Assembly (NCBI GenBank): GCA_964403045.1
Contig: CAYOEP010000001.1
Location: 9,009 to 73,008, forward strand
Reading direction: 5' to 3'
DNA: 64,000 nucleotides
DNA from: an uncultured Candidatus Saccharibacteria bacterium
GTDB taxonomy: Bacteria > Patescibacteriota > Minisyncoccia > UBA6257 > 2-01-FULL-56-20
Shown: positions 1-64,000 of the stretch, piece after piece
How the letters are laid out: the number at the start of each line of letters is the position of its first letter
Numbering within the stretch: position 1 is the first letter of the stretch
The notes under the pieces: model-generated
Told to the model about the DNA's origin: nothing
What the model saw: the letters and a program-made list of their open reading frames with translations, nothing else
Database searches by the model: none
Program-made: the position numbers and the translations under genes

Positions 1-381
1 CTGTCGCTGAGCACCTCTTCTTCCTTGTTGGCGATCTTTACCACTTTGCCGTCTGGCTGGATAAGCAGCACGCTGCTGTCTTCGCGCACAAAGTAGTCTG
101 CCACGGGATTTTGCGCGACAGCTTCAAATACCGCCCGGGCTTCTTTACTGAGTTTTGTAGGATCAACTACTGGAAGAAGACTGCCGTCTTGGCCGATAAG
201 CCCTCCAGTTTCGGTAGTCGGCTGTGGCGGAGTACCGGGAGGGAGAAGTCCTCCTTGTGGTGTGCCAGGCCCATGTTCTCCCGGGGGCGTTACCGAAGTT
301 CCTCTGCCAAAGAGGAAGTAGGCAATTAGGATGATTGCCGCAATGAGCGCAATGATTCCAACGATAGAAAGAATACGCTTC
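1..381 (-). CDS. Partial CDS running off the window start; membrane-anchored protein (hypothetical)
   Basis: Minus-strand ATG at 381 opens a frame that continues past position 1. It reads MKRILSIVGIIALIAAIILIAYFLF..., one N-terminal TM helix followed by a Gly/Pro/Thr-rich segment. It is absent from the ORF track because it is truncated by the window edge. Confidence 0.5.
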
Positions 382-425
382 ATATTGAATCTGCTAATAA
401 TTATACACTATTGGCATTTGCGCTT

Positions 426-1094
426 TCATTGAACCACTAGACAGGTTCCCCCGGTACGCGACAATTTCACACAGCTTGTACAGGCGTTAGCTTCATTCAT
501 GCAAGCACTCATGGCCTTTTGGGGGCAAGGGGGAAGGGAAGGACAAGAAGCACATGGGCGGGTAAATGCTTCGTCATGAGGAGTTCTCGAGCGTACTTTA
601 CGACAAACAATCACATCTCTTTTTGTAGTATGCACGGTACCACTCATAAGCCATTGTTCGATGTCGTGGGGCACGCCACGCGCCTCGAGTTTTTGGACTG
701 CTGGGTTTTGTAGTTTTGCAATGTCGGGGTTGATGGTGTTGAAGATAAGAGAGGCTCCTACTAAGAGAAGTATTCCAGTGATTGCGCTCTTGATTCTGTC
801 TTTGGCGTCGGACTGCTTTGAGGCGTTGCCTGCCGAAACACTGTACTCAATAGCAGCAATTACGACGGCGCCGAAGGCGAGGAGCCCAACTACCGCGAGC
901 GAGAAGTTATAGAGGTTGCGGACAGTTTCCGCAGGAGTGTTCCCGCTTTCTCCCTCGGGAGTAGGGATGTACATTTTTACGTTAACCGCGTGCACTACTT
1001 GAAATGTAGAGAATATAGAAGCAATGAAGCCGATAATTAAGGCAAGCACAATGATGTTGCCGTTGCTACACTTAACCTTGGGAAGATTTGGCAT
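426..1094 (-). CDS. TrbC/VirB2-like T4SS pilin paralog with a Cys-rich C-terminal tail
   Basis: Two hydrophobic helices and the motif AIEYSVSAGNASKQSDAKDRIKSAITGILLLVGASLIF. The same motif recurs in the four pilin paralogs at 47122-48868 (SGG/AGD-x-EK...L.YAA...L.A). The C-terminal ~90 aa tail carries many Cys. The true start may be an internal Met. Confidence 0.55.
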   Translation of the reverse strand: MPNLPKVKCSNGNIIVLALIIGFIASIFSTFQVVHAVNVKMYIPTPEGESGNTPAETVRNLYNFSLAVVGLLAFGAVVIAAIEYSVSAGNASKQSDAKDRIKSAITGILLLVGASLIFNTINPDIAKLQNPAVQKLEARGVPHDIEQWLMSGTVHTTKRDVIVCRKVRSRTPHDEAFTRPCASCPSLPPCPQKAMSACMNEANACTSCVKLSRTGGTCLVVQ

Positions 1095-1108
1095 TTTCCT
1101 TGTTTTCT

Positions 1109-2323
1109 TTAGGGAAGGTAAGTAAGAGAGAGAGAAATATTTGCAGACGTAATTCCAAGCTGATCAGTGACATTTTCTGCTTCAACCAGAATATTTATTT
1201 CTTTCTTCTGTTTTACGTCAGTCATGTCTATGTCAAGAAAGGTTTGATTTTTGGGATTTGTTACAGAAGCACGATTTCCATCTATTTCCCATGAGAGGAT
1301 GATGCTAGCAAGGGCATCTTTGCTGTAGTAGAATATTTTTGCAGGGAGGCGTGCTTTTTGCGAGGAAAACACATGATGAGGAAAAGGCGCCTCGAGAACC
1401 ACCTTTGGAAAAATTACAGGCACGCGTATGGTAGTTACTGCACCCAGCCTTTCAGGGTGGTTTTTATAGTTTGATACTTCTACTCTTACCCTGTGGTAAG
1501 TATCTCCCATTCTAAATGTGCGGAAGGAGAAAGTCTGCAGCCCTATGCCGCTCTCTATAAGTTCATCATCAAGATACCATCGTATTTGCCTATTCGAGAG
1601 ATCTACCAGCTTATTGTTGTCTATAATATTGAATGACACGTTAATTTTGGTGGAGGGACCAGGGAGAGCTTTTCCTTGATACCCACGCGGTACGACACTT
1701 TCCGCTTTCCAGTCTATGAGAAATTGCACACTTGCTTCCTTGGCAAGTACTTCTTCTTCAGATTGTGGAATAGACATAAGGTAATTATTAAAACTCTCAA
1801 GCAACTTATCAAGAAGAGTGGTTGCTGCAGGATTATCTAAGGAGGGGGGGTTTTTTTCTAACTGTGAGAGCATTTCAAAAAAACTAGCTTCTGTTGTATT
1901 AGTTTGTTTGCCCTCTGTTGTAATATTAAGAGAATTAAGAAACTGTTCTAATGCTTGCTGAGAGGATTGGTTAGTAGCACTTCCGCTATTGAAATAAGTT
2001 TGATTAAGTTGCAATACTGATTTTACACCATCGATGATCTTTTGCCTCATGCTTTTTTTGAAGCCTTCTGCTTTGAGGTTGTTTTCTAACTCTTGGACAA
2101 GCTGTTGCTGATTTAATTTTCCGTTGGAGTATGCATCGAGGAGTGCGTTGCTAATGATATTTTTAAGAGATATTACTTCCGCTGAAGCACCTGCAGCAAC
2201 GGCAGACCCGGCATTTGCGGAGCTTAAGGAGAAAGAAAGGAAGGCTATGACAAATATGACAAAAAGGAAAATTATTGTTAGAAATCTCGCCCTAGCTTGC
2301 ATACTTGCATAATTGTTTACCAT
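1109..2323 (-). CDS. Secreted protein in the T4SS-like operon (hypothetical; helical N-terminal half, beta-rich C-terminal half)
   Basis: N-terminal signal/TM (FLTIIFLFVIFVIAFLSFSLSSANA) and no recognisable catalytic motif. It sits between the VirB4 and pilin genes on the same strand. Confidence 0.5.
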   Translation of the reverse strand: MVNNYASMQARARFLTIIFLFVIFVIAFLSFSLSSANAGSAVAAGASAEVISLKNIISNALLDAYSNGKLNQQQLVQELENNLKAEGFKKSMRQKIIDGVKSVLQLNQTYFNSGSATNQSSQQALEQFLNSLNITTEGKQTNTTEASFFEMLSQLEKNPPSLDNPAATTLLDKLLESFNNYLMSIPQSEEEVLAKEASVQFLIDWKAESVVPRGYQGKALPGPSTKINVSFNIIDNNKLVDLSNRQIRWYLDDELIESGIGLQTFSFRTFRMGDTYHRVRVEVSNYKNHPERLGAVTTIRVPVIFPKVVLEAPFPHHVFSSQKARLPAKIFYYSKDALASIILSWEIDGNRASVTNPKNQTFLDIDMTDVKQKKEINILVEAENVTDQLGITSANISLSLTYLP

Positions 2324-2390
2324 TTACCACTTGTGCTCCTCGGCTTTTACATTATAACATAACCACCCTTCTCGGATGCGCAGAACTCTC

Positions 2391-2741
2391 CTACTTTGAT
2401 GTTCTCGTGGTTTTCGCAATAACGTTTGCTTTTTTTGCAATCTTTGGATTATTAGTAATAAGCACAGTTATTAAAAAGCCGATAGTTTGTCCGAAAGGAA
2501 AGCCAAGAAGATCTGCAATACTTGTTGCAAGGTAAGCATTTCCTCTAACACCTTTAATGTTGAACCAGAGCTGAAGTGAAAACCAGAGGATAAGGCTGTA
2601 GGCTTTTGCAAAAGCAAGTAAAAAAAATCCAAGAATAGGTATAGCTACAAGGAACTCCCCCGCGACATCAAGCCCGTCACTTGCAAAAAGAAGGGGGAGT
2701 ACAATTAAAATTGTGGGGAGAGAGAATTTTTTTCCTTCCAT
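2391..2741 (-). CDS. Small polytopic membrane protein, T4SS-associated (hypothetical)
   Basis: MEGKKFSLPTILIVLPLLF... with about 3 TM helices. The ORF-track start at 2882 overlaps the VirB4 3' end, so an internal Met at 2741 was chosen. Confidence 0.4.
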   Translation of the reverse strand: MEGKKFSLPTILIVLPLLFASDGLDVAGEFLVAIPILGFFLLAFAKAYSLILWFSLQLWFNIKGVRGNAYLATSIADLLGFPFGQTIGFLITVLITNNPKIAKKANVIAKTTRTSK

Positions 2742-2754
2742 AATAGATAATAGA

Positions 2755-4497
2755 TTAGGAACCTTCGTCTGACTCTTGTAGCTCTTGAGCTTGCTCCATA
2801 AGCTGTTTGGGGTCGGTGGTAATAATTTTGTCTTCAAAGTAGGAAGCGATGATTTGAATGGCAACATGGTTTTGCCCCGCAAAGAAAAGGCCGGTCCCCC
2901 GCGGGGCTTCGAGGAGATAATTTTTCTCTGCTTCTGTGAGGTTGAATGCTTTCCCTACCACATCAATAGTCGCGGGCGATTGGCGGAGGAGAAGCTGGAT
3001 AGTGGAGTTGGTGATAATGGGGCGCCCGTATTTCGAGTTCAGGAAATCTTCCACGTCTTGGGTGATGGTGGTAATGCCAAGATAGTACTTTCGCCCCCTC
3101 TTAACAAGACCAAAGAGGAAGCGCGCGCCTTCCTCGTGCTGCATCATTGTCCACGCCTCGTCCACGATGAGGATACGCTTCGCGCGCCGCGCTCTGACGA
3201 GATTCCAGATAAAATTCAGTACAATATACATCGCGATGGGGCGGAGCTCATCTTCGAGATCGCGGATAGAGAAGATAATAAAGCGATTGTTTACGTCGAT
3301 GTTGGTGGGCTTGTTGAGGAATCCCGAAAAGCTCCCCTTGGTGTATTTGTAGAGGCGGTCAGCCATCCCCCGTCCCCCTTCGAGGTTGCGGAGAATAGTT
3401 TCGAGATCTTCGAGGAGCGGCGGCTCCGCTCCGGTGAAGTCTTCTCCTGGTACGATTTCGCGGGAGGCATATGCCTCGGTGATGGCGCGGTCGAGGATAG
3501 AATCCTCCTCGCTACTTAGTGAGCCGCCCAGCATTAGCTTGAGAAGTCCTGCGATATTGACAATATGCGAGCGGAGTACATCAGACGGATCTTCGCCTTC
3601 TGGCACGACGGGAACGTCGAAGGGATTAATGTGCTCTTCTGAGGAAAGGGAAATGTTGAAGTAGCTCCCCCCGAACGCCTCCGCGAGCGGCTTGTACTCA
3701 TTTTCAGGGTCAATCACGATGACTTCCGTGCCCATCATTAGGGAGCGGAGGATTTCCAGTTTGGTGGCATAGGACTTTCCTGCGCCGGATCGCGCGAACA
3801 CGACTTGGTTGGCATTTTCCAGCGAGAAACGGTCAAAGATAATAAGGCTGTTGTTCTGGCGGTTGATGCCGTACATAATGCCCTCGTCGGAGGTAAGGTT
3901 CTCTGAAACGAAAGGAAAGAAGGAAGAAAGCGGCCCCGAGTTCATTGGGTTCGTGATGGAAATTTTGTCTTCTACCATAGGCAGGATGGTGGAAAATCCC
4001 TCGAGCTGCTGGAAGAGTGCTGGCTTGAAGTAGGTAAGCTTCGCGTCCATCAGTGAAAGGACTTTGCTTTCCAGCTTCGCAAGCTCCTCTTTGCTGTCGG
4101 CATAGATTGTAAGGTAAACACCTACGTTGAAAAGTTTTTCTTGTGATTGCTGGAGAAGGTCGCGGAGATTTTCCACATCGTGAAGCGCAGTTTCGAGCAA
4201 GGGGTCCCGCACTTCCCCCTTTTCCTCTTTGTCTTCAAGCTGGGATTGTATCTGCGCGGTCTTTTTTCGGAGCTTCTTGAGCGCGATGCCGGTGTCGACA
4301 GGTGAGATATGGATGGAAATATCGAAAAGATTGGGGAGGTTGATGAGGGGCGCGAACCAGCCGGTGGAAAGATAGCGGGGATAAGAAAGGATATAGAGTG
4401 TTTTCGCAAACTTATCTCCTATCTTGAGATAGTTCGACTCGACTTTGATGCCTGAGGAGGCAATGATTTTTTTGATACTGTCAAACCTTTCTGACAT
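2755..4497 (-). CDS. virB4: VirB4/TrbE/CagE-family T4SS ATPase, C-terminal ATPase part
   Basis: Walker A FARSGAGKSYATK and Walker B ILIVDEAW. Upstream is the conserved PRYLSTGWFAPLINLPNLFDISIHISP region typical of VirB4. Confidence 0.85.
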   Translation of the reverse strand: MSERFDSIKKIIASSGIKVESNYLKIGDKFAKTLYILSYPRYLSTGWFAPLINLPNLFDISIHISPVDTGIALKKLRKKTAQIQSQLEDKEEKGEVRDPLLETALHDVENLRDLLQQSQEKLFNVGVYLTIYADSKEELAKLESKVLSLMDAKLTYFKPALFQQLEGFSTILPMVEDKISITNPMNSGPLSSFFPFVSENLTSDEGIMYGINRQNNSLIIFDRFSLENANQVVFARSGAGKSYATKLEILRSLMMGTEVIVIDPENEYKPLAEAFGGSYFNISLSSEEHINPFDVPVVPEGEDPSDVLRSHIVNIAGLLKLMLGGSLSSEEDSILDRAITEAYASREIVPGEDFTGAEPPLLEDLETILRNLEGGRGMADRLYKYTKGSFSGFLNKPTNIDVNNRFIIFSIRDLEDELRPIAMYIVLNFIWNLVRARRAKRILIVDEAWTMMQHEEGARFLFGLVKRGRKYYLGITTITQDVEDFLNSKYGRPIITNSTIQLLLRQSPATIDVVGKAFNLTEAEKNYLLEAPRGTGLFFAGQNHVAIQIIASYFEDKIITTDPKQLMEQAQELQESDEGS

Positions 4498-4502
4498 AGG
4501 CG

Positions 4503-5225
4503 CTAGGATGTTGCATTGTCGCTGGGAGCATTTTCCTCTCGTGTTTCTTGGGGTAGCTCGAGATCTTCCCGCTCCACAGTTTCCGGATTGTAGAAGTTGT
4601 AGAAAAGCTCTACGATTTCTTGGTCGTTGAGCACCTTTGTTTCCAACCCCATCGCACGGATTCCTCCCTCCACCTGTGCAACCCGCTGATTGAGCTGGTC
4701 GAGGTTGCGTGCAAAATTTTTCTCTGCCTCTTCTTGGATTTTCTTTTCCCGTTCCTTCTTACTCTCTTTTTTGAAGAATGGGAAAATGCCGCCAAATTTC
4801 GCGCCCGCCCCGCTGGCTAGCGAAACGGAGCCGGAGAACGTAACCACGACGAAGAATTTTTTCTCCATAATTTCATTTTCAGCGACGAACGCTTTCACAA
4901 ACTCGCGGTACTCGGTAAGCTGGTCGCGCAGGAGCTCGGACGGCTCTTCCTCAATACGCTTGTCGATAGTGGCAATGTAATGGTCGATATTGAGCTTGCG
5001 GGAGTGCACAATGATCTGCAGGGGAAAATCGATTCCATTGAGAAAATTTTGAAAGCTGTGCGTGAGGATGTTCTGCTCGTCAACTGATTTAAGAGAGAAA
5101 TTAACTCCGGAGACCATAATAATTTTCAAGAGGCGCCCGTCTTTTGCAAGAATTGCACCTTCCTTGAGGTCCTTGATAGGGATAAGGTCTTGCGTGTTGC
5201 CAAAATTCGCAGTGCTGGAGCTCAT
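4503..5225 (-). CDS. virB4: VirB4 N-terminal domain encoded as a separate ORF (split gene, or frameshift/pseudogene)
   Basis: IPIKDLKEGAILAKDGRLLKIIMVSGVNFSLKSVDEQ... matches the conserved start of VirB4/TrbE. It stops at TAG 4503-4505; the next ORF starts 5 nt downstream in a different frame. Confidence 0.6.
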   Translation of the reverse strand: MSSSTANFGNTQDLIPIKDLKEGAILAKDGRLLKIIMVSGVNFSLKSVDEQNILTHSFQNFLNGIDFPLQIIVHSRKLNIDHYIATIDKRIEEEPSELLRDQLTEYREFVKAFVAENEIMEKKFFVVVTFSGSVSLASGAGAKFGGIFPFFKKESKKEREKKIQEEAEKNFARNLDQLNQRVAQVEGGIRAMGLETKVLNDQEIVELFYNFYNPETVEREDLELPQETREENAPSDNATS

Positions 5226-5290
5226 AGAGATGGTAAGATTTTTGCTGCTTTAATTATATCCTGAGGGGGGCAAAGAGAAAAATGTTGTGG

Positions 5291-5794
5291 TTAATAATCT
5301 ACCCGCTTCGCGATCTTGCGTTGTCCTGAAATGTCTTCGAGAACTTCATAGCGCTCTTGCTGGCTTGCTGCCGCCTGCTTCTTTTGGGAGGAAGATTGCA
5401 GTTTGTGCCACGCCTGCTTGAGGGCAGTGCCGTAGATAATTTGGTCGAGGGCAATCCCGCTTTTCTTAGCTTCCTCCCGCAGTGCATCTTTCGATTTTTG
5501 CATATGGGGCTGATCCGGCTTCCACACGTAGGTTTGTGGGTTCCAGATGAAGAAGAACGCGGAGAGGAGGACTTTTGGGAGTTCGCGGCCATTGATTTTG
5601 ATGAAAGCAAGGGCGCCGGCAGCAGAAACGAGCACAAGGGAAATCATAAACCATGTCCCCATATTGCCGAGGAAAAAGAAGAGGAAAAACGAAATCACGC
5701 CCGCAGAGCCCACGTAGAGGAACTGCTTGAGCGTAAAAGGTCCGATGATTTTGTCTTCGGTTTCTATGAACTGGGGAACTTGGAATTGCGCCAT
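5291..5794 (-). CDS. PrgI-family (VirB3-analog) small membrane protein
   Basis: The N-terminus FQVPQFIETEDKIIGPFTLKQFLYVGSAGVISFFLFFFLG followed by a second TM is typical of PrgI-like proteins of Gram-positive-type T4SS. Confidence 0.6.
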   Translation of the reverse strand: MAQFQVPQFIETEDKIIGPFTLKQFLYVGSAGVISFFLFFFLGNMGTWFMISLVLVSAAGALAFIKINGRELPKVLLSAFFFIWNPQTYVWKPDQPHMQKSKDALREEAKKSGIALDQIIYGTALKQAWHKLQSSSQKKQAAASQQERYEVLEDISGQRKIAKRVDY

Positions 5795-5875
5795 AGCTTT
5801 GCTACCAGTATACCGCAGAATGGCCTGCCGCTACACTCTCGTCTCGCGGCTCTTAGGAGCGCTTTTGGGGAGATG

Positions 5876-6898
5876 TTATTTATCGGAAAGCTTTACTTTT
5901 TTGAGATGGGTGGTGTCTACTACCACACGGGGCGGGGTGGTAGCGCGCGGCGGTGGAGGCGGCGGAGGAGGAAGCGTGCCGCGCGCCTCTTTCTGCTGAG
6001 GGCGCGGAGGCGCTTGGGGCGGTGGAGATTGCGCGGAGGACGTGCCAATTTCAACGTGGGCAGGGCGGATATGGACGGTGGCAGACTGGATAGTAGAAGG
6101 AGCAGAGAAATCCTTTTTCTTCTCGAGAACATTTGATTTTACGGAGAGCCCTTTCTTGATCGGGGCGGCATCGCCGCGCTGGTAGAGCATATGCGGGGCT
6201 CGCACGGGAGGTTGCTGTGCGGGGCGGTGCGGTTGCGGCGGTGCGCTTGGCACAGGCGGGTGCGGGGATGCAGGCGGAGGGGAAGGATGAGAAACTGCCG
6301 CCGGCTTGGGAGTTGGCGGCTTGGGGCGAGGCGCAACAGGGGCTTGAGGCTTATGGATAACTACGCGGGGAGTGGAAATGGTGACTTCCTGCTGAGGAGG
6401 CTGCGGAGGTGCCTTTAGCGGAGGAGGGGCAGATTTATGCGAAGAGGTTGGTTGAGGAGGCGCGGAAGGAGGAGCTGGCTGTGCCGCTATTGCTTTTTTA
6501 GGGGGAAGCGTGGGGGGCGGTGTTTTTTTTTCTGGCTCCTGCGTTTCTTCTTCGTGGGGATGTGGGAGCGGCGCGTATACCTTGTCGAGCTCGTCGCGAA
6601 TGCCTTGGAAGATTCGATTCTCGAGGGAATTTGCAATACTTTCAGCAGTTTTGGGGTCAATCGAACTCTCTTGAGTAATAAGATGCGCTGCTTCTTCGGG
6701 ATGGAGAAAGCCGAGCAGCACGAGACCTGTCGCGCTCGCGATGGCAGGAACTTTTTCGGAGGGTATATGATGTTGCTCGGCAATTCGCGAAATTGTTTCC
6801 GCTATTTGAGGAGAGAAAATTAAGTCCTGAAGGAACTTGGGCAGGGTAAGAAATCGCTTGCGCGCCTGCTGAGTTGTAGGAATTGGAATGGCTGCCAT
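5876..6898 (-). CDS. Proline-rich low-complexity protein (hypothetical, T4SS-associated)
   Basis: Long PPxP/PQPP tracts and a poly-P run (PPPPPPPP). A structured N-terminal ~110 aa precedes the low-complexity region. Confidence 0.5.
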   Translation of the reverse strand: MAAIPIPTTQQARKRFLTLPKFLQDLIFSPQIAETISRIAEQHHIPSEKVPAIASATGLVLLGFLHPEEAAHLITQESSIDPKTAESIANSLENRIFQGIRDELDKVYAPLPHPHEEETQEPEKKTPPPTLPPKKAIAAQPAPPSAPPQPTSSHKSAPPPLKAPPQPPQQEVTISTPRVVIHKPQAPVAPRPKPPTPKPAAVSHPSPPPASPHPPVPSAPPQPHRPAQQPPVRAPHMLYQRGDAAPIKKGLSVKSNVLEKKKDFSAPSTIQSATVHIRPAHVEIGTSSAQSPPPQAPPRPQQKEARGTLPPPPPPPPRATTPPRVVVDTTHLKKVKLSDK

Positions 6899-6918
6899 AA
6901 GGAGTTAATAGGAGTTAA

Positions 6919-9171
6919 TTATGACGACGGATGTTCTTCGCTTGTGACGTTGCCCTTTTCATCAAAGGTGGTGCGAGAACGTACATTCCTCGGCGCCTCT
7001 TCAAGGTTTTCTTTGTCCACCGGCCTTCCCGACGCATCGTAGAGGACCACTTTTTCTTTTGTTGGTTCTGGGGATTTCTTCTCAGCCGAAGGCGTGCCGC
7101 CTTTCAGGAAAATCTCCAGCTCTTTCTCTCCCCGGATGCCAAGGATATTAAGCGCAGCGTTGCTGTTGAACCAGCGGCGGTTTTGCGGGCTGAAGTGCTC
7201 CGGCTTGAGCCCGATATCTTGAGCAGTCTTCTGGTAGGCGCCAAGCGCGTTGTTTTTAGCGAGTTCTTTAAAGAATTCCGACAAATTGTGCGGCGAGAAT
7301 CCCTTCGCAATGCCCAGTATAATTTCTGCCCGGAGAGAATGCAGACCAGCAGCATCCAGTCCATATGGAGTTTTGCCCTTTTTGATATCTTCCTCGCTGA
7401 CGGAAAAGATCTTTGAGAGAGCTTCCGGGCTTGCGGCCTTGAGAGCTTTCTCCTTCTTTTCTTTGAGTTTTTGAATTTCTTCTGCAGGGGCGCCGCGTTT
7501 TTCGGCGGCTTCGAGTTCTTGTTTTGCTTCCACGAGAGCAACGCCGGACTTTCCGCGAAGTTCTTCAAATGTCTTGGCACGGTGGAAGCGCTTAAACTTC
7601 CCTGCATTCTCTTTCGAGAGTAATTTCTCGGCTCCTTGTACTTCATTGAGTCGCCCCGCCTTATTGATGAGCTCCAGCATTGCAATTTGCTCGGGGGTGC
7701 TTTTTGCTGCGTGCACTGATTTGATCATCTGGTCTACGCTCATCTTCTTCTCAAGGCGTGCCTTTTCTGCATCTACGAGCTTCTCTCCGTGGCTCCGGGC
7801 GATCGTTTCTAACCCTCTCCCTGCTCTCTTTGTAAGTCTGCCAACGACAGGCACACTGTGAAGTGTTTTAATCCACCCCTCTGCTGCCTCCTTGTTCTGA
7901 AGTTGTTCAGTGATTTTCTGACCTCGTTCTGTTCGCAACGGCGCAGTGGCTATTCTCCCCATGCCTCTCCCGATGCCTCGCGCTCCGCGCGCCGCTCCCA
8001 TGCCCATAAACCTTCCGCCTTTCTTCGCCCATGCCATTGCCGTTCCTGCTCCTGCAATAGAAAGCCGTTGTGCTACTACAAGTCCTCCCCATATAAGACC
8101 AACGACTACCGCAGATTGCAATCCTGCTTTCAGAATATGGGCGAAAGTCTCTGTTATGAACTGAACTATGCCTTTATAGGAATCGCCTTTCGTTGCTGCA
8201 TCGACGTAAGGCTCTGTTGCAACTCCCGCCATTGCTGCAACCCATAAAAAGAAAAGCATAATTGGCGCGAAGATGGTCCACTTGATGAATACCGACCACC
8301 ATTCACTCCAGTATTTTCTCGTAGTTGGAAAGACCCAAAGTACCCAGATAAGTGGCATGATAATAAGAAGAATAGAAAGCACTACATACCGTATGAGGAG
8401 CATTATCCCAATTGCCCCAACGACTACCGATGTCAGAGCAAGTGCAACGGTCATGAATCCGAGCACGACGATAACATAAAATACTCCTTCCGATTGCGCT
8501 GTTTCCGCGAATACCGATTTTAACTCATTAGCGGCTTGTTTATCTAAATGCCCGGAGCCCGGCTCATTTTCCGGCGTAAAAAACCGCTGGGGATTCAAGG
8601 CCCCCATAATCCTTATGGATAAGCCATCCGGTCCATTGAATCCCTTATCGATGATATATGAGGTAAAAGAATCTGCGGTCCCGATAATGGGCCCTACGAT
8701 CACGAGACTGAAGTTGACGAGAAGCGCGGCGATGATGAGCTTTGCGAAGGCTTTCTTGATGCCGTATTCTTGGACACGAAGAATAGTTGCAACAGCGATG
8801 ACAATTAGGATTGCAGCGAAGCCAAGGTTTGCGATAGAAAGTGATGCCTGAAAACCGTTTTCAACAGTTAGATTGTTATTGAGAATATTCTTGCTTACTT
8901 CGAGAATGAGGTCGATAAAGAAGAATTCCACGTTGAGGATGAACGCGAAAAATGTCGCTATTGCTGAGGCGAGCATTCCGACCACATAGCCGAAGAACCA
9001 TTGGAGGGCGCTCTCAAAAGAAGCTCTCGCGGGCAAGGGAGAAGAAATTCCTACGAATGTTGCAACGGCAAGGAGCAGAAATAGGAAGGGGACTAAGGGG
9101 CGTTTCTTGAATTTTGGACGTACCTGCACAATGGTCAAAACCCTTCGCTTTTTTGATGGTTGTATTGCCAT
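6919..9171 (-). CDS. VirB6/TrbL-like polytopic membrane protein with long cytoplasmic C-terminal extension
   Basis: At least 7 TM helices in the N-terminal 400 aa, followed by a Gly/Arg-rich segment (GMGAARGARGIGRGMGR) and a helical, charged C-terminal tail. It lies immediately upstream of the virB4 block. Confidence 0.55.
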   Translation of the reverse strand: MAIQPSKKRRVLTIVQVRPKFKKRPLVPFLFLLLAVATFVGISSPLPARASFESALQWFFGYVVGMLASAIATFFAFILNVEFFFIDLILEVSKNILNNNLTVENGFQASLSIANLGFAAILIVIAVATILRVQEYGIKKAFAKLIIAALLVNFSLVIVGPIIGTADSFTSYIIDKGFNGPDGLSIRIMGALNPQRFFTPENEPGSGHLDKQAANELKSVFAETAQSEGVFYVIVVLGFMTVALALTSVVVGAIGIMLLIRYVVLSILLIIMPLIWVLWVFPTTRKYWSEWWSVFIKWTIFAPIMLFFLWVAAMAGVATEPYVDAATKGDSYKGIVQFITETFAHILKAGLQSAVVVGLIWGGLVVAQRLSIAGAGTAMAWAKKGGRFMGMGAARGARGIGRGMGRIATAPLRTERGQKITEQLQNKEAAEGWIKTLHSVPVVGRLTKRAGRGLETIARSHGEKLVDAEKARLEKKMSVDQMIKSVHAAKSTPEQIAMLELINKAGRLNEVQGAEKLLSKENAGKFKRFHRAKTFEELRGKSGVALVEAKQELEAAEKRGAPAEEIQKLKEKKEKALKAASPEALSKIFSVSEEDIKKGKTPYGLDAAGLHSLRAEIILGIAKGFSPHNLSEFFKELAKNNALGAYQKTAQDIGLKPEHFSPQNRRWFNSNAALNILGIRGEKELEIFLKGGTPSAEKKSPEPTKEKVVLYDASGRPVDKENLEEAPRNVRSRTTFDEKGNVTSEEHPSS

Positions 9172-9180
9172 TACCTCTTT

Positions 9181-10932
9181 TTAGAGAATTCCTTTTCTTA
9201 TGATTTCATTGAGCCTAGCTTTCGCTACAGACTTCACAAGATCAATTATTGTTTTCATTATCAGCTCTGAATTTTGCCCTACCGTGTTTGCTGTCTTTTG
9301 AATTCTTTCTTGGGCAACTTCTTGAGAGAGGGCTTCGACGACGAATTTCGCAGGTGTAGTATTTTTCCATTCATCGCAAAGTTTAACTGCACATGTATTA
9401 GGAACTTCAGAAGTTTTACAGTCCAAAGTTCCCTCTATGTAATCTTCTCCATAGTCTACCTTCGGATCATCGCCCTTGCCAATATATGCTCTATGAGAAG
9501 AAACGCACACACGAGTAGGGCGAAATCCGTTTCCCGATTCGGCGTCGGATTTCTCTGCTTCTTGCTTTTGCGACGCCCTCAGACCAACTTTTTCCTTCAT
9601 TGTAACAAGAGCCCCAAAAATGTTATTCTGCGGTTTCAGCATTTCACCGTAAGCGACCCACCCCCCCGTTTCGAAGCTTCGGTAAAAGTCTTTTACGTTA
9701 CTCACTACGTCATCTAATGTACACTCTACGCCTTCTTCTGGGGGAACATTAGGAAGCGGAGTCGCAGCAATAGTGAGGAGTGGACCAAAGGAATTGCACA
9801 GGAAAGGCGCGCTTTCTGCAACAACTTCACCCGCCGCGCTCTTTGCTGCCTTTTTGAGAAATCCTTTCCAGTCAGTGACAAATTTCGGTTTTTTCCCGCC
9901 TCTAACCCACGCAAGCGTTTGCCTTGCAATGCCATTAATTATCTTTGACTTGGCACTCTCTAGTAATTCTTCGCCTATTACATCCAAAATCATTTGAGCT
10001 ATGTTGCCTGGGTCAAACACAATATCTCCGAGTCCTAAGAAGGCATGTGCTGTGGGGATAGTCATAAACCCCTTTATAAAAGCAATGAAATGACTTTCCT
10101 CATGCTTCTGCTTGAGCAAGGAAGAAGGGTTCAGGGCAGAATGTAGCTCTTGGGAAAGTTGGTGCGATAGATTCTGTAGTTCTTTTTTCTGGACGTTGAA
10201 GACAAGAAGGGACTTTAGAGGATCAGTTGAATTGACGAGCGTGGAAAGTTGCTTTATTTGGGCAATCAAAAGAACAAATTGCTTGTGGAAAGAAGAGAAT
10301 AGCTCAGGCGCATGCAGCTCTAATACTTCCTGGAGCATCTTCTCTAGCATGAGATTTGTAGCTATGGAAAGGGTTCCTGCTTCCTCCTTGTTGGCAGCAA
10401 TATCGGTAAGATTTTTGATAGCACGCGTATATTTGTTGAAAAACCCCTCAAGACGCTCAAGATAGCCAGATGTATCTGCGGACGGATCTATAATTGCCTG
10501 GGAAGCAATTTTCTCTGCCTTGCGTCGAAGCAACTGCAATTCTTGCTTTATTTCGGAAACTCGATCTGGCGTGAGAATGTCCGTAGAGTTTGTTTGAGCG
10601 AGATTCAATTGCTGCAGAATCTGCTCTTTGCTAAGCTTATTGGCGTCTTTCTCTTTGAGGAAAAGAGAAACTTTGTGTAAATCAATTGCAGTAATTTCTT
10701 TGATAACAGCGTCGGAAAACGCTTCAGTGAGGGTAAAGGGTTCGGAGGAAAGGGTTGCTGGGGGGATAGCTTCGGTGCCGATAGCATTGACAGGGACAGT
10801 CGTCTGGACGTCCTGCGGCGGCGCGGAGGAGTGCGCAGAGAATGAAGAAGAGAAAAAGAACGAGAAAGAGCCCGTCGCTGTTGCTACGACAAGGAATGTG
10901 GCGGCAAGCGTTCTGAACGATGGATGCTCCAT
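9181..10932 (-). CDS. Large secreted Cys-containing protein, first gene of the T4SS-like operon (hypothetical)
   Basis: Signal peptide (MEHPSFRTLAATFLVVATATGSFSFFF), 583 aa, several Cys pairs near the C-terminus. Confidence 0.5.
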   Translation of the reverse strand: MEHPSFRTLAATFLVVATATGSFSFFFSSSFSAHSSAPPQDVQTTVPVNAIGTEAIPPATLSSEPFTLTEAFSDAVIKEITAIDLHKVSLFLKEKDANKLSKEQILQQLNLAQTNSTDILTPDRVSEIKQELQLLRRKAEKIASQAIIDPSADTSGYLERLEGFFNKYTRAIKNLTDIAANKEEAGTLSIATNLMLEKMLQEVLELHAPELFSSFHKQFVLLIAQIKQLSTLVNSTDPLKSLLVFNVQKKELQNLSHQLSQELHSALNPSSLLKQKHEESHFIAFIKGFMTIPTAHAFLGLGDIVFDPGNIAQMILDVIGEELLESAKSKIINGIARQTLAWVRGGKKPKFVTDWKGFLKKAAKSAAGEVVAESAPFLCNSFGPLLTIAATPLPNVPPEEGVECTLDDVVSNVKDFYRSFETGGWVAYGEMLKPQNNIFGALVTMKEKVGLRASQKQEAEKSDAESGNGFRPTRVCVSSHRAYIGKGDDPKVDYGEDYIEGTLDCKTSEVPNTCAVKLCDEWKNTTPAKFVVEALSQEVAQERIQKTANTVGQNSELIMKTIIDLVKSVAKARLNEIIRKGIL

Positions 10933-11009
10933 AGAGCTTTTATTTGGTCTTATTATACCACTTTTGGGGAGCGTGACTTTTCCACAGAGGCAGGTTTACA
11001 GCTTTCTTG

Positions 11010-11837
11010 TCAAGAACATGGGCCGCTGGCGCGGGAGGCGTGGAGAAGGCCGCTCAGCTTGCAGAGCGTTGCGGGGGTGAGGAGCTGGGCGCGTGCGGAA
11101 GGCGGCAGGGAGAGCCTGGAAAGTGCTGCACGAATTGCTACCTCTGGAAATGAAGTTTTAAGGTTATTGACAAGCGTTTTTCGGGGGTGCGCGAATGCGG
11201 CGTGGAGCGTGGTGTAATAGCGTTCCCTATCGCAGGGAAGGCGGTGGCGGGTGGTGAGCTTGATAAGGGCGGAGTCTACACGCGGCGGCGGCATGAAGGA
11301 AGTGCGGGGGATTGTGGTGATGAGGCGCGGCGAAGCCCAGAACTGCACGCTGAGCGCGAGCTTGTTGGCGCGCGGCGCGGTAGCGACAATGCGGTGCGCG
11401 ACTTCCTTTTGCACGACCAGCAGGCACCCGCGCGGCGGCGGCGCGAGCTCGCCTATTTTGCGGAGAAGGATGCCAGTAAGCGAATAAGGAATGCTCCCTA
11501 CAATCACATAGGAAGCATTGGAAAGCGAGGAGGGAATCTGAGGGAGAAGATCGCGTGCGTCGCCTTCCTGCAGGACTGCGGGGATAGGACATTGGGGGAG
11601 CGCTCGCGCAAGAAATGCTGCCAGCCTTCGATCTTTCTCAATTGCAATGATGTGGCGGTAGGGAGCGGCTCGGTCGCTCGCCAGCGGCAGGGTAAGCGCT
11701 CCCTTCCCCGCACCTATTTCCACCACTGTTTCCGCAGCAAAACTGCGCGTTGCATCGAGAATGCGTTGGATGATTGCCCTGTCATTGAGGAAATGCTGTC
11801 CCCATTGCTTCCTTTTCTGTGGGGGGCTATATGGCAT
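11010..11837 (-). CDS. rsmA: 16S rRNA (adenine1518/1519-N6)-dimethyltransferase
   Basis: GQHFLNDRAII signature, SAM-binding VVEIGAGKGALT, C-terminal helical domain. The start was trimmed to MPYSPP..., because the longer ORF overlaps the divergent gene. Confidence 0.85.
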   Translation of the reverse strand: MPYSPPQKRKQWGQHFLNDRAIIQRILDATRSFAAETVVEIGAGKGALTLPLASDRAAPYRHIIAIEKDRRLAAFLARALPQCPIPAVLQEGDARDLLPQIPSSLSNASYVIVGSIPYSLTGILLRKIGELAPPPRGCLLVVQKEVAHRIVATAPRANKLALSVQFWASPRLITTIPRTSFMPPPRVDSALIKLTTRHRLPCDRERYYTTLHAAFAHPRKTLVNNLKTSFPEVAIRAALSRLSLPPSARAQLLTPATLCKLSGLLHASRASGPCS

Positions 11838-11880
11838 AAAGTTATCGATTCTCCTTGCGTGTTGCTTTCTATATTGTATA

Positions 11881-12924
11881 ATGCCAAGTATTAGTACAGC
11901 TTCTACAATTGCAAAGAACATCCAGGAAAGCAAGGCGTTGGTGGGAAAAGCGCTTTTTCTCTTGTGCATTGCGGTAGTGCAAGGAGTGCTATGGTATAGC
12001 GCTGACAGCAGGAAGGGAATTCTTGGCGGTCCCGTGGAAGTGCAGAAAATTCTTGCTGCAGATATTGCCCTACCCCGCGCGGTGCTCTCCGATGTCCCTT
12101 TTCTCCGCGAGGAGAAAGCACGGGATGCTGCATTGGCGGCGCAGGGGCAACTCCTCCCGTCCAGCGCCGAGGAAAGTGCCGCACTCCGCGCGACAGGGAA
12201 TCCTCTAGGGGTGCTCGCAGGCTCTCCCGGTGTGGTTATCTACCATGTGAAGAAGGGCGACACGCTTTCTGGGATCGCGAGTCGGTTTGGAATTTCCCTA
12301 CGGACGGTGGTGGCAGCAAATCCTGAGGTGCGCGCCCGCGCGCTCCACATCGGGCAGTCACTCTACATTTTGCCAGTTGCCGGTGTGGTCTACACAGTAC
12401 TTCCCGGCGACACGCTTGCGAGTATTGCGAAAAAGTTTGACGTTACCGTAAAAGAACTGCGGCAATACAACCACACGCTTGAAAGCGAGGGGTTGCGCCC
12501 CGGGATAAAGCTTGCAATCCCTGGTGTCGTGCCTGAAATAAAGGCGGACAGATCCTATGCAAAAGCGCGGCGCTACTTCGTGCAGCCCGCCCAAGGACTG
12601 AACTGGGGAAAGCTCCATCCTAAGAATGCGGTAGACATTGCAAATGCGTGCGGCACGGAAGTGGATGCAGCGGCTGAAGGGCTCGTGGTAGATATAGGAA
12701 GGAAGGGATGGAACAGCGGCTATGGCCACTATGTGACTATTGAGCATCCCAATGGGGCAAAGACGAAATATGGTCACTTGGGAGAAATTTCTGTTGCCAT
12801 AGGAGACTATGTTGCCCAGGGGCAAAGAATTGCCGAGATGGGCAATACAGGAAACGTGCACGGGCCCACTGGCTGCCATCTTCACTTTGAAGTTTACGGG
12901 ATGGCGAATCCCTTTGTGCGCTAG
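11881..12924 (+). CDS. LysM-domain M23 family peptidase (membrane-anchored)
   Basis: Two LysM repeats (YHVKKGDTLSGIASRFGIS...; YTVLPGDTLASIAKKFDVTVKELRQYN) and an M23 catalytic region (HYVTIEHPNGAKTKYGHL...GNTGNVHGPTGCHLHFEV). Confidence 0.85.
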   Translation: MPSISTASTIAKNIQESKALVGKALFLLCIAVVQGVLWYSADSRKGILGGPVEVQKILAADIALPRAVLSDVPFLREEKARDAALAAQGQLLPSSAEESAALRATGNPLGVLAGSPGVVIYHVKKGDTLSGIASRFGISLRTVVAANPEVRARALHIGQSLYILPVAGVVYTVLPGDTLASIAKKFDVTVKELRQYNHTLESEGLRPGIKLAIPGVVPEIKADRSYAKARRYFVQPAQGLNWGKLHPKNAVDIANACGTEVDAAAEGLVVDIGRKGWNSGYGHYVTIEHPNGAKTKYGHLGEISVAIGDYVAQGQRIAEMGNTGNVHGPTGCHLHFEVYGMANPFVR

Positions 12925-14465
12925 GACAATACTGGCTCGCCCGCGCGAAGCCGGTAGCTGAACGCTTCGGCGAGGTGAGTTTCGGTTACATGAGGAGATG
13001 CTTCCAGGTCCGCAATTGTGCGGGCCACTTTTAATATTCGGTAGTAGCTCCGCGGGGAGAGATTCGCGCGTGCCGCTTGCTCAAGAAACCGAGTCGCCGC
13101 GTCGGTGAGTGCGACGAACCGCGTTGTTTCCTTGCTGCTCATCTCTGCGTTTGTGCAGATAGGAAGGGAGGCAAACCGCGCCCGTTGCAGCTCCCGCGCC
13201 TGCTGCACCTGCACCCGCGCTTCTGCGGAAGTTATCGCCTCGTCGCTGGTGTTGCGGAGCGTTGCCAGAGGAACGCGGGCGACAAATATTTGGAGGTCAA
13301 TGCGGTCAAGCAGCGGCCCGGAAACCTTCTTTTGGTAGCGCGCCACTTCATGGGCAGAACAGGTGCATTCCTTCTGGGTGTCTCCGTAGAAGCCGCAGGG
13401 ACACGGATTCATAGCCGCAAGAAGACTGAAGCGTGCGGGGAAGCGCACGGTGCTCGCGGCACGCGATACCACCACATTCCCCTCTTCGAGTGGCTGGCGG
13501 AGCGCTTCGAGTACATTCCTGGGAAATTCGGGGAGCTCGTCGAGGAAAAGGACGCCCCGGTGTGCAAGGCTAATCTCGCCGGGACGGGGATTGGTGCCGC
13601 CGCCAATCATTGCCGCAGGTGAGGCAGTATAGTGAGGTGCACGGAAGGGGCGGGTGCGCACCACGTCGCCGCCTGCGAGCCCCGCCGCGCTGTATACCTT
13701 TGTCACTTCTATTGATTCCTGGGGAGTAAGTGGCGGAAGGATGCCAACGAGCGCCCGCGCCAGCATGCTTTTGCCCATCCCCGGGGGTCCTGCCATGAGA
13801 AGATTGTGGTTTCCCGCGGCGGCGATGAGAAGTGCACGTTTTGCGCTCTCCTGCCCTTTAATTTCCGCGAGGTCGGGAATTTTGTTTTCTTGGGAAGGGC
13901 CTCCGGTACTACGGGACTGCACTTCGCGCGGCGCAGATCTTCCCTCGAGGATATCGATAAGCTCGCGGAGGCTTGCGGCCGGGACAATCATAATGTCCTG
14001 CACGAGCACTGCCTCCCCCGCGTTCTCTTGCGGGAGAATAAGTTTGTCGAACTTGAGGGTTGCCGCAAGCTCTGCGATGCTGAGCGCTCCCCGCACGGGG
14101 CGGATACTGCCATCAAGGCCAAGTTCTCCGAGAAAGAGAATGCGCTCCTCGCGCTTCGGTTTGAGCTGACCGGAGGCAAGCAGGTAACCGATTGCGATGG
14201 CGAGGTCATAGTGCGACCCTGCCTTCTTCACGGAAGCAGGGGCGAGGTTCACGGTGATTTTTCGATTGTCTCTGTTGGGAGGCTTCGCGCCAACGTGCTT
14301 CAACGCGGAGCTGACGCGCTCCCGCGCTTCGTTCACTGCCTTGTCTGCGAGCCCCACGATGTTGAACGCATGCAGACCTACATTGAGGTCCACTTCTACT
14401 TCTACCAGTGCTGCGTCTACTCCTTCCAGCTCGGCCGCGTAGACTTTTGCAAACTTTTTCTGCAT
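12921..14465 (-). CDS. comM: YifB/ComM family Mg-chelatase-like AAA+ ATPase
   Basis: Characteristic N-terminus (AELEGVDAALVEVEVDLNVGLHAFNIVGLADKAVNEARERV), Walker A LLMAGPPGMGKSMLA and a C-terminal Mg-chelatase ChlI-like region. Confidence 0.85.
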   Translation of the reverse strand: MQKKFAKVYAAELEGVDAALVEVEVDLNVGLHAFNIVGLADKAVNEARERVSSALKHVGAKPPNRDNRKITVNLAPASVKKAGSHYDLAIAIGYLLASGQLKPKREERILFLGELGLDGSIRPVRGALSIAELAATLKFDKLILPQENAGEAVLVQDIMIVPAASLRELIDILEGRSAPREVQSRSTGGPSQENKIPDLAEIKGQESAKRALLIAAAGNHNLLMAGPPGMGKSMLARALVGILPPLTPQESIEVTKVYSAAGLAGGDVVRTRPFRAPHYTASPAAMIGGGTNPRPGEISLAHRGVLFLDELPEFPRNVLEALRQPLEEGNVVVSRAASTVRFPARFSLLAAMNPCPCGFYGDTQKECTCSAHEVARYQKKVSGPLLDRIDLQIFVARVPLATLRNTSDEAITSAEARVQVQQARELQRARFASLPICTNAEMSSKETTRFVALTDAATRFLEQAARANLSPRSYYRILKVARTIADLEASPHVTETHLAEAFSYRLRAGEPVLS

Positions 14466-14534
14466 TGGTGCAATCAGTTGCCCCCTCCCGTGCTATTATA
14501 AGCGAAAGATGCCGTTTTGCCTTAAGCTGGAAAT

Positions 14535-15464
14535 TTGATGAAGAAGAAACTCAGCGTTGCGGCCTTGTTGGTCATTGCCATTGCTGGACTGGTTAGCTTA
14601 GTGCTGCGTCTGCAGTTATTTTCAAAAAGGAGCGCGGAGACAATTCCTCCTCATCGAGCAGAAAGTTCACAGAAAAACAGCAGCAGAGGAATGCAGGTCA
14701 GCATACAGGATCTGCAGAAAAATGCCCGTGCGGCAGCTCGACGGGGGGCTGCATATGTAATGTCGTACCGAGGGCTGCTGAAAGACCCCGGCATTCTATG
14801 GGCGTTGCATGTGGTAAATGAAAAATACTGCCGCGACCCCCAGATCGATGCCGCGCTCAAGAGGCGCTTTCACAAAGAATTTGACAGCCACCCTCTCTAC
14901 TATGCGTATGAACGGCTTTTTGATGAAAGCGCGGTTCACGATTTTCATTACGGAGATTTAAAAAATTGGGAAGCGTACTTCGACGATATTATCCTCCCTG
15001 CGCTCTACTGCGATGTCCGCAGGCCGCCTGAGGATGTGGTGAAAAAAATTTTTTCAATGGAAGGGAAATTTGGCTACTGGCTTACCCATCACTTCCTTGC
15101 GTTGCTCTTTCTGAGAGATCGGGGATGTCTCAAGGAACGCGCCAATGAGATCGAGCGAGATATTGCCGCCGCGGCAGAAAAAATTCGCCTCGAGGAGAGG
15201 CGTGCATCCTTAGTGGATGATGTGTATGCGGAACGGATTGCGATGCTGCTCTACGGAGGGTTTCGGCGATTGGTGGACGCAGACTGGATAGCAAAACTTG
15301 TGGGGCGGCAACGTGCTTCAGGAAGATGGGAAGGAGGCATTCCAGGAATTGGTATTGGAGAAAATCCTCACACTACTGCTCTCGCTGTATGGGCGCTTGC
15401 TGATTACAGCAGATCGTGCCCTTTTGGCGAAAGGCAAGAGCAGAAAGAAGAGGCAGGCCGGTGA
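14535..15464 (+). CDS. Membrane-anchored hypothetical protein
   Basis: N-terminal TM (LSVAALLVIAIAGLVSLVL). No motif recognised by eye. Confidence 0.4.
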   Translation: MMKKKLSVAALLVIAIAGLVSLVLRLQLFSKRSAETIPPHRAESSQKNSSRGMQVSIQDLQKNARAAARRGAAYVMSYRGLLKDPGILWALHVVNEKYCRDPQIDAALKRRFHKEFDSHPLYYAYERLFDESAVHDFHYGDLKNWEAYFDDIILPALYCDVRRPPEDVVKKIFSMEGKFGYWLTHHFLALLFLRDRGCLKERANEIERDIAAAAEKIRLEERRASLVDDVYAERIAMLLYGGFRRLVDADWIAKLVGRQRASGRWEGGIPGIGIGENPHTTALAVWALADYSRSCPFGERQEQKEEAGR

Positions 15465-15473
15465 GGCGCCGAA

Positions 15474-15827
15474 TTATTTCGCGGAAGGTTTTTGCTCCTT
15501 CGCTTTGCAGGTACGGCAGAAGTCTGACTCTGGGGCAACATTCAGAACCTCTTCTTCAATCTCGGCGCCGCACTTCGCGCAGGTGCCGTAGGTACCGTCT
15601 TGAATTTTGCCGAGAGCGATGCGGATGTGGTTGAGGCGTTCGGTAAGGACTGCATCGATGCCAAGCCGAGTACTTTCCTCTTCTGCTTCATCCGCCTCTT
15701 CCTCGAAGCTGTCCACATCATCTCCGAAGTCCATCTTTTGTTTTCCTTCTTCGATCTCCTTTAAAATTGCGCGCTCTTCCTCCTCGAGTTTGCGCCGGTA
15801 GAAATCAATTTTTTCTTTACTCAGCAT
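15474..15827 (-). CDS. dksA: DksA/TraR-family C4 zinc-finger protein
   Basis: A coiled-coil N-terminus with an acidic tip (DD..D) and C-terminal CAKCGAEI...CRTC. Confidence 0.75.
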   Translation of the reverse strand: MLSKEKIDFYRRKLEEEERAILKEIEEGKQKMDFGDDVDSFEEEADEAEEESTRLGIDAVLTERLNHIRIALGKIQDGTYGTCAKCGAEIEEEVLNVAPESDFCRTCKAKEQKPSAK

Positions 15828-16083
15828 GTCTATAATGGTAGCAGAAAATTTTGCAGCCGCAACTTTTTTTACCGGCCGGGGAAACAGGGAAACTTGAACT
15901 GTTGCAGAAGAGATTTAAAGAAGAGAGCGGTGAGCAAGATATCTTGACATAAGTTGCAATTTATTTTCTTATTTTCCTCTCTAGTCTAGGCAAGAGAGAA
16001 GGCTTTGTCGCAAAATATATGTGTCGCAAAATGTAAGCGCCCTATTCCCTTTCTTCTGATGAAGAAGCTATTTTGAGGGTGTC

Positions 16084-16272
16084 CTGTGGAAAAAATGTTT
16101 GTCGACAAACATTTTTTCCACAGATATCCGAATGTTTGTCGACAAACATTTGTTATTTTCTTTCAGCATATGTTTGCTGACAAACACTTGCTAGGAAAGA
16201 ATAATAATGTTTGTCGACAAACATTGTGTTGTATAAAATGTGGATGTTTGTCGACAAACACTTTTTCCACAG
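16084..16272. repeat. Array of five copies of the 18-bp perfect palindrome ATGTTTGTCGACAAACAT at 37-38 bp spacing
   Basis: Copies at 16095-16112, 16132-16149, 16170-16187 (degenerate TGCTGA), 16207-16224 and 16244-16261. Copy 1 is embedded in a 40-bp perfect palindrome (16084-16123). Copy 5 shares the TTTTTCCACAG arm. Confidence 0.9.
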
Positions 16273-16277
16273 TAGTA

Positions 16278-16727
16278 GTGAGTGGTAATCAAGATAGAAA
16301 CCAGCAGATTGGCGCGATTGGGGAAGAGGTCGCGAGTGATTATCTCAGAAACCATGGATTCCAGATACTCGCGCGGAATGTGAGGAATAAGTTTGGGGAG
16401 CTTGATATCGTGGCACGGGAAAACAAAGAGCTGGTAGTTGTAGAGGTAAAAACGCTTCGCGCTACTGAGGGAGGGTTGCTGCCCGAAGACAATCTCACGC
16501 ACCGAAAGAGGATGCGCCTTGCGCGGTCTGCGCAGGCATTTGTTGCAACCCGTGGGGATCTTGTGGCAGAGCAGGGATGGAGAATTGACGTCATATCTAT
16601 TTTATTGTCTAATATTTTTCGAGAGGAACTTTTGAGGGACGGCGGGGAGATATTGACAAAAAGTGGGTATTATTGCGTTGTTAGACACTATCGGAACGCG
16701 GTAGGCGCGGGAGGGATGCTTCCCTAA
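16278..16727 (+). CDS. yraN: YraN/UPF0102-family endonuclease-like protein
   Basis: IGAIGEEVASDYLRNHGFQILARNVRNKFGELDIVARENKELVVVEVKTLRA matches the YraN pattern. The start is uncertain; GTG at 16278 was chosen because the upstream part of the ORF is the palindrome array. Confidence 0.65.
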   Translation: MSGNQDRNQQIGAIGEEVASDYLRNHGFQILARNVRNKFGELDIVARENKELVVVEVKTLRATEGGLLPEDNLTHRKRMRLARSAQAFVATRGDLVAEQGWRIDVISILLSNIFREELLRDGGEILTKSGYYCVVRHYRNAVGAGGMLP

Positions 16728-16739
16728 AAAAGCTGTGCT

Positions 16740-16769
16740 TGACAGAAGAGCGCCGCAAGCGTTATAGTT
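16740..16769 (+). promoter_or_regulatory. Sigma70-like promoter upstream of nusA (TTGACA-N18-TATAGT)
   Basis: TTGACA at 16740-16745 and TATAGT at 16764-16769. A short hairpin followed by a T-run (ccgcat-gcaag-atgcgg GCTTTTT) sits in the leader. Confidence 0.5.
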
Positions 16770-16826
16770 GACATAGCCGCATGCAAGATGCGGGCTTTTT
16801 CATAAAAAAGGAAAAAATTAAAGTAT

Positions 16827-18212
16827 ATGAATTTAAAAGAGCTTTCTCGGGCAGTGGAACAGATTGCCGAGGAGAAGGGACTGAAGCCGGAGGTGGTGTT
16901 AGAAACGGTGGAACACGCCATCGCCGCTGCCTACAAAAAAGAATACGGCCGCCGCGGTGAGATTATCCGCGCGAAGCTTGACCCGGAAACGGGCGAGGTA
17001 AAGTTTTGGCAGGTGAAGCTGGTAGTAGATCCGACCGAAGTGCGCATAGAGGACGAGGCGGAGGAAGAAAATACTCCTGCCCAGAAAGGAAAAGAACTGG
17101 CGCAAAAGGAAAGTCGCGCCAAGGAGACGCGCGCGGGAGCGGAGTCGCAGCAAGGCGAAGAAGAAAAAAAGCTCCCGCGGTTCCATCCGGAGCGGCACAT
17201 TTTCCTCGAGGAAGCAAGGAAGATAAAGCCAGATGCGCAAGTGGGAGATGAACTCATCTTTCCACTGGAGCCAAAGGAAGATTTTGGCCGCATTGCGGCA
17301 CAGGCGGCGAAGCAGGTGATCCTCCAAAAACTTCGCGAGTCCGAGCGGCAGTCTATTCTTGAAGAGTGGCGCGACAAAGAGGGGCAGATTGTGAGCGGCG
17401 TGGTGCAGCGGTTCGAGCGCGGCCATGTGTATGTGGACTTGGGAAGGACGGTAGGCGTAATGTTTGCCAATGAGTCGGTGCCGGGCGAGCACTACCGCAC
17501 CGGGGAGCGGTTGCGGTTTCTTGTACTTGCGGTGCAGGAGGAAACGCGTACACCGGGAATCGTGCTCTCGCGGTCCCACCCGGATTTTGTGGCAAAGTTG
17601 TTCGAGATGGAGGTTCCCGAACTTGCCGACGGCGTGTGTGAGATTAAGGCAATTGCCCGTGAGCCGGGGAGCAGGACGAAGATTGCTGTCGCATCGTATG
17701 AAGAGGGAGTGGATCCGGTGGGTGCCTGCGTGGGACAGCGCGGAACACGCGTGATGGCGGTCAACAATGAGCTTGGCCAGGAGAAAATTGACATTGTGGA
17801 ATGGGTGGAAGACCCCGCGCAGTTCGTGGCGAACGCGCTATCTCCCGCAAAAGTTACTTCGGTGGAGGTATTGCCTCGCAGGGAAGCAAGAGTTTACGTG
17901 CCGGAGGACCAGTTGAGCCTTGCGATCGGACGCGGAGGACAGAACGTGCGGCTCGCGGCGAAGCTCACAGGATGGAAAATTGACGTGCGCTCTCAGACAC
18001 GCCCGGAGGAAGTACAGGAAGGGGGAATTGCGGAGGCGAGAAGTGAAAGTGTGCCTGAGGAAGAAGAGCAAGCGGCGGAGCAGAATGCACAAGAGACGGG
18101 CGGAGAGGAAGAACATGGAGGTACCGAAGCGGAGGATGTTTCCACGGCATCTGCCACCGAGGAAAAAGTTCAAGAGAATGCGTTGCAGGAGGCGCCGGGC
18201 GACAAAAAATAA
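16827..18212 (+). CDS. nusA: Transcription termination/antitermination factor NusA
   Basis: NusA N-terminal domain, S1 and KH regions (RGHVYVDLG...; [11 protein letters not shown]; [11 protein letters not shown]) and an acidic C-terminal tail. Confidence 0.9.
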
Positions 18213-18287
18213 GCTAAAGGATTACAACAACGACGAAAGGCCGTATTACAACACGAAACCTAATAGTAGATATAAATAAAGGTAACT

Positions 18288-20303
18288 ATGGCAGCAGTGT
18301 TCTCAAATATATGGTTTCCGGTGGCGAGCGGGGCGTTCGCGGTAGCTGCGGCAATAGCACTCGCTTCCCGCGTGCTTTCCTACAAGAAGGGAAGCGCAAA
18401 AATGGAGGAAATTGCCCGGGCGATCCAAGAGGGCGCGCGGGCGTATCTGCGGCGGCAGTACCTCACCATTGGGGTAGTTGCAGTGATAATTGCGATAGTC
18501 ATTGGTATTTTTCTGGGCGTGGTGACGATGGCAGGATTTCTCGTGGGGGCAGTTGCATCAGGCCTTGCTGGATATATTGGCATGAGTGTATCGGTGAGGG
18601 CGAATGTGAAAACGGCAGAGGCAGCGCGCAAAGGACTCCCCACCGCGCTCCGGATAGCGTTTTTCGGTGGCTCAGTGACGGGGTTGCTGGTTGCAGGACT
18701 TGCACTCCTCTCAGTAGCGGTGTTCTATCTGCTGACGCATGATGTGCATGCGCTGGTGGGGCTGGGATTTGGCGGAAGTTTAATTTCGGTGTTCGCGCGG
18801 CTCGGCGGCGGCATTTTCACAAAGGGCGCGGACGTAGGTGCTGATTTAGTAGGAAAAGTGGAAGCGGGAATTCCTGAAGACGATCCCCGCAACCCCGCAG
18901 TGATTGCGGACAATGTAGGCGATAATGTCGGCGATTGCGCGGGGATGGCAGCGGATCTATTCGAGACCTATGCAGTCACTTCGGTGGCGGCAATGATACT
19001 GGGCAATTTGCTTTTCCCTGAAATGACACAAGCGGTTCTGTTGCCGCTGATGGTGGGCGGCATTGCGGTTATTGCTTCAGTGCTGGGGCTTTTCTTTGTG
19101 CGTCTTGGCACCCGGCAGTCCATTATGGGTGCGCTCTACAAGGGGCTTGCCGCCGCGGGCGTACTCTCGTTGATTGGCTTTTGGTTCTTGGCGCAGAGCT
19201 ATGAGGGAAACGGCGCAGCGTTTATGTTCCATAAACTTTTCTACTCGCTTCTAGTAGGCGTACTGGTTACCGCGGGTATTGTGCTCGTGACAGAATACTA
19301 TACTTCAAAGTCGTTTCGCCCCGTACGCGCTATTGCGCGTTCCTCTGTAAGTGGGCATGCGACGAACATTATCACTGGTCTTTCTGTGGGAATGGAGGCT
19401 ACAGCATTGCCAGTGGTAATCATCGTTGCGGGAATTTTGGTTGCATTCGCAATCGCAGGATTATATGGAATTGCACTTGCAGTGATGAGCATGCTGTCGC
19501 TCACAGGAATGATAGTTGCTGTTGATGCATTTGGCCCTATTACTGATAACGCGGGCGGCATTGCGGAAATGGCAGAGCTTCCGAAAGAAGTACGGCAAGT
19601 TACTGACGCACTGGATGCAGTTGGCAACACCACGAAGGCAATTACAAAAGGGTACGCGATTGGGTCCGCAGGACTTGCTGCGGTGGTACTCTTCGCGTCG
19701 TACGTGCAGGAGCTGCAGGGAACGCTTTCCACAGGGGGCACGAATGTGGCATTTCCACTAGGAGACCCCAAAATTATCGCCGGCTTGTTCCTCGGCGGGC
19801 TTATTCCCTATCTCTTCGCGGGACTTTCCATGCGCGCGGTGGGGAAGGTTGCAGAAAGCGTAGTAGCGGAGGTGCGCCGCCAGTTCCGCGAGACGCCGGG
19901 ACTAATGGAGGGAAAAACAAAACCGAACTATTCCCGTGCGGTGGACTTAGTTACCGGGGCGGCAATTCGTGAAATGATTATCCCCGCGCTGCTGCCGGTG
20001 GTGATTCCCGTGGTTGTAGGACTAACGCTCGGCGCGGCAGTGTTAGGGGGGTTGCTGGTTGGATCTATTGTCACAGGAATCTTCGTTGCAATTTCAATGA
20101 CCACCGGCGGCGCTGCTTGGGATAACGCCAAGAAATATATTGAGGAAGGACAGCACGGCGGCAAAGGCTCGGAGGCGCACAAGGCGGCGGTAACCGGCGA
20201 CACAGTAGGTGACCCCTACAAGGACACGGCTGGCCCTGCGATCAATCCATTGATTAAGGTAATCAATATTGTTGCGCTTTTGCTTATTCCTTTCTTGTTG
20301 TAG
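18288..20303 (+). CDS. hppA: Membrane-bound H+(or Na+)-translocating pyrophosphatase
   Basis: About 16 TM helices, with [18 protein letters not shown] and [20 protein letters not shown] motifs. Confidence 0.9.
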
Positions 20304-21084
20304 TGTAGGGTGATAATTTATCTTCCTCACCTTTCTTCTTTCCGTACGCGTAGTCCGCGGCCATCCAGCTTAACTCAAAGATTGCACGCTGGGTATCGGC
20401 GACTGCTTGGTCTTCAATAATGACTGCGATGTAGGGCTCCCGGAATGTCACGTAGAATACTTTATTGTCGTAGATATTCATCTCAAGTGAGAATTTGAAT
20501 GTTTCGTGGGGGACGAATTTTATTCTGGTAACTGCCATATCATAGCTAGCTATATATGCTTTCGCTACCGGGGTGTCTGGGACGATTGCTCTTTCCCAGA
20601 TCTTTCGCCTTCTTCGTTCAGCAGCATACCAGATAGCGTACTTTTTAATTGTTCTCAAAAGGCCATCGTTGTCCGAATAAGCCAAAATTTCTGTTTTAGC
20701 AGTAAGTGAATCGTTAAAGACTTCTTTAATTCCTTCTATGCCTTGGAAAAAACGGATCCCCGGCTTGCCCACCCCGAGATTATAGAGGGAGTAGAGGAGC
20801 GGCAGGCCGCTTTTTGCGAGCTCTACACTCCGCTCGAGATGCTTTAGCATTTGCTCTGCCTTCTCTGGCGGCGAGGGGACGTAGGTGAGCTTTTTCTCTT
20901 CCGGGAGATGGTAAATGAGTTGTTTTTTCTCGAGCTTCTTCAGGACATTGTAGAGATCCCCGCGTTTGAGGTTGACCTTTTGGAGTAGTTGTGCAGGAGT
21001 GGATTTCCCGCCCTGGAGGAGCGTCTCATATACCTTAATTTCTTTCGGGGAAAGCCCTATGGTTTTCAGGACATTTTCAAGCAT
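20284..21084 (-). CDS. TrmB-family transcriptional regulator
   Basis: N-terminal wHTH ([52 protein letters not shown]) and a C-terminal TrmB-type domain. Its 3' end overlaps the hppA stop by 20 bp (convergent). Confidence 0.7.
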
Positions 21085-21120
21085 AGGTACAAGAAAAGTA
21101 TATACATACCAAGATATATT

Positions 21121-21249
21121 TGTCAAGTATTAGTGACAATTTGTGAGAGAATTTTGATAAAACCCTCAGAATAAGGGAAAAATTGTCATAGTACTGTGAC
21201 AAGATTTTTGTTACAAATACTTGACAAAAATATTGGCCAGGTATATAAT
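21121..21249. promoter_or_regulatory. Divergent control region: TGACAA/TTGTCA inverted repeats plus consensus promoter TTGACA-N17-TATAAT
   Basis: TTGTCAAGTATT (21121-21132) is the reverse complement of AATACTTGACAA (21213-21224). TTGTCATAGTACTGTGACAA (21184-21203) is a near-palindrome. The -35 TTGACA is at 21221-21226 and the -10 TATAAT at 21244-21249, upstream of the SD AAGGAGG and the ATG at 21287. Confidence 0.6.
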
Positions 21250-21286
21250 TGTGGCGGAACCATTGAAAACTAAAAGGAGGGTGAAA

Positions 21287-21787
21287 ATGAACTGGGATGT
21301 GTACAAGAAAGTCTCCGCCATCAGTTACGCTATCGAAGGGCTGGCTAGCAGGCGGCTTCCCAAAAACTGGAAGATCGACCTGGATCCATTTGTGCCAATC
21401 TCGATCCGAGAAAAGAGGACATCATGGGAGGAACGCGAGAAGGCGATCATCGAAGCACTACGTGAGATCGGGCACGAGATCGTCAGGCAGCAGATCAATT
21501 GGAAAGGGTGGGATTACTGGTTCGTGAACTACGAAACCAACGTCCACCGGTGGTGCCTGGGGTGCGTACAGTCGGTTTTGGGCGACCGCAAGTACATCGA
21601 GTACGTCGAGGAGCTTAAGAAAATCTTGAAAGATCACGGAGTGAGCGAGGCGTGGGAATACTTCACCGCGCAGTTTAAGGGCTGCGGCTTGCACATCGAC
21701 AGGCTCCTCTTTGCCGTCACTTACTGCTTGTTGGCAAAGGAGTTCGAGAAAAAGAACTTGAAAGCCACCGATTCCGAGGAGGCATGA
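21287..21787 (+). CDS. Hypothetical protein (166 aa, Trp-rich), first gene of a codon-usage-distinct island
   Basis: Strong SD AAGGAGG 8 nt upstream. Codon usage differs from neighbours (ATC/GAC/AAG/CTG preferred), and no known motif was seen. Confidence 0.55.
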   Translation: MNWDVYKKVSAISYAIEGLASRRLPKNWKIDLDPFVPISIREKRTSWEEREKAIIEALREIGHEIVRQQINWKGWDYWFVNYETNVHRWCLGCVQSVLGDRKYIEYVEELKKILKDHGVSEAWEYFTAQFKGCGLHIDRLLFAVTYCLLAKEFEKKNLKATDSEEA

Positions 21788-21995
21788 GCGGGGATCCTTG
21801 GCGAAATTCCGGGGTAGTAGCTGGATATAAGCCAGGGCGACACCCGCAAGAGTTTTGGGAGTTCTCGATAAAAAACTCCCACGTCTTTTTCTGAAACGGA
21901 TATGCAATCAGTTTCAGAAAAAGCCGTTATGGTTAACGGCAAAAGTTCTTTGGTAGCTCTCGGAAGCCCCGAGACAGAAAGCGGAGGGTAGACAA

Positions 21996-22226
21996 GTGAA
22001 AAAGCAAAAAGTGATCATCATAAAATCCATGAACCTGACCCCCGAGCATGAGCTCGAGAAGCGCCTGGAGGAGTTGGGGCCCGGGTGGAATGTCGTTTCA
22101 GCTTCCACCTCTCTCACTACCCACGGCACCATGGATTATCATAACAAGAGAGAGGGAGTTATACTCGACGGGATCGCGCGACACATATACTTCGTGACCA
22201 CCGTGATCGTGGAGAAGGTTGAATAA
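21996..22226 (+). CDS. Hypothetical small protein (76 aa), island gene 2
   Basis: GTG start with GGAGGG 6 nt upstream; same GC3-rich codon usage as 21287-21787. Confidence 0.45.
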   Translation: MKKQKVIIIKSMNLTPEHELEKRLEELGPGWNVVSASTSLTTHGTMDYHNKREGVILDGIARHIYFVTTVIVEKVE

Positions 22227-22258
22227 TTCTCGGATGGCTCTCGAGACAGAGAAAGGAA

Positions 22259-22513
22259 GTGGCGATGCCTACAGGGCGAGTGTTCAAGAGTGCAGTTCCC
22301 GGAGGAGGGTTTGGCTACATGGGATACGTCCGTTACTGCGTGGACGGGATTGTCCACGTGTATGAGGCCCGTGATCCACTGGGAGTCCTCATGAAGCGGA
22401 AGGTGACTCGTTGTGATGGGAGGAGTTGCGAGGACGCGTTAGTGGAAGCCGAGGTAGGATACGAGTCACTCGGGGACCTCCTTGAGCTTCTCGAGGAGGG
22501 AAGCTCGGAGTAA
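22259..22513 (+). CDS. Hypothetical small acidic protein (84 aa), island gene 3
   Basis: The ORF is followed immediately by a strong intrinsic terminator; codon usage as the two preceding genes. Confidence 0.45.
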   Translation: MAMPTGRVFKSAVPGGGFGYMGYVRYCVDGIVHVYEARDPLGVLMKRKVTRCDGRSCEDALVEAEVGYESLGDLLELLEEGSSE

Positions 22514-22514
22514 G

Positions 22515-22555
22515 TAACGCGACTGCTGTGTGTGTTTGCACAGCAGTCTTTTTTA
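22515..22555 (+). terminator. Rho-independent terminator
   Basis: GACTGCTGTG-tgtgtttg-CACAGCAGTC, a 10-bp GC-rich stem, followed by TTTTTTATT. Confidence 0.8.
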
Positions 22556-22619
22556 TTGCCATTTCATTTTTGGTGTGGTAGCATGTCTCTTTATGAAGAG
22601 AGAGAGAAGTACTACAGAA

Positions 22620-23204
22620 ATGTATCTCGTCCCCACAGTCATTGAGAAATCACAATTCGGCGAGCGGGCGTATGATATTTACTCCCGCCTCTTGAAGGAG
22701 CGCATCATCTTTTTGGGAGGGCCGATTAACGATGCGGTGGCGAATGCGGTGATTGCGCAGTTGCTGTTCTTGGAGCACGAGGATGCGAAGAAAGATATTT
22801 ACCTCTACCTGAATACTCCGGGCGGATCGGTCACGGCGGGGCTCGCGGTTTATGACACGATGCAGTATGTGAAGCCCGATGTGGCGACTATTTGCGTGGG
22901 CATTGCGGCATCGATGGGTGCGGTGCTTCTCGCGGCAGGGAAGAAGGGTAAAAGATTTGCGCTTCCCAACTCGGAGATTTTACTGCATCAGGTAATGGGC
23001 GGCGCCGAGGGGCAGGCGGTAGAAATTGAAATCACCGCGCGCCAGATTATTAAGATTAAGAACAAGATTAACAGCATCCTCGCGAAGCACACTGGCAAAC
23101 CGCTCAAGCGCATTGAGAAAGATACTGACCGCGACTTTTACCTTGACGCGGCAAGCGCGAAGGAGTACGGCATTATTGACAAGATTGTCCAGACCAAAAA
23201 GTAG
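22620..23204 (+). CDS. clpP: ATP-dependent Clp protease proteolytic subunit
   Basis: [26 protein letters not shown]...[20 protein letters not shown]...[12 protein letters not shown]...LLHQVMGG has the Ser/His/Asp triad context. The start was trimmed to MYLVPT. Confidence 0.9.
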
Positions 23205-23268
23205 CCGCGCCGCCGGGGAAATTGGCAAGGATGGGAAGCGCCGTGTGGTACAATTGGCGTAGGGCCGC

Positions 23269-24465
23269 GTGCGGCGCGCAGAAATTCCAATGACTCGCGA
23301 AGAAAAAATCCAACGCATTCTTGCGAGGAATGTGGTAGAGGTGACAGAGAAAGCCCACCTCGAGAAGCTGCTGCAGGGAACAAGAAAGCTGAGAGTGAAA
23401 TTCGGCGTGGACCCCACTTCGCCGGATTTACACCTTGGTCACGCAGTCGCCTTACGGAAACTCGCGGAGTTTCAAGAGCTGGGGCACAAGGTAATACTCC
23501 TTATCGGGGATTTTACCGCCCGCATTGGCGACCCCTCAGGGCGCGCCGAGACGAGAAAAATGCTTTCAGAGCGTGAGGTACGCATCAATATGCGGCACTA
23601 TCTGGCACAGGCGGCAAAGCTGATTGATGTCAAGAAGGCAGAGGTCGTCTACAACAGCAGCTGGTTTTTACGTGAGGGAACAGAAAAAATCTTGGAGCTC
23701 GCGGCGCTTGCAAGCGTACAGCAGATGCTCCATCGCGATGAATTCCGCAAGCGAATGCGCGAGGAGCGCGAGATAAGCCTGTTGGAAATTTTTTACCCCC
23801 TCTTCCAGGCGTACGATTCGGTGAAGGTGCGTGCGCAGGTAGAGATAGGGGGCACTGACCAGACGTTCAATCTGCTGATGGGAAGAAAGCTCCAGCGCCA
23901 CTTTGGCATGGAGCCGCAGGATATACTGACGCTGCCGCTTCTCGAGGGGCTCGACGGCAAGAGAAAAATGAGCAAGAGTTATGGGAACTTCATTGGCATT
24001 GACGAGAAGCCAGATGCAATGTTTGGGAAAGTGATGTCGATCCCTGATGAGTTGGTGCCGCGCTACTTCCTGCTGTGCACTGACTTGGGTGAGGAGGAAA
24101 TTCGCGAGTACACAAAATCATTGCATCCGAAAGAGCTGAAGGAGAAACTTGCGTTTGCAATAGTGAAAATTTACCACGGAGAAGAAGAGGCGCTTCGGGC
24201 AAAAGAACAATTTACACTTCTCTTTACCAAGAAGGAGATGCCGGCACAACTGCCTCCTCTCAAGGTACATAATAAGCACATTGCAGCTGAGGATGTGGTG
24301 CTGCTGAGCGGCGTGGTGTCAAGCAAGAGTGCAGCGCGGCGACTTATCACCCAAGGCGGCTTCCGGGTCAACGGAATCCAAAAGAGCAATCCCGCAGAAA
24401 TTCTTACACTCAAGAGGGGCGACGCATTAAAGATTGGCAAGCATCACTTCTTCCGCGTGCAGTAA
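23269..24465 (+). CDS. tyrS: Tyrosine--tRNA ligase
   Basis: HIGH-type motif (PDLHLGHAV), KMSKS (KMSKSYGNF) and a C-terminal S4 domain (AARRLITQGGFRVNG). The start could be MTREEK at 23290. Confidence 0.85.
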   Translation: MRRAEIPMTREEKIQRILARNVVEVTEKAHLEKLLQGTRKLRVKFGVDPTSPDLHLGHAVALRKLAEFQELGHKVILLIGDFTARIGDPSGRAETRKMLSEREVRINMRHYLAQAAKLIDVKKAEVVYNSSWFLREGTEKILELAALASVQQMLHRDEFRKRMREEREISLLEIFYPLFQAYDSVKVRAQVEIGGTDQTFNLLMGRKLQRHFGMEPQDILTLPLLEGLDGKRKMSKSYGNFIGIDEKPDAMFGKVMSIPDELVPRYFLLCTDLGEEEIREYTKSLHPKELKEKLAFAIVKIYHGEEEALRAKEQFTLLFTKKEMPAQLPPLKVHNKHIAAEDVVLLSGVVSSKSAARRLITQGGFRVNGIQKSNPAEILTLKRGDALKIGKHHFFRVQ

Positions 24466-24511
24466 GAGATCGTTCGCTTTCTCGCCACAAGAGGGGGTAT
24501 AATAAGGCAGT

Positions 24512-24826
24512 ATGGACGCAATTCTCAAAGCAAACATTTTCTTTTTTATTACCGCCGTTGCGGTCGTTGTGGTCGCGGTATTAATTGCTGCAGTGCTTGT
24601 GCTAGTGCTCCAAATCCTTTCCGATATCCGCCGCATTACCTCGCTTGCCCGTGAGGAGAGTGAGCGAATTTCCCGCACGCTTGAGTTTTTCCGCAGTGGG
24701 GCACAGGAGAAGGGAGAAAAAGTGTTTGCGCTTTTGGACAAGCTTGGCGTGAAGAGAAAAAAGGGAACGCACCGCCGATCTGTAGCGCAAGGTCGGAAAG
24801 CGAAACGAACAAAAAAAGAAGAATAA
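24512..24826 (+). CDS. Small membrane-anchored protein (hypothetical)
   Basis: N-terminal TM (IFFFITAVAVVVVAVLIAAVLVLVL) and a basic C-terminus. Confidence 0.4.
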   Translation: MDAILKANIFFFITAVAVVVVAVLIAAVLVLVLQILSDIRRITSLAREESERISRTLEFFRSGAQEKGEKVFALLDKLGVKRKKGTHRRSVAQGRKAKRTKKEE

Positions 24827-24833
24827 CAATACA

Positions 24834-25250
24834 ATGGCAGCGAAGCGAAAAAGAACGACCCGCAGGAAGAAGCCGCGCGGCGGGGGTGCGATTGAGCTTG
24901 GGCTCCTTGCCGCTGCCGCCGCGGGCGTTGCGTTGCTCTATAGCAGCAAGAAGGGCGCGACAGCCCGTAAGGCAATTCGCGGATGGATGGTGAAAGCGAA
25001 AGGGGAAGTGCTCTGCAAGCTGGAGCGACTTGCCCATGTCGACCATGCCTCCTACGAGCAGACGGTAGACAAAGTACTGGCAAAGTACCGCAAGCTCAAG
25101 GATGTGAGTGCTGAGGAAGTGCGCGCGCTCTCCCGGGAGCTCCGCGCCGCGTGGCGGCACATCGCGCGCGAGATTTCCCGCGCGGATACCGCAGGCAAAA
25201 GAAAAACCACCCACTCCCGCCGCGGCACCTCGCGGAGAAAGAAGGCATAA
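24834..25250 (+). CDS. Small basic membrane-anchored protein (hypothetical)
   Basis: Arg/Lys-rich termini flanking one hydrophobic helix. Confidence 0.35.
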   Translation: MAAKRKRTTRRKKPRGGGAIELGLLAAAAAGVALLYSSKKGATARKAIRGWMVKAKGEVLCKLERLAHVDHASYEQTVDKVLAKYRKLKDVSAEEVRALSRELRAAWRHIAREISRADTAGKRKTTHSRRGTSRRKKA

Positions 25251-25265
25251 ACAAAAATTGAATTT

Positions 25266-25339
25266 TGGAGCGGGAGACGGGAATCGAACCCGCGTCCTCA
25301 GCTTGGAAGGCTGATGCACTGCCACTGTGCTACTCCCGC
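25266..25339 (-). tRNA. tRNA-Gly (anticodon TCC)
   Basis: Hand-folded cloverleaf: acceptor GCGGGAG/CTCCCGC, anticodon stem TCAGC/GCTGA with loop CTTCCAA, T-loop TTCGATT, CCA encoded. Confidence 0.8.
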
Positions 25340-25437
25340 GCCGCTGCTTACTCTATCGCAGGGCCTTCTGTTTTGCAAGCTGCCATAGTTGATTATTTCA
25401 GCAAAGTTGCTACAATAAGGCAACTACTGCAGCCGCT

Positions 25438-26043
25438 ATGGAGCATAGATCAAAATTCTACATCTCCCGCCGAACGAAACTGCTCATCGTGTTCTTTGGG
25501 GTAGTAGTGGTTTCCTACTCCCTCACCCGTATTATGAATGGATCGGCAAGCATCCCCACTGAGTTTCAGGAGGCTCGCGAACAGGGAGCGATTATCGCGC
25601 AGAATATCGTTTCGCTTTCTAACGACTCCTCAAAAATTTTAAAGAGAATTAGCGAGCTCGATAAGGAAAAGCGCTACATTGAGGCGGTGGCGGAGGCAAA
25701 GAAAATGTTGGAGAAAAGCGCGGCGGTGCGCAATGAGGCAGTGAAGCTTGCAGCGGAGCTTGAGAAAATGACCAAGGCGCTCGACAGTATCAAGGGAGGA
25801 AAGGCGAAAAATGCCGCGCTGGAATCGATTACCAATTGGGTGGCGCTGATGAATCGTCTTGTGGACTATAGCGCTTCACTCTCGCGGCTCTCTGAGGTAC
25901 TGCAGGCGCGCTTTGAGAACCGCCCGACCGATCAGCAGGTAGGCGTCTTGATCGAGCAAGTCAACGCGGAGATTCGTTCTATCAATAACTTCAACGAGCA
26001 GGCGCGGCAGGCAATCCGCCGTATGGACTTTCTGGTGCGATAG
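25438..26043 (+). CDS. Membrane-anchored coiled-coil protein (hypothetical)
   Basis: N-terminal TM, then a long helical region. Confidence 0.4.
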   Translation: MEHRSKFYISRRTKLLIVFFGVVVVSYSLTRIMNGSASIPTEFQEAREQGAIIAQNIVSLSNDSSKILKRISELDKEKRYIEAVAEAKKMLEKSAAVRNEAVKLAAELEKMTKALDSIKGGKAKNAALESITNWVALMNRLVDYSASLSRLSEVLQARFENRPTDQQVGVLIEQVNAEIRSINNFNEQARQAIRRMDFLVR

Positions 26044-26061
26044 CGGTATGCTCGAAGAGAG

Positions 26062-26137
26062 GCGCCTGTAGCTCAACGGTGAGAGCAGCCGTCTTATAAG
26101 CGGCAGGTTCCTGGTTCGAATCCAGGCAGGCGCACCA
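26062..26137 (+). tRNA. tRNA-Ile (anticodon TAT)
   Basis: Acceptor GCGCCTG/CAGGCGC, D-stem GCTC/GAGC, anticodon stem GCCGT/GCGGC with loop CTTATAA (TAT at positions 34-36), T-loop TTCGAAT, discriminator A, CCA encoded. Confidence 0.65.
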
Positions 26138-26173
26138 GATTACAGGAAGGGATTTGGAAAGAAACCAACAAAA

Positions 26174-26794
26174 ATGCAGGAGTCAATCAATCCAATTCGC
26201 ATAAAAATTATCCTCGGGAGTACGCGGCAGGGGCGTTTCAGCGAGAAGCCGGGAAAGTGGATTTTGGAGGAGGCAAATGCCCTTGATAACGTTGCCGCGG
26301 AGTTGCTCGACTTGCGCGACTACCCAATGCCGTTTTTTGATAGCGCCACTTCGCCTGCGGGAGCGAAAGGAAACTATGCGCATGAAGCGGTGCGACGATG
26401 GGCGGAAAAAATCAACGAGGGCGACGCCTTCATCATCGTGGCGCAGGAATACAATCATGGGTACACGGCGGTCCTCAAAAATGCGCTGGATATGATTTAT
26501 CCGGAGTGGAACAGAAAACCCGTCGGCTTTGTTGCCTATGGCGGCGTGATGGGCGCCCGCGCGGTAGAACAACTCCGGCAGGTTGCTGTGGGACTTGGCA
26601 TGGCGCCGATACGGAACACTGTCCATATTCCCAACGATATCTTTTTCCCGGCTGTGGCGGGCAAGGCACCCTCAGATATAAAGGAGATGTTTCGGCCTAT
26701 GCGGGAAGGCCCCGCAGGAGATTCTGTGGCAAAGTTTTTTGACGAGTTGCTGTGGTGGGCGCGTGCCTTGAAGAAGGCGCGGGCGGAAAAATAG
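26174..26794 (+). CDS. NADPH-dependent FMN reductase family (flavodoxin-like) oxidoreductase
   Basis: IKIILGSTRQGRFSEKPGKWI at the N-terminus; a flavodoxin-like fold pattern. Confidence 0.65.
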   Translation: MQESINPIRIKIILGSTRQGRFSEKPGKWILEEANALDNVAAELLDLRDYPMPFFDSATSPAGAKGNYAHEAVRRWAEKINEGDAFIIVAQEYNHGYTAVLKNALDMIYPEWNRKPVGFVAYGGVMGARAVEQLRQVAVGLGMAPIRNTVHIPNDIFFPAVAGKAPSDIKEMFRPMREGPAGDSVAKFFDELLWWARALKKARAEK

Positions 26795-26858
26795 CGCTGC
26801 GTTTTTGGAAGAGCCGCTTCCCGTCGCCTGCGCGGGAAGGAAGGATGCTTACAGCTGT

Positions 26859-27830
26859 ATGGATATTATTCAAGTTACAGAGCTTACTAAGAAATTTGGG
26901 GATGTGCTTGCCGTTGACCATATTTCCTTTACGGTGCGAAAGGGAGAAATTTTTGGTTTTCTCGGGCCAAACGGAGCAGGAAAATCTACCACTATCAATA
27001 TGCTCTCAACTCTTTTAAGGCCAACGGAAGGGAGTGCGACTATCAATGGCTTCGATGTGCTGACGCAACGCGATGAGGTGCGCAAATCTATTGGCCTCGT
27101 CTTTCAGGACCCTTCGCTTGATGATCGCCTTACTGCAGAAGAGAACCTCCGCTTCCATGCAAGGCTTTATGGCGTGCCAAAGACTGTGTACAGAAAGCGG
27201 ATGGAAGAAGTGCTACGGTTGGTTGATTTGTGGGATCGCAGGGAAGGCATTGTCAAGACATTTTCTGGGGGAATGAAGCGGCGCCTTGAGATTGCCCGAG
27301 GACTTATCCATTATCCACGCGTGTTGTTCTTAGACGAGCCTACGTTAGGCCTTGATCCTCAAACTCGCGTGCATCTTTGGGACTACATTTTGAAGCTGAA
27401 GCGCGAGCGGGGCATGACGATTTTTATGACTACCCATTATATGAACGAGGCAGAATATTGCGACAGGATAGCAATTATTGACCATGGGAAAATTGTGGCT
27501 TTGGATACCCCCGCAAACCTTAAAAAGCAAGTTGGGGGAGATGTGGTTCGTATAAAATCGCATGATAAGGCATTGAAAGAAAAGCTCCGCGCCCGCTACA
27601 AGAAAGAAGTACAGGAAGAGAATGGAATGATGCAGTTGGAGATTTCTGATGGAGAAAAGTTTTTGCCACAGCTCTTGGGCGAATTTGGCGCAAGGATTGA
27701 TGCGGTAGAGCTGCGGAAACCTACGCTCGACGATGTGTTTCTTGCGCTCACCGGGCGTACGATAAGGGAGGAAGAAGCGTCGGGAAAAGAGTATATGCGG
27801 CAGCAGCTGCGTATACGGGGGCGCAGGTAG
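26859..27830 (+). CDS. ABC transporter ATP-binding protein (ABC-2/DrrA-like)
   Basis: Walker A GPNGAGKSTT, signature FSGGMKRRLEIARGL and Walker B VLFLDEPT. The start was trimmed to MDIIQV. Confidence 0.85.
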   Translation: MDIIQVTELTKKFGDVLAVDHISFTVRKGEIFGFLGPNGAGKSTTINMLSTLLRPTEGSATINGFDVLTQRDEVRKSIGLVFQDPSLDDRLTAEENLRFHARLYGVPKTVYRKRMEEVLRLVDLWDRREGIVKTFSGGMKRRLEIARGLIHYPRVLFLDEPTLGLDPQTRVHLWDYILKLKRERGMTIFMTTHYMNEAEYCDRIAIIDHGKIVALDTPANLKKQVGGDVVRIKSHDKALKEKLRARYKKEVQEENGMMQLEISDGEKFLPQLLGEFGARIDAVELRKPTLDDVFLALTGRTIREEEASGKEYMRQQLRIRGRR

Positions 27831-27836
27831 ACAACG

Positions 27837-28622
27837 ATGATGCACTTTCTCGTTCCCATTGCTACTATCTGGCAACGCGAGATTCTCCGGTACACGAGAG
27901 ATAGAATTCGCATTGCAACCACACTCATTCAGCCGTTAATGTTTTTGGCTGTCTTTGGAGTGGGATTGCGGCAAACACTTGCCCAAGGAAATTTTGGCAT
28001 TGACTTTGTGCAGTTTATGTACCCGGGAATCATCGCGATGAGCGTGATGGGGGTTGCCTTTTTCTCCGCTATTTCCACGGTGTGGGACAGGGAATTCGGG
28101 TTTTTGAGAGAAATTCTTGTCGCGCCGGTGGCGCGCACCTCCATTGCCTTGGGGAAGGCGCTGGGCGCGACTACTGTGGCTGCCCTCCAGGCGTTTATTT
28201 TACTACTCCTTGCCCCGATTCTTGGCATCCGTATTGATCCTTTTTCACTCCTCGAGCTCTTTTCTCTTCTACTGTTTTTGGCGTTCGCTATTTCTGGTAT
28301 TGGGCTGTTGGTCGCTTCGCTGATGAAAACAACGGAGAGTTTTGGGCTCCTGATGCAGGTACTGGTATTTCCTATGTTCTTTCTCTCGGGCGCATTCTTC
28401 CCCTTGACTAAAGTTCCCCTGTGGATGCTGGCTATTGCACGCCTCAACCCCCTTACCTACGGCGTGGATGCCCTCAGGCAAATTATTTTACGCCCGCAGG
28501 TTGCGCCTGAAACACTGCGCACCGTGGTGCTGTATCCTGTCGCAGTCAATGCGCTTTTTCTCATTGCTTTTTCTGCGGTGATGGTGAGCGCGGCGGTTGC
28601 CGTGTTTACGAAAAAAAGCTGA
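27837..28622 (+). CDS. ABC-2 family transporter permease
   Basis: Six TM helices; adjacent to and co-oriented with the ATPase. Confidence 0.75.
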   Translation: MMHFLVPIATIWQREILRYTRDRIRIATTLIQPLMFLAVFGVGLRQTLAQGNFGIDFVQFMYPGIIAMSVMGVAFFSAISTVWDREFGFLREILVAPVARTSIALGKALGATTVAALQAFILLLLAPILGIRIDPFSLLELFSLLLFLAFAISGIGLLVASLMKTTESFGLLMQVLVFPMFFLSGAFFPLTKVPLWMLAIARLNPLTYGVDALRQIILRPQVAPETLRTVVLYPVAVNALFLIAFSAVMVSAAVAVFTKKS

Positions 28623-28627
28623 CTGCA

Positions 28628-30496
28628 TTACCGCACGGCAACAGTTACGGGCTTGATGCGGAAGGGCTTGAGAAGTGCGTAGAACTCGTCCTGTTCAATA
28701 GTTTCCTTTTCGATGAGGGTAGTGGCAATCTTCTTGAGTGCCCGTTTGTGCTTGGTGAGGACTTTCTTGGCGACTTCGTATGCCTTGAGAATAAATTTTT
28801 GCACTTCCTTGTCGATAATTGCTGCAGTATGTTCTGAATAATTTTTCTCAGTTGCAATTTCTCTTCCGAGAAAGAGGAGTTCGTCCGTTTTGCCAAAGGT
28901 AATAGGGCCGAGCGTCTCGCTCATGCCATAGCGGGTTACGAGCTTCCGCGCAAGCTCTGATGCCTCTCGCAAGTCATTGGAGGCGCCGGTACTCACATCT
29001 CCAAAAGTGATTTTCTCTGCGGCATAGCCGCCCAGCATCACGGCAAGCTCGCTGAGAAACTGCGCGCGGGTGCGCAGACGCCGTTCTTCGGAGGGAAGCT
29101 TGAGTGTGTAGCCGCCTGCCATGCCGCGGCTGATGATGGTGACTTTCCTGACAGGATCAGAATCTTTGAGCGAGGCGGCGACGAGCGCGTGCCCCCCTTC
29201 GTGGTAGGCGGTGATTTCTTTTTCTCTTGGCGAGATGACGCGACTGCGCCGCTCAGGGCCGAGAAGCACTTTGTCAATGGACTCCAGAATATCTTCTTGG
29301 GAAATATATTTTTTGTTCCGCCGCGCGGCAAGAATTGCTGCTTCATTCATAAGATTGGCAAGGTCTGCGCCGGAGAATCCAGGCGTGCGGATAGCAATTT
29401 GCTTGAGATCAACGCTCGGTCCAAGGGTTTTGCCGCGGCTATGGATGACAAGGATTGCCTCGCGCTCTTTGATGTCGGGAAGGTCGAGTACTACTCTTCG
29501 GTCGAAGCGGCCGGGGCGGAGGAGTGCAGGATCGAGTACGTCGGGGCGGTTGGTAGCGGCGAGCACGATGACTCGGGTATCGCGGTCAAATCCGTCAAGC
29601 TCCACGAGTATTTGGTTGAGGGTTTGCTCACGCTCGTCGTTGCCGCCGCCGAGCCCTGCACCTCGCTGTCGCCCCACAGCGTCGATTTCGTCGATAAAAA
29701 GAATAGCGGGCGCCGCGCGCTTTGCAGTTGCAAAGGCATCACGAATGCGCGCCGCGCCAACCCCGACGAACATTTCCACAAACTCTGAAGCAGAGGTATG
29801 GAAGAACGGCACATTGCTTTCTCCCGCGACTGCCCGGGCGAGGAGCGTTTTGCCTGTTCCCGGAGGGCCGACGAGGAGCACGCCGCGGGGAATCTTTGCT
29901 CCCATCTCGAGGAATTTTTTGGGATTTTTCAGAAATTCTACTATCTCTTGGAGCTCCTCTTTGGCTTCTTTGAGGCCTGCGACATCCTTAAAGCTCACTT
30001 TTTCTTTTGAGGGCGAGGAGAGGCGAATGCGCGAGCGCCCGAAGGTGAATGCTTGGTTTACCCCTGTCTTTGCTTGACGAAACATAAACCAAAAGATGCC
30101 GAGGATGATAAGGAGCGGGAAAATGGTGGGGATGAGGATGCTCGCCCAGAACCGAAAGCCTGTCTGGTCTTCTACTGCAATTTCGACGTCCTGTATTGTT
30201 TCGGGGAGTACACCGAGATTCACGAGGGTTTCCGTAAGTCCTGTCTCGAGCTCTTTTTTGGAAATGAGTTGATCACCGCCCTTCAGGGTAATAAGGAGAG
30301 TTTCTCCTTTGATCACAATAGACTCTACTTTCCCCGCGTTAATTTCTTTGGCGAGGCGATTCAGTGAGATTTGTTCTGGTTTGCCGGCTTCCACGAAAAG
30401 CGAGAGGAGCATGGAGAAGAGAATTAAAAAAAGAATTGCTCCTAGGAGGCTCTGCATCACGCTGTTGCGGGGGCGCTTTCGAAAGATATGCTTCAT
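28628..30496 (-). CDS. ftsH: ATP-dependent zinc metalloprotease FtsH
   Basis: Two N-terminal TM helices, AAA+ Walker [21 protein letters not shown], and the zinc site HEGGHAL. Confidence 0.95.
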
Positions 30497-30592
30497 ACCG
30501 ATTTATTGTAGGCGAGAAAGAGAAGATGGTCAAAGCATTGGTGCGACGGCAAGCTTGCAAAAAGAGGAAAATTCGGTAAGGTGAGGAGGAAT

Positions 30593-30666
30593 GGTGCCCG
30601 TAGCTCAATTGGCAGAGCACCAGATTGTGGCTCTGGTGGTTGCCGGTTCAAGTCCGGTCGGGCACC
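30593..30666 (+). tRNA. tRNA-His (anticodon GTG) with encoded G-1
   Basis: An extra 5' G pairs with discriminator C73. Anticodon stem CCAGA/TCTGG with loop TTGTGGC, T-loop TTCAAGT. CCA is not fully encoded. Confidence 0.75.
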
Positions 30667-30716
30667 CAGGCGGTGCGCTTTGGGGAATATGGGAATATTG
30701 ATGCGTTTATGGTAAT

Positions 30717-31559
30717 GTGAAGGGGAGTATGAGAAAGAAAAGAGCTGGATTTCTCAATGTAATAGCAGGAGTAGTGGTGGCGATCGTTGCCCTCGGGATG
30801 GTTGGTGTCTATGTTGCGAGGAATGTTGCGTTCCAAAGCAAAAGCGCAAGTAGCCAACCTGCTTCTCGCTTGGGCGCGGGCACGAATGAGCATTCTGGAG
30901 TCAACAAGCTTCCCCTCCAGGGGAGCAGCAAGAAAGAGCCACCAGCACTGGCAATCAAAATACTTTCTCCTCGTGAAGGAGAAAAGTGGCGCGCGGGCAG
31001 CGCCCACACAATTCGGTGGATGGCGCCCTCGGAAAAAGTGCGCGCGGTCAATATTTCCGTGGAGTTTACAGTTCTTTGTCCCGAAGTCGCCTCATCGGAC
31101 TGCAAGACGGAGAGAAAATCTCTAGAGATTGCGCGCGGTGTACCAAATAGCGGTTTCTACGACTGGAAAGTGCGTCAGGTAGGTGCGTTTCCGAAGATTC
31201 ATATTGAAGGCTTGTCGGAAGCAGGCGAAATGCTCGCCCGCGCGACGAGTGGTGAGTTTAAGATTCTCTCGCCCCCGCAAACGGTAGTAGTGGAGATAGG
31301 TAGCACGGATGTGGTTCCGGCTACAGCGTATCTTCGCGAGGGAGATGCGGTGCAGTTTTTCAATAATGGAAAAAGGGTAGTGCACCTTACCTTCCAAGCG
31401 CGCACCGAAAGCCCGATCCCTCCAGGGCTGGAGCAGCCGATAGCTATCCCTCCTCATGAGTCGTATATCGCTACATTCCCGGTGGCAGGGGAATGGAAAT
31501 TTTGGGACCCTGCGGATGCAAATATTCAGGGAATGATTGTCGCTCGCAAGGAAGGGTAG
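30717..31559 (+). CDS. Membrane-anchored extracytoplasmic protein (hypothetical)
   Basis: N-terminal TM (FLNVIAGVVVAIVALGMVGVYVA), then a beta-rich region with two Cys. Confidence 0.4.
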   Translation: MKGSMRKKRAGFLNVIAGVVVAIVALGMVGVYVARNVAFQSKSASSQPASRLGAGTNEHSGVNKLPLQGSSKKEPPALAIKILSPREGEKWRAGSAHTIRWMAPSEKVRAVNISVEFTVLCPEVASSDCKTERKSLEIARGVPNSGFYDWKVRQVGAFPKIHIEGLSEAGEMLARATSGEFKILSPPQTVVVEIGSTDVVPATAYLREGDAVQFFNNGKRVVHLTFQARTESPIPPGLEQPIAIPPHESYIATFPVAGEWKFWDPADANIQGMIVARKEG

Positions 31560-31661
31560 GCGCGTAGCCCGGCTTTTGTGGCAGTGGCGAGCGGGGTGCT
31601 CGCGTGCGGTTTTTCTGGAGAGTGGACAGAGGAGAAGAGAGTGTGCTACAATAGGCGCGCT

Positions 31662-32426
31662 ATGGAACAACATTCATCACCGTCCGCAGCAAGCGTATAC
31701 GCGCTTCCCGCCGCGATTGTGCTTGCGGGCGCACTTATTGCGGGAGCAGTGCTCTACACAGGGGCACATTCTTCATCTCCTGCCCTGACAGGAAATGTCG
31801 CCGCAGTCGCGGGGACTGCAGGAAAAACGGCAGGGCAAAGAGGCGCCCCCCAGCCTTCCCCATCTCCAGCGCTAGACGGCTTGCGGAAGGTTACGAAGGC
31901 GGACCATATACGAGGCAGTGTCAGCGCGCCGGTAAAAGTTGTTGAATTCTCTGATATGGATTGTCCTTTCTGCGCCCGGTTTCATCCCACGATGCAGCGT
32001 ATTATGCAGGAGTACAAGGGGAAGGTTGCATGGGTTTATCGCCACTACCCACTTGATAGCCTGCACCCTGGTGCCCGCCCCGCGGCAGAAGCAGCAGAAT
32101 GTGTGGCGGAGCAGAAGGGCAATGACGGTTTTTGGCAGTATGCGGACAAGTACTTTGCAGCACGGTCTTCCGGCCAGCAGCCTGACCTAGATAAGCTTGC
32201 TATGGAAGTTGGCGTCAATATGGATCAGTTCTCGAAGTGCCGCAGTTCACGGAAATATGCAAAGCGGGTACAGGAGGACGCGGACGATGCGACGGCGTCG
32301 GGCGCGCGGGGAACGCCCTACAGCGTGGTGATTGCGCCGAACGGGCAGAAGTTTTCGTTGAACGGCGCGCAGCCCTATGAAGCAGTACGCCGGATGATTG
32401 ACGCAGCACTCAAGCTTACGAAGTAA
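31662..32426 (+). CDS. dsbA: DsbA-family thiol:disulfide oxidoreductase (membrane-anchored)
   Basis: The CPFC active site (DMDCPFCARFHP) in a thioredoxin-fold context, with an N-terminal TM. Confidence 0.8.
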   Translation: MEQHSSPSAASVYALPAAIVLAGALIAGAVLYTGAHSSSPALTGNVAAVAGTAGKTAGQRGAPQPSPSPALDGLRKVTKADHIRGSVSAPVKVVEFSDMDCPFCARFHPTMQRIMQEYKGKVAWVYRHYPLDSLHPGARPAAEAAECVAEQKGNDGFWQYADKYFAARSSGQQPDLDKLAMEVGVNMDQFSKCRSSRKYAKRVQEDADDATASGARGTPYSVVIAPNGQKFSLNGAQPYEAVRRMIDAALKLTK

Positions 32427-32992
32427 TGAGAAAAAGAATTTCCGCATTGCGGAAAATATTGCGAACACCCCGTTACGCGGTAGCGGCGGGAGGGCTTGCC
32501 GCGGCGCTGTTTATTTTTCTCGCGTTAATGAAAAACTTTCGCGTGCTAGGGGAAACAGCGTCTTCGCCCGCATTTTCATTTTCTGAGTGGCTTGGACTTG
32601 TGTGGGATTTGCTGCGGGGAGGAGTAATGAATTTGGGGTGGTTTGGATTGTTGCTGTCAGGAACGATGTCGATGCTGTTCGGGATCAATATCGCAGTGCT
32701 GTGGTATGTGCGCGCGGCGAACAAGAAACTTCGGGCGAAAGGAAGCACCGCGGCACTGGGCGGCACGATTGCGGGAATTTTGGGAGTGGGATGCGCATCT
32801 TGTGGGTCCATTCTTCTTACTTCAATCCTTGCTTCATTCGGCGCGACGGGGCTGATTGCCCTGTTTCCGTTGCGGGGGCAGGAATTTGCCATTGCGAGCA
32901 TCGTCCTTCTGCTGATTTCGCTCTCCGGGCTCCTGAAAAGCGCTGCGCTCCCGCCGGGAGTATGTGCGGTTCCCTCGCGGAAATCGGTATAG
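32426..32992 (+). CDS. Four-TM membrane protein with intramembrane CxxC (putative redox partner of DsbA)
   Basis: GVGCASCGS lies inside the predicted TM3; the start overlaps the dsbA stop. Confidence 0.45.
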   Translation: MRKRISALRKILRTPRYAVAAGGLAAALFIFLALMKNFRVLGETASSPAFSFSEWLGLVWDLLRGGVMNLGWFGLLLSGTMSMLFGINIAVLWYVRAANKKLRAKGSTAALGGTIAGILGVGCASCGSILLTSILASFGATGLIALFPLRGQEFAIASIVLLLISLSGLLKSAALPPGVCAVPSRKSV

Positions 32993-33019
32993 CGCTGGAT
33001 TTGTGCTATTCTAGAAGGA

Positions 33020-34672
33020 GTGGATATTGCGCAAGAAATTCGCGGCATTGTTCGCGGCGAGGTTACCTCGCGAGAAGAAGATTTGCAGCATTACAGCAGG
33101 GACGCGAGCTTATTTCGGGTCACTCCTTCGCTGGTGGTCTTCCCTCGTGATGCTGCAGACATTAAGGCGCTGGTGCACTTCGTGGCAGCCCACAAGCGGC
33201 GAATGCCTTCGTTATCGCTGACCGCCCGCGCCGCAGGCACAGATATGACCGGCGGCCCCTTGTCAGATTCTATCGTGGTGGATACTACAAAGTACTTGCA
33301 CCACTTGAAAGAATTGAATGCGGAGAAGAAGTATGTGGTGGTTGAGCCGGGCCTTCCCTACCGCGAGATGGAGCGGGAAACTTTAAAGCATCATCTTATT
33401 TTCCCCTCTTACCCTGCCTCGAAAAACCTTTGCGCGCTTGGCGGAATCGTGAACAACAATTCCGGCGGCGAGCGCTCCCTTGTGTACGGCAAGACTGAGG
33501 ATTATGTAGAGTCGGTCAATATGGTGCTCGCGGACGGGAACGAATACCAGTTTGCCAAATTGTCCCGCAGGGAGTTGGAGAAAAAAATGCGGCAGCAAAA
33601 TTTTGAGGGGAAAGTATATCGTGAGATGTTCCAGCTTGTGGAGGAACACTATGAAGAAGTAAAACGCGCCCGTCCCAATGTTTCCAAAAATTCTACCGGC
33701 TACAATATTTGGTCAGTATGGGACGGGGAGCATTTTGACCTCAGTAAAATTTTTGTGGGAGCGCAGGGAACGCTCGGCATTATGACGGAAGCGCGACTTC
33801 GGCTCGTTCCCACAAGGCCCTATCGTGGAATGCTAGTGGTATTCCTGAACGACTTCCGCAATGTGGGCGAGGTGGTGACGGCAGTGCTGCCGCACAAGCC
33901 CGCCGCGTTCGAATCATTCGACGATCATACCCTGCGCCTCGCACTCAAGTTTCTGCCGGAATTTATGCAGCTCCTCAAGCCAAAGAACCTTTTCGCGCTC
34001 GCGCTCCAGTTCCTCCCGGAATTTCTCATCATCCTCCGCCATTTGAAGATGCCGAAGCTCGTGCTCCTCATTGAGTTTGAAGGGAAAAGCCACCATGAGG
34101 TGATGGAGCGCATTGAGGACACGAAGAAGTCGCTGGAAAAGTTTCCCGCAACGGTGCGGGTGGCGGCGAACAGGAAAGAATCGGAGAAGTATTGGGCAAT
34201 TCGGAGGGAGAGCTTCAATCTCCTCCGCCGCAAGGTGCGAGGGAAGCATGCGGCTCCATTTGTGGACGACATTATCGTGCGCCCCGAATTTCTCCCCGAA
34301 TTTCTCCCCAGGCTTTATGCGATTCTCGACCGCTATCAGCTGCTCTACACCATCGCAGGGCACGTGGGGAACGGCAATTTCCACATCATCCCCCTTATGG
34401 ATTTGAGGCAAAAATCGGAGCGGGAAAAAATCCCCCGAGTGTCGAAGGAAGTTTACAAATTAGTACTCCACTATGGCGGGTCGCTTTCCGCAGAGCACAA
34501 CGATGGGCTTATTAGAGGACCCTATCTGCAGCAGATGTACGGCCGTAAGGTTTTTGATATGTTCGTGCGGGTGAAAAAGATTTTTGATCCGCAAGGGATT
34601 TTTAATCCCAGAAAGAAAACGGGAGCAAGCCTGCGATACGCAATGGCGCACATTCGCAAGGACGAGCCCTAA
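33020..34672 (+). CDS. FAD-linked oxidase (GlcD/D-lactate dehydrogenase-like)
   Basis: PCMH-type FAD-binding N-terminal domain (VVFPRDAADIKALVHFVAAH...ARAAGTDMTGG...VVDT) and a C-terminal FAD-oxidase domain. Confidence 0.8.
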   Translation: MDIAQEIRGIVRGEVTSREEDLQHYSRDASLFRVTPSLVVFPRDAADIKALVHFVAAHKRRMPSLSLTARAAGTDMTGGPLSDSIVVDTTKYLHHLKELNAEKKYVVVEPGLPYREMERETLKHHLIFPSYPASKNLCALGGIVNNNSGGERSLVYGKTEDYVESVNMVLADGNEYQFAKLSRRELEKKMRQQNFEGKVYREMFQLVEEHYEEVKRARPNVSKNSTGYNIWSVWDGEHFDLSKIFVGAQGTLGIMTEARLRLVPTRPYRGMLVVFLNDFRNVGEVVTAVLPHKPAAFESFDDHTLRLALKFLPEFMQLLKPKNLFALALQFLPEFLIILRHLKMPKLVLLIEFEGKSHHEVMERIEDTKKSLEKFPATVRVAANRKESEKYWAIRRESFNLLRRKVRGKHAAPFVDDIIVRPEFLPEFLPRLYAILDRYQLLYTIAGHVGNGNFHIIPLMDLRQKSEREKIPRVSKEVYKLVLHYGGSLSAEHNDGLIRGPYLQQMYGRKVFDMFVRVKKIFDPQGIFNPRKKTGASLRYAMAHIRKDEP

Positions 34673-34714
34673 CATTGCGGGCACGCCAGGCGTCGCGTAT
34701 AATAAAACTATTCT

Positions 34715-35398
34715 ATGCTGCTCTCCCGCGACGCAATTTTACGGCATATGCAGGAAGGGAACATCATTATTGATCCCTTCGACGAACGCAAGCTTAACAC
34801 GGCAAGCTATGATGTGACGCTGGGTCCGTGGTATTGGCGCGAGAAGCATCCCACCGGCAGGGCGGCAGTGCATAATCTTTACGATGAACGCTCGACCAAG
34901 CTGGTCTGGGAGGGGCCCTTTGAGGCGGAACCGGTCGAGGAGGTAGAGAAAAAGATTGAGCAAGAGCTCAAGAATGTTCCCCGCAATGCGCGCATTATCC
35001 TTCTTGGACCCGGCGAGACAATTCTCGCTCATACCGAGGAGTACATCGGCGGGCGCAACTGCTGTGTGGGGAAAATGTACGCCCGCTCTTCGTTGGGAAG
35101 GAATTTTGTGGAAGTGTGCAAGGATGCGGGATGGGGCGATGTGGGGTATTTCAATCGCTGGACGATGGAGGTGACCAACAATTCACAGCATTTCTATATT
35201 CCGCTTGTAGTCGGGCGGAGGATTGCCCAGATGGTATTCTACGAGGTGGAGCCTATCACCCAGCGCGAAGGGGATTATGTGAAGGAAGGAGGGAAATATC
35301 AGGTTGCAAGCGAGCTTGAGGAATTGAAACGCACTTGGAATCCCCATATGATGGTGCCGCAAATGCACCGCGATTGGGAAATAGAGGCGGGAAAATAG
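34715..35398 (+). CDS. dcd: dCTP deaminase-family protein
   Basis: LSRDAILRHMQEGNIIIDPFDERKLNTASYDVTLGPWY matches the dCTP deaminase/dUTPase fold N-terminus. Confidence 0.8.
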   Translation: MLLSRDAILRHMQEGNIIIDPFDERKLNTASYDVTLGPWYWREKHPTGRAAVHNLYDERSTKLVWEGPFEAEPVEEVEKKIEQELKNVPRNARIILLGPGETILAHTEEYIGGRNCCVGKMYARSSLGRNFVEVCKDAGWGDVGYFNRWTMEVTNNSQHFYIPLVVGRRIAQMVFYEVEPITQREGDYVKEGGKYQVASELEELKRTWNPHMMVPQMHRDWEIEAGK

Positions 35399-35407
35399 GA
35401 TCAACTT

Positions 35408-36649
35408 TTGTGTAGAAAGGGCAGCATGCATGACGCGCACATAGCAAGGCTGGTGCGGGCAGAAGCAAGGCGCCAGCGGGAAACACTCAACCTTATTGCT
35501 TCCGAGAATTTTGTCTCTCGGGATGTACTTGCCGCCTTGGGTTCGCCGTTCACCAACAAGTACGCGGAGGGATATCCAGGCGCCCGTTACTACGGCGGCA
35601 ACTGCTACGCGGATGAGCTGGAACGTTTGTGCCAGCGTCGCGCCCTGCGGCTTTTCGGGCTGCGGGAAGAGGAGTGGGGTGTGAACGTCCAGCCGTATTC
35701 CGGATCGCCCGCCAACCTTGCGGTTTATCTGGCACTCGTGCCGCGTGGCGGAAAAATTATGGGAATGCGCCTTGATATGGGAGGCCACCTCACCCACGGC
35801 CATCATGTGAGTGCAACAGGGAAATTTTGGACACCGGTGCACTATGGCGTGAAAAAGGGAACAGAGCGTTTGTGCTACAAGACAATCGCCCGTCTCGCGG
35901 CAGAGGAGAAGCCCAAACTTATTGTGACAGGCTACACCGCCTATCCCCGCAGGATAAATTTCCAAAAGTTCCGCGCTATTGCCGATTCTGTGGGGGCGTT
36001 GCTTTTGGTGGATATGTCCCACATTGCGGGACTGGTGGCGGCGGGAGTGCATCCTTCTCCGTTCCCGTTTGCAGATGTGGTGACCACCACAACGCACAAG
36101 ACGCTTCGCGGCCCGCGCGCCGCGCTGATTTTCGCAAAAAAGGAACTATTGCCCAAGATAAACAAAGCGGTGTTTCCGGGGCTGCAAGGAGGCCCGCATC
36201 TCAACCAGATTGCGGCGGTTGCGGTAGCGCTCCACGAGGCAGGGCAAGCTTCTTTCCGCGCGTACGGGAGACGTGTGGTGCGCAACGCCGCCGCACTCGC
36301 TGCGGCGTTGCAGAAAGAAGGATGGCGCATCGTGACAGGGGGAACTGATACCCATCTCTTGCTTGTCGATGTGGCGGCGCGAGGCATTTCGGGCAAGACA
36401 GCAGAGACGCGCCTTGAGCGTTGCGGAATTGTCGCGAACAAGAACACAATTCCCTATGACTCTCGTGCTCCTGCAGATCCATCGGGCATTCGGCTGGGTA
36501 CAGCATCCCTTACAACTCGGGGAATGGGCGTGCGGGAGATGCGCACTATCGCTATTCTTATCTCGCGTGCGCTGCGGGGCGATCGGGGCATTGCGCAAGA
36601 GGTACGCAAGCTCTGCCGCGCATTTCCCATTCCCGCGCATTTTCGCTAG
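35408..36649 (+). CDS. glyA: Serine hydroxymethyltransferase
   Basis: LIASENFVSRDVLAALGSPFTNKYAEGYPGARYYGG and the PLP-lysine region TTTTHKTLRGPR. The start may be a few codons downstream. Confidence 0.95.
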   Translation: MCRKGSMHDAHIARLVRAEARRQRETLNLIASENFVSRDVLAALGSPFTNKYAEGYPGARYYGGNCYADELERLCQRRALRLFGLREEEWGVNVQPYSGSPANLAVYLALVPRGGKIMGMRLDMGGHLTHGHHVSATGKFWTPVHYGVKKGTERLCYKTIARLAAEEKPKLIVTGYTAYPRRINFQKFRAIADSVGALLLVDMSHIAGLVAAGVHPSPFPFADVVTTTTHKTLRGPRAALIFAKKELLPKINKAVFPGLQGGPHLNQIAAVAVALHEAGQASFRAYGRRVVRNAAALAAALQKEGWRIVTGGTDTHLLLVDVAARGISGKTAETRLERCGIVANKNTIPYDSRAPADPSGIRLGTASLTTRGMGVREMRTIAILISRALRGDRGIAQEVRKLCRAFPIPAHFR

Positions 36650-36657
36650 GATAGAGA

Positions 36658-37494
36658 TTGATGCGAAAGATAGACGGCAAGAAAATCGCGGAGCGCATTC
36701 TGGAAAAGCTTGCGGCAACACCGCCACCGCAAAAAAAATTCCTTGGCGCCGCGCTGGTAGGAAATAATCCTGCCTCCGAGGCGTTCCTGAAGAAAAAACA
36801 AGAGGCGGCGAAGGCGGTGGGCGTGGAGTTTCGCCTCTATCAGTTTCCTGAGGAAATTTCTGGAGACGTATTGCGCAGGAAGGTACGCGAGATTGCACTC
36901 CATACAACCTGTGGGGGGTTCTTGCTACAACTCCCCCTCCCACCGCACATCAATCCCCATTATGTGGCGAACGTTATTCCGAGAGAGAAAGACGTGGATG
37001 TGCTGGGTGAGCGTGCGAGGGGGGCGTTTTATAACGGGAGAAATTCTGTATGCCCTCCTGCCGTAGGAGTGGTAGAGGAGGTACTGAGAGAGGTAGATTG
37101 GCGGCTTGAGGAAAAGCTGCTTGCGGTGGTGGGGCTTGGATTTTTGGTGGGGCGCCCCATCGCGGTATGGGCGATGCGCCGCGCGCGGAACACCCTCCTT
37201 TTTCATAAAGACAGCGACTTCGCCCTCGTTGCCGAGGCGGATTTGGTAGTCACGGGAGTGGGAAAATCAGGAGTGGTACGCCCTGAAATGCTCAGGGAAG
37301 GGGCTGGGGTAATTGATTTTGGCTATGACCAAGGGCGGGGAGATCTCGCGCCGGAATGTTTGTCGACAAACATTGCGTTCTACACCCCTACACCCGGCGG
37401 CACGGGACCGATACTGGTAGCAAAACTGATAGAAAACTTTGTTCTTCTCAACGCGCCTGCGCCCCGCCCAGCGGCGCAAACTCGTGAGAGATAG
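36658..37494 (+). CDS. folD: Bifunctional methylenetetrahydrofolate dehydrogenase/cyclohydrolase
   Basis: IDGKKIAERILEKL at the N-terminus and VVGLGFLVGRPIA/GVVRPEM/TPTPGGTGPI motifs. It carries one copy of the 18-bp palindrome in a loop region (37356-37373). Confidence 0.9.
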   Translation: MMRKIDGKKIAERILEKLAATPPPQKKFLGAALVGNNPASEAFLKKKQEAAKAVGVEFRLYQFPEEISGDVLRRKVREIALHTTCGGFLLQLPLPPHINPHYVANVIPREKDVDVLGERARGAFYNGRNSVCPPAVGVVEEVLREVDWRLEEKLLAVVGLGFLVGRPIAVWAMRRARNTLLFHKDSDFALVAEADLVVTGVGKSGVVRPEMLREGAGVIDFGYDQGRGDLAPECLSTNIAFYTPTPGGTGPILVAKLIENFVLLNAPAPRPAAQTRER

Positions 37495-37499
37495 AAAAG

Positions 37500-37574
37500 G
37501 GTGCGCGCGCCTGGATTCAAACCAGGGACCTTCCGGGTGTAAACCGGACGCTCTTATCACTGAGCTACGCGCGC
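37500..37574 (-). tRNA. tRNA-Val (anticodon TAC)
   Basis: Acceptor GCGCGCG/CGCGCGC, anticodon stem TCCGG/CCGGA with loop TTTACAC, T-loop TTTGAAT. Confidence 0.75.
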
Positions 37575-37690
37575 CTCTCGTAGCTATATATCATTGTGGG
37601 AAAAGAAATGCAAGCAACAGCAAGAATGCTACAATAGAGGAGATGGAATAGGAGGAAAAAGGTCGATATTGTTTTTCTTCACAATATTGT

Positions 37691-38431
37691 ATGTGGGGTT
37701 ATCTTATTGCCATCCCTCTGGTGTTCATAGTTTCTGGGTTGAAGATCGTCAACCAATATGAGCGGGGAGTGGTGCTCACGTTAGGGAAGTACACTTCCAC
37801 GCGGCAGCCGGGGCTCACGTGGATTTTCCCCGCAATCCAGAGGATGCTCAAGGTGGATATGCGGATTAAAGTTATCGATGTGCCGGATCAGGATTGCATG
37901 ACGCAGGATAATGTGTCGGTCAACGTGAATGCGGTTATTTACTACCGTATTGCCTCGGCAGAGAAAGCAGTTCTCGAGGTAGAAAAGTACAAATACGCGG
38001 TTTCTCAACTTGCGCAGACTACAATGCGGGACATAGTTGGAGAGGTTACTCTCGACGATCTTCTTTCGAAGCGTGATGAGATCTCTGCGAAGATTCAGTC
38101 TATTGTTGACAAGGTATCTGATCAATGGGGCGTGAAAGTGCAGTCGGTGGATTTGAAGCATGTGGAATTACCGCGAGAGCTAAAGAGGGTAATGGGAAAG
38201 CAGGCAGAGGCAGAGCGAGAACGCCGTGCGGTGATTTTGAAATCAGAAGGAGAGGTGAAGGCAGCAGCGAATTTGGTAGAAGCTGCGAAGATGCTGGGGA
38301 GTACCCCTGGGGCGCTCCACTTGCGCACACTGCACACCCTCAACGACTTGAGCTCCGATCAGTCAAATACTGTTATCTTTGCAGTGCCACTGGAGGTGCT
38401 TCGGGCATTTGAGAGGGTTGAGAAGAAGTAA
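37691..38431 (+). CDS. SPFH/band-7 (stomatin/prohibitin-like) membrane protein
   Basis: N-terminal TM, then the SPFH core (KIVNQYERGVVLTLGKY...VDMRIKVIDVPDQDCMTQDNVSVNVNAVIYYRI) and a coiled-coil C-terminus. Confidence 0.85.
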   Translation: MWGYLIAIPLVFIVSGLKIVNQYERGVVLTLGKYTSTRQPGLTWIFPAIQRMLKVDMRIKVIDVPDQDCMTQDNVSVNVNAVIYYRIASAEKAVLEVEKYKYAVSQLAQTTMRDIVGEVTLDDLLSKRDEISAKIQSIVDKVSDQWGVKVQSVDLKHVELPRELKRVMGKQAEAERERRAVILKSEGEVKAAANLVEAAKMLGSTPGALHLRTLHTLNDLSSDQSNTVIFAVPLEVLRAFERVEKK

Positions 38432-38685
38432 AAAGCAAAGAGGGACAGCGGGAATTTGTCATGCTGCAGTTGCAAAACTCCGCTTGGGTTTTGTTGGCAA
38501 CAATCTGCACCTGTGAGAGCGCAGAGTCATTAGCGGACTACAATTACTGAACGCCGCTTGAACTTTCTTTGAGTGGTAATCCGCCTCCTGATGGGTAGGG
38601 AGTTGCCCAGTGGCGGCGCCAAGCCGACCAAACGGCTGAGCGGAGAGGGTAAGTAATCGCTTCCAAATTTTCAAAATGCCTTGAA

Positions 38686-38759
38686 TGGTCGGGCCGCCGA
38701 GATTCGAACTCGGGCTACATGCTCCCAAAGCATGCGTGCTGCCATTACACCACGGCCCG
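38686..38759 (-). tRNA. tRNA-Pro (anticodon TGG)
   Basis: Acceptor CGGGCCG/CGGCCCG, anticodon stem CATGC/GCATG with loop TTTGGGA, T-loop TTCGAAT, CCA encoded. Confidence 0.75.
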
Positions 38760-38803
38760 CGGCCTTCACATTAGCGCATCTTTTCGCTAGAATCAACGCC
38801 GAA

Positions 38804-38875
38804 GCCCCCGTAGCTCAATGGACAGAGCAGCGGCCTTCTAAGCCGTTGATGCGGGTTCGATTCCTGCCGGGGGTG
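38804..38875 (+). tRNA. tRNA-Arg (anticodon TCT)
   Basis: Acceptor GCCCCCG/CGGGGGT (G1-U72 wobble), anticodon stem GCGGC/GCCGT with loop CTTCTAA, T-loop TTCGATT. Confidence 0.65.
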
Positions 38876-38973
38876 CAGGAAGTTGAGGTTGACAGTTCTA
38901 ATGCTGTGGCATTGAATAGGGAGGCAACTACGGCGTTCGTTGACAACTTTATTCTTATTAAAGGAGGTGCGGA

Positions 38974-39264
38974 ATGCGCAGGAGGAGGTTGGCGCTGTTT
39001 GGCGTGTGCGCGCTTGCGCTGGTTGCGGCGAGCTGTATGCCGACCCGGAATCCTGTTACCTTGCTCCCTAGCGGCACTGATGGAATCGCAGGATTTTGGG
39101 ATGGGCTGTGGCACGGGATTATCTCTCCTATCACGCTTTTCGCTTCAGTATTTTCGGACAAGGTGAGCATGTACAATATCTTCAACAATGGCTGGCACTA
39201 CGATGCCGGTTTTCTCATCGGCATGTGGCTTACCTTTATCTTTATGAGCGGAAAGGCTGAGTAG
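38974..39264 (+). CDS. Small lipoprotein (hypothetical)
   Basis: SD AAAGGAGGTG upstream and a lipobox (LALVAAS-C) after a basic N-terminus. Confidence 0.6.
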   Translation: MRRRRLALFGVCALALVAASCMPTRNPVTLLPSGTDGIAGFWDGLWHGIISPITLFASVFSDKVSMYNIFNNGWHYDAGFLIGMWLTFIFMSGKAE

Positions 39265-39332
39265 GTTGTTTGTTTCTATCACGCCCCTGTTGGGAAGCAG
39301 CAGGGGCGTTTGCACGCTTTTTGCTTTATGGA

Positions 39333-39388
39333 TGGTGCCGCGGGAGGGAATTGAACCCCCGACGCAAGGCTCTTCAGGCCTTCGCTCT
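39333..39388 (-). repeat. Partial tRNA-Phe copy (3' 56 nt), a direct repeat of 41464-41519
   Basis: The 56-nt run TGGTGCCGCGGGAGGGAATTGAACCCCCGACGCAAGGCTCTTCAGGCCTTCGCTCT is identical at both positions. This copy lacks the tRNA 5' half. Confidence 0.9.
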
Positions 39389-39389
39389 G

Positions 39390-41123
39390 CTATACATTGA
39401 GAGGCAGTGCTGCAAGCTTTACAGTAAGCCAAGGTATTGCAAGAAAGATAGTAGAAAAAAGGAAAAGGAAAGCCAATTTCTTCGCCACTCTGCGTCTTGG
39501 GCTAATCCACCAGACAGAATAGCGCGCCGTCTTCAGCTGATTAAAGAGTTCCTCATCCCCCTTCCTGATTTTTTTGAAGAAGAACGCGAGAATAAAAGCG
39601 AGAGGGATGACGAAATACAGAAGAATATACAAACCAATGTACAAAACTAGCTCCACATGACTATTACTTGGGGAGTGTATGATAAGTCTTGCCTCACGTG
39701 TTACGTTTTCCACCAGTTCCCACGAGAGAAGTTTACTTAGAATTTCAAGCGCGAGCACTGGAACTGTAATGAGATAAAGAGAAGCAGCGAGGCGCCGCCT
39801 CCAAATATATCCCTTTTCCCTAAGTGCGTTGGTGATTGAGGCAGCGCGCGGGTTTTGCTCTTTTGGCTTGATGAGGAGGGTAGTAGCTATAACTGTGCCT
39901 ATAATACTTACACAATTCGCCAGCCCTACGAGCGCAAGCGTGCGGGCGCCTTTTTTGTTGCGCAGCTCTCGGAATACGATCCATCCTCCTATCAAACTGG
40001 CGAGGACGGAAGAGAGAAAAAACAGGATGGAGCCAGATAGTATGGGGTGCTGGAAGAGAAACGAGGAATAGTGCACTCTGAAAGGTGCGCGAGGATCGAT
40101 CCATAAATCTTGAGTAAAAGCTCTTGAGGGAGCATAGATTTCAATTTTTGTGTAGGGAACTTCTGAAGGAGTAGTAGGAGCAAGATGTTTTCCTATGGAA
40201 GCTGTCTGATCAATAAAATAATTGACCTTGGTGTAGCGTCGAATCTCGTTGAAGGTTTCTGGAGTTCGGTAGCCGATGACACGGATGGTGGCAGGGATTT
40301 CTTTGTTTCCGTATGCGCTGGTAGGTAAGAGAGGGTAGTAAATTTTTGTGGTGGGGAAAGCAACAAGAACACTCCGTGAACGTGTGGTGCTCGGCGCAGT
40401 ATCAGATGCCGCAATCCAAGATACGACAAAGGTAAAATCCTTGCCGATGTAATGACTAAGAGCAGGGATGGTATTCTCCTCGATATGAAGACCCTTTTCA
40501 CGAAGGTATTGGTAGACCCCCCTTGCAGTTTTTGCAGTAATGACCTCAGCTGCAAGCCCACTTTTTTCAATGTGCTTGTAGGCGACGACATCTGTTGTAA
40601 TTGAAGGTATTGCAATTGAAGATAATGAAGCAGGAGCATCTGGGTAGTATAAAGGACCACTGTAATGAAGTCCCCAAAAGTTTCCCCATCCTCCGGCGAG
40701 AAAAATGGGGTAGAGCTGAGTTGCTGCCAAAAATCTTTTGATGGAAAAAAGTGCGAACTTTGCCTTTCCTGTAATCTCTTCCCCTCGCAGTTGTGGAAAA
40801 TTGCTCTTAAGATCAACAGTGACTTTCGTTGGCGGCGCGGGAACAGGAAAGATCCACACCGCATCTTCTCTTGATGCCTGTAAGTTGATACTAAGAAGCA
40901 TTTTTTCTATCCCATTCTCATAACCGATGAGAGCCTGCTGACTATATTCATCGGCATAAGTCCAGTCGCCCCATCTTTTTGGTTCGTTGAGGTAGGGAGA
41001 AACGATTTTAGAGGGGTACCTGATGACTATCCCATCTGCGAATGTATAAGAGGGAGCGAGTGTTAAAGCGAAGAGGGCGACCACGGTGACAGGAAGTAAA
41101 ATTGTTGCAAGGGGTATTTTCAT
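39390..41123 (-). CDS. Large membrane protein (signal peptide, ~330-aa extracytoplasmic domain, C-terminal multi-TM domain); hypothetical
   Basis: 577 aa. Its stop codon abuts the partial tRNA-Phe copy. It is the only gene between the two tRNA-Phe repeats. Confidence 0.5.
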   Translation of the reverse strand: MKIPLATILLPVTVVALFALTLAPSYTFADGIVIRYPSKIVSPYLNEPKRWGDWTYADEYSQQALIGYENGIEKMLLSINLQASREDAVWIFPVPAPPTKVTVDLKSNFPQLRGEEITGKAKFALFSIKRFLAATQLYPIFLAGGWGNFWGLHYSGPLYYPDAPASLSSIAIPSITTDVVAYKHIEKSGLAAEVITAKTARGVYQYLREKGLHIEENTIPALSHYIGKDFTFVVSWIAASDTAPSTTRSRSVLVAFPTTKIYYPLLPTSAYGNKEIPATIRVIGYRTPETFNEIRRYTKVNYFIDQTASIGKHLAPTTPSEVPYTKIEIYAPSRAFTQDLWIDPRAPFRVHYSSFLFQHPILSGSILFFLSSVLASLIGGWIVFRELRNKKGARTLALVGLANCVSIIGTVIATTLLIKPKEQNPRAASITNALREKGYIWRRRLAASLYLITVPVLALEILSKLLSWELVENVTREARLIIHSPSNSHVELVLYIGLYILLYFVIPLAFILAFFFKKIRKGDEELFNQLKTARYSVWWISPRRRVAKKLAFLFLFSTIFLAIPWLTVKLAALPLNV

Positions 41124-41463
41124 GTATAGAAAAAAGATCTTTTCCGGGTAGCTGATTTCTTGCTATTTTAGCACATTGCGTTGGTATTTTAGATGCAACG
41201 TACAGCTGAACACCTTAGCTTGGAGATTTGAATATGGCACTAGCTTCAACTTGGAAACTAGCAGTTTATGTAGCCTCCTGAACTTGAGGTTTTCCTGAAG
41301 AAAAGTGGCAACACGGCAACACCTGGATTGCCTCTAGTTTGAGAAGAGAGTGAATGAAGTGAACGCTCCCCGTGATATGTGATATAAGTAGGAGACTAAG
41401 GAATGCGAAGAGATAGATGCCACGGATTATGGGGCATGATGATGTGGAATAAGGAAGGGGGTA

Positions 41464-41540
41464 TGGTGCCGCGGGAGGGAATTGAACCCCCGACGCAAGG
41501 CTCTTCAGGCCTTCGCTCTACCACTGAGCTACCGCGGCAG
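41464..41540 (-). tRNA. tRNA-Phe (anticodon GAA)
   Basis: Acceptor GCCGCGG/CCGCGGC, D-loop AGTGGTAGA, anticodon stem AAGGC/GCCTT with loop CTGAAGA, T-loop TTCAATT, CCA encoded. Confidence 0.8.
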
Positions 41541-41589
41541 GAACTACCGGGTATAGCGTACTCGATTTTTTATTTCTGCGCAATATTTT

Positions 41590-42696
41590 TTACTGCTTTG
41601 TTGCGAGGCTGAGCAGGAGACGTCGCTCTTCCGGCTTCAGTGCTTTTACTACAAACCGATAGGTTGTGCCAAGAGAAAGGCGTTGCTTCATCTCGTCCAC
41701 ACTGCCGAATTCTGAAACATGGATAATGCCTTGAAGATCATGGGGAAGATCGATAACTGCTCCGAAGGGGTTAAATTTATAAACGACCCCTTCTACTTCA
41801 TCGCCATCCTTGAAGTACTCTGCCGCTTTCTCCCATGGATCTTCCATCAGCGCTTTGAAGGAGAGAAAGACTTTCCCGTTCCGGATATCAATAATTTTTG
41901 CTTTCCGCACCTCGTTGAGCTTTACGCTCTCCTTGGGATTGGTAATGAGTCGATGGTCTACTTCTGATACGTGCACGAGGCCCTCGATGGAAGGGTTGTC
42001 AACGAATTTCACAAACACGCCGAAATCGGCAATTCCCGACACCATCACATCAACATCTTGCCCCACTTCGTAGTGCTCGAGGAGCTCTTTGAGGTTTGGC
42101 ATCAGGGTTTCGCGTTCGGAAATAATCAGCTTTTTGCTGCGGGGGTTGACATCGATAATTTTGACGTTCAGTTCTTGACCCACGAACTCCTTAAGCGCTT
42201 CTGCAATTTTTTGGCGATCTCCCTGCTCGACGACAGGGTAGTGTTCGCTGGAAAGGCGAGAAACAGGGAGAAATGCCTTCAAGTCGAGCACATTCGCGAT
42301 AAGCCCTCCCGATGAGCTGCCGATGATTTTTGCTTTCACTATCTCGCCGCTTTCTTGGAGTTCTTTTGCTTGTTGCCACAAGCGCTGCTTGTCTGCCTCT
42401 GAGAGGGAAAGTTCCACATATCCTTCGTCATTTTCGATGCAAACCACTTTTGCGTGTACGGTGTCACCGGGCTTGAGGGATTTCAGGAGGTCTTTCGCGT
42501 TCTGCATCTCGATACCATAGACGATGCCAGTGCCAAGATTGCCGATGGCAAAGAACACGCGCCGTGGCTCCTTTTTTAAGAGCACGGCTTCCACAATGTC
42601 GTTTTCTTGAATGGGCTTGTACTTTTTGAGCGATTTTTTAAACCACTGATAGAACGGGTTTTGTGGCTTTTTTGCGGTAAGCGATGCCATCATCAT
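41590..42696 (-). CDS. rpsA: S1 RNA-binding domain protein (ribosomal protein S1-like, 4 S1 repeats)
   Basis: Repeated S1 modules (GDTVHAKVVCIENDEGYVELSLSE; GEIVKAKIIGSSSGGLIANV; GQELNVKIIDVNPRSKKLIISERE; GQDVDVMVSGIADFGVFVKF...). Confidence 0.7.
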   Translation of the reverse strand: MMMASLTAKKPQNPFYQWFKKSLKKYKPIQENDIVEAVLLKKEPRRVFFAIGNLGTGIVYGIEMQNAKDLLKSLKPGDTVHAKVVCIENDEGYVELSLSEADKQRLWQQAKELQESGEIVKAKIIGSSSGGLIANVLDLKAFLPVSRLSSEHYPVVEQGDRQKIAEALKEFVGQELNVKIIDVNPRSKKLIISERETLMPNLKELLEHYEVGQDVDVMVSGIADFGVFVKFVDNPSIEGLVHVSEVDHRLITNPKESVKLNEVRKAKIIDIRNGKVFLSFKALMEDPWEKAAEYFKDGDEVEGVVYKFNPFGAVIDLPHDLQGIIHVSEFGSVDEMKQRLSLGTTYRFVVKALKPEERRLLLSLATKQ

Positions 42697-42820
42697 AGAT
42701 TCCGTCCTGTGCTTTCAGTCATTGTGCACAGGAGACGAGAGGGATTATAGGAGAGCGGGGAGAAAAATGCAAGCATGCGAGAATTGCAGCAGAGCGGGAA
42801 ATAGCGTACAATGAGGCGGC

Positions 42821-43381
42821 ATGGTGGTGCAGTATTTTGGCGATGGCTATTTTCGTATTGCGAGCGGCGAGGCAACACTATTGATCGATCCCCCCGCTCG
42901 TGCGAGGGCAAAAGGCGGGGTGCGGCTTATAACAAAAATTGCCCCCGGATCATTTTTGCCTGTTGCTCGTGACGAAGTGCGGTTTCCCGGCGAATACGAG
43001 CTTGAAGGATGGGAAATCGAAGGAGTGTCACTCCAAGATGGCGCGTCGACAGTTTACGCCGTGCGCCGCGAGGATATCACAATGGGGATTTTTGGCGCAT
43101 TGCGGGAGACGCATCTCGGCGAGGTGATGGAAAAACTTGGCAGTATTGATATTCTTGTGTGCACGCTCCCGTCCGGGAAGGATGCTTCCTTTTCAGTTGC
43201 CGAGAAGGCGCTGAAAGCGCTCGAACCCCCGCTCGCGATTGTCGGCGCGGAGCCGCGCGAGGCATCCCGCATTATGGAAAAATTTAATTCGCGGGCGGAA
43301 CGGCTGGAGAAGGTAACGGTAAAAAGGAAAGATCTTACAGAAGGGGAACGGCTCATCGTACTTACGCCGCTGGCAAAATAA
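42821..43381 (+). CDS. Metallo-beta-lactamase-fold hydrolase (UPF0173-like)
   Basis: [24 protein letters not shown]...[11 protein letters not shown] has the pattern of the short MBL-fold family. Confidence 0.55.
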
Positions 43382-43383
43382 CT

Positions 43384-45810
43384 ATGGCACAAATTGAGAA
43401 GCGTCCCATCACGAATGAACTCAAGGAATCCTACCTCGATTACGCGATGTCGGTGATTGTGTCGCGCGCGCTCCCGGACGCGCGGGACGGCCTCAAACCG
43501 GTGCATCGGCGAATTCTTTGGGCGATGTGGGAGAGCGGGCTTACCCATAGCACGAAGTTTCGGAAATCTGCCAACGTGGTGGGAGAGACATTAGGAAAAT
43601 ACCACCCTCACGGCGATGCTGCGGTCTATGACGCGCTTGTGCGGATGGCGCAGGAATTTTCCATGCGCTACCCCATCATTGAGGGGCAGGGAAATTTTGG
43701 ATCGGTGGATGGCGATTCGGCCGCAGCAATGCGCTACACAGAGGTGCGCCTCGCAAAAATTGCCGAGGAGCTCCTGCGTGATATTGAGAAGGATACAGTA
43801 GATTGGCGCCCCAACTATGACGGAACTCGAAAGGAGCCGGTGGTGCTTCCCGCCAAATTGCCGCACCTCCTCTTAAACGGAACGCTGGGCATCGCGGTGG
43901 GGATGGCGACCAACATTCCGCCGCACAACTTGGCTGAACTGGTGGATGCAATTTTATACCTTGCTGACCATCCCAAGGCGACACATCAGGAATTGATGCG
44001 CATTATCCAGGGACCTGACTTTCCCACGGGAGGTCTGATTTTCAATCGCGAGGAAATTGTACGCGCATACGCTGAGGGACGCGGGACGATTACGATGCGC
44101 GCCCGCGTGGAGATGGAAGAGCGCAAAAAGAAGAGCGGCAGCTCAAGCTGGGCGATCGTGGTTACCGAGCTTCCCTATCAAGTCAACAAGGCAGAGCTCA
44201 TCGCCCGCATTGCCGCGCTGGTGCAGGAGAAAAAGATCGAAGGCATCCGTGACTTGCGCGATGAATCAGACAAGGAAGGCTTACGGGTAGTCATCGAGCT
44301 GAAGGGAGAGGTAGCGCCGCAGAAGGTGTTGAACTATCTCTACCGCCACACTGATCTTCAGCGGGATTTTCATATGAATCTTGTTGCACTCACTGACGGG
44401 CTCCAGCCGCAGCTGCTCTCCATTAAGGAAGCGCTCCAAATCTATCTTGATCATCGCAAGGAAGTAGTCCGCCGCCGCACACAGTTTGATCTTAACCGCG
44501 CGAAGGAGCGGGCACACATCCTTGAGGGGCTTGCGAAAGCACTCCACGCTATTGACAGAGTCATTGCAACCATTAAGAAAGCGAAAGACAAAGAGGACGC
44601 GCGCTCCAAGTTGGTGCGTCAATTTTCCCTGACTGAAGCGCAGGCAACAGCGATTCTTGAAATGCGTCTCCAGACGCTCGCCGCTCTTGAGCGGAAAAAG
44701 ATAGAAGATGAGCTAAAAGAGAAGAAAAAGCTTATCAAGGAACTGACATTAATCCTGAAAAGCCCCGCGCGTATGCTTGCCGTGATCAAAGGAGAGCTTC
44801 GGGAGCTGAAGGAGCAGTACGGCGATCCGCGGCGCACCAAGGTGGTGGCGCGCCCTGTCGCGACATTGACTGAGGAGGATTATGTGCAGGAAGAGGAGGT
44901 GGTGATTACGCTCTCTGCTGGTGGCTATATCAAGCGTATTGCGCCGGGGGCGTTTCGCAGTCAACGACGCGGAGGCAAAGGGTTAATTGGCTCTGATGTG
45001 GGTGACGAGGACTTTATCAGCCATTTTCTCTGCGCGCACACGCACGACCGCATTCTGTTCTTTACCGATCGCGGCAAAGTGTTTCAAGCAAGAGGCTATG
45101 AAATACCGCAAGGAAGCCGCACCGCGAAAGGAAAAGCAGTACACCACTTTCTTGAAATTGCACCCTCCGACCGTATCAGCGCGATTGTAAATGTAGGCAA
45201 GGAGGATGAGGCGAAATATCTTGTGATGGCAACGGAATCAGGGATGATCAAGAAAACTTCTCTCAACCAGTTTCGCAACATTCGCCGCACTGGCATTATG
45301 GCTATTGACTTGAAGAAAGGCGATGCGCTGCGCTGGGTGGGTACTTCCCGCGGCAACGATGAAATTCTCCTCATTACGCGGAAAGGGCAGGCAATTCGGT
45401 TCCGCGAGAGCCAGGTGCGGGCAACGGGACGGAACAGTGCAGGAGTACGTGCAATTCGCCTTAAACAGGGGGATAAAGTTATCGGCTTTGATATAATTCG
45501 AGAGAAGGACAGTGCGAAAGTGCTTACGGTTATGGAGAATGGATTTGCAAAACAAACTCCTCTTGCGCAGTACAAGCTGCAGCAACGGGGCGGGTTAGGG
45601 ATTAAGACTGCCAACATTACCGAGAAAACAGGAGAAATTGTGGCAGGGAGAATAGTCACGCAAGAGGAGGAAATCCTCGCCCTTTCCGCGAAGGGCCAAA
45701 TTATCAAGACGGCACTCGCGAGCGTGCGCACTACAAGTCGCGCCGCGCAAGGGGTGCGTATTATGCACCTCAAGAAAGGAGATTCTATCGCGGGGATCGT
45801 GGTAAGATAG
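43384..45810 (+). CDS. gyrA: DNA gyrase subunit A
   Basis: [34 protein letters not shown], the catalytic Tyr region [10 protein letters not shown], and C-terminal beta-pinwheel repeats. Confidence 0.95.
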
Positions 45811-45817
45811 GAAGAGT

Positions 45818-47125
45818 ATGCCGTTTGGCTTAACACAAAAACAGCTCGCCATTGTGCTCATCGGGGCTATTCTAGTGGGAGGCATTGGCTTTTTCCTCTA
45901 CATTAACATGGGCGGTAAGCGTAATAGCAGCGGCGTGCCGGGAGGGGATGTTATCGAGTTAACAGCATGGGGCCCCTTTCCTGAAGCGATGCTTAAGGAC
46001 GCAATCGATAGTTTTGATGGCGCCAAAATTATCTACACCCAAATCGAACCTTCGAAGTATAAGAAGAAGCTTTTGGATGCGCTTGCGGCAGGCAAGGGGC
46101 CGGATATCTACATGGTGGATAGCCGCGCGCTTCCTCAAGAGCTGGAGAGGATTGTGTCTGCTCCCGGCGGGAAGATTACGCCGGTAGAAGTGCAGCAGCT
46201 TTTTCCCGATGTAGTAACGCACGATTTTGTATATGAGTCAGAAGATGGCACTCCAAATATTTACGGGCTCCCGCTCTACCTTGACACACTTGCCCTTGTC
46301 TACAACAAAGATATTTTCAACCAAGAAGCCGTCCTCCGTCCTCCTGCTACTTGGGAGGAATTCCAGCAGGTCGTGCAGCATCTTCGTAAACTTAATCAGT
46401 ACGGGCAAATTACCCGCGCCGCCGCCGCGATAGGGGGCTCAAAGAAAAGCATCGCAAACGCGGTGGATATTTTAAACCTCTTGATGCTGCAAAATGGCAC
46501 AAAATTTGTGGACGAAAAGACAGGACACGCGGTTTTTGCTGGAGGCAGGGCTGGGGAAGAGGCGTTGAACTTCTATCTTCAGTTTGGCAACGCGGGATCC
46601 CCCTACTACACCTGGAATGATCTGCAGGGCGACTTCCTCCAGCGGTTTGTGGACGGAAAAGTGGCGATGATTTTTGCCTATAAGTCGCAGGTAAACGACA
46701 TTCTCGCCCGCGCCCCGTTCCTCAATTTTGCAATTGCCCCTGTGCCGCAGCCGGAAGGGAGGGAAGTGGACGTCAACTATCCTTCCTATTGGGGACTTGT
46801 AGTCTCATCGCAAACGAGGGAGCCGGAGGTGGCATGGGACTTTGTAGTGCACGCGGCAACAGACGAGGACGCTGCACAAGCAAGAATTACCGCTACCAAC
46901 TTGCCCCCCGCACTCAAATCGCTCTATGAGCCTTTGCTGAATGATCCTAGCTACTACGCGTTCGTACAGGAGGCACTGACGGCGAAATCGTGGCACCAGC
47001 CGGATGAAGAGCTCGTGCAAGAGATATTTTCTACAGCAATGCAGCGTGTGCTTGCGGGGAAAACGGATGTGCAGGGGGCGCTGCAGGAGGCTGAGGAGAA
47101 ATTGAACGAGGAAGTACTACAATGA
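45818..47125 (+). CDS. ABC transporter extracellular solute-binding protein (family 1, sugar-type), membrane-anchored
   Basis: N-terminal TM anchor and an SBP_bac_1-like pattern (GPDIYMVDSRALPQE...MIFAYKSQVND). Confidence 0.7.
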   Translation: MPFGLTQKQLAIVLIGAILVGGIGFFLYINMGGKRNSSGVPGGDVIELTAWGPFPEAMLKDAIDSFDGAKIIYTQIEPSKYKKKLLDALAAGKGPDIYMVDSRALPQELERIVSAPGGKITPVEVQQLFPDVVTHDFVYESEDGTPNIYGLPLYLDTLALVYNKDIFNQEAVLRPPATWEEFQQVVQHLRKLNQYGQITRAAAAIGGSKKSIANAVDILNLLMLQNGTKFVDEKTGHAVFAGGRAGEEALNFYLQFGNAGSPYYTWNDLQGDFLQRFVDGKVAMIFAYKSQVNDILARAPFLNFAIAPVPQPEGREVDVNYPSYWGLVVSSQTREPEVAWDFVVHAATDEDAAQARITATNLPPALKSLYEPLLNDPSYYAFVQEALTAKSWHQPDEELVQEIFSTAMQRVLAGKTDVQGALQEAEEKLNEEVLQ

Positions 47126-47595
47126 AGATAATGCATAGCTGGAAAAAAAAGGTATTTCCGACCTTTGTCGCCCTCGCCACAGGAATTCTGGTTGCCCGCC
47201 CCGCGAGTGCCCACAGCATTGGGCTTCCGTACTGGCCTTCCAAGAGTAACCCAATCGTGCCGTGCAGTGCGTTGGGAACTGGTGGAAGGCCGGCTTGCAC
47301 CAGCTGGTGCGATCTTATTCACCTTGCCCAGCACGTGATTTATTTTCTGCTCACGCTTGCTATCTTTATCGTCGGACCGTTTATGATAGGGGTAGGAGGC
47401 ATTATGCTGATGATTTCGGCGGGCGCTCCGGAGCGGATGGCGCAGGGCAAGAAGGTGCTCACCGGTGCGGTAATTGGAATGCTGATCGGGCTGTTTTCCT
47501 ATCTCATCGTGGGTACCATTTTCTTCCTTATTGGGATAACATTTGGATGGAGGGGAAGCAACGGCAACTGGTCGTCAATACAATGTAGAGTATGA
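47122..47595 (+). CDS. TrbC/VirB2-like pilin paralog 1
   Basis: Signal peptide, a Cys-containing segment, and two TM helices around the motif ISAGAPERMAQGKKVLTGAVIGMLIGLFSYLIV. Confidence 0.6.
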   Translation: MKIMHSWKKKVFPTFVALATGILVARPASAHSIGLPYWPSKSNPIVPCSALGTGGRPACTSWCDLIHLAQHVIYFLLTLAIFIVGPFMIGVGGIMLMISAGAPERMAQGKKVLTGAVIGMLIGLFSYLIVGTIFFLIGITFGWRGSNGNWSSIQCRV

Positions 47596-47957
47596 GGAAG
47601 AATCTTTTTCAGTTGAGGTGGTGCCTATCGGTGTTCAGGAGCTATGTGTATTCGCTGGGCATAGTGAGTATTGTGCAAGCAGGCGGGTATGGGTATGGGT
47701 CCTTTAACCTGCCAAGCCCTATCGGCTGTGAGGATTTTGGCTGTGTGGCAGAGAAGATCGCGATTGCCCTAAGCTATCTCGCCGTGCCTATCCTTACGGT
47801 AATGGTGCTTGTGGGCGGCTACCAGATTATGTTTTCCGCGGGCAACCCAGAGAAACTCAAAGCAGGCAAGCGCACAATCCTCTATGCGGCGATTGGCTTC
47901 CTCGTGGTGCTCATTGCCCAGTCGGCACGGCTTATCATTATGAGTATTTTTACTTAA
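47592..47957 (+). CDS. TrbC/VirB2-like pilin paralog 2
   Basis: The motif MFSAGNPEKLKAGKRTILYAAIGFLVVLIAQS lies between two TM helices. The start overlaps the previous stop. Confidence 0.6.
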   Translation: MRKNLFQLRWCLSVFRSYVYSLGIVSIVQAGGYGYGSFNLPSPIGCEDFGCVAEKIAIALSYLAVPILTVMVLVGGYQIMFSAGNPEKLKAGKRTILYAAIGFLVVLIAQSARLIIMSIFT

Positions 47958-48023
47958 TATGGTACAATAAAGAACGTGCATGTGGACATCGAAAGGTCGT
48001 TTATTTAAAATGAGGGCGAGTGC

Positions 48024-48443
48024 ATGAGACTAAGCAAAGAAAAATTTATAGGAATCTTTCGAGAAGGTGTAATAAAAGTAATTGTTCCAGTTACAATTAC
48101 TGTAGCAGGGCTTTGGCGAGCGCCTCTTGCTTATGGCCTACTAGCAGTGCGCAATGATGCGCCGCAGCTTAAAGTGCGGGACTGGAAAGGTATAGAAACT
48201 ATGCTTTGTAACTTTGCGGATACAATGGCGGTGCTCTTCTTTGTGGTTGCTGTAGTGTTTACATTAGTTGCGGCATATCAGTATCTTGTATCAGGGGGTG
48301 ATACCGAGAAAGTTAAGAAGGCGTCCAAGACTCTCACATATACAGCAGTAGCGGTAGTGGTGGCGTTGTTGGCGTTCGCATTTCCACGAATAGTCTTTTC
48401 TATTTTTGGGGGTGGTAGAATGAATGATGCGTGTGCGAGTTAA
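48024..48443 (+). CDS. TrbC/VirB2-like pilin paralog 3
   Basis: YQYLVSGGDTEKVKKASKTLTYTAVAVVVALLAFAF. Confidence 0.55.
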   Translation: MRLSKEKFIGIFREGVIKVIVPVTITVAGLWRAPLAYGLLAVRNDAPQLKVRDWKGIETMLCNFADTMAVLFFVVAVVFTLVAAYQYLVSGGDTEKVKKASKTLTYTAVAVVVALLAFAFPRIVFSIFGGGRMNDACAS

Positions 48444-48484
48444 CTTATATCAGTATAAATTGAGATCAAAGGTCGAAAAAGTGT

Positions 48485-48868
48485 GTGCAGCAAAAAACTA
48501 TGCGTAAGGTTGTAAAAGGGATGGCAAGTATCGCAGCGTTAGTAGTTCCGGTAGTAGCGCTCGCGGCTGGGAATGCAGGCGGGCCTAACCCTGTTCCTGA
48601 CTCTCCCATCAAAACCATTTCAGGTGCGCTCCAGCTTCTCTGTAGGATTTTTGCGTGGCTGTTTACCTTCTTCATCGTCATTGCCGTCATCTTCGTGTTG
48701 CTTGCTGCGTGGAAGTATCTCACTGCGGCAGGTGATGCGGACAAGGTGAAGTCAGCGAACCAGAGCTTGATTTATGCCGCGGTTGCGGTTGGCGTGGCGC
48801 TTATCGCAAAGGGAGTCCCCACGATTGTGTCTACATTGATGGGCGGGCAGGACATTACTGCCTGCTGA
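48485..48868 (+). CDS. TrbC/VirB2-like pilin paralog 4
   Basis: Signal peptide (ASIAALVVPVVALAAG) and the motif WKYLTAAGDADKVKSANQSLIYAAVAVGVALIAKG. Confidence 0.6.
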   Translation: MQQKTMRKVVKGMASIAALVVPVVALAAGNAGGPNPVPDSPIKTISGALQLLCRIFAWLFTFFIVIAVIFVLLAAWKYLTAAGDADKVKSANQSLIYAAVAVGVALIAKGVPTIVSTLMGGQDITAC

Positions 48869-48906
48869 TAATTCCTATAGCGAGGACTTGCCTCTAAGTC
48901 TAGATA

Positions 48907-48948
48907 GAAATTTAAAGCCCCCGGCACGTGTTGTGTTGGGGGCTTTGA
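48907..48948. terminator. Bidirectional intrinsic terminator between the pilin array and the convergent GC-rich block
   Basis: AAAGCCCCC-ggcacgtgttgtgtt-GGGGGCTTT with T-runs on both sides. Confidence 0.7.
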
Positions 48949-48952
48949 GGTT

Positions 48953-49924
48953 TTAGGGATCAACGACCCAGGTTTTCACTGTACCCTCTCCCATCAACCT
49001 CACCACGTTCGTGGTGAGGCTGATGTACTCGTCCGGCTGGAGCACCACCGGGGCATGTCCCAGCTCCTGAAGGTATACTGGCTGATCCTCAGGAGTGACT
49101 GCCCGAAAGTCGTGCTCTCCGTAATCGAGCCAGGGGCTCCATTGGTTAGGATGGAGCTCCAACACGAACGGGTTTTCTTTGGTGTACTGCGGCCCGATGT
49201 TGATGACGCGGACCGCGTTCGGTGCTGGTAGTGGTGCATTCACTGCCGCCGTGCGGGGACTGGATGGGGACAGCTGCACCTCGCCGCGGAACACCTGGGC
49301 AAGGCCGTGGTCAATGCCTCGCCGTACGTTCCCCAGTGCGCTGGTCGCCTCGGGGAAGAAGAGCGAGATGATGAGTCCCGCAAAAACCACGACGGCAAGC
49401 CGCCGCGACCATTTACGGAACTCATCGCCGCCCTTCCCGAGAAATCCGAGAATAGCGAGGACGCCCGCGGCGAGAAACAGCACGGGGATCGCAAGGGGTC
49501 GCCTCCAGAGAGGCATCACACTCATAAAGAGCGCGACGCTACTCTCGACGAGCAAGGTCCACAGCACGAGGTTGACATACCTCGCGCCGAGTCCCCGTTC
49601 CTTGTTCCTCCCTGTTGCCACAAGCGCCGCGTCCACGATCATCCCCAAGGGCGCCGCGATGAACGCCAGAAGCAGTGTTGCGGCAACCCAGAAGAGTCCC
49701 GCGATTGCCGCAAGCGGAGCTCCCACCAGCGGAAGCACGCCGAAAAGCAAGAGGGGCAGCGGTACAAGGACGACTACAAGAGCCACCCTACGCAGCGAGG
49801 CGAGGTATACCTCGCCTACAGGCCTTCCTGCCGGATCGATGCGCGCAAGGCGCGCAACGATCGCCGTAAACTCCTGCCCGCCGGAGGCGAGCAGTTCCCC
49901 AAGAATTTCCCAGAGAATTCTCAT
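48953..49924 (-). CDS. Polytopic membrane protein with C-terminal soluble domain (hypothetical), GC-rich block gene 3
   Basis: 6-7 TM helices. Local GC and codon usage (GC3-rich) are distinct from the flanking genes. Confidence 0.5.
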   Translation of the reverse strand: MRILWEILGELLASGGQEFTAIVARLARIDPAGRPVGEVYLASLRRVALVVVLVPLPLLLFGVLPLVGAPLAAIAGLFWVAATLLLAFIAAPLGMIVDAALVATGRNKERGLGARYVNLVLWTLLVESSVALFMSVMPLWRRPLAIPVLFLAAGVLAILGFLGKGGDEFRKWSRRLAVVVFAGLIISLFFPEATSALGNVRRGIDHGLAQVFRGEVQLSPSSPRTAAVNAPLPAPNAVRVINIGPQYTKENPFVLELHPNQWSPWLDYGEHDFRAVTPEDQPVYLQELGHAPVVLQPDEYISLTTNVVRLMGEGTVKTWVVDP

Positions 49925-49940
49925 TTTCGTTCATCTCCTT

Positions 49941-50534
49941 TTAGAATCCGAGGTCATGGCCCCGGTCAGTTCTGAACCGCCGGATGCGGTTGCGCAGCCG
50001 CACCATCCGGCGGAGCACTCGCCGCTCCTCCCGCGCGATTCGATCACGCGGGACGAGCGAGAGGAGGTACTGCACCCGCTCGAGGTAGCGCGCAGGGGTG
50101 CTGCACGCGATCAGCCTGTCGAACTCCTCGGGTGAGCGCAGCTCCAGTACCCCGAGGAATTCAAACAGCCGCTCCCTCTCGCTTTGCTCTCGCTTTTCTT
50201 GGAGGAAGCGGTAGAGATCGGAAAGCGCTTCCTCCAGCATGTAGAGCCGATGCATGCCGCGGTATCTGTCGATGGCATGCATTAGCCCTTGGTAAGCGCG
50301 CTCGTTGCTGGCGCGGAGCTCTCCGTAGATGAAACTCCACAGCTCCACGCGCACCTCGCCGATCCGCTTTTCGCGCTCGGCGTGATTTTGGAGAACCTCC
50401 TCCGCTCCTCTCCCAAAGGCACCTCTGAAAATTCCAAAGATGCCTGCGAGAAAGTTCACGATCGGCTTAAGCAGAGTGATGGTAACTCCCTCTGTAAATC
50501 CTTCTAGGAGCCCCCCTTTCAACCAAGACATCAT
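49941..50534 (-). CDS. Hypothetical protein with amphipathic N-terminus and Arg-rich helical body, GC-rich block gene 2
   Basis: 197 aa; no motif recognised. Confidence 0.45.
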   Translation of the reverse strand: MMSWLKGGLLEGFTEGVTITLLKPIVNFLAGIFGIFRGAFGRGAEEVLQNHAEREKRIGEVRVELWSFIYGELRASNERAYQGLMHAIDRYRGMHRLYMLEEALSDLYRFLQEKREQSERERLFEFLGVLELRSPEEFDRLIACSTPARYLERVQYLLSLVPRDRIAREERRVLRRMVRLRNRIRRFRTDRGHDLGF

Positions 50535-50541
50535 TCTCCTC

Positions 50542-51135
50542 CTAGTCGCGGTAGATGTCGAGGTGGCCGCGCACCTCGCTCCCCGCGACGAAAAACTCCA
50601 GCGCGGCGTCCCGCTTCACCTTCTTGCGGTAGAGCGTGACGCCATCCTTATCGGTCAATTTCAGTTTCTTCCATCCGCGGGGAAGCTCGGGATCAACCAC
50701 GACCACTTGCGCTCCCCGCACGCCTTTGTCCTTCTTGTTGAGGACCTGCACAAAGACCGTGCAGATCCTTCCCTTCCGGGCTTTCCGGAAGAGCAGGCGC
50801 GCCGGCGCCACCTTTTCTCCCTTGATGACGACCGGCTTGCGCTTGGATTTGGTAGTGCCCGCGATTTGGGCGATCACCGAATATTTCCCGGGCTTGTCGC
50901 AGATGAACTTCTTGGTCGCCTGACCCTCGGCGTCGGTGAGCAAGGCCTCCTCTTCCTCCTTCCCCTGCTCGAGCAGGTAAAGGAGAATGGGAACCCCCTC
51001 ACGGGGCAATTTTTCGCTGCTCCGGTCGATCACGGTGACAGTTGCGTAAAACTGCCATCCGTCTTCTGTCTCTACCGGCTCGGTGATGGAGATTTCCCGT
51101 ATGATGAGAAGCTCTTGTTGCACGAACCCTACCAT
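50542..51135 (-). CDS. Hypothetical protein with two carboxypeptidase-regulatory-like beta-sandwich repeats, GC-rich block gene 1
   Basis: LTDAEGQATKKFICDKPGKYSV and LTDKDGVTLYRKKV resemble CarbopepD_reg-type repeats. There is no signal peptide. Confidence 0.4.
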   Translation of the reverse strand: MVGFVQQELLIIREISITEPVETEDGWQFYATVTVIDRSSEKLPREGVPILLYLLEQGKEEEEALLTDAEGQATKKFICDKPGKYSVIAQIAGTTKSKRKPVVIKGEKVAPARLLFRKARKGRICTVFVQVLNKKDKGVRGAQVVVVDPELPRGWKKLKLTDKDGVTLYRKKVKRDAALEFFVAGSEVRGHLDIYRD

Positions 51136-51302
51136 TCTACCTCCTTTCTGTCTGGGTCGTTTTCAGTTGTGAGATGCTTCTTCTAGCTTACCATAAAATT
51201 AATAAATAGTCAAGTCCTTATATTTAAGTATAAGCGTGGCGTAGGGGCAATATTGACACCCTCTTGCTTCTCGGTATGTTGGAGCGGTATAGTGTGCGGG
51301 AA

Positions 51303-51384
51303 GCCCCCGTGGCGGAATTGGAAGACGCGCATGGTTTAGGACCATGTCCCGCAAGGGGTGGAGGTTCAAATCCTCCCGGGGGCA
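51303..51384 (+). tRNA. tRNA-Leu (anticodon TAG), class II with long variable arm
   Basis: Acceptor GCCCCCG/CGGGGGC, anticodon stem CATGG/CCATG with loop TTTAGGA, a long variable arm (TCCCGCAAGGGGTG) and T-loop TTCAAAT. Confidence 0.7.
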
Positions 51385-52115
51385 CTGCGATCGCTTTTTA
51401 CGCACTTGGCACACTGCTTTGAGAGGGAATTGATCAGGAAGGTGCGGAAACGAGCTGGAGAAACGCCGAGTAGGCTGCGAAGCGATGAAGGGAATGCGCT
51501 GCCGGGCTTGAGGAAGAGCAGTCGCGGGAGAATTTGGGTGCCGTATTTTTCTGAGATGACATGGATAAGGTGGAAGGAAATAGTGTAGCCGCGTAGACGC
51601 ACGAAAGATTGCACTGTGATATCCTGCGAAAGTGCCTTTTGCAAAAATTGGTTAAGTTGGGCACGGGTAAAATCACATGGCTTTTCTTGGCGCGCCACAA
51701 ATAGGGCAATTCCCTCATCAACCCACCGTAGGGCTCGGGAGTTTATCGTTCGGTGAAAAATGTGAGCGAGCTCATGGGTGAGGATTTTTTGAAACGACGA
51801 TTTCCTATGGCAGCTTTCTTGGGAAATAACAGAGGGACTTAAAATGTAAATAGTGTTGCAATGCGCTTTTGTAATCGCCGCAACCCAATCAGGCGTATTC
51901 TTGGCAACTTTCTTATCGAGTTCTTTTCGTGAGTAAATAAGTTCGCATACTCCTTTCGGGGCAGGAGTGTTATAGAAACCCTCGAGCGTAGCAAGTAAGT
52001 TTTGCAGTGTTGTTTTGAGTGCGACAGGGTCATCGCAAGTTGCGGAGAGCAATGTCCATCGTTGCCCCCTCGACCCTGCGTTAAAAGGAAGACGCTGTTT
52101 GCGATGATTCAGCAT
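51366..52115 (-). CDS. Putative zinc metallopeptidase (HExxH) (hypothetical)
   Basis: The ILTHELAHIFH motif. Its 3' end overlaps tRNA-Leu by ~19 nt on the opposite strand. Confidence 0.45.
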   Translation of the reverse strand: MLNHRKQRLPFNAGSRGQRWTLLSATCDDPVALKTTLQNLLATLEGFYNTPAPKGVCELIYSRKELDKKVAKNTPDWVAAITKAHCNTIYILSPSVISQESCHRKSSFQKILTHELAHIFHRTINSRALRWVDEGIALFVARQEKPCDFTRAQLNQFLQKALSQDITVQSFVRLRGYTISFHLIHVISEKYGTQILPRLLFLKPGSAFPSSLRSLLGVSPARFRTFLINSLSKQCAKCVKSDRSAPGRI

Positions 52116-52163
52116 GCGCAGGAACTACACAAAAGGAGGCAGCTTTGTGGGATTCTTTGGTCA

Positions 52164-53051
52164 TCACTTCAATTTCCTACGCCGGCGGTGGAAGGCGCGG
52201 TGGACTTCTTGGAGTGCTTTGTTGGTGAGGTGGGTATAGATTTGGGTAGTTGTCACGCTTGCGTGGCCGAGGAGTTCCTGCACCGCGCGGAGGTCGGCAC
52301 CGTTCATTAAGAGGTCGGTGGCAAAGCTGTGGCGGATCATATGCGGGTGCACGCGGTGCGGGATTCCCGCCTCTGCCGCGCGGCGCTGTATCATCCTTTG
52401 CACCGCTCGGGGGGTGATTCTGCCGAGCACTCTGCCTTTTTTGGAGAGGCTTACGAAGAGCGCTTCTTGCGCGTCATCACGCCGCGCGAGATAGGATTGG
52501 ATCGCCGCTTTTGCGGTATCGGAAAGGAAAACTACCCTAATTTTCTCTCCCTTTCCCCGCACTGAGATTTCTCCTCTTTCGAACGCGAGCGTACGGTTGA
52601 GCGCGCAGAGCTCAGAAAGGCGGAGTCCTGTGGAGAACAATGTTTCCAAAATTGCCTTGTCGCGCAGGTCGCGGAGCGAGGAGCCGCGGACATCGAGAAG
52701 CCGCTCCAAGTCTTCGTAGTCGAGAATATCAATTTGACGCTTTGCTATTCGGGGGAGTTCTATTTTTTCGGCAGCAAGGGTTGTAATGTCGCGTTTTGCG
52801 AGGTACTTGAGAAAATTGCGAAGCGCGATGAGGTAGTAGGTCTGAGTAATTTTCTTTATCCCTTTTCGCGCGAGCGCGAGGCGGAACTTGCGGACTGTTT
52901 CCTCAGTAATATGCTCGGGAAGGGTAATGCGCGCAAAGGCAAGGAATTCGCGGAGATAGCGGGCATAATTCTTGCGGGTGGCAAGCGAACGGTTTTTCTC
53001 CAGCTCGAGGTAGTTGAGATAGTCGTCGAGCAACGTGGCGATTTTTGCCAT
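52164..53051 (-). CDS. xerC: Tyrosine recombinase XerC/XerD family
   Basis: N-terminal SAM-like core-binding domain; catalytic R...HxxR...Y ([36 protein letters not shown]). Confidence 0.85.
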
Positions 53052-53155
53052 TTCCTATATTGTACGACACTTTTTCTCCTGAAGGAAGACAAGGTAGCAG
53101 CAGTGCGGCGCCGTGCCACTTGCGCTTTTCTCATAATTGGGGTAGAATTCCACCA

Positions 53156-53422
53156 ATGCTTTCCAAGCGCACGAAATCGAAACTGGTCAAGGAATTTCAG
53201 ATACACGAGAAGGACACTGGTTCTGCGGAGGTGCAGATTGCTTTTCGCACCAAGCAGATTGAGGAGCTCGTGCGGCACCTCAAGAAGCATCCGAAGGACA
53301 ACCATTCCCGCCGCGGTCTCCTCAAAATGGTGGGACATCGCCGTCGTCTCTTGCAGTACCTCAAGCGCACCGACCCTAAAAGCTACGAGAAGGTGGTGAC
53401 AAAGTTGAATCTAAGGAAGTGA
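53156..53422 (+). CDS. rpsO: 30S ribosomal protein S15
   Basis: [48 protein letters not shown]. Confidence 0.9.
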
Positions 53423-53964
53423 GTGTGAGAAATAAGGCAACGACCACAGCCTCGGATTTTTACTCCAGCCAACGCGTGGGTATTTTTGTAGATGTGCAGA
53501 ATCTTTATCACTCCGCGAAGAATCTCTATCAGAGTAGGATTAACTACAAAGAGCTACTGCGTGCACTTGTGGGAGGGCGCAAGCTGATTCGTGCGGTAGC
53601 GTATGTGGTGAAAAGCGATGCCTCCACCGGCGAGGGGTCGTTTTTTGACGCGCTGGAGAAGTCAGGACTGGAACTGCGCTCAAAGGATTTACAGGTGTAC
53701 CCCGACGGGATGAAAAAGGCAGATTGGGATGTGGGGCTTGCGGTGGATGCGATTCGGATGTCAGCCTTCCTCGATGTGGTAGTGCTGGTTACAGGCGATG
53801 GCGATTTTGTGCCGCTCGTGGAGTATTTGAAGTGGGGGACAGGGCGACTGGTTGAGGTTGCAGCAATTCACAAAACTGCATCCTCCAAGCTCCGCGAGGC
53901 GGCGGATCGGTTCTACAACATCGAGGATATTCCCCGAATCTTCATCAAGAAGAAAATTGTTTAG
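53419..53964 (+). CDS. NYN-domain (LabA-like) predicted ribonuclease
   Basis: [11 protein letters not shown]...LIRAVAYV...[14 protein letters not shown] has the NYN/LabA acidic residue pattern. Confidence 0.75.
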
Positions 53965-53976
53965 CAAGCTTTTTCT

Positions 53977-56118
53977 ATGTCAATTCACGAAAAACGTACG
54001 TTTTCGGTTGATGTTGGCGGCTCGCCGCTCCGCTTAGAAATATCCTCCCTCGCGGAGCGTGCCAGCGCTGCAGTGCTTGCGCGCCATGGCGAAACTGCCG
54101 TACTGGTGACGGTGGTAGTGGGCAAGAAAGATGCGGACGTGAATTATGTGCCCTTGCGGGTGGACTACGAGGAAAGGTTTTACGCCGCTGGCAAGATTAT
54201 TGGGAGCAGATTTATCCGCCGCGAGGGGCGCCCTTCTGAGGAAGCGATTTTGACCGGGAGGCTAGTGGATCGCGCTATTCGACCTCTGTTTCCCAAGCAT
54301 CTCCGCCGCGAGGTGCAAGTTGTTGCAACAGTCCTTGCCTACGATGAGGAGCATGATCCGGACTTTCCCGGCCTTATCGCCGCCTCTGTGGCACTTGGCA
54401 TTTCTGAAGCGCCTTGGAATGGGCCGGTGGGCGGCGTGCGCGTTGCCTTAGTGGATGGAAAAGAAATTCTTGCTCCTACTCGTACGCAGATCGAGCGTGC
54501 AAGCTGTCATAGCTTTGTCGCGGGCGTGCAGGGAAAGATCAATATGGTGGAATTTGAAGGGAGAGAGGCCTCTGAAGAGCAGGTGCTTGCACTTTTTGCT
54601 TGCGCGCAGAAAGAAATTGACAAACTCGTGGATTTTCAGAGGAAGATTATCGCCGAGCTCGGCAAGCAGAAGTTAGAAGTGGTACCACCTTCGCACCCCG
54701 AACTTGAGCGGGAAGTACAGGAGTTCCTTGCTCCAAGAATGGAAGCCGCCGTGTTTCATTCACAAATAGCGGGCGAGGGAGGGCTTGCGTCTCTGAAAGA
54801 GGAGCTACGAGCGCACTTGGAGGCGCGCATCAAAGAAGGCGCGCTCCCGCCCGACACAAATTTGAAGAACGCTGATCTCCTCTTTGAGGATGCGGTGGAT
54901 GCCTTTGTGCATAAAAGTATCCTTGAAGAGGAAAGGCGTCCTGACGGGAGGAAACTTGATGAGGTGCGGCAGCTGGAAGGCGCGGTGGGCATTTTCTCCC
55001 GTAACCACGGATCGGCGATTTTTGTGCGGGGGAGCACGCAGGCGTTTGCGGTGACCACACTGGCGCCTCCCGGGGCGGAGCAGCTTATTGAGACGATGGA
55101 GATGAGCGGCAAGCGAAGATTTATGCTTCACTATAATTTTCCTGCATACTCGGTAGGGGAAATCGGGGCATTCCGCAGCCCGGGACGGCGGGAAATTGGT
55201 CACGGAGCACTCGCCGAGAAAGCGGTGAAATATGTACTGCCGCCGCAGGAAAAGTTTCCCTACACGATTCGGGTGGTGTCGGAAATTCTTTCCTCCAATG
55301 GCTCTTCTTCGATGGCAACAGTATGCGCAGGCACACTTTCCTTGATGGACGCAGGCGTTCCTATTGCACGACCGGTGGCGGGAATTGCTATGGGGTTGAT
55401 GAAAGACGAGAAGGGGAATTACAAAATCCTTACCGATATTCAGGGCCCTGAGGATCACCATGGCGATATGGATTTTAAAGTTGCAGGCACAGAGCGTGGC
55501 ATAACAGCGATTCAGATGGACGTGAAAGTAGAGGGCGTGCCGCACAAAATTTTACGAGAAGCACTCGTGCAGGCAAAAAAGGCCCGCAATGAGATTCTCT
55601 CGTTTATGCGGACAGTAATTGCGGCACCTCGCCCCCAACTCTCGCCGCTCGTACCCAAAATTGTCCGCCTCCACATTGACCCTGACAAAATCGGACTTGT
55701 GATCGGCGCAGGAGGAAAAACAATTAACAGCCTCATTGCAAAGACAGGCGTACAGAGTATTGACCTCGAGGAAGATGGGAGCGTCTATATTGCAGCCGAT
55801 GACATGGAAAAAGCACATGCCGCGGCAAAGGAAATTGAAATGATGACCAAAGAATTCCACGAAGGAGATATAGTAGAAGGCAGAGTCTCCAAAATTCTCG
55901 ATTTTGGTGCTATTGTAGATTTAGGCGGCGGGCAGGATGGGATGGTGCATGTCTCTGAGCTGAAGAATGGTTATGTGAAGGAGGTCTCTGATGTAGTGAA
56001 GGAAGGCGATGTTGTGAAGGCAAAAGTAATTAAGGTAGATCCTGCCACCGGTCGCATAGGGCTTTCGCTAAAGCGACTCGATGCGGAGCATGGCAAAAAG
56101 TCGCGACACACTCAGTGA
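53977..56118 (+). CDS. pnp: Polyribonucleotide nucleotidyltransferase (PNPase)
   Basis: Two RNase PH domains (including GDMDFKVAGTERGITAIQMDVK), plus KH and S1 C-terminal domains. Confidence 0.95.
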   Translation: MSIHEKRTFSVDVGGSPLRLEISSLAERASAAVLARHGETAVLVTVVVGKKDADVNYVPLRVDYEERFYAAGKIIGSRFIRREGRPSEEAILTGRLVDRAIRPLFPKHLRREVQVVATVLAYDEEHDPDFPGLIAASVALGISEAPWNGPVGGVRVALVDGKEILAPTRTQIERASCHSFVAGVQGKINMVEFEGREASEEQVLALFACAQKEIDKLVDFQRKIIAELGKQKLEVVPPSHPELEREVQEFLAPRMEAAVFHSQIAGEGGLASLKEELRAHLEARIKEGALPPDTNLKNADLLFEDAVDAFVHKSILEEERRPDGRKLDEVRQLEGAVGIFSRNHGSAIFVRGSTQAFAVTTLAPPGAEQLIETMEMSGKRRFMLHYNFPAYSVGEIGAFRSPGRREIGHGALAEKAVKYVLPPQEKFPYTIRVVSEILSSNGSSSMATVCAGTLSLMDAGVPIARPVAGIAMGLMKDEKGNYKILTDIQGPEDHHGDMDFKVAGTERGITAIQMDVKVEGVPHKILREALVQAKKARNEILSFMRTVIAAPRPQLSPLVPKIVRLHIDPDKIGLVIGAGGKTINSLIAKTGVQSIDLEEDGSVYIAADDMEKAHAAAKEIEMMTKEFHEGDIVEGRVSKILDFGAIVDLGGGQDGMVHVSELKNGYVKEVSDVVKEGDVVKAKVIKVDPATGRIGLSLKRLDAEHGKKSRHTQ

Positions 56119-56122
56119 GATA

Positions 56123-56434
56123 ATGGCGGAGAATCCCTCCCAAAATACTTCAGGAATAATTCCTTCCTCGCCGGAATTGAAGGTGCGGACAATGCGAGGC
56201 GACCTTGCTTCAATTGCGACGCGTGCTTCGGAAATCGAGCAGGGTAGTGTTCCGGTACCGCAGCAAGCTGCGGATTTTCAGGCACCGTTTGTGGCAGAAG
56301 AAGACACGCGCGAGCAGTCATGGCTCAAAAAGCACGCGCGCTTGCTGGTGGTGCTCGGGCTGATTGCACTCGCAGCCGCTGCAGGGGCAATTTTCATTGC
56401 GTTTGTTCTTCCTGCCTTACGGGGAAGCAGTTAA
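56123..56434 (+). CDS. Small C-terminally TM-anchored protein (hypothetical)
   Basis: C-terminal [23 protein letters not shown]. The start was trimmed so it does not overlap pnp. Confidence 0.35.
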
Positions 56435-57468
56435 TTCTCAGCTTTTTCGGGATTTTTAATTACTTGCTCGGTGCGCTTTTGAAGTTTTTTGAGAAGTGCT
56501 TTGTCGTCGCGCAGCTTGAGGCGCACGTTATCAAAGCCGGTGCCAATTCGCTCCCCTTCAAAGAAATAGCTGGATCCGGAACGGGTCACTACGCCGCACT
56601 TGATAGCGGCGTTGAGCACATCTGCTTCATAGGAAATGCCTTTCCCGTACATAATGTCGAACTCGGCAAACTTGAAAGGAGGAGCGACTTTATTTTTCAC
56701 CACTTTTGCCTTCACACGGGTGCCCACTACTTCTTCTCCTTTCTTCACCTGGGCGGTACGGCGGACATCAATGCGCACTGACGAATAGAACTTCAGCGCC
56801 TTGCCGCCGGGCGTAGTTTCGGGATTGCCAAAAAACACACCAACTTGCATGCGGATTTGGTTGATAAAGAGGATAGCAGTTTGGGTTTTCGAGGCGATTG
56901 CGGTGAGTTTGCGGAGTGCCTGGGACATCATCCGGGCCTGCAGGCCAATGAACTGTGCACCCATTTCTCCTTCAATTTCCGCGCGCGGCGTAAGTGCGGC
57001 AACAGAGTCTACCACAACTACCGAGAAGAGCTTAGAGCGCACGAGACTTTCCAAAATATTGAGCGCCTCCTCGCCATTGTCTGGCTGAGAGATGATGAGA
57101 TCATCAACTTTCACGCCGAGGCGGCGGGCATATTCAGGGTCGAGTGCGTGCTCGGCGTCGATGAATGCTGCCCTGCCGCCCTTCTTTTGCGCTTGAGCAA
57201 TCACATTGAGTGCGAGCGTGGTTTTGCCGCTTCCCTCAGGCCCGAAAATCTCTACGATGCGTCCCCGGGGGATGCCTCCCACCCCGAGTGCGAGGTCGAG
57301 CGAGAAAGAGCCAGTGGGGATGACAGCAACATCTACCTTGCGGGTTTCACCCAATCGCATTACTGACCCTTCGCCGTACTTCTCGCGCAGGGAAGCAACA
57401 AGCTGAGCGATATCGCTCGCTTCCTCAGATGATGTGCCTTTTTTTGTTTTCTTCTTTGCTGCTGCCAT
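56431..57468 (-). CDS. recA: Recombinase RecA
   Basis: Walker [14 protein letters not shown]1/L2 loop regions and the [12 protein letters not shown] motif. Confidence 0.95.
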
Positions 57469-57511
57469 TCTTGCTTGATGGCATCATACCATACTTTCTC
57501 TGGGATGTCGC

Positions 57512-58246
57512 TTATTGAGAAGGATGGGTTTCGCTGCGGGGGATTACTTGAATTGGCGGTATATCTTGGGTAGATGCTTCAGGCTGGAATATTACACGCC
57601 GCCGCACTACGCGCTTTTGGCCGAGCAGCTTTTTTGCGGAGAACTCGACGACATTGAGGCCGGGGGAGAGCGGCACTTCTACGCTCCATGTTCCATCGGG
57701 AGCGGCGGGGATTTCTTCACCATTGAGGAAAAGCCGCGCTCCCGGTGCCACCCGTCCTTCGAAGAGAATTTCTTGGTGCGAGGTTACAACTTGTTCTTCT
57801 TGGGGAAATGAAATTTGAAGCTCGGGGATGCCCACGATGCTCGGGAGGCGCACTGCGAGGTAGAGTGCGAGCGCGAGGATTACAATTCCAGCTCCCCACA
57901 GCGCCTTGCGGACGGGTTTTTGAGCGAATCGATTGCGAGGGAGCATATCGTGAGGACCTGAGTCCTCAAGAAGATTTTGCGCTCTGAGCGATTGCCACCA
58001 TTCTTCGCCGTCGAAGTCGAGAATCCTGCCAAGCGTGATGAGATAGCCGCGCACATAGGGGGCGGGAGGAAGTTTTTCAAAATTGCCGCGCAGGAGGTTT
58101 TCCAAATGGTGGAGCGCAATGTCGCTTTCTTCAGAAAGCTTCTTGAGGGAAATTCCCCGCGCTTTCAGCTTCTCACTGAAGAAGATTTCGAAATCCAAGC
58201 TTTGGGGCTCGGGGGCGTGGGGGCGGCGAGAATCCATATGCTCCAT
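57512..58246 (-). CDS. RodZ-like HTH-domain membrane protein
   Basis: N-terminal HTH (GISLKKLSEESDIALHHLENLLRGNFEKLPPAPYVRGYLITLGRIL), a single TM and an extracytoplasmic C-terminus. Confidence 0.6.
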   Translation of the reverse strand: MEHMDSRRPHAPEPQSLDFEIFFSEKLKARGISLKKLSEESDIALHHLENLLRGNFEKLPPAPYVRGYLITLGRILDFDGEEWWQSLRAQNLLEDSGPHDMLPRNRFAQKPVRKALWGAGIVILALALYLAVRLPSIVGIPELQISFPQEEQVVTSHQEILFEGRVAPGARLFLNGEEIPAAPDGTWSVEVPLSPGLNVVEFSAKKLLGQKRVVRRRVIFQPEASTQDIPPIQVIPRSETHPSQ

Positions 58247-58256
58247 AAGAACTTTC

Positions 58257-60500
58257 TTATTCTAAAAGGTGGTCAGGGATATTTTCAAGGAAAACCTCGC
58301 GCGGCTTCGCGCCATCGCCAGGGCCAATAATATGATGCTCTTCCATAATATCGAGAAGGCGCGCGGCACGGGCATAGCCTATCCGCAGGCGCCGCTGCAG
58401 CAGTGAAGCGGACGCTTTCTTTGCTTGCGCGACGACCCGCACTGCTTCGCTATAGAGATCATCTTCCTCTTCGCCCTCCTCACGCCCAAGTGCGTCGAAA
58501 GAAATTTCCCGCGTGGCACCGGAGAGCGTTTCCTGCCCCTCCTGCGCTGCATCTTCTTCTTCGCTTTCCTCGTTGCCAAAGTAATCCGCGTTGTGCTCTT
58601 TAATAAAGGAGACAACCCTGCGCACTTCTTTCTCTGAAATGAAACTGCCTTGCACGCGGACTGGTTTTGAGGTTTTGGGCGAGAGGTAGAGGAGGTCGCC
58701 GCCCCCGAGGAGCTTTTCCGCCCCGCTCATGTCGAGAATGGTGCGGGAGTCGATTTGGCTGGCAACTTGGAGGGCGATGCGCGCGGGAATGTTCGCCTTG
58801 ATAAGCCCGGTGAGAATTTCCACTGAGGGGCGCTGGGTAGAGAGGATAAGGTGGATACCGGTCGCCCGTGCCATTTGCGCGAGGCGCACAATGCCTCCCT
58901 CCACCTCTTTTCCATGAGAGGTCATTAAGTCAGCAAGTTCGTCAACTACGATAACTACGTAAGGAAGCGTTCCCTTCTTTTTGGCAAGGTAAGAAGTAAT
59001 GTTCTGGCTTCCCGATTCGAGGAGGACATCATAACGCCGCTCCATTTCTTGAATTGCCCAGCGGAACACATTGAGTGCTTTTTTGCTTTCTGTCACGACA
59101 GGGGCGGCAAGATAAGGAATACCGCTGTAGAGCGAAAGTTCTACGCGCTTGGGGTCAACAAGAATAAGTCGGAGGGTCTGAGGTGTATGGCGGTAGAGGA
59201 GGGCGGTGAGAATAGAATGGATAACTACCGATTTTCCGCTACCAGTGGATCCTGCAATGAGAAGATGAGGCATTGTGCTGATATCGGGAAACAGCGGATT
59301 GCCCGCCACATCCCTTCCCAGCGCAAAGCTCAGCGGTCCTGCCTTTTGGAATTCGGGATAGCCGAGCAGGCTGCCGAGGCGCACGAGCGCTGCAGATCGG
59401 TTGGGTACCTCAATGCCCACGAGTGACTTGCCGGGAATTGGTGCTTCAATACGGATAGGGTGCGCCGCAAGCGCAAGCGCGAGATCTTTATGGAGCGCTT
59501 CAATGCGGGAGAGCTTAATTCCTTCCGCAGGCTTGAGGGTGTAGCGGGTGACTTTGGGCCCTACATTGATTTCTCCCATCTCCACTTGGATACCAAAGCT
59601 CTCCAAGGTACGCTTGATGACATTTGCATTCGCGCGCAGGTCGCCGGTAGTGGGCCGCTCGTTGTTCGAGGAAAGGAGGGAAAGCGGGGGGAAAGTATAG
59701 TTGTCGAGGTTCTTTTTTGAAAAGAGCGAGGAGAGCAGAGTCCCTTTCCCGCTTTTTGCGCTTCCGCCGCGCCGGGATTTGGAGGTAGGTGATACTGGCT
59801 TCTCCGCTTCGTCGTTGTCTTCATCTTCTTCATCTTCTTCTTCCTCCTCTTCCTCACTTTCTTCTTCTTCGCTTTCTTCCTCTTCCTCTTCGTTTTCGTT
59901 TTCTTCCTCTCTCTCTTCGCCTTCTTTCTCTTCGCTGTTTTCTGTTGCGGCGGTGCGGCTCCTATGTGATGGCGCGACGAGATGTGTGATGCTTTTTCCG
60001 ATAATTCTGAGGAGCGGCGCGAGCTTCAGCGGCGTGTTGAGCGCAGCAAGAAGGGAAATAAGGGAAATGGCGGCGAGAATGAGCAGCGCCCCTGTCGTGC
60101 CGAAGGGAGCGCGGAGGGAGCTGCCGAGCATTTTGCCGAGAATGCCGCCATTGTGCGGTGAGAGCAGCTCAATGGCGGCGAGAATCGACAAGAAAAGTGC
60201 GACAATTCCCCAGAACGCGATGCCAAAAAGACGCTCGTGCCGTTCCAGAAACAGCATTAGTGCGAGCGCGAGGAGTGCGAGGGGAAGAAAAAGGAACCCG
60301 ATGCCGAGCAGTGTGTGGAATCCATTCGCAATTGCGGATCCTGCCGGTCCTGCATTCCCTGTCCATGCCAAGACAAGTAGCGCAGCAGCCGCGGCGAGCG
60401 CTACCGCGGCAATACTCCTTTTCGTCTCTTCGCGGAGCACGCTCTCGCTCCGCCGTCGCTGCCTTCCGAACAGCCGCCACCGTCGTGATGTTTTTGCCAT
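58257..60500 (-). CDS. ftsK: DNA translocase FtsK/SpoIIIE
   Basis: N-terminal TM helices, an acidic poly-Glu linker, Walker A GSTGSGKSV and a C-terminal winged-helix gamma domain (LYSEAVRVVAQAKKASASLLQRRLRIGYARAARLLDIME). Confidence 0.9.
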   Translation of the reverse strand: MAKTSRRWRLFGRQRRRSESVLREETKRSIAAVALAAAAALLVLAWTGNAGPAGSAIANGFHTLLGIGFLFLPLALLALALMLFLERHERLFGIAFWGIVALFLSILAAIELLSPHNGGILGKMLGSSLRAPFGTTGALLILAAISLISLLAALNTPLKLAPLLRIIGKSITHLVAPSHRSRTAATENSEEKEGEEREEENENEEEEEESEEEESEEEEEEEDEEDEDNDEAEKPVSPTSKSRRGGSAKSGKGTLLSSLFSKKNLDNYTFPPLSLLSSNNERPTTGDLRANANVIKRTLESFGIQVEMGEINVGPKVTRYTLKPAEGIKLSRIEALHKDLALALAAHPIRIEAPIPGKSLVGIEVPNRSAALVRLGSLLGYPEFQKAGPLSFALGRDVAGNPLFPDISTMPHLLIAGSTGSGKSVVIHSILTALLYRHTPQTLRLILVDPKRVELSLYSGIPYLAAPVVTESKKALNVFRWAIQEMERRYDVLLESGSQNITSYLAKKKGTLPYVVIVVDELADLMTSHGKEVEGGIVRLAQMARATGIHLILSTQRPSVEILTGLIKANIPARIALQVASQIDSRTILDMSGAEKLLGGGDLLYLSPKTSKPVRVQGSFISEKEVRRVVSFIKEHNADYFGNEESEEEDAAQEGQETLSGATREISFDALGREEGEEEDDLYSEAVRVVAQAKKASASLLQRRLRIGYARAARLLDIMEEHHIIGPGDGAKPREVFLENIPDHLLE

Positions 60501-60590
60501 CGTGCATTATTTTCCTACGAAACAGGCAGGGAAGCAACTATTCCAGTCGTGGGGTAGGCAGAGAATTTCTAATACGGTACACTAAGAAAA

Positions 60591-61379
60591 ATGGAACGGC
60601 GCGCTACAGACCAATCTCTGCGAAAAAAAGAGCTTATCGTTTTTGATCTTGACGGCACACTCGCGGAGAGCAAGTCGGCGATGGACGCCGAGATGGCTTC
60701 CCTGCTCAAGGATCTTCTTCATAAAAAAAAGGTAGCGGTGATTTCGGGGGGAAGGTTTTCCCAGTTTCAAAAACAATTCCTCGCCTCGCTGCGTTGCCCT
60801 CCCTCCCTGCTGGAGAAATTATTTCTCTTCCCCACAAGTTCGACCACGTTCTACCGGTTCCAAGAAGGGGAATGGAGGCAGGTATATGCAGAAAGCCTTA
60901 CCGAGGATGAGAAGCAAAAAATTCGCCGCGCCTTTGCAGAAGCATTTCGCAGGACCTCTTATCGGCAGCCTGCGAAAATTTACGGAGAAGTAATTGAGGA
61001 CAGAGGAACGCAGATTACCTTTTCTGCACTGGGGCAGGAAGCGCCGGTTGCCGAGAAGAAAAAATGGAACAGCAAGCACGACGTGCGGGATGCGCTGATG
61101 GAAGTGCTCCGCGCGCAGCTCCCTGAGTTTGAGGTGCGGAGCGGGGGGCTTACCTCTATCGATGTGACACGCAAGGGAATTGACAAGGCATACGGTATTC
61201 GGCAGATCGTACGCCATACGGGTATTCCCTTGGAACAGATGCTGTTTGTGGGTGATGCAATTTATCCGGGCGGCAATGACTATGCGGCGGTACGGACAGG
61301 GATTGACTATGTGCGTGTTGCGGGCCCCGAGGAAACGAAAGCGTTCATCCGTGCCATCCTTGGTCGGGAGGAAAATTGA
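60591..61379 (+). CDS. HAD-IIB family hydrolase (phosphomannomutase-like)
   Basis: DxD motif (LIVFDLDGTL), a cap-domain architecture and a C-terminal GD motif (FVGDAIYPGGND). Confidence 0.55.
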   Translation: MERRATDQSLRKKELIVFDLDGTLAESKSAMDAEMASLLKDLLHKKKVAVISGGRFSQFQKQFLASLRCPPSLLEKLFLFPTSSTTFYRFQEGEWRQVYAESLTEDEKQKIRRAFAEAFRRTSYRQPAKIYGEVIEDRGTQITFSALGQEAPVAEKKKWNSKHDVRDALMEVLRAQLPEFEVRSGGLTSIDVTRKGIDKAYGIRQIVRHTGIPLEQMLFVGDAIYPGGNDYAAVRTGIDYVRVAGPEETKAFIRAILGREEN

Positions 61380-61388
61380 CAGAGAAAG

Positions 61389-61901
61389 GTGCGGCACTCT
61401 ATAGTGGTGGCGATGGAGGAAAGATTTCAAAGCGCCGGAGGTGCGACGATGACGGGAAAAGAGGTGGTGCGCACGATTATGGAATTTATGCGCGCGGCGC
61501 CAAAGTTTTCCTACCGCATTACGATTGGCACTGATTCGGAGGTGGAGGGGGGCACAATGACTGAGTTTGTTACTGCCGTGGTGGTGCATCGGATTGGCAA
61601 TGGGGGAAGGTATTTCTGGCGGCGCACGCGCCTCGGCAAATTTCATACCGTCCGCGATCGCATTATTCAGGAAGTGCTCATTTCCCTAGAAGTGGCGAAA
61701 CAACTGTTGGGCGAGCTGGAGCATGCTGGAAAAGATGAGCTACTAGACTGGGAATTTGAAATTCATGCGGACATTGGCAGCAATGGAAAGACGAGTGCAA
61801 TGATTCGGGAAGTGGTGGCAATGATCCGCGCGAATAATTTTTCTGCTCGCACGAAGCCGGGAAGCTATGCCGCGAGCTGCGTTGCTGACCGCCACGTGTA
61901 A
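61389..61901 (+). CDS. YkuK/DUF458-family RNase H-like protein
   Basis: ITIGTDSEVEGGTMTEFVTAVVVHRIGNGGRYFW...EIHADIGSNGKTS...KPGSYAASCVAD matches the DUF458 pattern. Confidence 0.6.
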   Translation: MRHSIVVAMEERFQSAGGATMTGKEVVRTIMEFMRAAPKFSYRITIGTDSEVEGGTMTEFVTAVVVHRIGNGGRYFWRRTRLGKFHTVRDRIIQEVLISLEVAKQLLGELEHAGKDELLDWEFEIHADIGSNGKTSAMIREVVAMIRANNFSARTKPGSYAASCVADRHV

Positions 61902-61908
61902 GAGCAAT

Positions 61909-62487
61909 ATGAAAGGAGACACGCTGGTAGTCGATATTGAGACAAAAAATTTTTTCACTGACCCTGATGTGGGGTGGAACAACTTTGGCGCGCTCCAAAT
62001 ATCGGTAGTGTGCGTCTATTCGTATGCCGAGGATCGTTATATGTGCTTCGAGGAGGATGAGTATGAGAAGCTCGCTGATATCTTTCGCAGGGCGCATCGC
62101 ATCGTGGGTTTCAGCAGTAATCGTTTTGATGTGCCGGTGCTGCAGCACTACTTCCGCCGCGCGGGCTACGGGGATGAGTTGAATCTTTGGGCAAAAGAGC
62201 GGGTGGACCTCTTGGTAGAGATTGAATCTGCCATTGGATCGCGGGTGAGCCTGAACCTTCTTGCGTTCGCAAATCTGGGCGTGGGGAAAAGCGGCAAGGG
62301 ATCGGAAGCAATTCAGCTATACCGGAGCGGCCGTATCGAGGAACTGAAAAAGTACTGCGCCCGCGATGTGTGGCTTACAAAGGAGCTCTACGACCTCTAC
62401 CGGACACGCGGCCGCCTACTTGTACCCGAGAAGCGGACGGGCGAACTCATTGATGTCCCGTTGAGGCGCCCCGCGGCGGATAGATAG
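61909..62487 (+). CDS. Predicted 3'-5' exonuclease, RNase H-like fold (DEDD/PolB-exo-like)
   Basis: LVVDIETKNFF (Asp-x-Glu) with downstream acidic motifs (RFDVPVL; YCARDVWLT). It overlaps the 3' end of the YkuK-like gene. Confidence 0.55.
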   Translation: MKGDTLVVDIETKNFFTDPDVGWNNFGALQISVVCVYSYAEDRYMCFEEDEYEKLADIFRRAHRIVGFSSNRFDVPVLQHYFRRAGYGDELNLWAKERVDLLVEIESAIGSRVSLNLLAFANLGVGKSGKGSEAIQLYRSGRIEELKKYCARDVWLTKELYDLYRTRGRLLVPEKRTGELIDVPLRRPAADR

Positions 62488-62507
62488 GGCCCAAAGGAGA
62501 AAATCTT

Positions 62508-63740
62508 ATGGCAAAGCAACAGAGAATTTATCTTGATTATGCGGCAACCACGCCGATTGCTCCCGAGGTAGCGCGGGCGATGGCGCCGTACCTTTCTGAA
62601 AAATTTGGCAATCCCAATTCTCTGCACCAGTACGGTCAGGAGGCGCGCGCGGCGGTCGATGCGGCACGCGCCCGCGCGGCGGAAATTTTGGGCCTCGATC
62701 CGCTTGCGGGTTTTCGGGAGATAATCTTTACCGGATCAGCAACAGAAGCAAACAACCTTGCCTTACGGGGTGTGGTGCGCAAGGCACTGATGGACAATGC
62801 AGTGCCCCGCCCCAAGGTGTTGATTTCTGCAGGTGAACACAAGTCAGTACGGGAGACCGCGCTCGCGCTCCGTGCCGAGGGAGTGGAAGTTGCTTTTATT
62901 CCGCTTACCACGCGCGGGACAGTGCGGCTGGATGCGCTCCGCCAACATATCGACGAGCGGACTGTGCTGGTATCGGTGATGTATGTGAACAACGAGACGG
63001 GGGCTGTGCAGCCGATCGAGAAAATTGCTGCAATGGTGGCGGCAGTGCGCGCGGAAAAGAAGAACGGCTACCCTCTCTTCCATACCGATGCGGTGCAGGC
63101 ATTCCAGTGTTTTTCCTGCGGTCCCCGCGAGCTTGGCGTGGATATGATGACGCTCTCGGCGCACAAGCTGTACGGGCCGAAAGGGGTGGGCTTGCTCTAT
63201 GTCCGCCTCGCGCCTACTCCTCATGCCCGTGCGCTGGGGCCCCGCGCGGTGCTTGCGCCGCTTATCACAGGGGGAGGGCAGGAATTCGGAGTGCGGTCGG
63301 GGACAGAAAATGTGGCAGGTATTGTAGGGTTTGTGCGGGCGCTGGAGCTTGCGGCAGCACGGCGCGACAAAGCACGGCGGCACCTCGGGAAACTGCAGCA
63401 ACGATTCTGGGAGCGCCTCCGCGCGGCGATTCCCCACCTGCGGCGCAATGGGGATGCTGCAGGATCGCCGCATATCCTCAATATTACATTTCCCGCAGTC
63501 CGCGCTGAGGAGCTTGTGCTCCGACTTGACCTTGAAGGAATCGCAGTTTCTTCTGGGTCAGCATGCAGCTCACGGGCGGCGGAAGCATCGCATGTACTTG
63601 AGGCGATGGGACTCTCCCACGCGCAAGTACTGCGGAGCGTGCGTATCAGCTTTGGAATGCCCACTACTGCCCGCGAAGTTGACAGAGCAGTCCGCAGTAT
63701 TACAATGATTTTCTCCAAGAAGAAAGGCCGCAGTTTGTAA
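62508..63740 (+). CDS. iscS: Cysteine desulfurase (class V aminotransferase, NifS/IscS-like)
   Basis: IYLDYAATTPIAPEV, PLP-lysine SAHKLYGPKGVG and the active-site Cys region SSGSACSS. Confidence 0.9.
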   Translation: MAKQQRIYLDYAATTPIAPEVARAMAPYLSEKFGNPNSLHQYGQEARAAVDAARARAAEILGLDPLAGFREIIFTGSATEANNLALRGVVRKALMDNAVPRPKVLISAGEHKSVRETALALRAEGVEVAFIPLTTRGTVRLDALRQHIDERTVLVSVMYVNNETGAVQPIEKIAAMVAAVRAEKKNGYPLFHTDAVQAFQCFSCGPRELGVDMMTLSAHKLYGPKGVGLLYVRLAPTPHARALGPRAVLAPLITGGGQEFGVRSGTENVAGIVGFVRALELAAARRDKARRHLGKLQQRFWERLRAAIPHLRRNGDAAGSPHILNITFPAVRAEELVLRLDLEGIAVSSGSACSSRAAEASHVLEAMGLSHAQVLRSVRISFGMPTTAREVDRAVRSITMIFSKKKGRSL

Positions 63741-63755
63741 CTACCCACGCTTACG

Positions 63756-64000
63756 ATGAGGAAATTTCGCGCGATACTTTTTATCATTCTTCTCCTTCTG
63801 ATAGGGGCATGGCTGCTGGGAGGATCGGAAAGACAGGACACGCTTGCAGGGTTTTGGGGGCGGCTCCGCGAGGGCATTTCCCACTCGCTTGAATACCCCG
63901 CACCGCTTGAGAAAGATAACAATCCTTCTAATGCACAGAAGAAGACTCCAGCGCTTTCTCGTCCGGTAGCGGCATATGAGGATGCGGTGGTAAAGGCGGT
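63756..64000 (+). CDS. Partial CDS (5' end), membrane-anchored hypothetical protein running off the window
   Basis: MRKFRAILFIILLLLIGAWLLGG...; no stop before 64000. Confidence 0.4.
   Translation, partial: MRKFRAILFIILLLLIGAWLLGGSERQDTLAGFWGRLREGISHSLEYPAPLEKDNNPSNAQKKTPALSRPVAAYEDAVVKA

Follow-up and report, generated by a model that had tools for sequence, protein, structure and literature searches.

What kind of membrane partner serves the DsbA-like protein of this locus, whose gene runs directly into a gene for a 188-aa protein with four transmembrane (TM) helices? The membrane partner determines the activity of a DsbA-like protein, be it oxidation, reduction or isomerisation of disulfides, and to our knowledge the partner families are few, namely DsbB, VKOR and DsbD/CcdA/ScsB. 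An earlier note on this DNA had suggested that the four-TM (4TM) protein is a distinct DsbA-reoxidising partner standing in for DsbB or VKOR. We analysed the pair in a window of 64,000 nucleotides (the whole stretch of DNA under analysis) from an uncultured Candidatus Saccharibacteria bacterium, and across related loci. The two proteins are best explained as a dedicated extracytoplasmic/membrane thiol module specific to CPR bacteria, in which the 4TM protein represents a new family of a functional class already known. It appears to be a novel type of membrane partner and not a replacement for DsbB. The features that bear on this are the following:

30717..31559, + strand: 280-aa protein, anchored in the membrane, C-terminal domain weakly cupredoxin-like (Cupredoxin_1 E=0.021, under the Pfam cutoff)
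31623..31652, + strand: promoter-like site, TGGACA, 18 nt, TG-TACAAT (consensus match)
31662..32426, + strand: DsbA/MdbA-like thiol-disulfide oxidoreductase, 254 aa (ATG 31662, TAA 32424-32426; Pfam, PDB relatives)
32424..32428, + strand: stop/start overlap TAATG coupling both genes (direct read)
32426..32992, + strand: 188-aa four-TM protein (ATG 32426-32428, TAG 32990-32992; hydropathy, AlphaFold)
32792..32803, + strand: codons of C123-A-S-C126, an invariant CxxC within the membrane (outer half of TM3)
32963..32965, + strand: codon of C180, a near-invariant Cys (P-x-V-C) located some 6-9 residues after TM4 ends on the cytoplasmic side

The upstream gene encodes a membrane-anchored DsbA-like CPFC protein, as had been claimed. 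Its product matches the Pfam families Thioredoxin_4 (2.1e-26, 93.5 bits, cutoff 23.2) and DSBA (3.5e-17, 63.3 bits, above cutoff), carries a hydrophobic membrane anchor at its N-terminus, and has the CPFC active site at residues 101-104 (nt 31962-31973) together with a Thr218-cisPro219 loop. A second Cys pair, C147/C193, is a probable structural disulfide. The closest solved relatives are C. diphtheriae DsbA/MdbA (4pwp, 7e-16), 4n30 and the BdbD structure 3eu3, and ScsC-type ‘copper resistance’ DsbA-like structures (6nen/4xvw) also match, at about 1e-6. For the upstream gene, the likeness to MdbA, Mt-DsbA and BdbD covers the anchored Thioredoxin_4/DSBA fold, the Thr-cisPro and the second Cys pair, and C. 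diphtheriae MdbA also shares the CPFC active site together with its flanks. These features recur among 54 partner genes adjoining 4TM family members, with CPFC in 51, T-P in 100% and the C147/C193 pair in 81%. Whereas the known partners of MdbA, Mt-DsbA and BdbD are VKOR or DsbB, the neighbour here is a member of a new 4TM family, whose linked DsbA genes form a partly separate subgroup. Both open reading frames are present at NCBI with the same starts, as RME59823.1 (DsbA-like) and RME59824.1 (4TM), each a ‘hypothetical protein’ of Candidatus Parcubacteria. MdbA-like oxidoreductases were noted as a CPR-enriched family by Meheust et al. 2019, and VKOR is reported to adjoin MdbA-like genes in CPR genomes (PMC6744442).

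The overlap of the two genes is as first described, with one base, the A at 32426, common to both, and homologous pairs are separated by 0-13 nt or overlap. The promoter-like site ends 10 nt 5' of the DsbA-like ATG, and its position suggests a short-leader or leaderless transcript that would start a two-gene unit, although such consensus sites number three against 1.5 expected in shuffles. The 280-aa gene further upstream is treated as a context gene and not as part of the two-gene unit, and it constitutes the whole copper context inside the window. Homologues of it lie close to the pair and adjoin CopA in L011 and L028, while in L079 the homologue is about 3.4 kb downstream of the pair on a map lacking CopA; in L004, a Cupredoxin_1 gene sits between the DsbA-like and 4TM genes. 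Elsewhere in the window, a pilin-like protein with a 9-Cys tail (426-1094) is a likely disulfide-bonded client.

Turning to the 188-aa protein, four hydrophobic segments and an AlphaFold model bear out the four-TM architecture originally proposed. TM1 spans about residues 18-35, TM2 72-95, TM3 110-142 (109-142 in the AlphaFold model) and TM4 152-174; these are joined by an outer loop 1 (36-71), a cytoplasmic loop (96-109) and a short outer loop (143-151, LPLxGxEF), with a cytoplasmic tail after TM4. A first AlphaFold model built from 12 sequences was poor, and a second built from 48 reached pLDDT 82, with the lowest confidence around the CxxC (pLDDT 52-66). Across the family, K+R residues per sequence average 3.25 at the N-terminus, 3.72 in loop 2 and 3.0 at the C-terminus vs 0.42 in loop 3, a skew that, together with hydropathy, gives an N-in/C-in topology. 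The same distribution places the CxxC within the membrane and not in the cytoplasm, in agreement with the earlier note.

The conservation of the cysteines is not a chance effect. Exactly one CxxC is found in 161/161 retrieved family sequences, within a motif G-x-G-C-A-[AS]-C-G-S, and it reads CAAC in 78 and CASC in 51 of them. C123, P148, G151 and C126 are invariant, and N37, K55 and E153 join P148 and G151 in a conserved cap at the outer face. A third cysteine, C180, had been overlooked in the earlier note; it is kept in 149/156 family sequences, while additional cysteines are scattered, mostly in the N-terminal tail and TM1 and not in the outer loops, with no position occupied in more than 5/156. 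Judging from the K+R counts and from natural C-terminal fusions to class-I SAM methyltransferases (L068, L079, L082, P0145), C180 lies on the cytoplasmic side. Other fusion proteins continue after the tail with a fifth TM and then a Cys-rich domain outside, which also fits a C-terminus that is in. We considered the methyltransferase as a functional clue and dropped it, as it is a generic class-I domain without cysteines whose top match in the PDB is an uncharacterised protein from Aquifex; it is kept as topology evidence only.

This family is both large and nameless. It comprises at least 847 clusters at 50% identity (representatives matched at E<=1e-3), with members almost all in Patescibacteria/CPR, and is tied to a CPR-enriched MdbA-like oxidoreductase, yet neither Pfam nor NCBIfam provides a model for it: no match to either database was found among 119 members. 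The family profile has no sequence match in the PDB at E<=10, DsbB chains included, and the model shows no specific fold match to DsbB, VKOR, CcdA/DsbD or Mer proteins. A literature search found no paper describing the family. The view of the earlier note that the protein is not a recognisable DsbB or VKOR is therefore upheld, and it is not a recognisable CcdA/DsbD or MerT either. For DsbB in particular (PF02600), the window protein and 119 members are without a match at E<=1, while genuine DsbB genes in neighbouring positions are recognised at 2.6e-15 to 2.4e-06 by the same tool. The VKOR family (PF07884) likewise gives no profile match, and neither the CxxC at the start of TM4 nor the loop Cys pair of VKOR is present. 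The same holds for DsbD/CcdA (PF02683, PF13386), which no member matches in Pfam and from which the 4TM proteins differ in having four TMs and both membrane cysteines on one helix; real DsbD_TM genes nearby are recognised by Pfam.

Gene neighbourhoods tie the two proteins together. In a search for related loci using a 12-sequence family alignment as query, about 59/84 species-level loci have a CPFC DsbA-like gene immediately upstream in the same orientation, and a DsbA-like gene is found within 4 kb in 73/84; this makes the two proteins very likely partners. All four distant homologues that were looked up independently also have a DsbA-like gene directly upstream or within 4 kb. DsbA genes adjoining 4TM genes are mutual nearest relatives in 62/75 cases, with label agreement of 83% vs 50% in permutations. 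The association is looser from the DsbA side, where 50/72 CPFC DsbA genes in CPR metagenomes are without a 4TM neighbour.

Two further aspects of these neighbourhoods bear on function. The pair often sits inside copper islands (CopA, multicopper oxidase, CsoR, YtkA, DUF3105), and among the 84 loci we count P-type ATPase/HMA genes in 37, DUF3105 in 23, M56 sensors in 21, BlaI in 17, multicopper oxidase in 15, YtkA in 11 and CsoR in 5. The family is a concrete, testable candidate for envelope thiol and copper stress handling in tiny, host-dependent bacteria. In addition, in five related loci the operon of the pair also encodes a canonical DsbB (PF02600). Three have the order DsbA1(CPFC)-4TM-DsbB(PF02600)-DsbA2(CEAC) with 2-6 nt gaps or overlaps (L093, L100, L106), L116 has the same genes in a different order, and L090 holds a copy truncated by the end of its contig. 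Because a genuine DsbB can be encoded alongside the 4TM gene, the two are not interchangeable.

With these data in hand, we tentatively favour, while allowing considerable room for doubt, a three-cysteine transmembrane relay that links the cytoplasm to the DsbA-like protein and most likely exports reducing power in the manner of DsbD/CcdA/ScsB. The relay would run from the cytoplasm through C180 to C123/C126 and on to the CPFC of the DsbA-like partner. A dithiol relay that a cytoplasmic thioredoxin can reach would be driven reductively, and since a DsbB may be present in the same operon, export of reductant is the most likely direction. Such export would keep the DsbA-like protein reduced, and the reduced protein could then act as a disulfide reductase or isomerase, or alternatively as a Cu(I)-handling thiol protein, in copper or oxidative envelope stress. 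ScsC/ScsB and DsbC/DsbD are reductive arms required for copper tolerance in proteobacteria, and the 4TM protein would share with DsbD/CcdA/ScsB (partners DsbC, ResA/TlpA and ScsC) the joining of a cytoplasmic reductant to an extracytoplasmic thioredoxin-fold partner through membrane redox cysteines, as well as the tie to copper seen in ScsBC and DsbCD and the coexistence with a separate DsbA/DsbB oxidative pair. It would be a functional analogue only, with an unrelated fold and a much smaller size: there is no homology (no DsbD_TM or DsbD_2 match), the helices number four rather than six or more, the CxxC lies on one helix rather than as one Cys on each of two, a third, cytoplasmic Cys is present, and, in place of a DsbC/ScsC oligomer or a TlpA-like reductase, the partner is an MdbA-like protein of monomer type with a membrane anchor. 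If the reductive relay is real, no transmembrane thiol relay smaller than the 4TM protein would be known. Several observations count against it. The DsbA-like partner is closest to oxidising enzymes, and the MdbA proteins of C. diphtheriae and A. oris share its CPFC and flanks. In about 9/84 loci there are CcdA-like (DsbD_TM) genes, accompanied by redoxin partners of their own and once in the same operon (L008), so a second conduit for reductant would be partly redundant. A single cytoplasmic Cys is an unusual entry point for thioredoxin, and because AlphaFold confidence is lowest at the CxxC, the step from C180 to C123/C126 is without geometric support. The single weak cupredoxin-like gene that makes up the copper context of the window, and the 50/72 CPFC DsbA genes without a 4TM neighbour, also speak against it.

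The opposite direction of electron flow, in which the outer-side CxxC of the 4TM protein re-oxidises the DsbA-like protein and the electrons pass to a lipid-soluble or other acceptor, is closest to what was first suggested, and we regard it as unlikely. The build is reminiscent of DsbB and VKOR, quinone-dependent oxidases of DsbA/MdbA that are likewise small four-TM proteins coupled to a DsbA-like gene: hydropathy, K+R counts, AlphaFold helices and synteny agree on a four-TM core with both termini in and a DsbA-like neighbour, there is a long structured outer loop, and the CxxC lies towards the outer end of its helix. DsbA-VKOR and BdbD-BdbC are known coupled gene pairs of comparable order. 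The partner is MdbA-like, with the CPFC of the oxidase C. diphtheriae MdbA and a probable structural disulfide; the CcdA and redoxin pairs of some loci are a classical reductive arm, beside which the DsbA-4TM pair would form the oxidative one; and the pilin-like protein of the window would be a fitting client. However, DsbB and VKOR have two extracytoplasmic Cys pairs (in DsbB, a CxxC at the TM1-TM2 loop and a pair in loop 2), whereas in the 4TM family, where only C123, C126 and C180 are conserved, the second pair is absent; no recognisable quinone-site signature was found in the 4TM protein, nor an identifiable electron acceptor, nor a sequence or fold relation to either oxidase. An FAD-linked oxidase neighbour was considered as acceptor and set aside as too rare, recurring only in L023 and, more distantly, L027. 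The near-invariant cytoplasmic Cys, needed by neither DsbB nor VKOR, would be left without a role, and the frequent copper-island context points away from housekeeping re-oxidation. Moreover, the canonical DsbB of related operons contradicts ‘instead of DsbB’ as a general statement, and because VKOR is reported beside MdbA-like genes in CPR (PMC6744442), there is no gap to fill in those genomes. What survives of the original proposal is the lack of a recognisable DsbB or VKOR signature, the DsbA neighbour, which is conserved, and the intramembrane CxxC; reoxidation in place of DsbB/VKOR is unsupported as stated. A variant that gives C180 a role, in which the family is a third, structurally unrelated DsbA-reoxidising class beside DsbB and VKOR that passes electrons from CPFC via the intramembrane CxxC and Cys180 to an intracellular acceptor and not to quinone, strikes us as improbable. 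Were re-oxidation nonetheless correct, it would be a new way to make disulfides, and the third-class version would be a cofactor-poor route suiting CPR bacteria with minimal respiratory metabolism.

The same cysteine path could instead carry metal, and this too we consider unlikely: the CPFC would take Cu(I), Hg(II) or another soft metal outside and hand it to the intramembrane CxxC and then C180, or the reverse, in parallel to MerP -> MerT/MerC/MerF -> MerA. Such a role would be non-redundant with the DsbB and CcdA of the same loci, and it shares with Mer systems a dedicated extracytoplasmic thiol partner and a heavy-metal gene context, here the copper islands. The cysteine layout is also Mer-like, with a pair in the first helix of a hairpin (TM3) and cysteine(s) just past the second (C180 after TM4), although most members have one cytoplasmic Cys and not two. 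The motifs resemble MerC GCAAC and MerT PGEVCAIP (PPGVCAVP here), and hhalign always puts the same 4TM and Mer Cys positions in register. Paralogues of about 500 aa retain a two-Cys cytoplasmic motif, C..GVCPVP, and have gained an outside domain with YRPCCxNSTxxxDCNHG; further Cys-rich fusions and neighbours include an outside domain with PCCCKCWRW, a DUF1573 CGC motif and a VACCAHH membrane protein, and neither Pfam nor the PDB gives a match for the outside domains of the paralogues and fusions. Against this, homology to MerT (PF02411), MerC (PF03203) or MerF (PF11431) is not demonstrable. Though the hairpin resembles MerT/MerC by eye, hhalign gives probabilities of 1-9% against MerT, MerC and MerF sequences and 2.4% (P=0.02) against a profile of about 120 MerT sequences whose diversity is low (Neff 1.65), leaving room for a very remote homology, and a Pfam scan of the consensus and the paralogue modules found no Mer match; we keep the resemblance as an architectural analogy only. 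Pfam/NCBIfam MerT/MerE matches (E 0.14-0.17) are no better than those to random families: the NCBIfam MerT match has E=0.17 and 12 bits against a cutoff of 150 bits, and 2/119 members show weak MerT, MerTP or MerE matches no better than unrelated families. The 4TM proteins have two extra N-terminal helices with the conserved outer cap, and where MerP has an HMA fold, the partner here is a thioredoxin-fold protein that keeps every redox-active hallmark and has no extra conserved metal ligands. No MerA, MerR or MerP is seen among the recurrent neighbours, which carry copper genes instead, and import of copper would be physiologically counter-intuitive. Finally, it is conceivable, though very improbable, that the 4TM protein has neither a redox nor a metal role and is an assembly, anchoring or regulatory protein merely co-transcribed with the DsbA-like gene, or a DsbA substrate. 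The L027 member lacks the C-terminal Cys, and several members have no adjacent DsbA gene (L020, L030, L032, L064, L080, L081, L084). Yet no positions of the family are more conserved than the intramembrane CxxC and the cytoplasmic Cys, deep CPR lineages share a very strong, directional synteny, and where the DsbA gene is absent, other thiol-rich extracytoplasmic proteins stand in its place.

The two ORFs of the pair were both found as the earlier note had described them, at the same coordinates and with a one-base overlap (stop/start TAATG), and GenBank lists both products, with identical starts, from a Candidatus Parcubacteria MAG (RME59823.1 and RME59824.1, both 'hypothetical protein').

Features of the window at the pair
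30717-31559: membrane-anchored protein with a weak cupredoxin-like domain, 5' of the pair
31662 (ATG) to 32424-32426 (TAA), + strand: DsbA-like ORF, 254 aa (gene call, read from sequence)
32426 (ATG) to 32990-32992 (TAG), + strand: four-TM (4TM) ORF, 188 aa (gene call, read from sequence)
33020-34672, + strand: FAD-linked oxidase (FAD_binding_4 + FAD-oxidase_C), 27 nt downstream of the 4TM gene

A promoter-like site (TGGACA-18-TGnTACAAT), a consensus match only, ends 10 nt 5' of the ATG at 31662. The 254-aa protein clearly has a DsbA-type thioredoxin fold, with Pfam matches to Thioredoxin_4 (2.1e-26) and DSBA (3.5e-17), a membrane anchor at the N-terminus, CPFC and Thr218-cisPro219. The 188-aa protein matches no Pfam family and gives only sub-threshold noise against NCBIfam, including MerT at E=0.17. 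One public call of a 4TM protein (P0002; window 32672-32992, on an 84.9-kb contig) starts at an internal Met and is 106 aa long, without TM1 and TM2; another record has the full 188 aa.

The 188-aa protein belongs to a real, large, unannotated family. A word-indexed search returned 12 relatives; exhaustive HMMER extended this to 847 cluster representatives (E<=1e-3), of which 296 pass E<=1e-10. Almost all are 170-200 aa long, and any source that names the proteins calls them 'hypothetical protein'. All 161 retrieved sequences have exactly one CxxC (CAAC in 78, CASC in 51), and 112 of them contain three cysteines in total. In a 119-sequence alignment C123, C126, P148 and G151 are invariant, and L84, G86, G120, G122, G127, E153, L162 and C180 are at least 90% conserved; C180 is present in 149/156 sequences, among which no further cysteine position recurs. 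A one-genome-per-species scan found 80 loci, almost all from Patescibacteria/CPR MAGs (Parcubacteria, Saccharibacteria, Microgenomates-type groups, Kerfeldbacteria, Magasanikbacteria and others); several MAGs carry the database labels Gammaproteobacteria or Burkholderiales, and one is a Pacearchaeota. The pair in this DPANN archaeon (L076:1046-2335) reflects either CPR/DPANN transfer or a binning error.

By no test available, whether profile, PDB or fold, is the 4TM protein a DsbB, VKOR, CcdA or Mer protein. None of 119 members matched the corresponding Pfam or NCBIfam families at E<=1, and family profiles matched no PDB chain at E<=10 except one ZorA (E=4.1), which we regard as noise. A Foldseek search of PDB with the model found no match below E=0.7, and TM-scores stayed under 0.35. 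The earlier view that no DsbB or VKOR is recognisable here therefore holds, and no MerT or CcdA match rises above noise either. By eye, MerT/MerC resemble the TM3-TM4 hairpin (GCAAC; PPGVCAVP in 4TM, PGEVCAIP in Mer), and hhalign always placed the cysteines in that register. Its probabilities were 1-9%, and 2.4% (P=0.02) with a purpose-built MerT profile, and we thus do not regard Mer homology as demonstrated and keep the likeness as an architectural analogy.

The three-cysteine arrangement spans the membrane. The family alignment has four hydrophobic segments. Each sequence carries on average 3.25 K+R within its first 17 residues, 3.72 within loop 2 (14 residues) and 3.0 within the C-terminal tail, against 0.42 in loop 3 and a spread-out 2.28 in the 36-residue loop 1, a distribution that gives an N-in/C-in topology. 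Domain fusions support this independently: in four proteins the 4TM tail leads to a class-I SAM methyltransferase, a domain that has to lie in the cytoplasm, and in two loci (L038, L057) a fifth TM and then a Cys-rich domain come after the tail. This topology places the CxxC in TM3, running from inside to outside, and C180 in the cytoplasm. The charge distribution, the fusions and the AlphaFold helix at residues 109-142 thus bear out the intramembrane, non-cytoplasmic CxxC proposed earlier, which the model would put roughly in the outer half of TM3. The conserved polar residues N37, K55, P148, G151 and E153 group on the outer face. Mean pLDDT of the better model is 82.4, exceeding 90 over TM1-loop1-TM2 and only 52-66 around the CxxC.

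4TM proteins show an obligate-looking association with a CPFC thioredoxin-fold protein. The co-occurrence check proposed in the earlier note found a DsbA-like ORF within 4 kb in 73 of 84 non-redundant loci; in about 59 it immediately precedes the 4TM gene on the same strand, a few bases away, and in several of the others the gene lies at a contig edge. An independent look-up of four distant homologues found a Thioredoxin_4 gene just upstream of each. These DsbA-like neighbours form a uniform set (CPFC in 51/54, Thr-cisPro in 54/54, a second Cys pair, C147/C193, in 81%), with C. diphtheriae DsbA/MdbA (4pwp, 7e-16, with the same CPFC and flanks) and 4n30 as the closest solved relatives, followed by BdbD and ScsC-type 'copper resistance' proteins. 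The dependence is asymmetric, as in the reciprocal, DsbA-anchored metagenome scan 72 loci extended far enough downstream, and only 20-22 of these had the 4TM gene. The nearest relatives of 4TM-linked DsbA genes are mostly other 4TM-linked ones, with a label agreement of 83% versus 50% permuted that sampling bias and shared ancestry could inflate.

4TM genes also coexist with DsbB-DsbA2, in the following operons.

Loci with DsbA1-4TM-DsbB-DsbA2 operons
L093: 3001-5391
L100: 3001-5374
L106: 3001-5361
L116: 2422-5035 (same four genes, slightly different order)
L090: 2-1673 (partial copy, cut by the contig edge)

In the first three, DsbA1(CPFC), 4TM, DsbB(CVLC) and DsbA2(CEAC) follow one another with 2-6 nt gaps or overlaps; the 4TM gene comes after DsbA1, and DsbB overlaps DsbA2. 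Over the five loci the DsbB motif is CVLC or CELC, and the DsbB calls (PF02600, 2.6e-15 to 2.4e-06) exceed the Pfam cutoff. A SurA_N/PrsA-like foldase and CopA often come next, and L102 encodes a DsbB-SurA_N fusion. The MdbA-like family is CPR-enriched, with VKOR adjacent in 88 of 750 genomes that have both (Meheust et al. 2019, PMC6744442). CPR bacteria thus possess conventional DsbA oxidases, and the 4TM protein, sharing an operon with DsbB, is not simply a stand-in for a missing DsbB/VKOR. The earlier suggestion that it re-oxidises DsbA in their place is supported only in part.

The pair also has a copper-stress gene context. We clustered neighbours within 4 kb of the 4TM gene and annotated cluster representatives with Pfam.

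Genes within 4 kb of the 4TM gene, of 84 loci
P-type ATPase / HMA: 37
DUF3105: 23
M56 sensor: 21
BlaI: 17
multicopper oxidase: 15
YtkA: 11
CcdA-like: 9
CsoR: 5

These counts place the pair frequently in copper-homeostasis islands, with a recurrent block of BlaI-type repressor, M56/BlaR1-like sensor, DsbA, 4TM, DUF3105, multicopper oxidase and YtkA; YHS and DUF302 genes also lie nearby. The window locus (tRNA-His, cupredoxin-like gene, pair, FAD-linked oxidase, dCTP deaminase, SHMT) is a reduced version of this arrangement. Homologues of the cupredoxin-like gene lie near the pair beside CopA in L011 and L028; the one in L079 is about 3.4 kb downstream. The FAD-linked oxidase has a close homologue in L023 (4301-5941; E=1e-180), immediately 5' of the 4TM gene there, and another 5 kb away in L027 (1-912), which could reflect lineage synteny or a functional link.

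We infer that the three cysteines would act as a relay connecting the cytoplasm with the DsbA-like partner. With the cytoplasmic thioredoxin system able to reach it, such a relay would be thermodynamically driven to export electrons, with C180 as a shuttle giving cytoplasmic reductant access to the buried CxxC, and a partner kept reduced could act as an isomerase, a reductase or a Cu(I)-binding protein. The two-pair operon (DsbA1-4TM / DsbB-DsbA2) would mirror the logic of DsbA/DsbB and DsbC/DsbD, and ScsC/ScsB is a copper-linked precedent for a reductive pair. We therefore tentatively favour a reductant conduit. The two main rivals strike us as unlikely. A Mer-like Cu(I)/Hg(II) relay is consistent with the cysteine layout and the Cys-rich outside domains, fused or neighbouring, and would be non-redundant with both DsbB and CcdA; a DsbB-like oxidase, similarly doubtful, agrees with an MdbA-like partner and with the presence of separate CcdA+redoxin pairs. 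Both the DsbA family of the partner and its CPR enrichment were already known; the 4TM family is undescribed as far as the libraries and literature searched show, and we place it among the membrane partners of DsbA-like proteins, a known class.

Several architectures extend the module.

Fusions of the 4TM module
L068:6001-7143, L079:5965-7146, L082:6001-7155, also the retrieved protein P0145: C-terminal cysteine-free class-I SAM methyltransferase
L038:5165-6316, L057:5998-7143: fifth TM and outside Cys-rich domain (SCCSPMNxHRY ... PCCCKCWRWYVYGG)

The methyltransferase has 3dh0, of unknown function, as best PDB match, with an ArsR-type regulator and a glutaredoxin-like gene nearby; the Cys-rich domain has no database match. 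Paralogues of ~500 aa (L008:398-2038, L028:3671-5137, L041:3329-4813, L046:2327-3841, L061:7489-9069) carry the module with CPVC/CSVC in a TM helix, P-x-G-G-L-E and cytoplasmic C..GVCPVP, and add a fifth TM and a ~300-aa outside domain (conserved YRPCCxNSTxxxDCNHG, C-terminal GG(G/S)CG(V/T)) that matches nothing in Pfam or PDB.

Genes for a BlaI-type repressor and an M56/BlaR1-like membrane protease-sensor, which may be a copper or thiol-stress switch of the operon, lie directly 5' of the pair in L014, L019, L022 (sensor with a Cys-rich outside tail), L024, L029, L033, L044, L045, L048, L056, L057, L059, L070, L071, L075 and L083. A small two-TM protein (~135-145 aa) with a CPFSGHSMSICKMNPMEH-like Cys/His/Met motif and no Pfam match lies 5' of the pair in nine metagenome loci among L092-L106 and L116 (e.g. 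L100:2529-2936). Another unannotated membrane family, with VACCAHH in a TM helix, recurs in nine loci of the same copper islands (e.g. L041:7704-8138, L081:2777-3221, L087:4854-5321), usually followed by a ~155-aa secreted protein.

Elsewhere in the window, T4SS-pilin-like genes and a PrgI-family gene lie at 426-1094 (-), 5291-5794 (-) and 47122-48868 (+). The T4SS-pilin-like protein (PF18895) at 426-1094 has a C-terminal tail with 9 cysteines and is likely a disulfide-bonded DsbA client; four further PF18895 genes stand in tandem at 47-49 kb. ARAGORN also identified a tRNA-Ile with anticodon TAT (26062-26137, +), uncommon in bacteria, where AUA is usually decoded by a lysidine-modified CAT tRNA.

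Follow-up and report, generated by a model that had tools for sequence, protein, structure and literature searches.

A candidate one-gene, integrase-less islet between repeats of the tRNA-Phe 3' end in a Candidatus Saccharibacteria genome

How did a single membrane-protein gene come to lie between a complete tRNA-Phe gene and a truncated second copy of the same tRNA in the genome of an uncultured Candidatus Saccharibacteria bacterium? The locus occurs in a stretch of 64,000 nucleotides (assembly GCA_964403045.1, contig CAYOEP010000001.1, positions 9,009 to 73,008), hereafter the window, to which the coordinates refer (Table 1). A repeat search identified a direct repeat of 57 nt (100% identity), consisting of the last 56 nt of tRNA-Phe(GAA) and one flanking nucleotide. 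The first-pass annotation had reported an exact repeat of 56 bp at 39333-39388; the exactness holds, while the length falls one nucleotide short. It had also assigned the T arm, acceptor strand and CCA to the repeat, which is correct but incomplete, as the 3' strand of the D stem and the anticodon arm are covered as well. The intact minus-strand tRNA-Phe(GAA) was likewise recognised, although ARAGORN ends the gene at 41538 rather than at 41540. The first 19 nt of this gene occur once and the remaining 56 belong to repeat copy 1; the distal copy lacks these 19 nt, in agreement with the missing 5' half described earlier. The complete tRNA, the insert and the displaced 3' fragment follow each other in the same orientation, and as in tRNA-targeting elements the 3'-end repeat stands on both sides, the complete tRNA marking the proximal end and the partial copy, on the 3' side of the tRNA, the distal one. 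The attL/attR signature of integration into a tRNA 3' end that had been proposed for this segment thus fits every geometric test applied, with an enclosed DNA that is atypical in composition and devoid of a recombinase.

Table 1. Positions of the features at the tRNA-Phe locus in the window
Feature	Position	Strand	Evidence
Lipoprotein-like gene, 96 aa, outside the repeat (context only)	38974..39264	+	phrog_30702, E = 1.3e-16
Presumed original tRNA-Phe 3' flank	39265..39331	.	Sequence; terminator-like site 39302-39321
Repeat copy 2, 57 nt, displaced tRNA-Phe 3' fragment (attR-like)	39332..39388	.	Repeat search; Rfam
Cargo gene, 577 aa: signal peptide, DUF2330 ectodomain, C-terminal helices	39390..41123	-	ORF call
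Leader/spacer between tRNA and cargo gene, ~340 nt	41124..41462	-	ORF, Rfam, fold and promoter scans
Repeat copy 1, 57 nt, tRNA-Phe 3' 56 nt + 1 nt	41463..41519	.	Repeat search, sequence
tRNA-Phe(GAA), intact, encoded CCA, proximal (attL-like) end	41464..41538	-	ARAGORN; Rfam tRNA, 71 bits
S1-domain protein gene, directly upstream of tRNA-Phe; synteny anchor	41590..42696	-	Pfam S1

The exact recurrence of a 57-mer inside 64 kb cannot be explained by chance, and partial copies of any other tRNA were not found in the window. One alternative source of the layout is a tandem duplication of tRNA-Phe around the gene, after which the distal copy would have decayed in its 5' part. Two details recall such a history: the 17 nt upstream of the fragment allow a weak full-length tRNA alignment, the distal copy scoring 23.7 bits against the Rfam threshold of 29 bits, and the last codons of the cargo gene include CTCAATG, reminiscent of the D-loop CTCAGTG. 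The identity between the two copies, however, drops within one position from 57/57 to practically nothing, unlike the outcome of neutral decay, the enclosed DNA is compositionally foreign, and the C-terminus of the cargo protein coincides with the normal end of its family, indicating that the gene did not extend into a dead tRNA. Two intact tRNA-Phe genes around the same gene, the arrangement that had been named in advance as speaking for duplication, were not seen in the syntenic relatives, which carry at most one tRNA-Phe in the interval and lack the cargo gene. A duplication origin is therefore considered very improbable.

The segment could also have been created during assembly, if a 2.1-kb circle, or a segment of another organism sharing the 57-mer, had been threaded into the chromosome. 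A unit flanked by a single repeat makes a loop in the assembly graph, the Logan contig carrying the gene (run SRR7905022, L001) is isolated, and the assembly GCA_003695395.1 breaks at the distal repeat boundary. Against this, contig RFJQ01000547.1 of the latter assembly (L013) corresponds to window positions 39290-43631 with an identical layout and 14 SNPs, nine of which fall inside the insert, and the repeat copies are 57/57 identical in both assemblies. This contig extends 42 nt into the flank past the distal repeat copy, and it alone holds both the left flank, repeat and gene end and the leader, repeat and 5' part of the tRNA; both assemblies cross the junctions with unique sequence on either side of each 57-mer. 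In the Logan contig the cargo stop codon is independently joined to 30 nt of the tRNA fragment. Since L013 repeats the layout with 14 SNPs and the Logan contig repeats the junction, the layout is no single-assembly artefact, and a chimeric origin of the segment is hardly credible. In GCA_003695395.1, contig 419 (L095) terminates precisely where the distal repeat does and shares 99 nt with contig 547, an overlap that indicates a k-mer size exceeding the repeat; the termination hints that an empty-site allele, with a different continuation, exists in the population. The predicted empty-site allele would consist of the 99-mer 39290-39388 continuing into ACCACTGAGC.

The insert has a G+C content of 45.3%, compared with 52.3% for the window, which places it among the lowest 4.5% of equal-sized windows; its GC3 is 0.44 against a median of 0.58, and its tetranucleotide distance lies in the top 7%. 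Its composition is foreign, with a shift that is moderate rather than extreme, and the T4SS genes at 1-11 kb of the window are equally AT-rich. The stretch between the cargo gene and the tRNA (41124-41463) had been described as 340 bp of non-coding DNA, and all of its ORFs are indeed of 42 aa or less. Rfam searches of this leader (E <= 1) gave no match besides tRNAs, its predicted RNA fold is not significant (z = -1.3), and it contains a tandem GGCAACAC GGCAACAC at 41307-41322. A sigma-70-like promoter or a terminator was not called on the cargo strand in the leader. As neither was called between the cargo gene and the tRNA, transcription reading through from the tRNA-Phe/S1 unit is a plausible means of expressing the cargo. 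On the other side of the insert, the presumed original 3' flank, which is common to L013 and L095, contains a GC-rich hairpin (~39283-39307) with a run of T behind it, a putative terminator of the convergent lipoprotein-like gene. The latter gene had no tblastn match in L099, L101, L006, L008, L009 or L012.

The 577-aa cargo gene was correctly placed at 39390-41123 by the first-pass annotation; its TAG stop codon (39390-39392) does not quite abut the distal repeat, one base (39389) lying between them. The encoded protein comprises a signal peptide and a beta-rich DUF2330 ectodomain (residues ~60-345), with long helices bundled at the C-terminus (~348-576), and is modelled by AlphaFold2 with a pLDDT of 76.6 and a pTM of 0.67. 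Pfam PF10092 (DUF2330) is matched over residues 61-265 with 28.0 bits, passing the gathering threshold (cut-off 24.7 bits), and is also precomputed for many of the homologs, while PHROGs, NCBIfam and PADLOC gave no meaningful match for the protein. Its sequence identity to the baculovirus P35 protein is 10-11%, with low TM-scores over the whole chain, and the cargo protein differs further from P35 in its signal peptide and its large helical membrane domain. The domain architecture predicts that the cargo is an exported protein with a multi-helix membrane anchor, belonging to a Patescibacteria-wide DUF2330 family. We know of no function for DUF2330, and no mention of it was found in the literature searched.

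The 577-aa gene, with DUF2330 as its only Pfam domain, is the sole ORF above 42 aa in the segment, and the earlier statement that the enclosed DNA carries no recombinase stands. The only tyrosine recombinase encoded in the 64 kb, 11 kb away, is an Xer-type gene (52164-53051) with matches to the SAM-like N-domain. A jackhmmer search seeded with this Xer detected no second tyrosine recombinase in the window, and none within 6 kb of the cargo homologs in 57 non-redundant loci. The search had been extended to intact integrative elements as proposed in the first-pass annotation, and the cargo gene was found in no integrase-bearing element among the homolog loci, viral contigs, phages and plasmids. 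The 57-mer has no exact match in the IMG/VR viral contigs, alignment of the cargo family with viral contigs yielded no confirmed relatives, and tblastn with the cargo protein against 50,697 phage records and 72,556 plasmids gave no match. No parental element is known, as homologs are absent from viral contigs, phage genomes and plasmids.

The available syntenic relatives are distant, with S1 identities of 56-64%; among 5.8 billion proteins no S1 relative closer than 64-65% identity was found. Three relatives (L008, L099 and L101) keep the backbone of gyrA, an MBL-fold gene and S1 through to folD, together with the tRNA set Phe/Arg/Pro/Val, and the cargo gene was not found in them, at low S1 identity and in a rearranged interval. 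In L008, tRNA-Phe is followed by tRNA-Arg after 70 bp, while L101 has no tRNA-Phe at the locus. The interval between S1 and folD is hypervariable and rearranged among the relatives, and the empty-site comparison spans this interval because the closest relatives share only 56-64% S1 identity. The tRNA-Phe of the relatives further differs in the anticodon and T stems.

Homologs of the cargo protein were found 66 times in Patescibacteria, the best being 44-47% identical. Within one subfamily, 75-84% nucleotide identity extends over the gene alone, with unrelated flanks, and members occur behind at least ten different tRNAs. A codirectional tRNA is located less than 1 kb upstream in 12 of 37 homolog loci; for control genes taken from these loci the figure is 19 of 142 (p = 0.013), and in none of the 37 is a tRNA in the opposite orientation found within 1 kb upstream. 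The association is partial, involving approximately one third to one half of the loci against a local control rate of 13%. The possibility that the homologs are orthologs sharing one conserved tRNA-rich neighbourhood was rejected, since their flanks are mostly unrelated by tblastx. In one further locus (L030) the cargo stop codon is immediately followed by a second copy of the sequence found at the tRNA 3' end. Searches with seeds of at least 16 nt, alignments against shuffles and longest-common-substring comparisons of the junctions identified tRNA-derived flanking repeats only in L030 and the window, and no long tRNA-derived repeat around the gene was found in the other homolog loci; the window is therefore not simply one instance of a uniform mechanism. 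Long perfect inverted repeats surround the unit in L026, L038, L040/41, L089 and L094. They were considered as transposon ends and rejected, as the same GC-rich element occurs in direct orientation in L075 and after the stop codon in most loci of the subfamily, and the window has none. The element is instead interpreted either as a dispersed repeat of intergenic regions or as a fold-back of the assembly, given its direct orientation in L075 and its position after the stop codon in most loci. The occurrence of the family behind different tRNAs is a moderately interesting lead.

Taking these observations together, the segment is read as a small, non-autonomous, att-flanked islet in the 3' end of tRNA-Phe that resembles a CIME (cis-mobilizable element), an interpretation held with about even confidence. 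A circular DNA of 2,131 bp, made up of one gene, the 340-bp leader and 57 bp identical to the tRNA-Phe 3' end, would have undergone Campbell-type recombination with the chromosomal tRNA-Phe. The exchange would have regenerated a complete tRNA next to the proximal junction (attL), while the 3' fragment of the former tRNA, together with the flank behind it, came to lie at the distal junction (attR). The catalyst was most likely a tyrosine-type site-specific recombinase, presumably supplied in trans because the islet encodes none. Repeat copy 1 includes both dyad-symmetric stem-loops of the tRNA, namely the anticodon arm (AAGGC-CTGAAGA-GCCTT) and the T arm (GGGGG-TTCAATT-CCCTC). According to Williams (2002), such anticodon and T stem-loops are reportedly the sites used by integrases of this type.

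In place of a site-specific enzyme, a RecA-dependent single crossover within the shared 57 bp may be envisaged, the partner being a circularised donor fragment in which the gene already lay behind a tRNA-Phe. The family is often located directly downstream of tRNAs, so that donor fragments would exist, and in L096 a tRNA-Phe is part of a tRNA cluster just upstream of the homolog. The lack of an integrase would fit, and the GC-rich intergenic repeats that flank the unit elsewhere, direct or inverted, suggest repeat-mediated exchange. A length of 57 bp is, however, short for RecA, and the variation of tRNA-Phe between relatives would call for a donor of nearly the same species, yet the insert is foreign in composition. 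The circle would moreover have had one end exactly at a stop codon and the other within the D stem, and a fragment with such ends has no obvious origin. An origin by homologous recombination is considered improbable.

An att-flanked islet without an integrase might also be the decayed stump of an integrase-bearing prophage, ICE or IME at tRNA-Phe, in which deletions spared one selected gene and the att sites; it would then be a CIME in the narrow sense. Integrase-less, att-flanked elements classically arise by this route (PMC5704250). The leader is unusually long for a compact genome and could be deletion debris, the XRE gene adjoining the cargo gene in the homolog subfamily is truncated at varying points, showing that deletions erode such units, and the hypervariability of the S1-folD interval would be compatible with a history of this kind. 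Set against these points are the repeat copies, which are still 57/57 identical, and the leader, in which no pseudogene relic was detected and tblastn with the XRE proteins of the homolog loci gave no relic of that gene (E >= 0.2). A single nucleotide separates the distal boundary from the stop codon, the 57 non-redundant homolog loci show no tyrosine recombinase within 6 kb, and viral contigs, phage genomes and plasmids contain no homolog. Descent from a larger element by decay is a possible but doubtful explanation. The first-pass annotation had offered a decayed element and a cassette-like insertion as alternatives. The entry of a one-gene unit is considered more likely than the survival of a stump of a large element, a leaning that is based on the family loci without a nearby tyrosine recombinase and on the boundary at the stop codon.

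CIMEs are defined by att-like repeats around an integrase-less content (PMC5704250), and both are found here. A CIME is expected to be mobilised in cis, once an incoming element with the same att site has joined it by accretion. The islet has attL- and attR-like repeats at a tRNA 3' end, lacks integrase, excisionase and transfer genes, and would be movable only by the recombinase of another element. The CIMEs described are several kb in size, derive from recognisable Firmicutes ICEs and usually occur in tandem with them, in contrast to a 2.1-kb islet with one gene, a Patescibacteria host, no known parental element and no relics of decay. For the descent from an ICE or IME that strict CIMEs imply, neither leader relics nor a parental element nor a recombinase near the 57 loci was found, an old decay being a possible history. 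The actinomycete element pSAM2 has ~58 bp in common with tRNA-Pro, a segment stretching between the anticodon loop and the 3' end. The islet resembles pSAM2-type elements in the length and position of the identity block (57 bp here), the regeneration of the tRNA and the location of the element 3' of it; these elements encode their own tyrosine integrase beside attP, and the islet encodes none. Williams (2002) is also said to have classified the target sublocations of integrases in tRNA genes.

The islet shares other features with islands of compact genomes. Streamlined genomes with islands linked to tRNA or tmRNA genes include that of Prochlorococcus, where the islands are flanked by tRNAs. 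Small islands are inserted at ssrA in Dehalococcoides (PMC3146451). The Dehalococcoides islands and those of Prochlorococcus have in common with the islet a compact genome, horizontally acquired cargo lying behind a small-RNA gene that is present once, direct repeats of the 3' end of this gene and an interval that is hypervariable between relatives; they are larger, multi-gene and integrase-associated, unlike a unit of one gene without an integrase. Literature searches found nothing relevant on tRNA islands in Patescibacteria.

Integron gene cassettes and IMEX elements are non-autonomous units inserted by a recombinase encoded elsewhere. The islet resembles both in its small size, its single promoter-poor ORF, the boundary at the ORF end and the dependence on a foreign-encoded recombinase. 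It differs in its target, a tRNA gene, and in the lack of an attC-like element, attI, IntI and a dif site; no attC-like imperfect inverted repeat was found after the cargo ORF, and the Xer-type enzyme is the only tyrosine recombinase in the window, with no IntI. The islet is accordingly not counted among either of them. A more far-reaching, speculative reading, which we consider rather unlikely, is that the DUF2330 gene, with or without a small XRE regulator, is the passenger of undescribed minimal, recombinase-less cassettes of Patescibacteria, which would be inserted unidirectionally at many tRNA 3' ends by a recombinase encoded elsewhere, the window copy, with its perfect 57-bp att repeats and a possible empty-site allele in its population, being recent and perhaps still mobile. 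Candidate enzymes for such cassettes are a host Xer-like recombinase or the enzyme of an unseen helper element.

The mobile elements and mechanisms of gene flow in Patescibacteria (CPR) are poorly charted, their genomes being tiny and compact with few recognisable integrases. The islet represents a known kind of integration scar, and its interest derives from the recurrence of its surface-exposed family behind many different tRNAs in related bacteria, to which the family has moved repeatedly with no recombinase nearby. As a clean, recent and integrase-less insertion, it would indicate that tRNA 3' ends serve as sites of gene acquisition in Patescibacteria too, and it supplies defined junction sequences that can be checked directly in reads. 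If the family pattern fails in complete genomes, an ordinary integration scar remains. If the pattern holds, an insertion system that acts in trans or is encoded by the host would be indicated, as would strong turnover of a surface protein, which would be relevant to episymbiotic lifestyles; should the cassettes envisaged above exist, they would parallel integron cassettes or IMEX elements, with tRNA genes as their anchor.

An exact 57-nt direct repeat, the sole long repeat found in a search of the region, is shared by an intact tRNA-Phe(GAA) gene (identified by ARAGORN; Rfam score 71 bits) and a displaced fragment. In tRNA orientation it begins with the 3' strand of the D stem (AGAGC), takes in the anticodon arm, variable loop, T arm, 3' strand of the acceptor stem, discriminator base and encoded CCA, and closes with one flanking base. 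The coordinates of the first-pass annotation were correct to within 1-2 nt, but it had understated the coverage of the tRNA by ending the repeat at the T arm. The distal copy is missing the 5'-most 19 nt of the tRNA, and its Rfam tRNA score of 23.7 bits falls short of the 29-bit threshold. No partial copy was found within the window for any of its other seven tRNAs (0/7). The complete tRNA is followed on its 3' side by the insert and then by the displaced 3' fragment in the same orientation, the layout classically produced when DNA integrates at the 3' end of a tRNA gene. Beyond the fragment lies the apparent original flank, a GC-rich hairpin terminating a convergent gene for a 96-aa lipoprotein-like protein. 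This gene adjoins the distal repeat outside the insert and matches phrog_30702, a phage protein family of unknown function (E = 1.3e-16), and it may have been acquired earlier at this tRNA cluster.

Coordinates of features in the window and in homologous or syntenic loci (L numbers)
Feature	Locus	Coordinates	Strand	Remarks
Type IV secretion-like gene set	window	1-11000 and 47122-48868		
VirB4/TraG-type ATPase	window	2755-4497		type IV secretion-like set
PrgI-like gene	window	5291-5794		type IV secretion-like set
TrbL/VirB6-like gene	window	6919-9171		type IV secretion-like set
S1-folD interval	window	37494-41590		
Lipoprotein-like gene (96 aa)	window	38974-39264	plus	
Distal repeat copy	window	39332-39388		
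577-aa ORF	window	39390-41123	minus	between repeat copies; TAG stop one base from distal repeat
Proximal repeat copy	window	41463-41519		
tRNA-Phe(GAA)	window	41464-41538	minus	
Four small T4SS-pilin-like genes	window	47.1-48.9 kb		syntenic in relative L099
tRNA-Leu	window	51303-51385		
Xer-type recombinase	window	52164-53051	minus	Phage_integrase 1.7e-40 and SAM-like N-domains; only tyrosine recombinase in window
S1-folD interval	L008	1171-5510		S1 identity 56%; brackets tRNA-Phe, tRNA-Arg (70 bp past tRNA-Phe), tRNA-Val
S1-folD interval	L099	8104-14693		S1 identity 64%; 6.6 kb; tRNA Phe/Pro/Arg/Val
S1-folD interval	L101	8092-14810		S1 identity 64%; 6.7 kb; tRNA Arg/Pro/Val; tRNA-Phe nowhere in locus
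tRNA-linked repeat	L030	5495-6000 and 7552-7579		tRNA-Ser(GGA), then two tandem ~142-nt units, each ending in the tRNA's last 16-19 nt
GC-rich direct repeat	L075	2134-2217 and 4548-4631		
XRE-type HTH gene	L026	225-431		
XRE-type HTH gene	L040	212-409		

The segment is read as an insertion that arose when the chromosomal tRNA-Phe recombined with a DNA in which 57 bp of its 3' end were duplicated. The tRNA-Phe in the window encodes its CCA end (GGCACCA), while those of relatives do not (GGCACA...; L006, L008, L012 and L096) and also differ from it in the anticodon and T stems. Because of these differences, the tRNA-Phe end borne by the incoming DNA must have been a copy of the one found in this lineage.

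Apart from the 577-aa gene, the DNA between the repeat copies comprises a 340-nt stretch in which all ORFs are of 42 aa or fewer, and no recombinase is encoded in the insert. Its G+C content (45.3%, against 52.3% for the window) is below that of 95.5% of equal-sized windows, its tetranucleotide distance falls in the top 7% and the GC3 of the gene is 0.44 against a median of 0.58, a moderate shift in composition. The remaining AT-rich genes in the window belong to type IV secretion, and the part of this set at 1-11 kb matches the insert in AT richness. In the interval from tRNA-Phe to the ATG, no promoter-like or terminator-like site was called on the strand of the gene, making putative expression by read-through from the tRNA-Phe/S1 unit plausible. 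The encoded protein combines a signal peptide with a DUF2330 domain (28 bits; cut-off 24.7 bits) and, towards its C terminus, a long helical membrane region; with 33 homologs as input, AlphaFold2 gave a model with a pLDDT of 76.6 and a pTM of 0.67. It has no match in PHROGs, NCBIfam or PADLOC, homologs are absent from the phage collections, plasmid collections and viral contigs searched, and DUF2330 is not mentioned in the literature searched. Greedy ORF calls over the whole window and a jackhmmer search of its six-frame ORF set, seeded with the one tyrosine recombinase found there, yielded only the Xer-type gene adjoining tRNA-Leu. A homolog occupies the same position beside tRNA-Leu in the relative L009 (jackhmmer E = 1e-176), and this gene therefore looks like a housekeeping gene.

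The same layout is observed in a further assembly. A 4,342-bp contig of GCA_003695395.1 (L013, RFJQ01000547.1) is colinear with window positions 39290-43631, with 14 differing positions, and carries, along the plus strand of the window, a unique left flank of 42 nt followed by the distal repeat, the gene, its leader, the complete tRNA, S1 and part of gyrA. In a Logan contig of run SRR7905022 (L001), which ends at window position 41200, adjacent to one of the 14 SNPs (41201), the stop codon is joined to 30 nt of the tRNA fragment. None of the SNPs falls inside either repeat copy. The integrated arrangement is thus no artefact of a single assembly, and a misassembled origin of the islet is highly implausible. 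A second contig of GCA_003695395.1 (L095, RFJQ01000419.1) bears folD, an SPFH gene and the lipoprotein gene, and ends exactly with the final base of the distal repeat (window position 39388), overlapping L013 by exactly 99 nt (39290-39388). This 99-mer includes the 42 nt of unique flank, so that the 57-nt repeat alone would be insufficient to produce a graph branch there. Judging from the contig ends, the simplest reading is that some reads leave the flank and repeat for sequence that is not the end of the gene; the 5' part of the tRNA is the obvious candidate, which would possibly reflect an empty-site allele in the population.

Judging from the names of the sources of its protein matches, the organism is a Patescibacteria/Parcubacteria MAG. 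Among 5.8 billion proteins, no relative of the window S1 protein exceeds 65% identity, and a close empty site was therefore not findable. The backbone of two of the three syntenic relatives (L099 and L101) comprises T4SS pilins, a solute-binding protein, gyrA, an MBL-fold gene, S1 and then folD; their tRNA order and orientation are unlike those of the window, and unrelated small genes lie between the tRNAs. The 577-aa protein, the lipoprotein and the SPFH protein are encoded in none of the relatives examined. From these comparisons, the S1-folD interval is a tRNA-rich hypervariable region in which the same tRNAs (Phe, Pro, Arg and Val) recur in varying orders and orientations. Each relative has at most one tRNA-Phe in this interval, which argues against the tandem tRNA-Phe duplication envisaged in the first-pass annotation as a refuting scenario, a very remote prospect.

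A protein search recovered 66 homologs of the 577-aa protein, the best of which are 44-47% identical, and 80 homolog loci from metagenomes, together with several of other origin, form 57 clusters at 90% nucleotide identity. The homolog loci concerned are L002, L003/L015, L017-L094 and L096-L098. A tRNA (Ala, Gly, Pro, Lys, Val, four Ser isoacceptors, Leu, two Glu or Asp) lies within 1.5 kb upstream in 22 of the 57 clusters and shares the strand of the gene in 21 of those 22, and a Leu-Lys-Val-Phe-Gly tRNA cluster precedes the homolog in L096. The flanks of the homolog loci are themselves tRNA-rich (0.13 tRNA per kb per strand). In a conservative test restricted to loci whose upstream sequence spans at least 1 kb, with genes of at least 200 aa from the same loci as controls, a codirectional tRNA occurs within 1 kb upstream of 12/37 family genes and 19/142 control genes (p = 0.013, Fisher's test), and an opposite-strand tRNA in 0/37 and 8/142, respectively. 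The tRNA association of the DUF2330 family is real but partial. A stronger sign of apparent relocation is seen in a subfamily of approximately 20 non-redundant loci, where the gene aligns at 75-84% nucleotide identity in single HSPs, homology fades 30-320 nt upstream and 0-190 nt downstream, most of the flanking genes show no relationship by tblastx and the tRNAs that precede the gene are not the same. At every locus, the 6 kb around the homolog proved free of detectable tyrosine recombinases.

The conserved upstream block of this subfamily is a small XRE-type HTH gene (65-68 aa) ending 16 nt before the ATG, which is present in nine loci (L017, L022, L026, L040, L089, L094, L019, L091 and L075) and reduced to its last 15-30 codons, adjoined by tRNA or other DNA, in L032, L027, L070, L030, L023 and L037. 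In the whole family, L030 is the only other locus with a tRNA-linked flanking repeat: 30 nt from the terminal A of tRNA-Ser onward are repeated directly after the homolog's stop codon, which the right boundary abuts as in the window. This homolog is therefore the second of the family to lie within an att-like structure. A GC-rich intergenic repeat (GGCGGCGCGCCA...GGCACGAAATTCGGCGGCGGCG...GCGAGGGCGGG), located after the stop codon in most subfamily loci, flanks other homologs in direct (L075) or inverted orientation (L026, L040, L041 and L089). Long, perfect inverted repeats surround the HTH-plus-gene unit in L038 (463-nt arms) and L094 (281-nt arms), and the arms measure 79-112 nt in L026, L040/L041 and L089; these could be real repeats, inversion polymorphisms or assembler fold-backs. 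No flanking repeats of this type occur in the window.

The islet is unable to move on its own. It fits the definition of a cis-mobilizable element (CIME), with retained att sites and absent integration genes (PMC5704250), but evidence of descent from a larger element, the usual origin of a CIME, is missing. An even chance is given to the preferred reading, in which a unit of one gene entered with catalysis in trans. Leaning this way are the perfect identity of the repeats, the position of the boundary at the stop codon, the absence of decay relics and the consistent occurrence of the family as one- or two-gene units without a recombinase. Decay of a larger element to the present islet is less likely, and integration of a circularised donor fragment by a RecA-mediated Campbell event is more improbable still. 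The feature is a tRNA-flanked, integrase-less islet of a kind already known. The behaviour of the cargo family across loci is the more interesting lead, but its importance would hinge on complete genomes containing several tRNA-linked copies and, with them, an associated trans-acting recombinase.

Follow-up and report, generated by a model that had tools for sequence, protein, structure and literature searches.

The window (the whole stretch of 64,000 nucleotides analysed here) contains four tandem genes and one distant gene that likely encode VirB2-like type IV secretion system (T4SS) pilin paralogs of a kind known from Patescibacteria, made up of conserved classes. The distinct pilin classes of the array are old and conserved, and the array is not freshly diversifying; only the internal class-4 copies, the class-4 copy number (1-5) and the exposed N-terminal segment change rapidly. 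The five paralogs and the neighbours of the tandem genes are:

45818-47125, plus strand: SBP-like gene with an N-terminal membrane anchor, 435 aa (Pfam SBP_bac_8 E=5.9e-28, SBP_bac_1 E=2.9e-25)
47122-47595, plus strand: ORF1, putative class-1 VirB2-like pilin, 157 aa
47592-47957, plus strand: ORF2, putative class-2 VirB2-like pilin, 121 aa
47983-48011, plus strand: promoter-like site (TGGACA, 17 nt, TAAAAT), a weak consensus match in the 66-bp gap before ORF3
48024-48443, plus strand: ORF3, putative internal class-4 pilin, fast-evolving, 139 aa
48485-48868, plus strand: ORF4, putative terminal class-4 pilin, conserved, 127 aa from GTG
48911-48949, no strand: 17-bp GC-rich hairpin followed by UUUU, between ORF4 and a convergent gene (48953-49924, minus strand)
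426-1094, minus strand: ORF5, the fifth paralog, a putative class-5 pilin module with a Cys-rich C-terminal extension of ~100 aa, 222 aa

The first-pass annotation had described four consecutive small genes, and 47122-48868 is exactly spanned by four consecutive ORFs on the plus strand, with gaps of -4, 66 and 41 bp. The stop codon of the SBP-like gene overlaps the start of ORF1 (ATGA) and the ATG of ORF2 overlaps the stop of ORF1 (ATGA), which, together with the terminator hairpin after ORF4, indicates an operon structure. The RNA fold of 48866-48965 reaches -41.2 kcal/mol (z=-4.97; 0 of 200 shuffles as stable), and the hairpin is probably a bidirectional intrinsic terminator closing the array. 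Four promoter-like sites were found in the array region against 2.3 expected from shuffles, a difference that is not significant alone. ORF3 and ORF4 are annotated as genes in the NCBI record, where ORF4 starts at the alternative ATG at 48500 (122 aa), and a database version of ORF2 starts 18 codons later. No ABC permease lies adjacent to the SBP-like gene.

Hydropathy analysis revealed that all five proteins have an N-terminal signal-like hydrophobic segment followed by two hydrophobic spans of ~20-35 residues with a short polar loop between them, in agreement with the shared pilin architecture that had been proposed. The common layout is signal peptide, Cys-bearing segment, helix, S/A-G-x-x-E/D-K loop and helix, and the inter-helix loops of the five are SAGAPERM, SAGNPEKL, SGGDTEKV, AAGDADKV and SAGNASKQ. 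The conserved core had been located between the helices, which is true of the loop, but the L-x-Y-A-A...L-I-A part lies at the start of and inside helix 2. In the multiple alignment, divergence is greatest in the N-terminal Cys segments and the C-termini, as had been noted. Signal-peptide cleavage sites (A-x-A-like) were judged by eye, and the probable signal peptide of ORF1 ends at ASA/HS. AlphaFold2 predicted two-helix hairpins for ORF1 (helices 60-98 and 103-140) and mature ORF4 (helices 17-52 and 57-90), both with a core pLDDT of ~75.

The T4SS_pilin family PF18895 (gathering score 26.6 bits) is passed by three of the five proteins (ORF2 40.9, ORF3 34.4 and ORF5 34.1 bits), while ORF1 (21.2 bits, E=3e-4) and ORF4 (20.4 bits, E=6e-4) are below threshold. 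The similarity between paralogs is far beyond chance (blastp: ORF3-ORF4, 36.5% identity over 115 aa, E=1e-22; ORF2-ORF3, E=1e-10; ORF1-ORF2, 37% identity over 70 aa, E=3e-9; ORF1-ORF5, E ~1e-3), and identity among the array members is 17-37%. ORF1 was placed in the family because of its match to ORF2, and ORF4 because of its match to ORF3 and because its homologs P0153-P0156 carry PF18895. For PF04956 (TrbC/VirB2, gathering score 27.9 bits), none of the five reaches threshold; the best is ORF2 (21.3 bits, E=3e-4), followed by ORF1 (10.2 bits), with no match for ORF3-ORF5. Many relatives of a three-module poly-pilin carry PF04956 and PF18895 together, and some of these relatives are named 'pilin' or 'VirB2 component' by their sources. 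In this way, a relationship of the five proteins to PF04956 is plausible, although membership falls short. The earlier assignment to VirB2-like pilin paralogs is thus upheld through PF18895 and paralog homology, whereas its TrbC part stays at sub-threshold similarity. The failure of profile searches that had been named as grounds for rejecting the assignment did not arise, but of the two models only the Patescibacteria-type PF18895 is passed.

Among NCBIfam models, the sole notable match for ORF2-ORF5 is NF045849 (Mbov_0395 family), at 21-31 bits against a cut-off of 40. A profile search of PDB sequences found no pilin, and the first two Foldseek hits, 8dfu (Aeropyrum conjugation pilus, E=3.7) and 8exh_A (T-pilus, E=5.2), were not significant, the hairpin fold being generic. 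A profile of the five proteins matched 55,210 cluster-representative proteins at E<=1e-3, and an HMM built from the five detected no further copies among all window ORFs of at least 30 aa.

A common locus order was found in 32 related genomes: gyrA, the SBP-like gene, class 1, (class 5), class 2 and then one to five class-4 copies. The search pattern for these loci came from ORF4, a choice biased towards seeing the terminal copy as conserved. In 22 related loci, an ortholog of the SBP-like gene (37-43% identity) immediately precedes the class-1 pilin. Class-1 orthologs of ORF1 occupy the same position in 21 loci (27-48% identity), class-2 orthologs of ORF2 were found in 31 loci (38-57% identity), and orthologs of ORF4 are the last array gene in related loci (41-58% identity). 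The order of the orthologs of each ORF is kept in up to 31 genomes. Terminal class-4 copies have another terminal copy as best hit in 917 of 1056 cases, and internal class-4 copies have no positional conservation. Furthermore, same-class scores across genomes (median 67-100 bits) exceed cross-class scores within genomes (median 43 bits), which indicates that most of the divergence is ancient specialisation. The terminal class-4 copy, like classes 1, 2 and 5, is an ancient positional ortholog with a near one-to-one relationship across genomes.

Comparison with the close relative L034, covering one genome pair and a 949-bp contig, revealed an asymmetry between the class-4 copies: ORF4 is 84% identical with a core dN/dS of 0.037, while ORF3 is only 44% identical to its ortholog with a core dN of 0.38 and saturated synonymous sites. 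Purifying selection on the core of ORF4 is strong, and the saturation in ORF3 hints at allele replacement. A word-indexed search obtained no database homologs of ORF3 beyond ORF3 itself. Diversification within the lineage that leaves no orthologous classes, as in the Anaplasma/Bartonella model, was found only in internal class-4 copies such as ORF3. The suggestion that tandem diversification reflects antigenic variation or host specificity, for which a dN/dS check had been proposed, is therefore only partly supported: the internal class-4 copies change fast, while the ORF4 core is under purifying selection and the other classes are conserved in order in the 32 loci.

The fifth paralog had been placed next to a T4SS-like operon, and 426-1094 is in fact the last gene of an operon with VirB4, PrgI/VirB3 and VirB6-like genes, 46 kb from the four-gene array (measured from virB4) on the same contig. 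The features of this region are:

1109-10932, minus strand: T4SS operon, monoderm-type, from Pfam matches
1109-2323, minus strand: 404-aa protein of the T4SS operon
2755-4497, minus strand: VirB4-like ATPase (P-loop_TraG 2.5e-27, AAA_10, CagE_TrbE_VirB)
4503-5225, minus strand: 240-aa protein of the T4SS operon
5291-5794, minus strand: PrgI/VirB3-like protein (PrgI 4.7e-9)
5876-6898, minus strand: Pro-rich protein of the T4SS operon
6919-9171, minus strand: VirB6/TrbL-like polytopic protein (TrbL 5e-3, weak)
9181-10932, minus strand: 583-aa protein of the T4SS operon
11761-12924, plus strand: LysM + Peptidase_M23 cell-wall hydrolase adjoining the operon (LysM 6e-26, Peptidase_M23 5e-25)

No coupling-protein or relaxase domain was detected among the ORFs scanned with Pfam. 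The M23-LysM hydrolase is a candidate functional equivalent of VirB1, and M23 and LysM domains have been noted in VirB1-type proteins of Patescibacteria (PMC12102498). In most relatives the class-5 ortholog belongs to the array itself, where it separates class 1 from class 2. Class-5 orthologs were found in 19 loci (250-390 aa, 34-49% identity over the pilin module); all six that were scanned pass PF18895, and one has a near-threshold SLT_3 lysozyme-like C-terminal domain.

Each pilin class has its own cysteine pattern. ORF1 carries Cys48, Cys59 and Cys63 ahead of helix 1 and Cys155 near the C-terminus; ORF2 has C-x4-C (GCEDFGC) ahead of helix 1 and no C-terminal Cys; ORF3 has Cys62 ahead of helix 1 and Cys137 near the C-terminus; and in ORF4, Cys53 precedes helix 1 while Cys127 ends the protein. 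Both N-terminal and C-terminal Cys are present in 21 of 22 class-1 proteins (window copy counted), and class 2 has either C-x4-C or none. For class 4, both Cys occur in 69 proteins, neither in 9 and only one in 8 (P-value = 8e-7, Fisher test, ignoring shared ancestry), a co-occurrence that suggests a disulfide joining the two ends of class-4 proteins. In addition, fused proteins with 2-17 pilin modules exist; one of them, from a Saccharibacteria genome, was confirmed to be a single table-11 ORF with T4SS genes next to it. By a Rosetta-stone argument, such multi-module fusions suggest that neighbouring paralogs may co-assemble.

We infer a mechanism from the observed homology, architecture, synteny, cysteine patterns and rate asymmetry, although its pilus, disulfides, co-assembly and class roles are less certain than the identity of the genes. 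The four ORFs are best read as real, co-transcribed genes for Sec-exported two-helix VirB2-like proteins (T4SS_pilin), which with the fifth gene make up five ancient pilin classes conserved in sequence and order in the clade. Each propilin would enter the membrane and lose its signal peptide; both short ends would then face outward, held by disulfides that differ from class to class. In classes 1 and 4 the disulfide would link the C-terminus to the stretch ahead of helix 1, a non-peptide analogue of T-pilin cyclisation. The VirB4/VirB3/VirB6 machine, aided by the M23-LysM hydrolase, would extract and polymerise the subunits into one heteromeric pilus or channel for host-cell contact or uptake. 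ORF4 is the candidate major subunit, classes 1, 2 and 5 may be specialised minor subunits (class 5 with a displayed C-terminal domain), and ORF3, the fast-evolving internal copy, may be the part adapting to host surfaces. A more elaborate model joins a five-class major/minor set in one heteromeric filament or channel, subunits pseudo-cyclised by a disulfide from the Cys ahead of helix 1 to the C-terminal Cys as a redox equivalent of T-pilin cyclisation, an enzymatic or adhesive class-5 surface domain, the co-operonic orphan SBP as receptor or cargo-capture partner for host uptake, and poly-pilins of other Patescibacteria as the covalent version; that all these elements hold jointly is unlikely.

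The paralogs could instead be interchangeable major pilins, used one or few at a time for antigenic variation or host-strain matching, an idea also raised in PMC12102498 and put forward for the paralogous VirB2 proteins of Anaplasma and Bartonella. The low identity inside the array, the divergence of the exposed N-terminal segment and C-terminal tail, the variable class-4 copy number with internal copies lacking positional orthologs, the contrast between ORF3 and ORF4 in close relatives with its hint of allele replacement, and, weakly, the promoter-like site ahead of ORF3 are all consistent with such alternate use. However, classes 1, 2, 5 and the terminal class-4 copy keep near one-to-one orthologs in the same position over deep divergence, each with its own Cys signature, the ORF4 core is strongly constrained, translational coupling links the SBP gene, ORF1 and ORF2, and the fused multi-module proteins imply simultaneous use, so we regard alternate use as unlikely for the array as a whole. 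That the ORFs are chance ORFs, or unrelated two-helix membrane proteins giving spurious pilin matches, is extremely improbable. Two of the five do score under the PF18895 gathering score, hydrophobic hairpins draw weak matches to many unrelated families, and the fold searches were non-specific; yet three exceed the curated threshold, two are annotated as genes by NCBI, the loop motif and cysteines are conserved, and purifying selection is present. The retention of orthologs of every ORF in order, with the other conservation data, effectively refutes this explanation.

Another possibility, which we consider rather unlikely, is that the proteins are pilin-like and form no filament, acting as channel or stator parts of a monoderm T4SS in the cytoplasmic membrane like the Mbov_0395 proteins. 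NF045849 being the only notable NCBIfam match points in this direction, even under its cut-off, and fused poly-pilins of 6 to 34 helices are hard to square with single-subunit extraction unless they are processed. Moreover, PMC12102498 and PMC12857230 state that a pilus has yet to be observed for a Patescibacteria T4SS and that monoderm T4SSs normally lack pili. Conserved extracytoplasmic Cys pairs and large class-5 C-terminal domains, on the other hand, fit surface exposure, and the essential role of the array in S. epibionticum has led specialists to deem a pilus plausible (PMC12857230); all of this is compatible with a membrane-embedded role.

The closest known systems are the Patescibacteria arrays, including the 'Sec-secreted array' of TM7x. 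Tandem divergent VirB2-like arrays have been published for this group, together with the same speculation on host range (441 arrays, each with 2-11 genes; mean identity 25%, maximum 54%; PMC12102498, Quinonero-Coronel et al. 2025), so the present array belongs to a known type. It shares with them tandem small genes matching PF18895/PF04956, low identity and a monoderm-type virB4 system in the genome. An array is defined there as at least two PF18895/PF04956 pilin genes in tandem or one non-pilin gene apart; the four genes here are adjacent, and all four would count under the published thresholds (i-Evalue <0.001, >50% profile coverage). By that description, arrays reach their highest abundance in Microgenomatia and Saccharimonadia, and the analysis covered the neighbourhood of virB4, whereas the present array lies in a Parcubacteria/Paceibacteria-type genome, far from virB4, in a gyrA-SBP-pilin locus.

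Several other systems show partial likeness. The TrbC/VirB2 pilins of diderm T4SSs (PF04956; Agrobacterium T-pilin, RP4 TrbC, F TraA) have a long signal peptide, two hydrophobic helices, a short charged loop, both ends on the outer side, and associated VirB4, VirB3 and VirB6, whereas here PF04956 is sub-threshold, no solved pilin matched in sequence, the host is monoderm and five classes take the place of a single gene. In T-pilin and TrbC a peptide bond closes the chain head to tail, while here the conserved Cys pair may do an equivalent job. The Mbov_0395 family, pilin-like conjugal transfer proteins of Mycoplasma ICEs, likewise consists of small proteins with two helices that belong to T4SSs of wall-less or monoderm cells, but these are single genes and not arrays. 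With type IV pili and type II secretion there is only an analogy, one conserved abundant (pseudo)pilin being encoded together with ~4 specialised subunits; fold and machinery are unrelated, and co-assembly of five classes is conjectural here. The VirB2 paralogs of Anaplasma, Bartonella and Rickettsiales, the cited precedent for antigenic or host-range variation (PMC12102498), also comprise several divergent tandem copies with surface-exposed variable parts; here, in contrast, the classes are mostly ancient, ordered and under purifying selection, with only the internal class-4 copies variable.

Both the pilin array and the T4SS are essential to Southlakia epibionticum, and arrays of this kind occur widely (PMC12102498, PMC12857230); the essential array of strain ML1 has six genes (Wang et al. 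2023, cited in PMC12857230). In this one genetically tractable Patescibacterium, T4SS and array are required for epibiotic life, while their function has been called completely unknown (PMC11665869, PMC12857230). In the searched passages of PMC12102498 and PMC12857230 we found nothing on a class structure, an SBP partner or cysteine patterns. The window adds no new kind of element; what the comparison contributes is the distinction between conserved (ORF4-type) and variable (ORF3-type) copies in a known array type, a conserved non-pilin partner in the SBP-like gene, class-specific disulfide signatures as suggested by the Cys patterns, and natural fusions pointing to co-assembly. The comparison thereby gives the known arrays a testable structure, and its results would guide the choice of genes for tagging, deletion or modelling in work on whether a monoderm T4SS makes a pilus and which cargo it moves.

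The mechanical ORF list placed four consecutive forward-strand ORFs exactly where the first-pass annotation had put a tandem array of VirB2/TrbC-like pilin paralogs, and the fifth paralog, which it had located beside a T4SS operon, is indeed the final gene of the virB4 operon.

Pilin genes in the window
47122-47595 (+), ORF1, class 1, 157 aa
47592-47957 (+), ORF2, class 2, 121 aa
48024-48443 (+), ORF3, class 4, 139 aa
48485-48868 (+), ORF4, class 4, 127 aa with the GTG start; 122 aa with the ATG at 48500 (NCBI record)
426-1094 (-), fifth paralog (ORF5), class 5, 222 aa

The common pilin layout claimed for these genes was present in all five according to the alignment and hydropathy spans. Each has a hydrophobic N-terminal signal-like segment that ends, as judged by eye, at an A-x-A-like site, followed by a short polar segment and two long hydrophobic spans with a loop between them (SAGAPERM in ORF1, SAGNPEKL in ORF2, SGGDTEKV in ORF3, AAGDADKV in ORF4 and SAGNASKQ in ORF5). 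Pairwise comparison gave E=1e-22 for ORF3 and ORF4 (36.5% over 115 aa), 1e-10 for ORF2 and ORF3, 3e-9 for ORF1 and ORF2, and ~1e-3 for ORF1 and ORF5. To judge from these values the similarity among the five is well beyond chance. That the ORFs are spurious is hardly credible. No sixth copy was found when an HMM of the five was searched against all window ORFs of at least 30 aa.

The stop of a solute-binding-protein-like (SBP-like) gene and the start of ORF1 overlap in ATGA, the stop of ORF1 and the start of ORF2 likewise overlap, and the gaps after ORF2 and ORF3 are 66 and 41 bp. The array is closed by a 17-bp GC-rich hairpin with a U-tract at 48911-48949, facing a convergent gene (z=-4.97). 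Overlaps, short gaps and closing hairpin are, at the DNA level, operon features of the array. The promoter scan was not significant, and the promoter-like site upstream of ORF3 is no more than a match to the consensus. Beyond the array lie three convergent genes: 48953-49924 (-), a polytopic membrane protein; 49941-50534 (-), 197 aa without a match; and 50542-51135 (-), 197 aa with a weak match to the Ig-like Big_1. At E<=1e-8, blastp matched none of the three to anything in the related loci, so that lineage-specific surface proteins are a possibility.

Against PF18895 (T4SS_pilin), the model of Patescibacteria-type VirB2-like pilins, ORF1 to ORF5 scored 21.2, 40.9, 34.4, 20.4 and 34.1 bits (gathering score 26.6). 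ORF1 and ORF4 are joined to the pilin family via their paralogs, and ORF4 also via database homologs carrying PF18895. The scores together with these ties support membership of the array in PF18895, while the classical TrbC/VirB2 model PF04956 stayed below threshold for all (best ORF2, 21.3 bits vs 27.9). NCBIfam gave only sub-threshold matches, to the Mycoplasma ICE 'Mbov_0395 pilin-like' family. A word-indexed homolog search returned six proteins for ORF4 and only itself for ORF3, and an exhaustive search with a profile of the five ORFs returned 55,210 proteins at E<=1e-3 among 1.84 billion representative proteins. A MAG labelled 'Candidatus Parcubacteria bacterium', a taxon within the Patescibacteria group, has hypothetical proteins identical to ORF3 (D6779_12145) and ORF4 (D6779_12150).

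The window also encodes secretion machinery.

T4SS operon in the window
426-10932 (-), VirB4-type, PrgI/VirB3-like and TrbL/VirB6-like proteins, with several proteins without known function

The VirB4-type ATPase matches P-loop_TraG (2.5e-27) and CagE_TrbE_VirB, the PrgI/VirB3-like protein was detected at 4.7e-9, the polytopic TrbL/VirB6-like protein gave a weak match, and a LysM and Peptidase_M23 hydrolase adjoins the operon. No coupling protein or relaxase domain was found among the ORFs scanned. The VirB4-like ORF (2755-4497, -) has only 580 aa; a separate 240-aa ORF without a Pfam match (4503-5225, -) precedes it and is possibly a split-off N-terminal part of VirB4 or a TrsD-like component. 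Since the 163-aa membrane ORF at 2391-2882 shares 128 bp with the 3' end of VirB4, its true start probably lies further downstream. The operon also includes, flanked by the genes for the PrgI-like and VirB6-like proteins, a gene for a 340-aa protein (5876-6898, -) that is very rich in proline, has PPPPPP runs but no Pfam match, and might span the cell wall.

With these family ties and this machinery, the array likely belongs with the VirB2-like T4SS pilin arrays known from Patescibacteria. That the proteins are membrane-resident components that form no filament is unlikely. AlphaFold2 predicted helical hairpins (core pLDDT ~75), and Foldseek against PDB ranked the Aeropyrum conjugative pilus first (E=3.7) and the Agrobacterium T-pilus second (E=5.2), neither significant. 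As the matches of the two Foldseek searches were non-significant and generic to helical hairpins, the predicted fold is treated as compatible with a pilin but uninformative. A sequence-profile search of PDB sequences found no pilin.

Such arrays have been described: Quinonero-Coronel et al. (2025, PMC12102498) used PF18895 and PF04956 to screen 3,035 genomes of Patescibacteria and report 441 VirB2 arrays, each with 2-11 pilin genes in tandem, from 383 assemblies, with a mean within-array identity of 25% and a maximum of 54%. The finding of the first-pass annotation is therefore an instance of a published phenomenon. An array of six genes is essential to Southlakia epibionticum (Wang et al., 2023, via the summary in PMC12857230), and the role of the T4SS has been called 'completely unknown' (PMC11665869).

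Relatives of the array were retrieved with an ORF4-family pattern from a six-sequence alignment (A3), one genome per species, so that the sample is biased to ORF4 orthologs. All 32 loci obtained are from Patescibacteria MAGs (labelled Liptonbacteria, Paceibacteria/Paceibacterota, Parcubacteria and some Saccharibacteria), and every locus has 3-6 tandem pilin ORFs except one (L017), a single copy that forms a second locus on the contig of L013. Each ORF was assigned to the class of its best-matching window paralog; contig ends truncate many of the loci.

Gene order in the related loci
1, gyrA, 19 loci
2, SBP-like gene, 22 loci
3, class 1 (ORF1 ortholog), 21 loci
4, class 5 (ortholog of 426-1094), 19 loci; missing from the array in L021, L024, L026, L033 and the window
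5, membrane-anchored non-pilin gene of ~175 aa, seen in five loci inspected
6, class 2 (ORF2 ortholog), 31 loci
7, class 4, 1-5 copies

A XerC/D-type recombinase follows some kilobases downstream of the array. On these assignments, the order is conserved among the related loci. The SBP-like gene (45818-47125, +; SBP_bac_8/SBP_bac_1, N-terminal membrane anchor), which the ATGA overlap couples translationally to ORF1 in the window, has orthologs in 22 loci among L002-L033, flanked there by gyrA and the class-1 pilin; it is an 'orphan', with no ABC permease next to it, and may work together with the pilins. The conserved ~175-aa gene, flanked by class 5 and class 2, has the consensus TIGT..G.V..NNFY ... 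ACKLDV; the window was searched for a homolog and has none.

The ~175-aa gene in relatives
L005, 4370-4906
L006, 4135-4728
L008, 4137-4652
L010, 4503-5057
L029, 4201-4827

The classes appear to be old. The median score of same-class pairs between genomes (67-100 bits) exceeds that of different-class pairs within genomes (43 bits), and the terminal class-4 gene finds its best match in another terminal gene in 917/1056 comparisons; internal class-4 copies have no comparable positional conservation. Rates were compared with one close relative only, a 949-bp Logan contig (L034, SRR7905022), in which the ORF4 ortholog is 84% identical and the ORF3 ortholog 44% identical with saturated synonymous sites. 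From its conserved cysteine to the C-terminus ORF4 matches L034 at 73/75 residues (dN/dS 0.037), and its N-terminal part has a dN/dS of 0.30. Class scores, positional conservation and rate asymmetry thus indicate an array of mostly ancient specialised paralogs, with a fast-evolving ORF3 and variable, putatively exposed N-terminal segments. Across 48024-48868, synonymous divergence from L034 differed sharply by segment (pS of 0.77 for ORF3, 0.58 for the N-terminal part of ORF4 and 0.36 for its core), a pattern consistent with either strong constraint on the codons of a highly expressed ORF4 or replacement of ORF3 by recombination.

The classes also differ in their cysteines. In an alignment of the class-4, -2 and -1 window proteins with database relatives (A2), every sequence has the cysteine that immediately precedes helix 1, and 10/11 have a C-terminal cysteine. 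Among class-4 proteins of the loci and the window, 69 have both cysteines, nine neither and eight one only (Fisher p=8e-7, kinship ignored); in class 1, 21/22 have both. Class 2 has C-x4-C before helix 1 or is Cys-free, and the C-terminal domains of class 5 are rich in cysteine.

Cysteines in the window proteins
ORF1, C48, C59, C63 and C155
ORF2, C46 and C51
ORF3, C62 and C137
ORF4, C53 and C127

The covarying N- and C-terminal cysteines of classes 1 and 4 suggest disulfides, by which the subunit may be pseudo-cyclised; an intramolecular bond joining the ends is topologically possible because both would lie outside the cytoplasm after signal cleavage. T-pilin and RP4 TrbC undergo head-to-tail cyclisation, of which the putative disulfide would be a functional analogue. 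A full-text literature search found no paper on disulfides in Patescibacteria VirB2.

Most top matches of the profile search are long chains with 2-17 pilin modules.

Poly-pilin examples
P0002, P0007, P0011, P0015 and P0021, 2-17 fused T4SS_pilin modules

In a separate search, many relatives of a three-module poly-pilin carry PF18895 and PF04956 together, and some are labelled 'pilin' or 'VirB2 component' by their sources. One protein from a Saccharibacteria assembly (P0170, 365 aa, three modules, NCBI name 'pilin') is encoded by a single uninterrupted table-11 ORF (L035 6001-7098) adjoining PrgI and TraC-like genes; read-through under an alternative code is ruled out for it by this intact ORF. 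By the gene-fusion (Rosetta-stone) argument, the fused modules make it probable that neighbouring paralogs work together within one assembly rather than as mutually exclusive alternatives. The same fusions argue against alternate use of the paralogs as antigenic or host-range variants, an idea of the first-pass annotation that had already been proposed with reference to Bartonella and Anaplasma (PMC12102498), and we consider it rather improbable here.

Class-5 pilins with a variable C-terminal domain after a Gly-rich linker
L006, 3209-4180
L011, 3497-4627
L002, 4613-5527
window, 426-1094

All six class-5 orthologs scanned pass PF18895, and one has a near-threshold match to the lysozyme-like SLT_3 (26.6 bits vs 27), which suggests that class 5 displays variable C-terminal domains, some of them wall-degrading. 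Two of these domains have in common the motif SHANGYK.DL ... HWDV, which has no Pfam match and which we take to be reminiscent of zinc D-Ala-D-Ala-type peptidases; the window copy has a Cys-rich 100-aa tail without a match.

Literature searches turned up no description of the conserved gyrA-SBP-pilin locus, the class-specific cysteine patterns, the asymmetry in rates or the fusion of pilins into poly-pilins. With less confidence than the identity of the array itself, we propose that the subunits would be exported by Sec, acquire stabilising disulfides and be built by the VirB4/VirB3/VirB6 machine into a heteromeric pilus or channel that would serve host interaction. In this assembly ORF4 would be the main subunit, conserved as it is, ORF3 an adaptable copy, and classes 1, 2 and 5 would provide specialised subunits.
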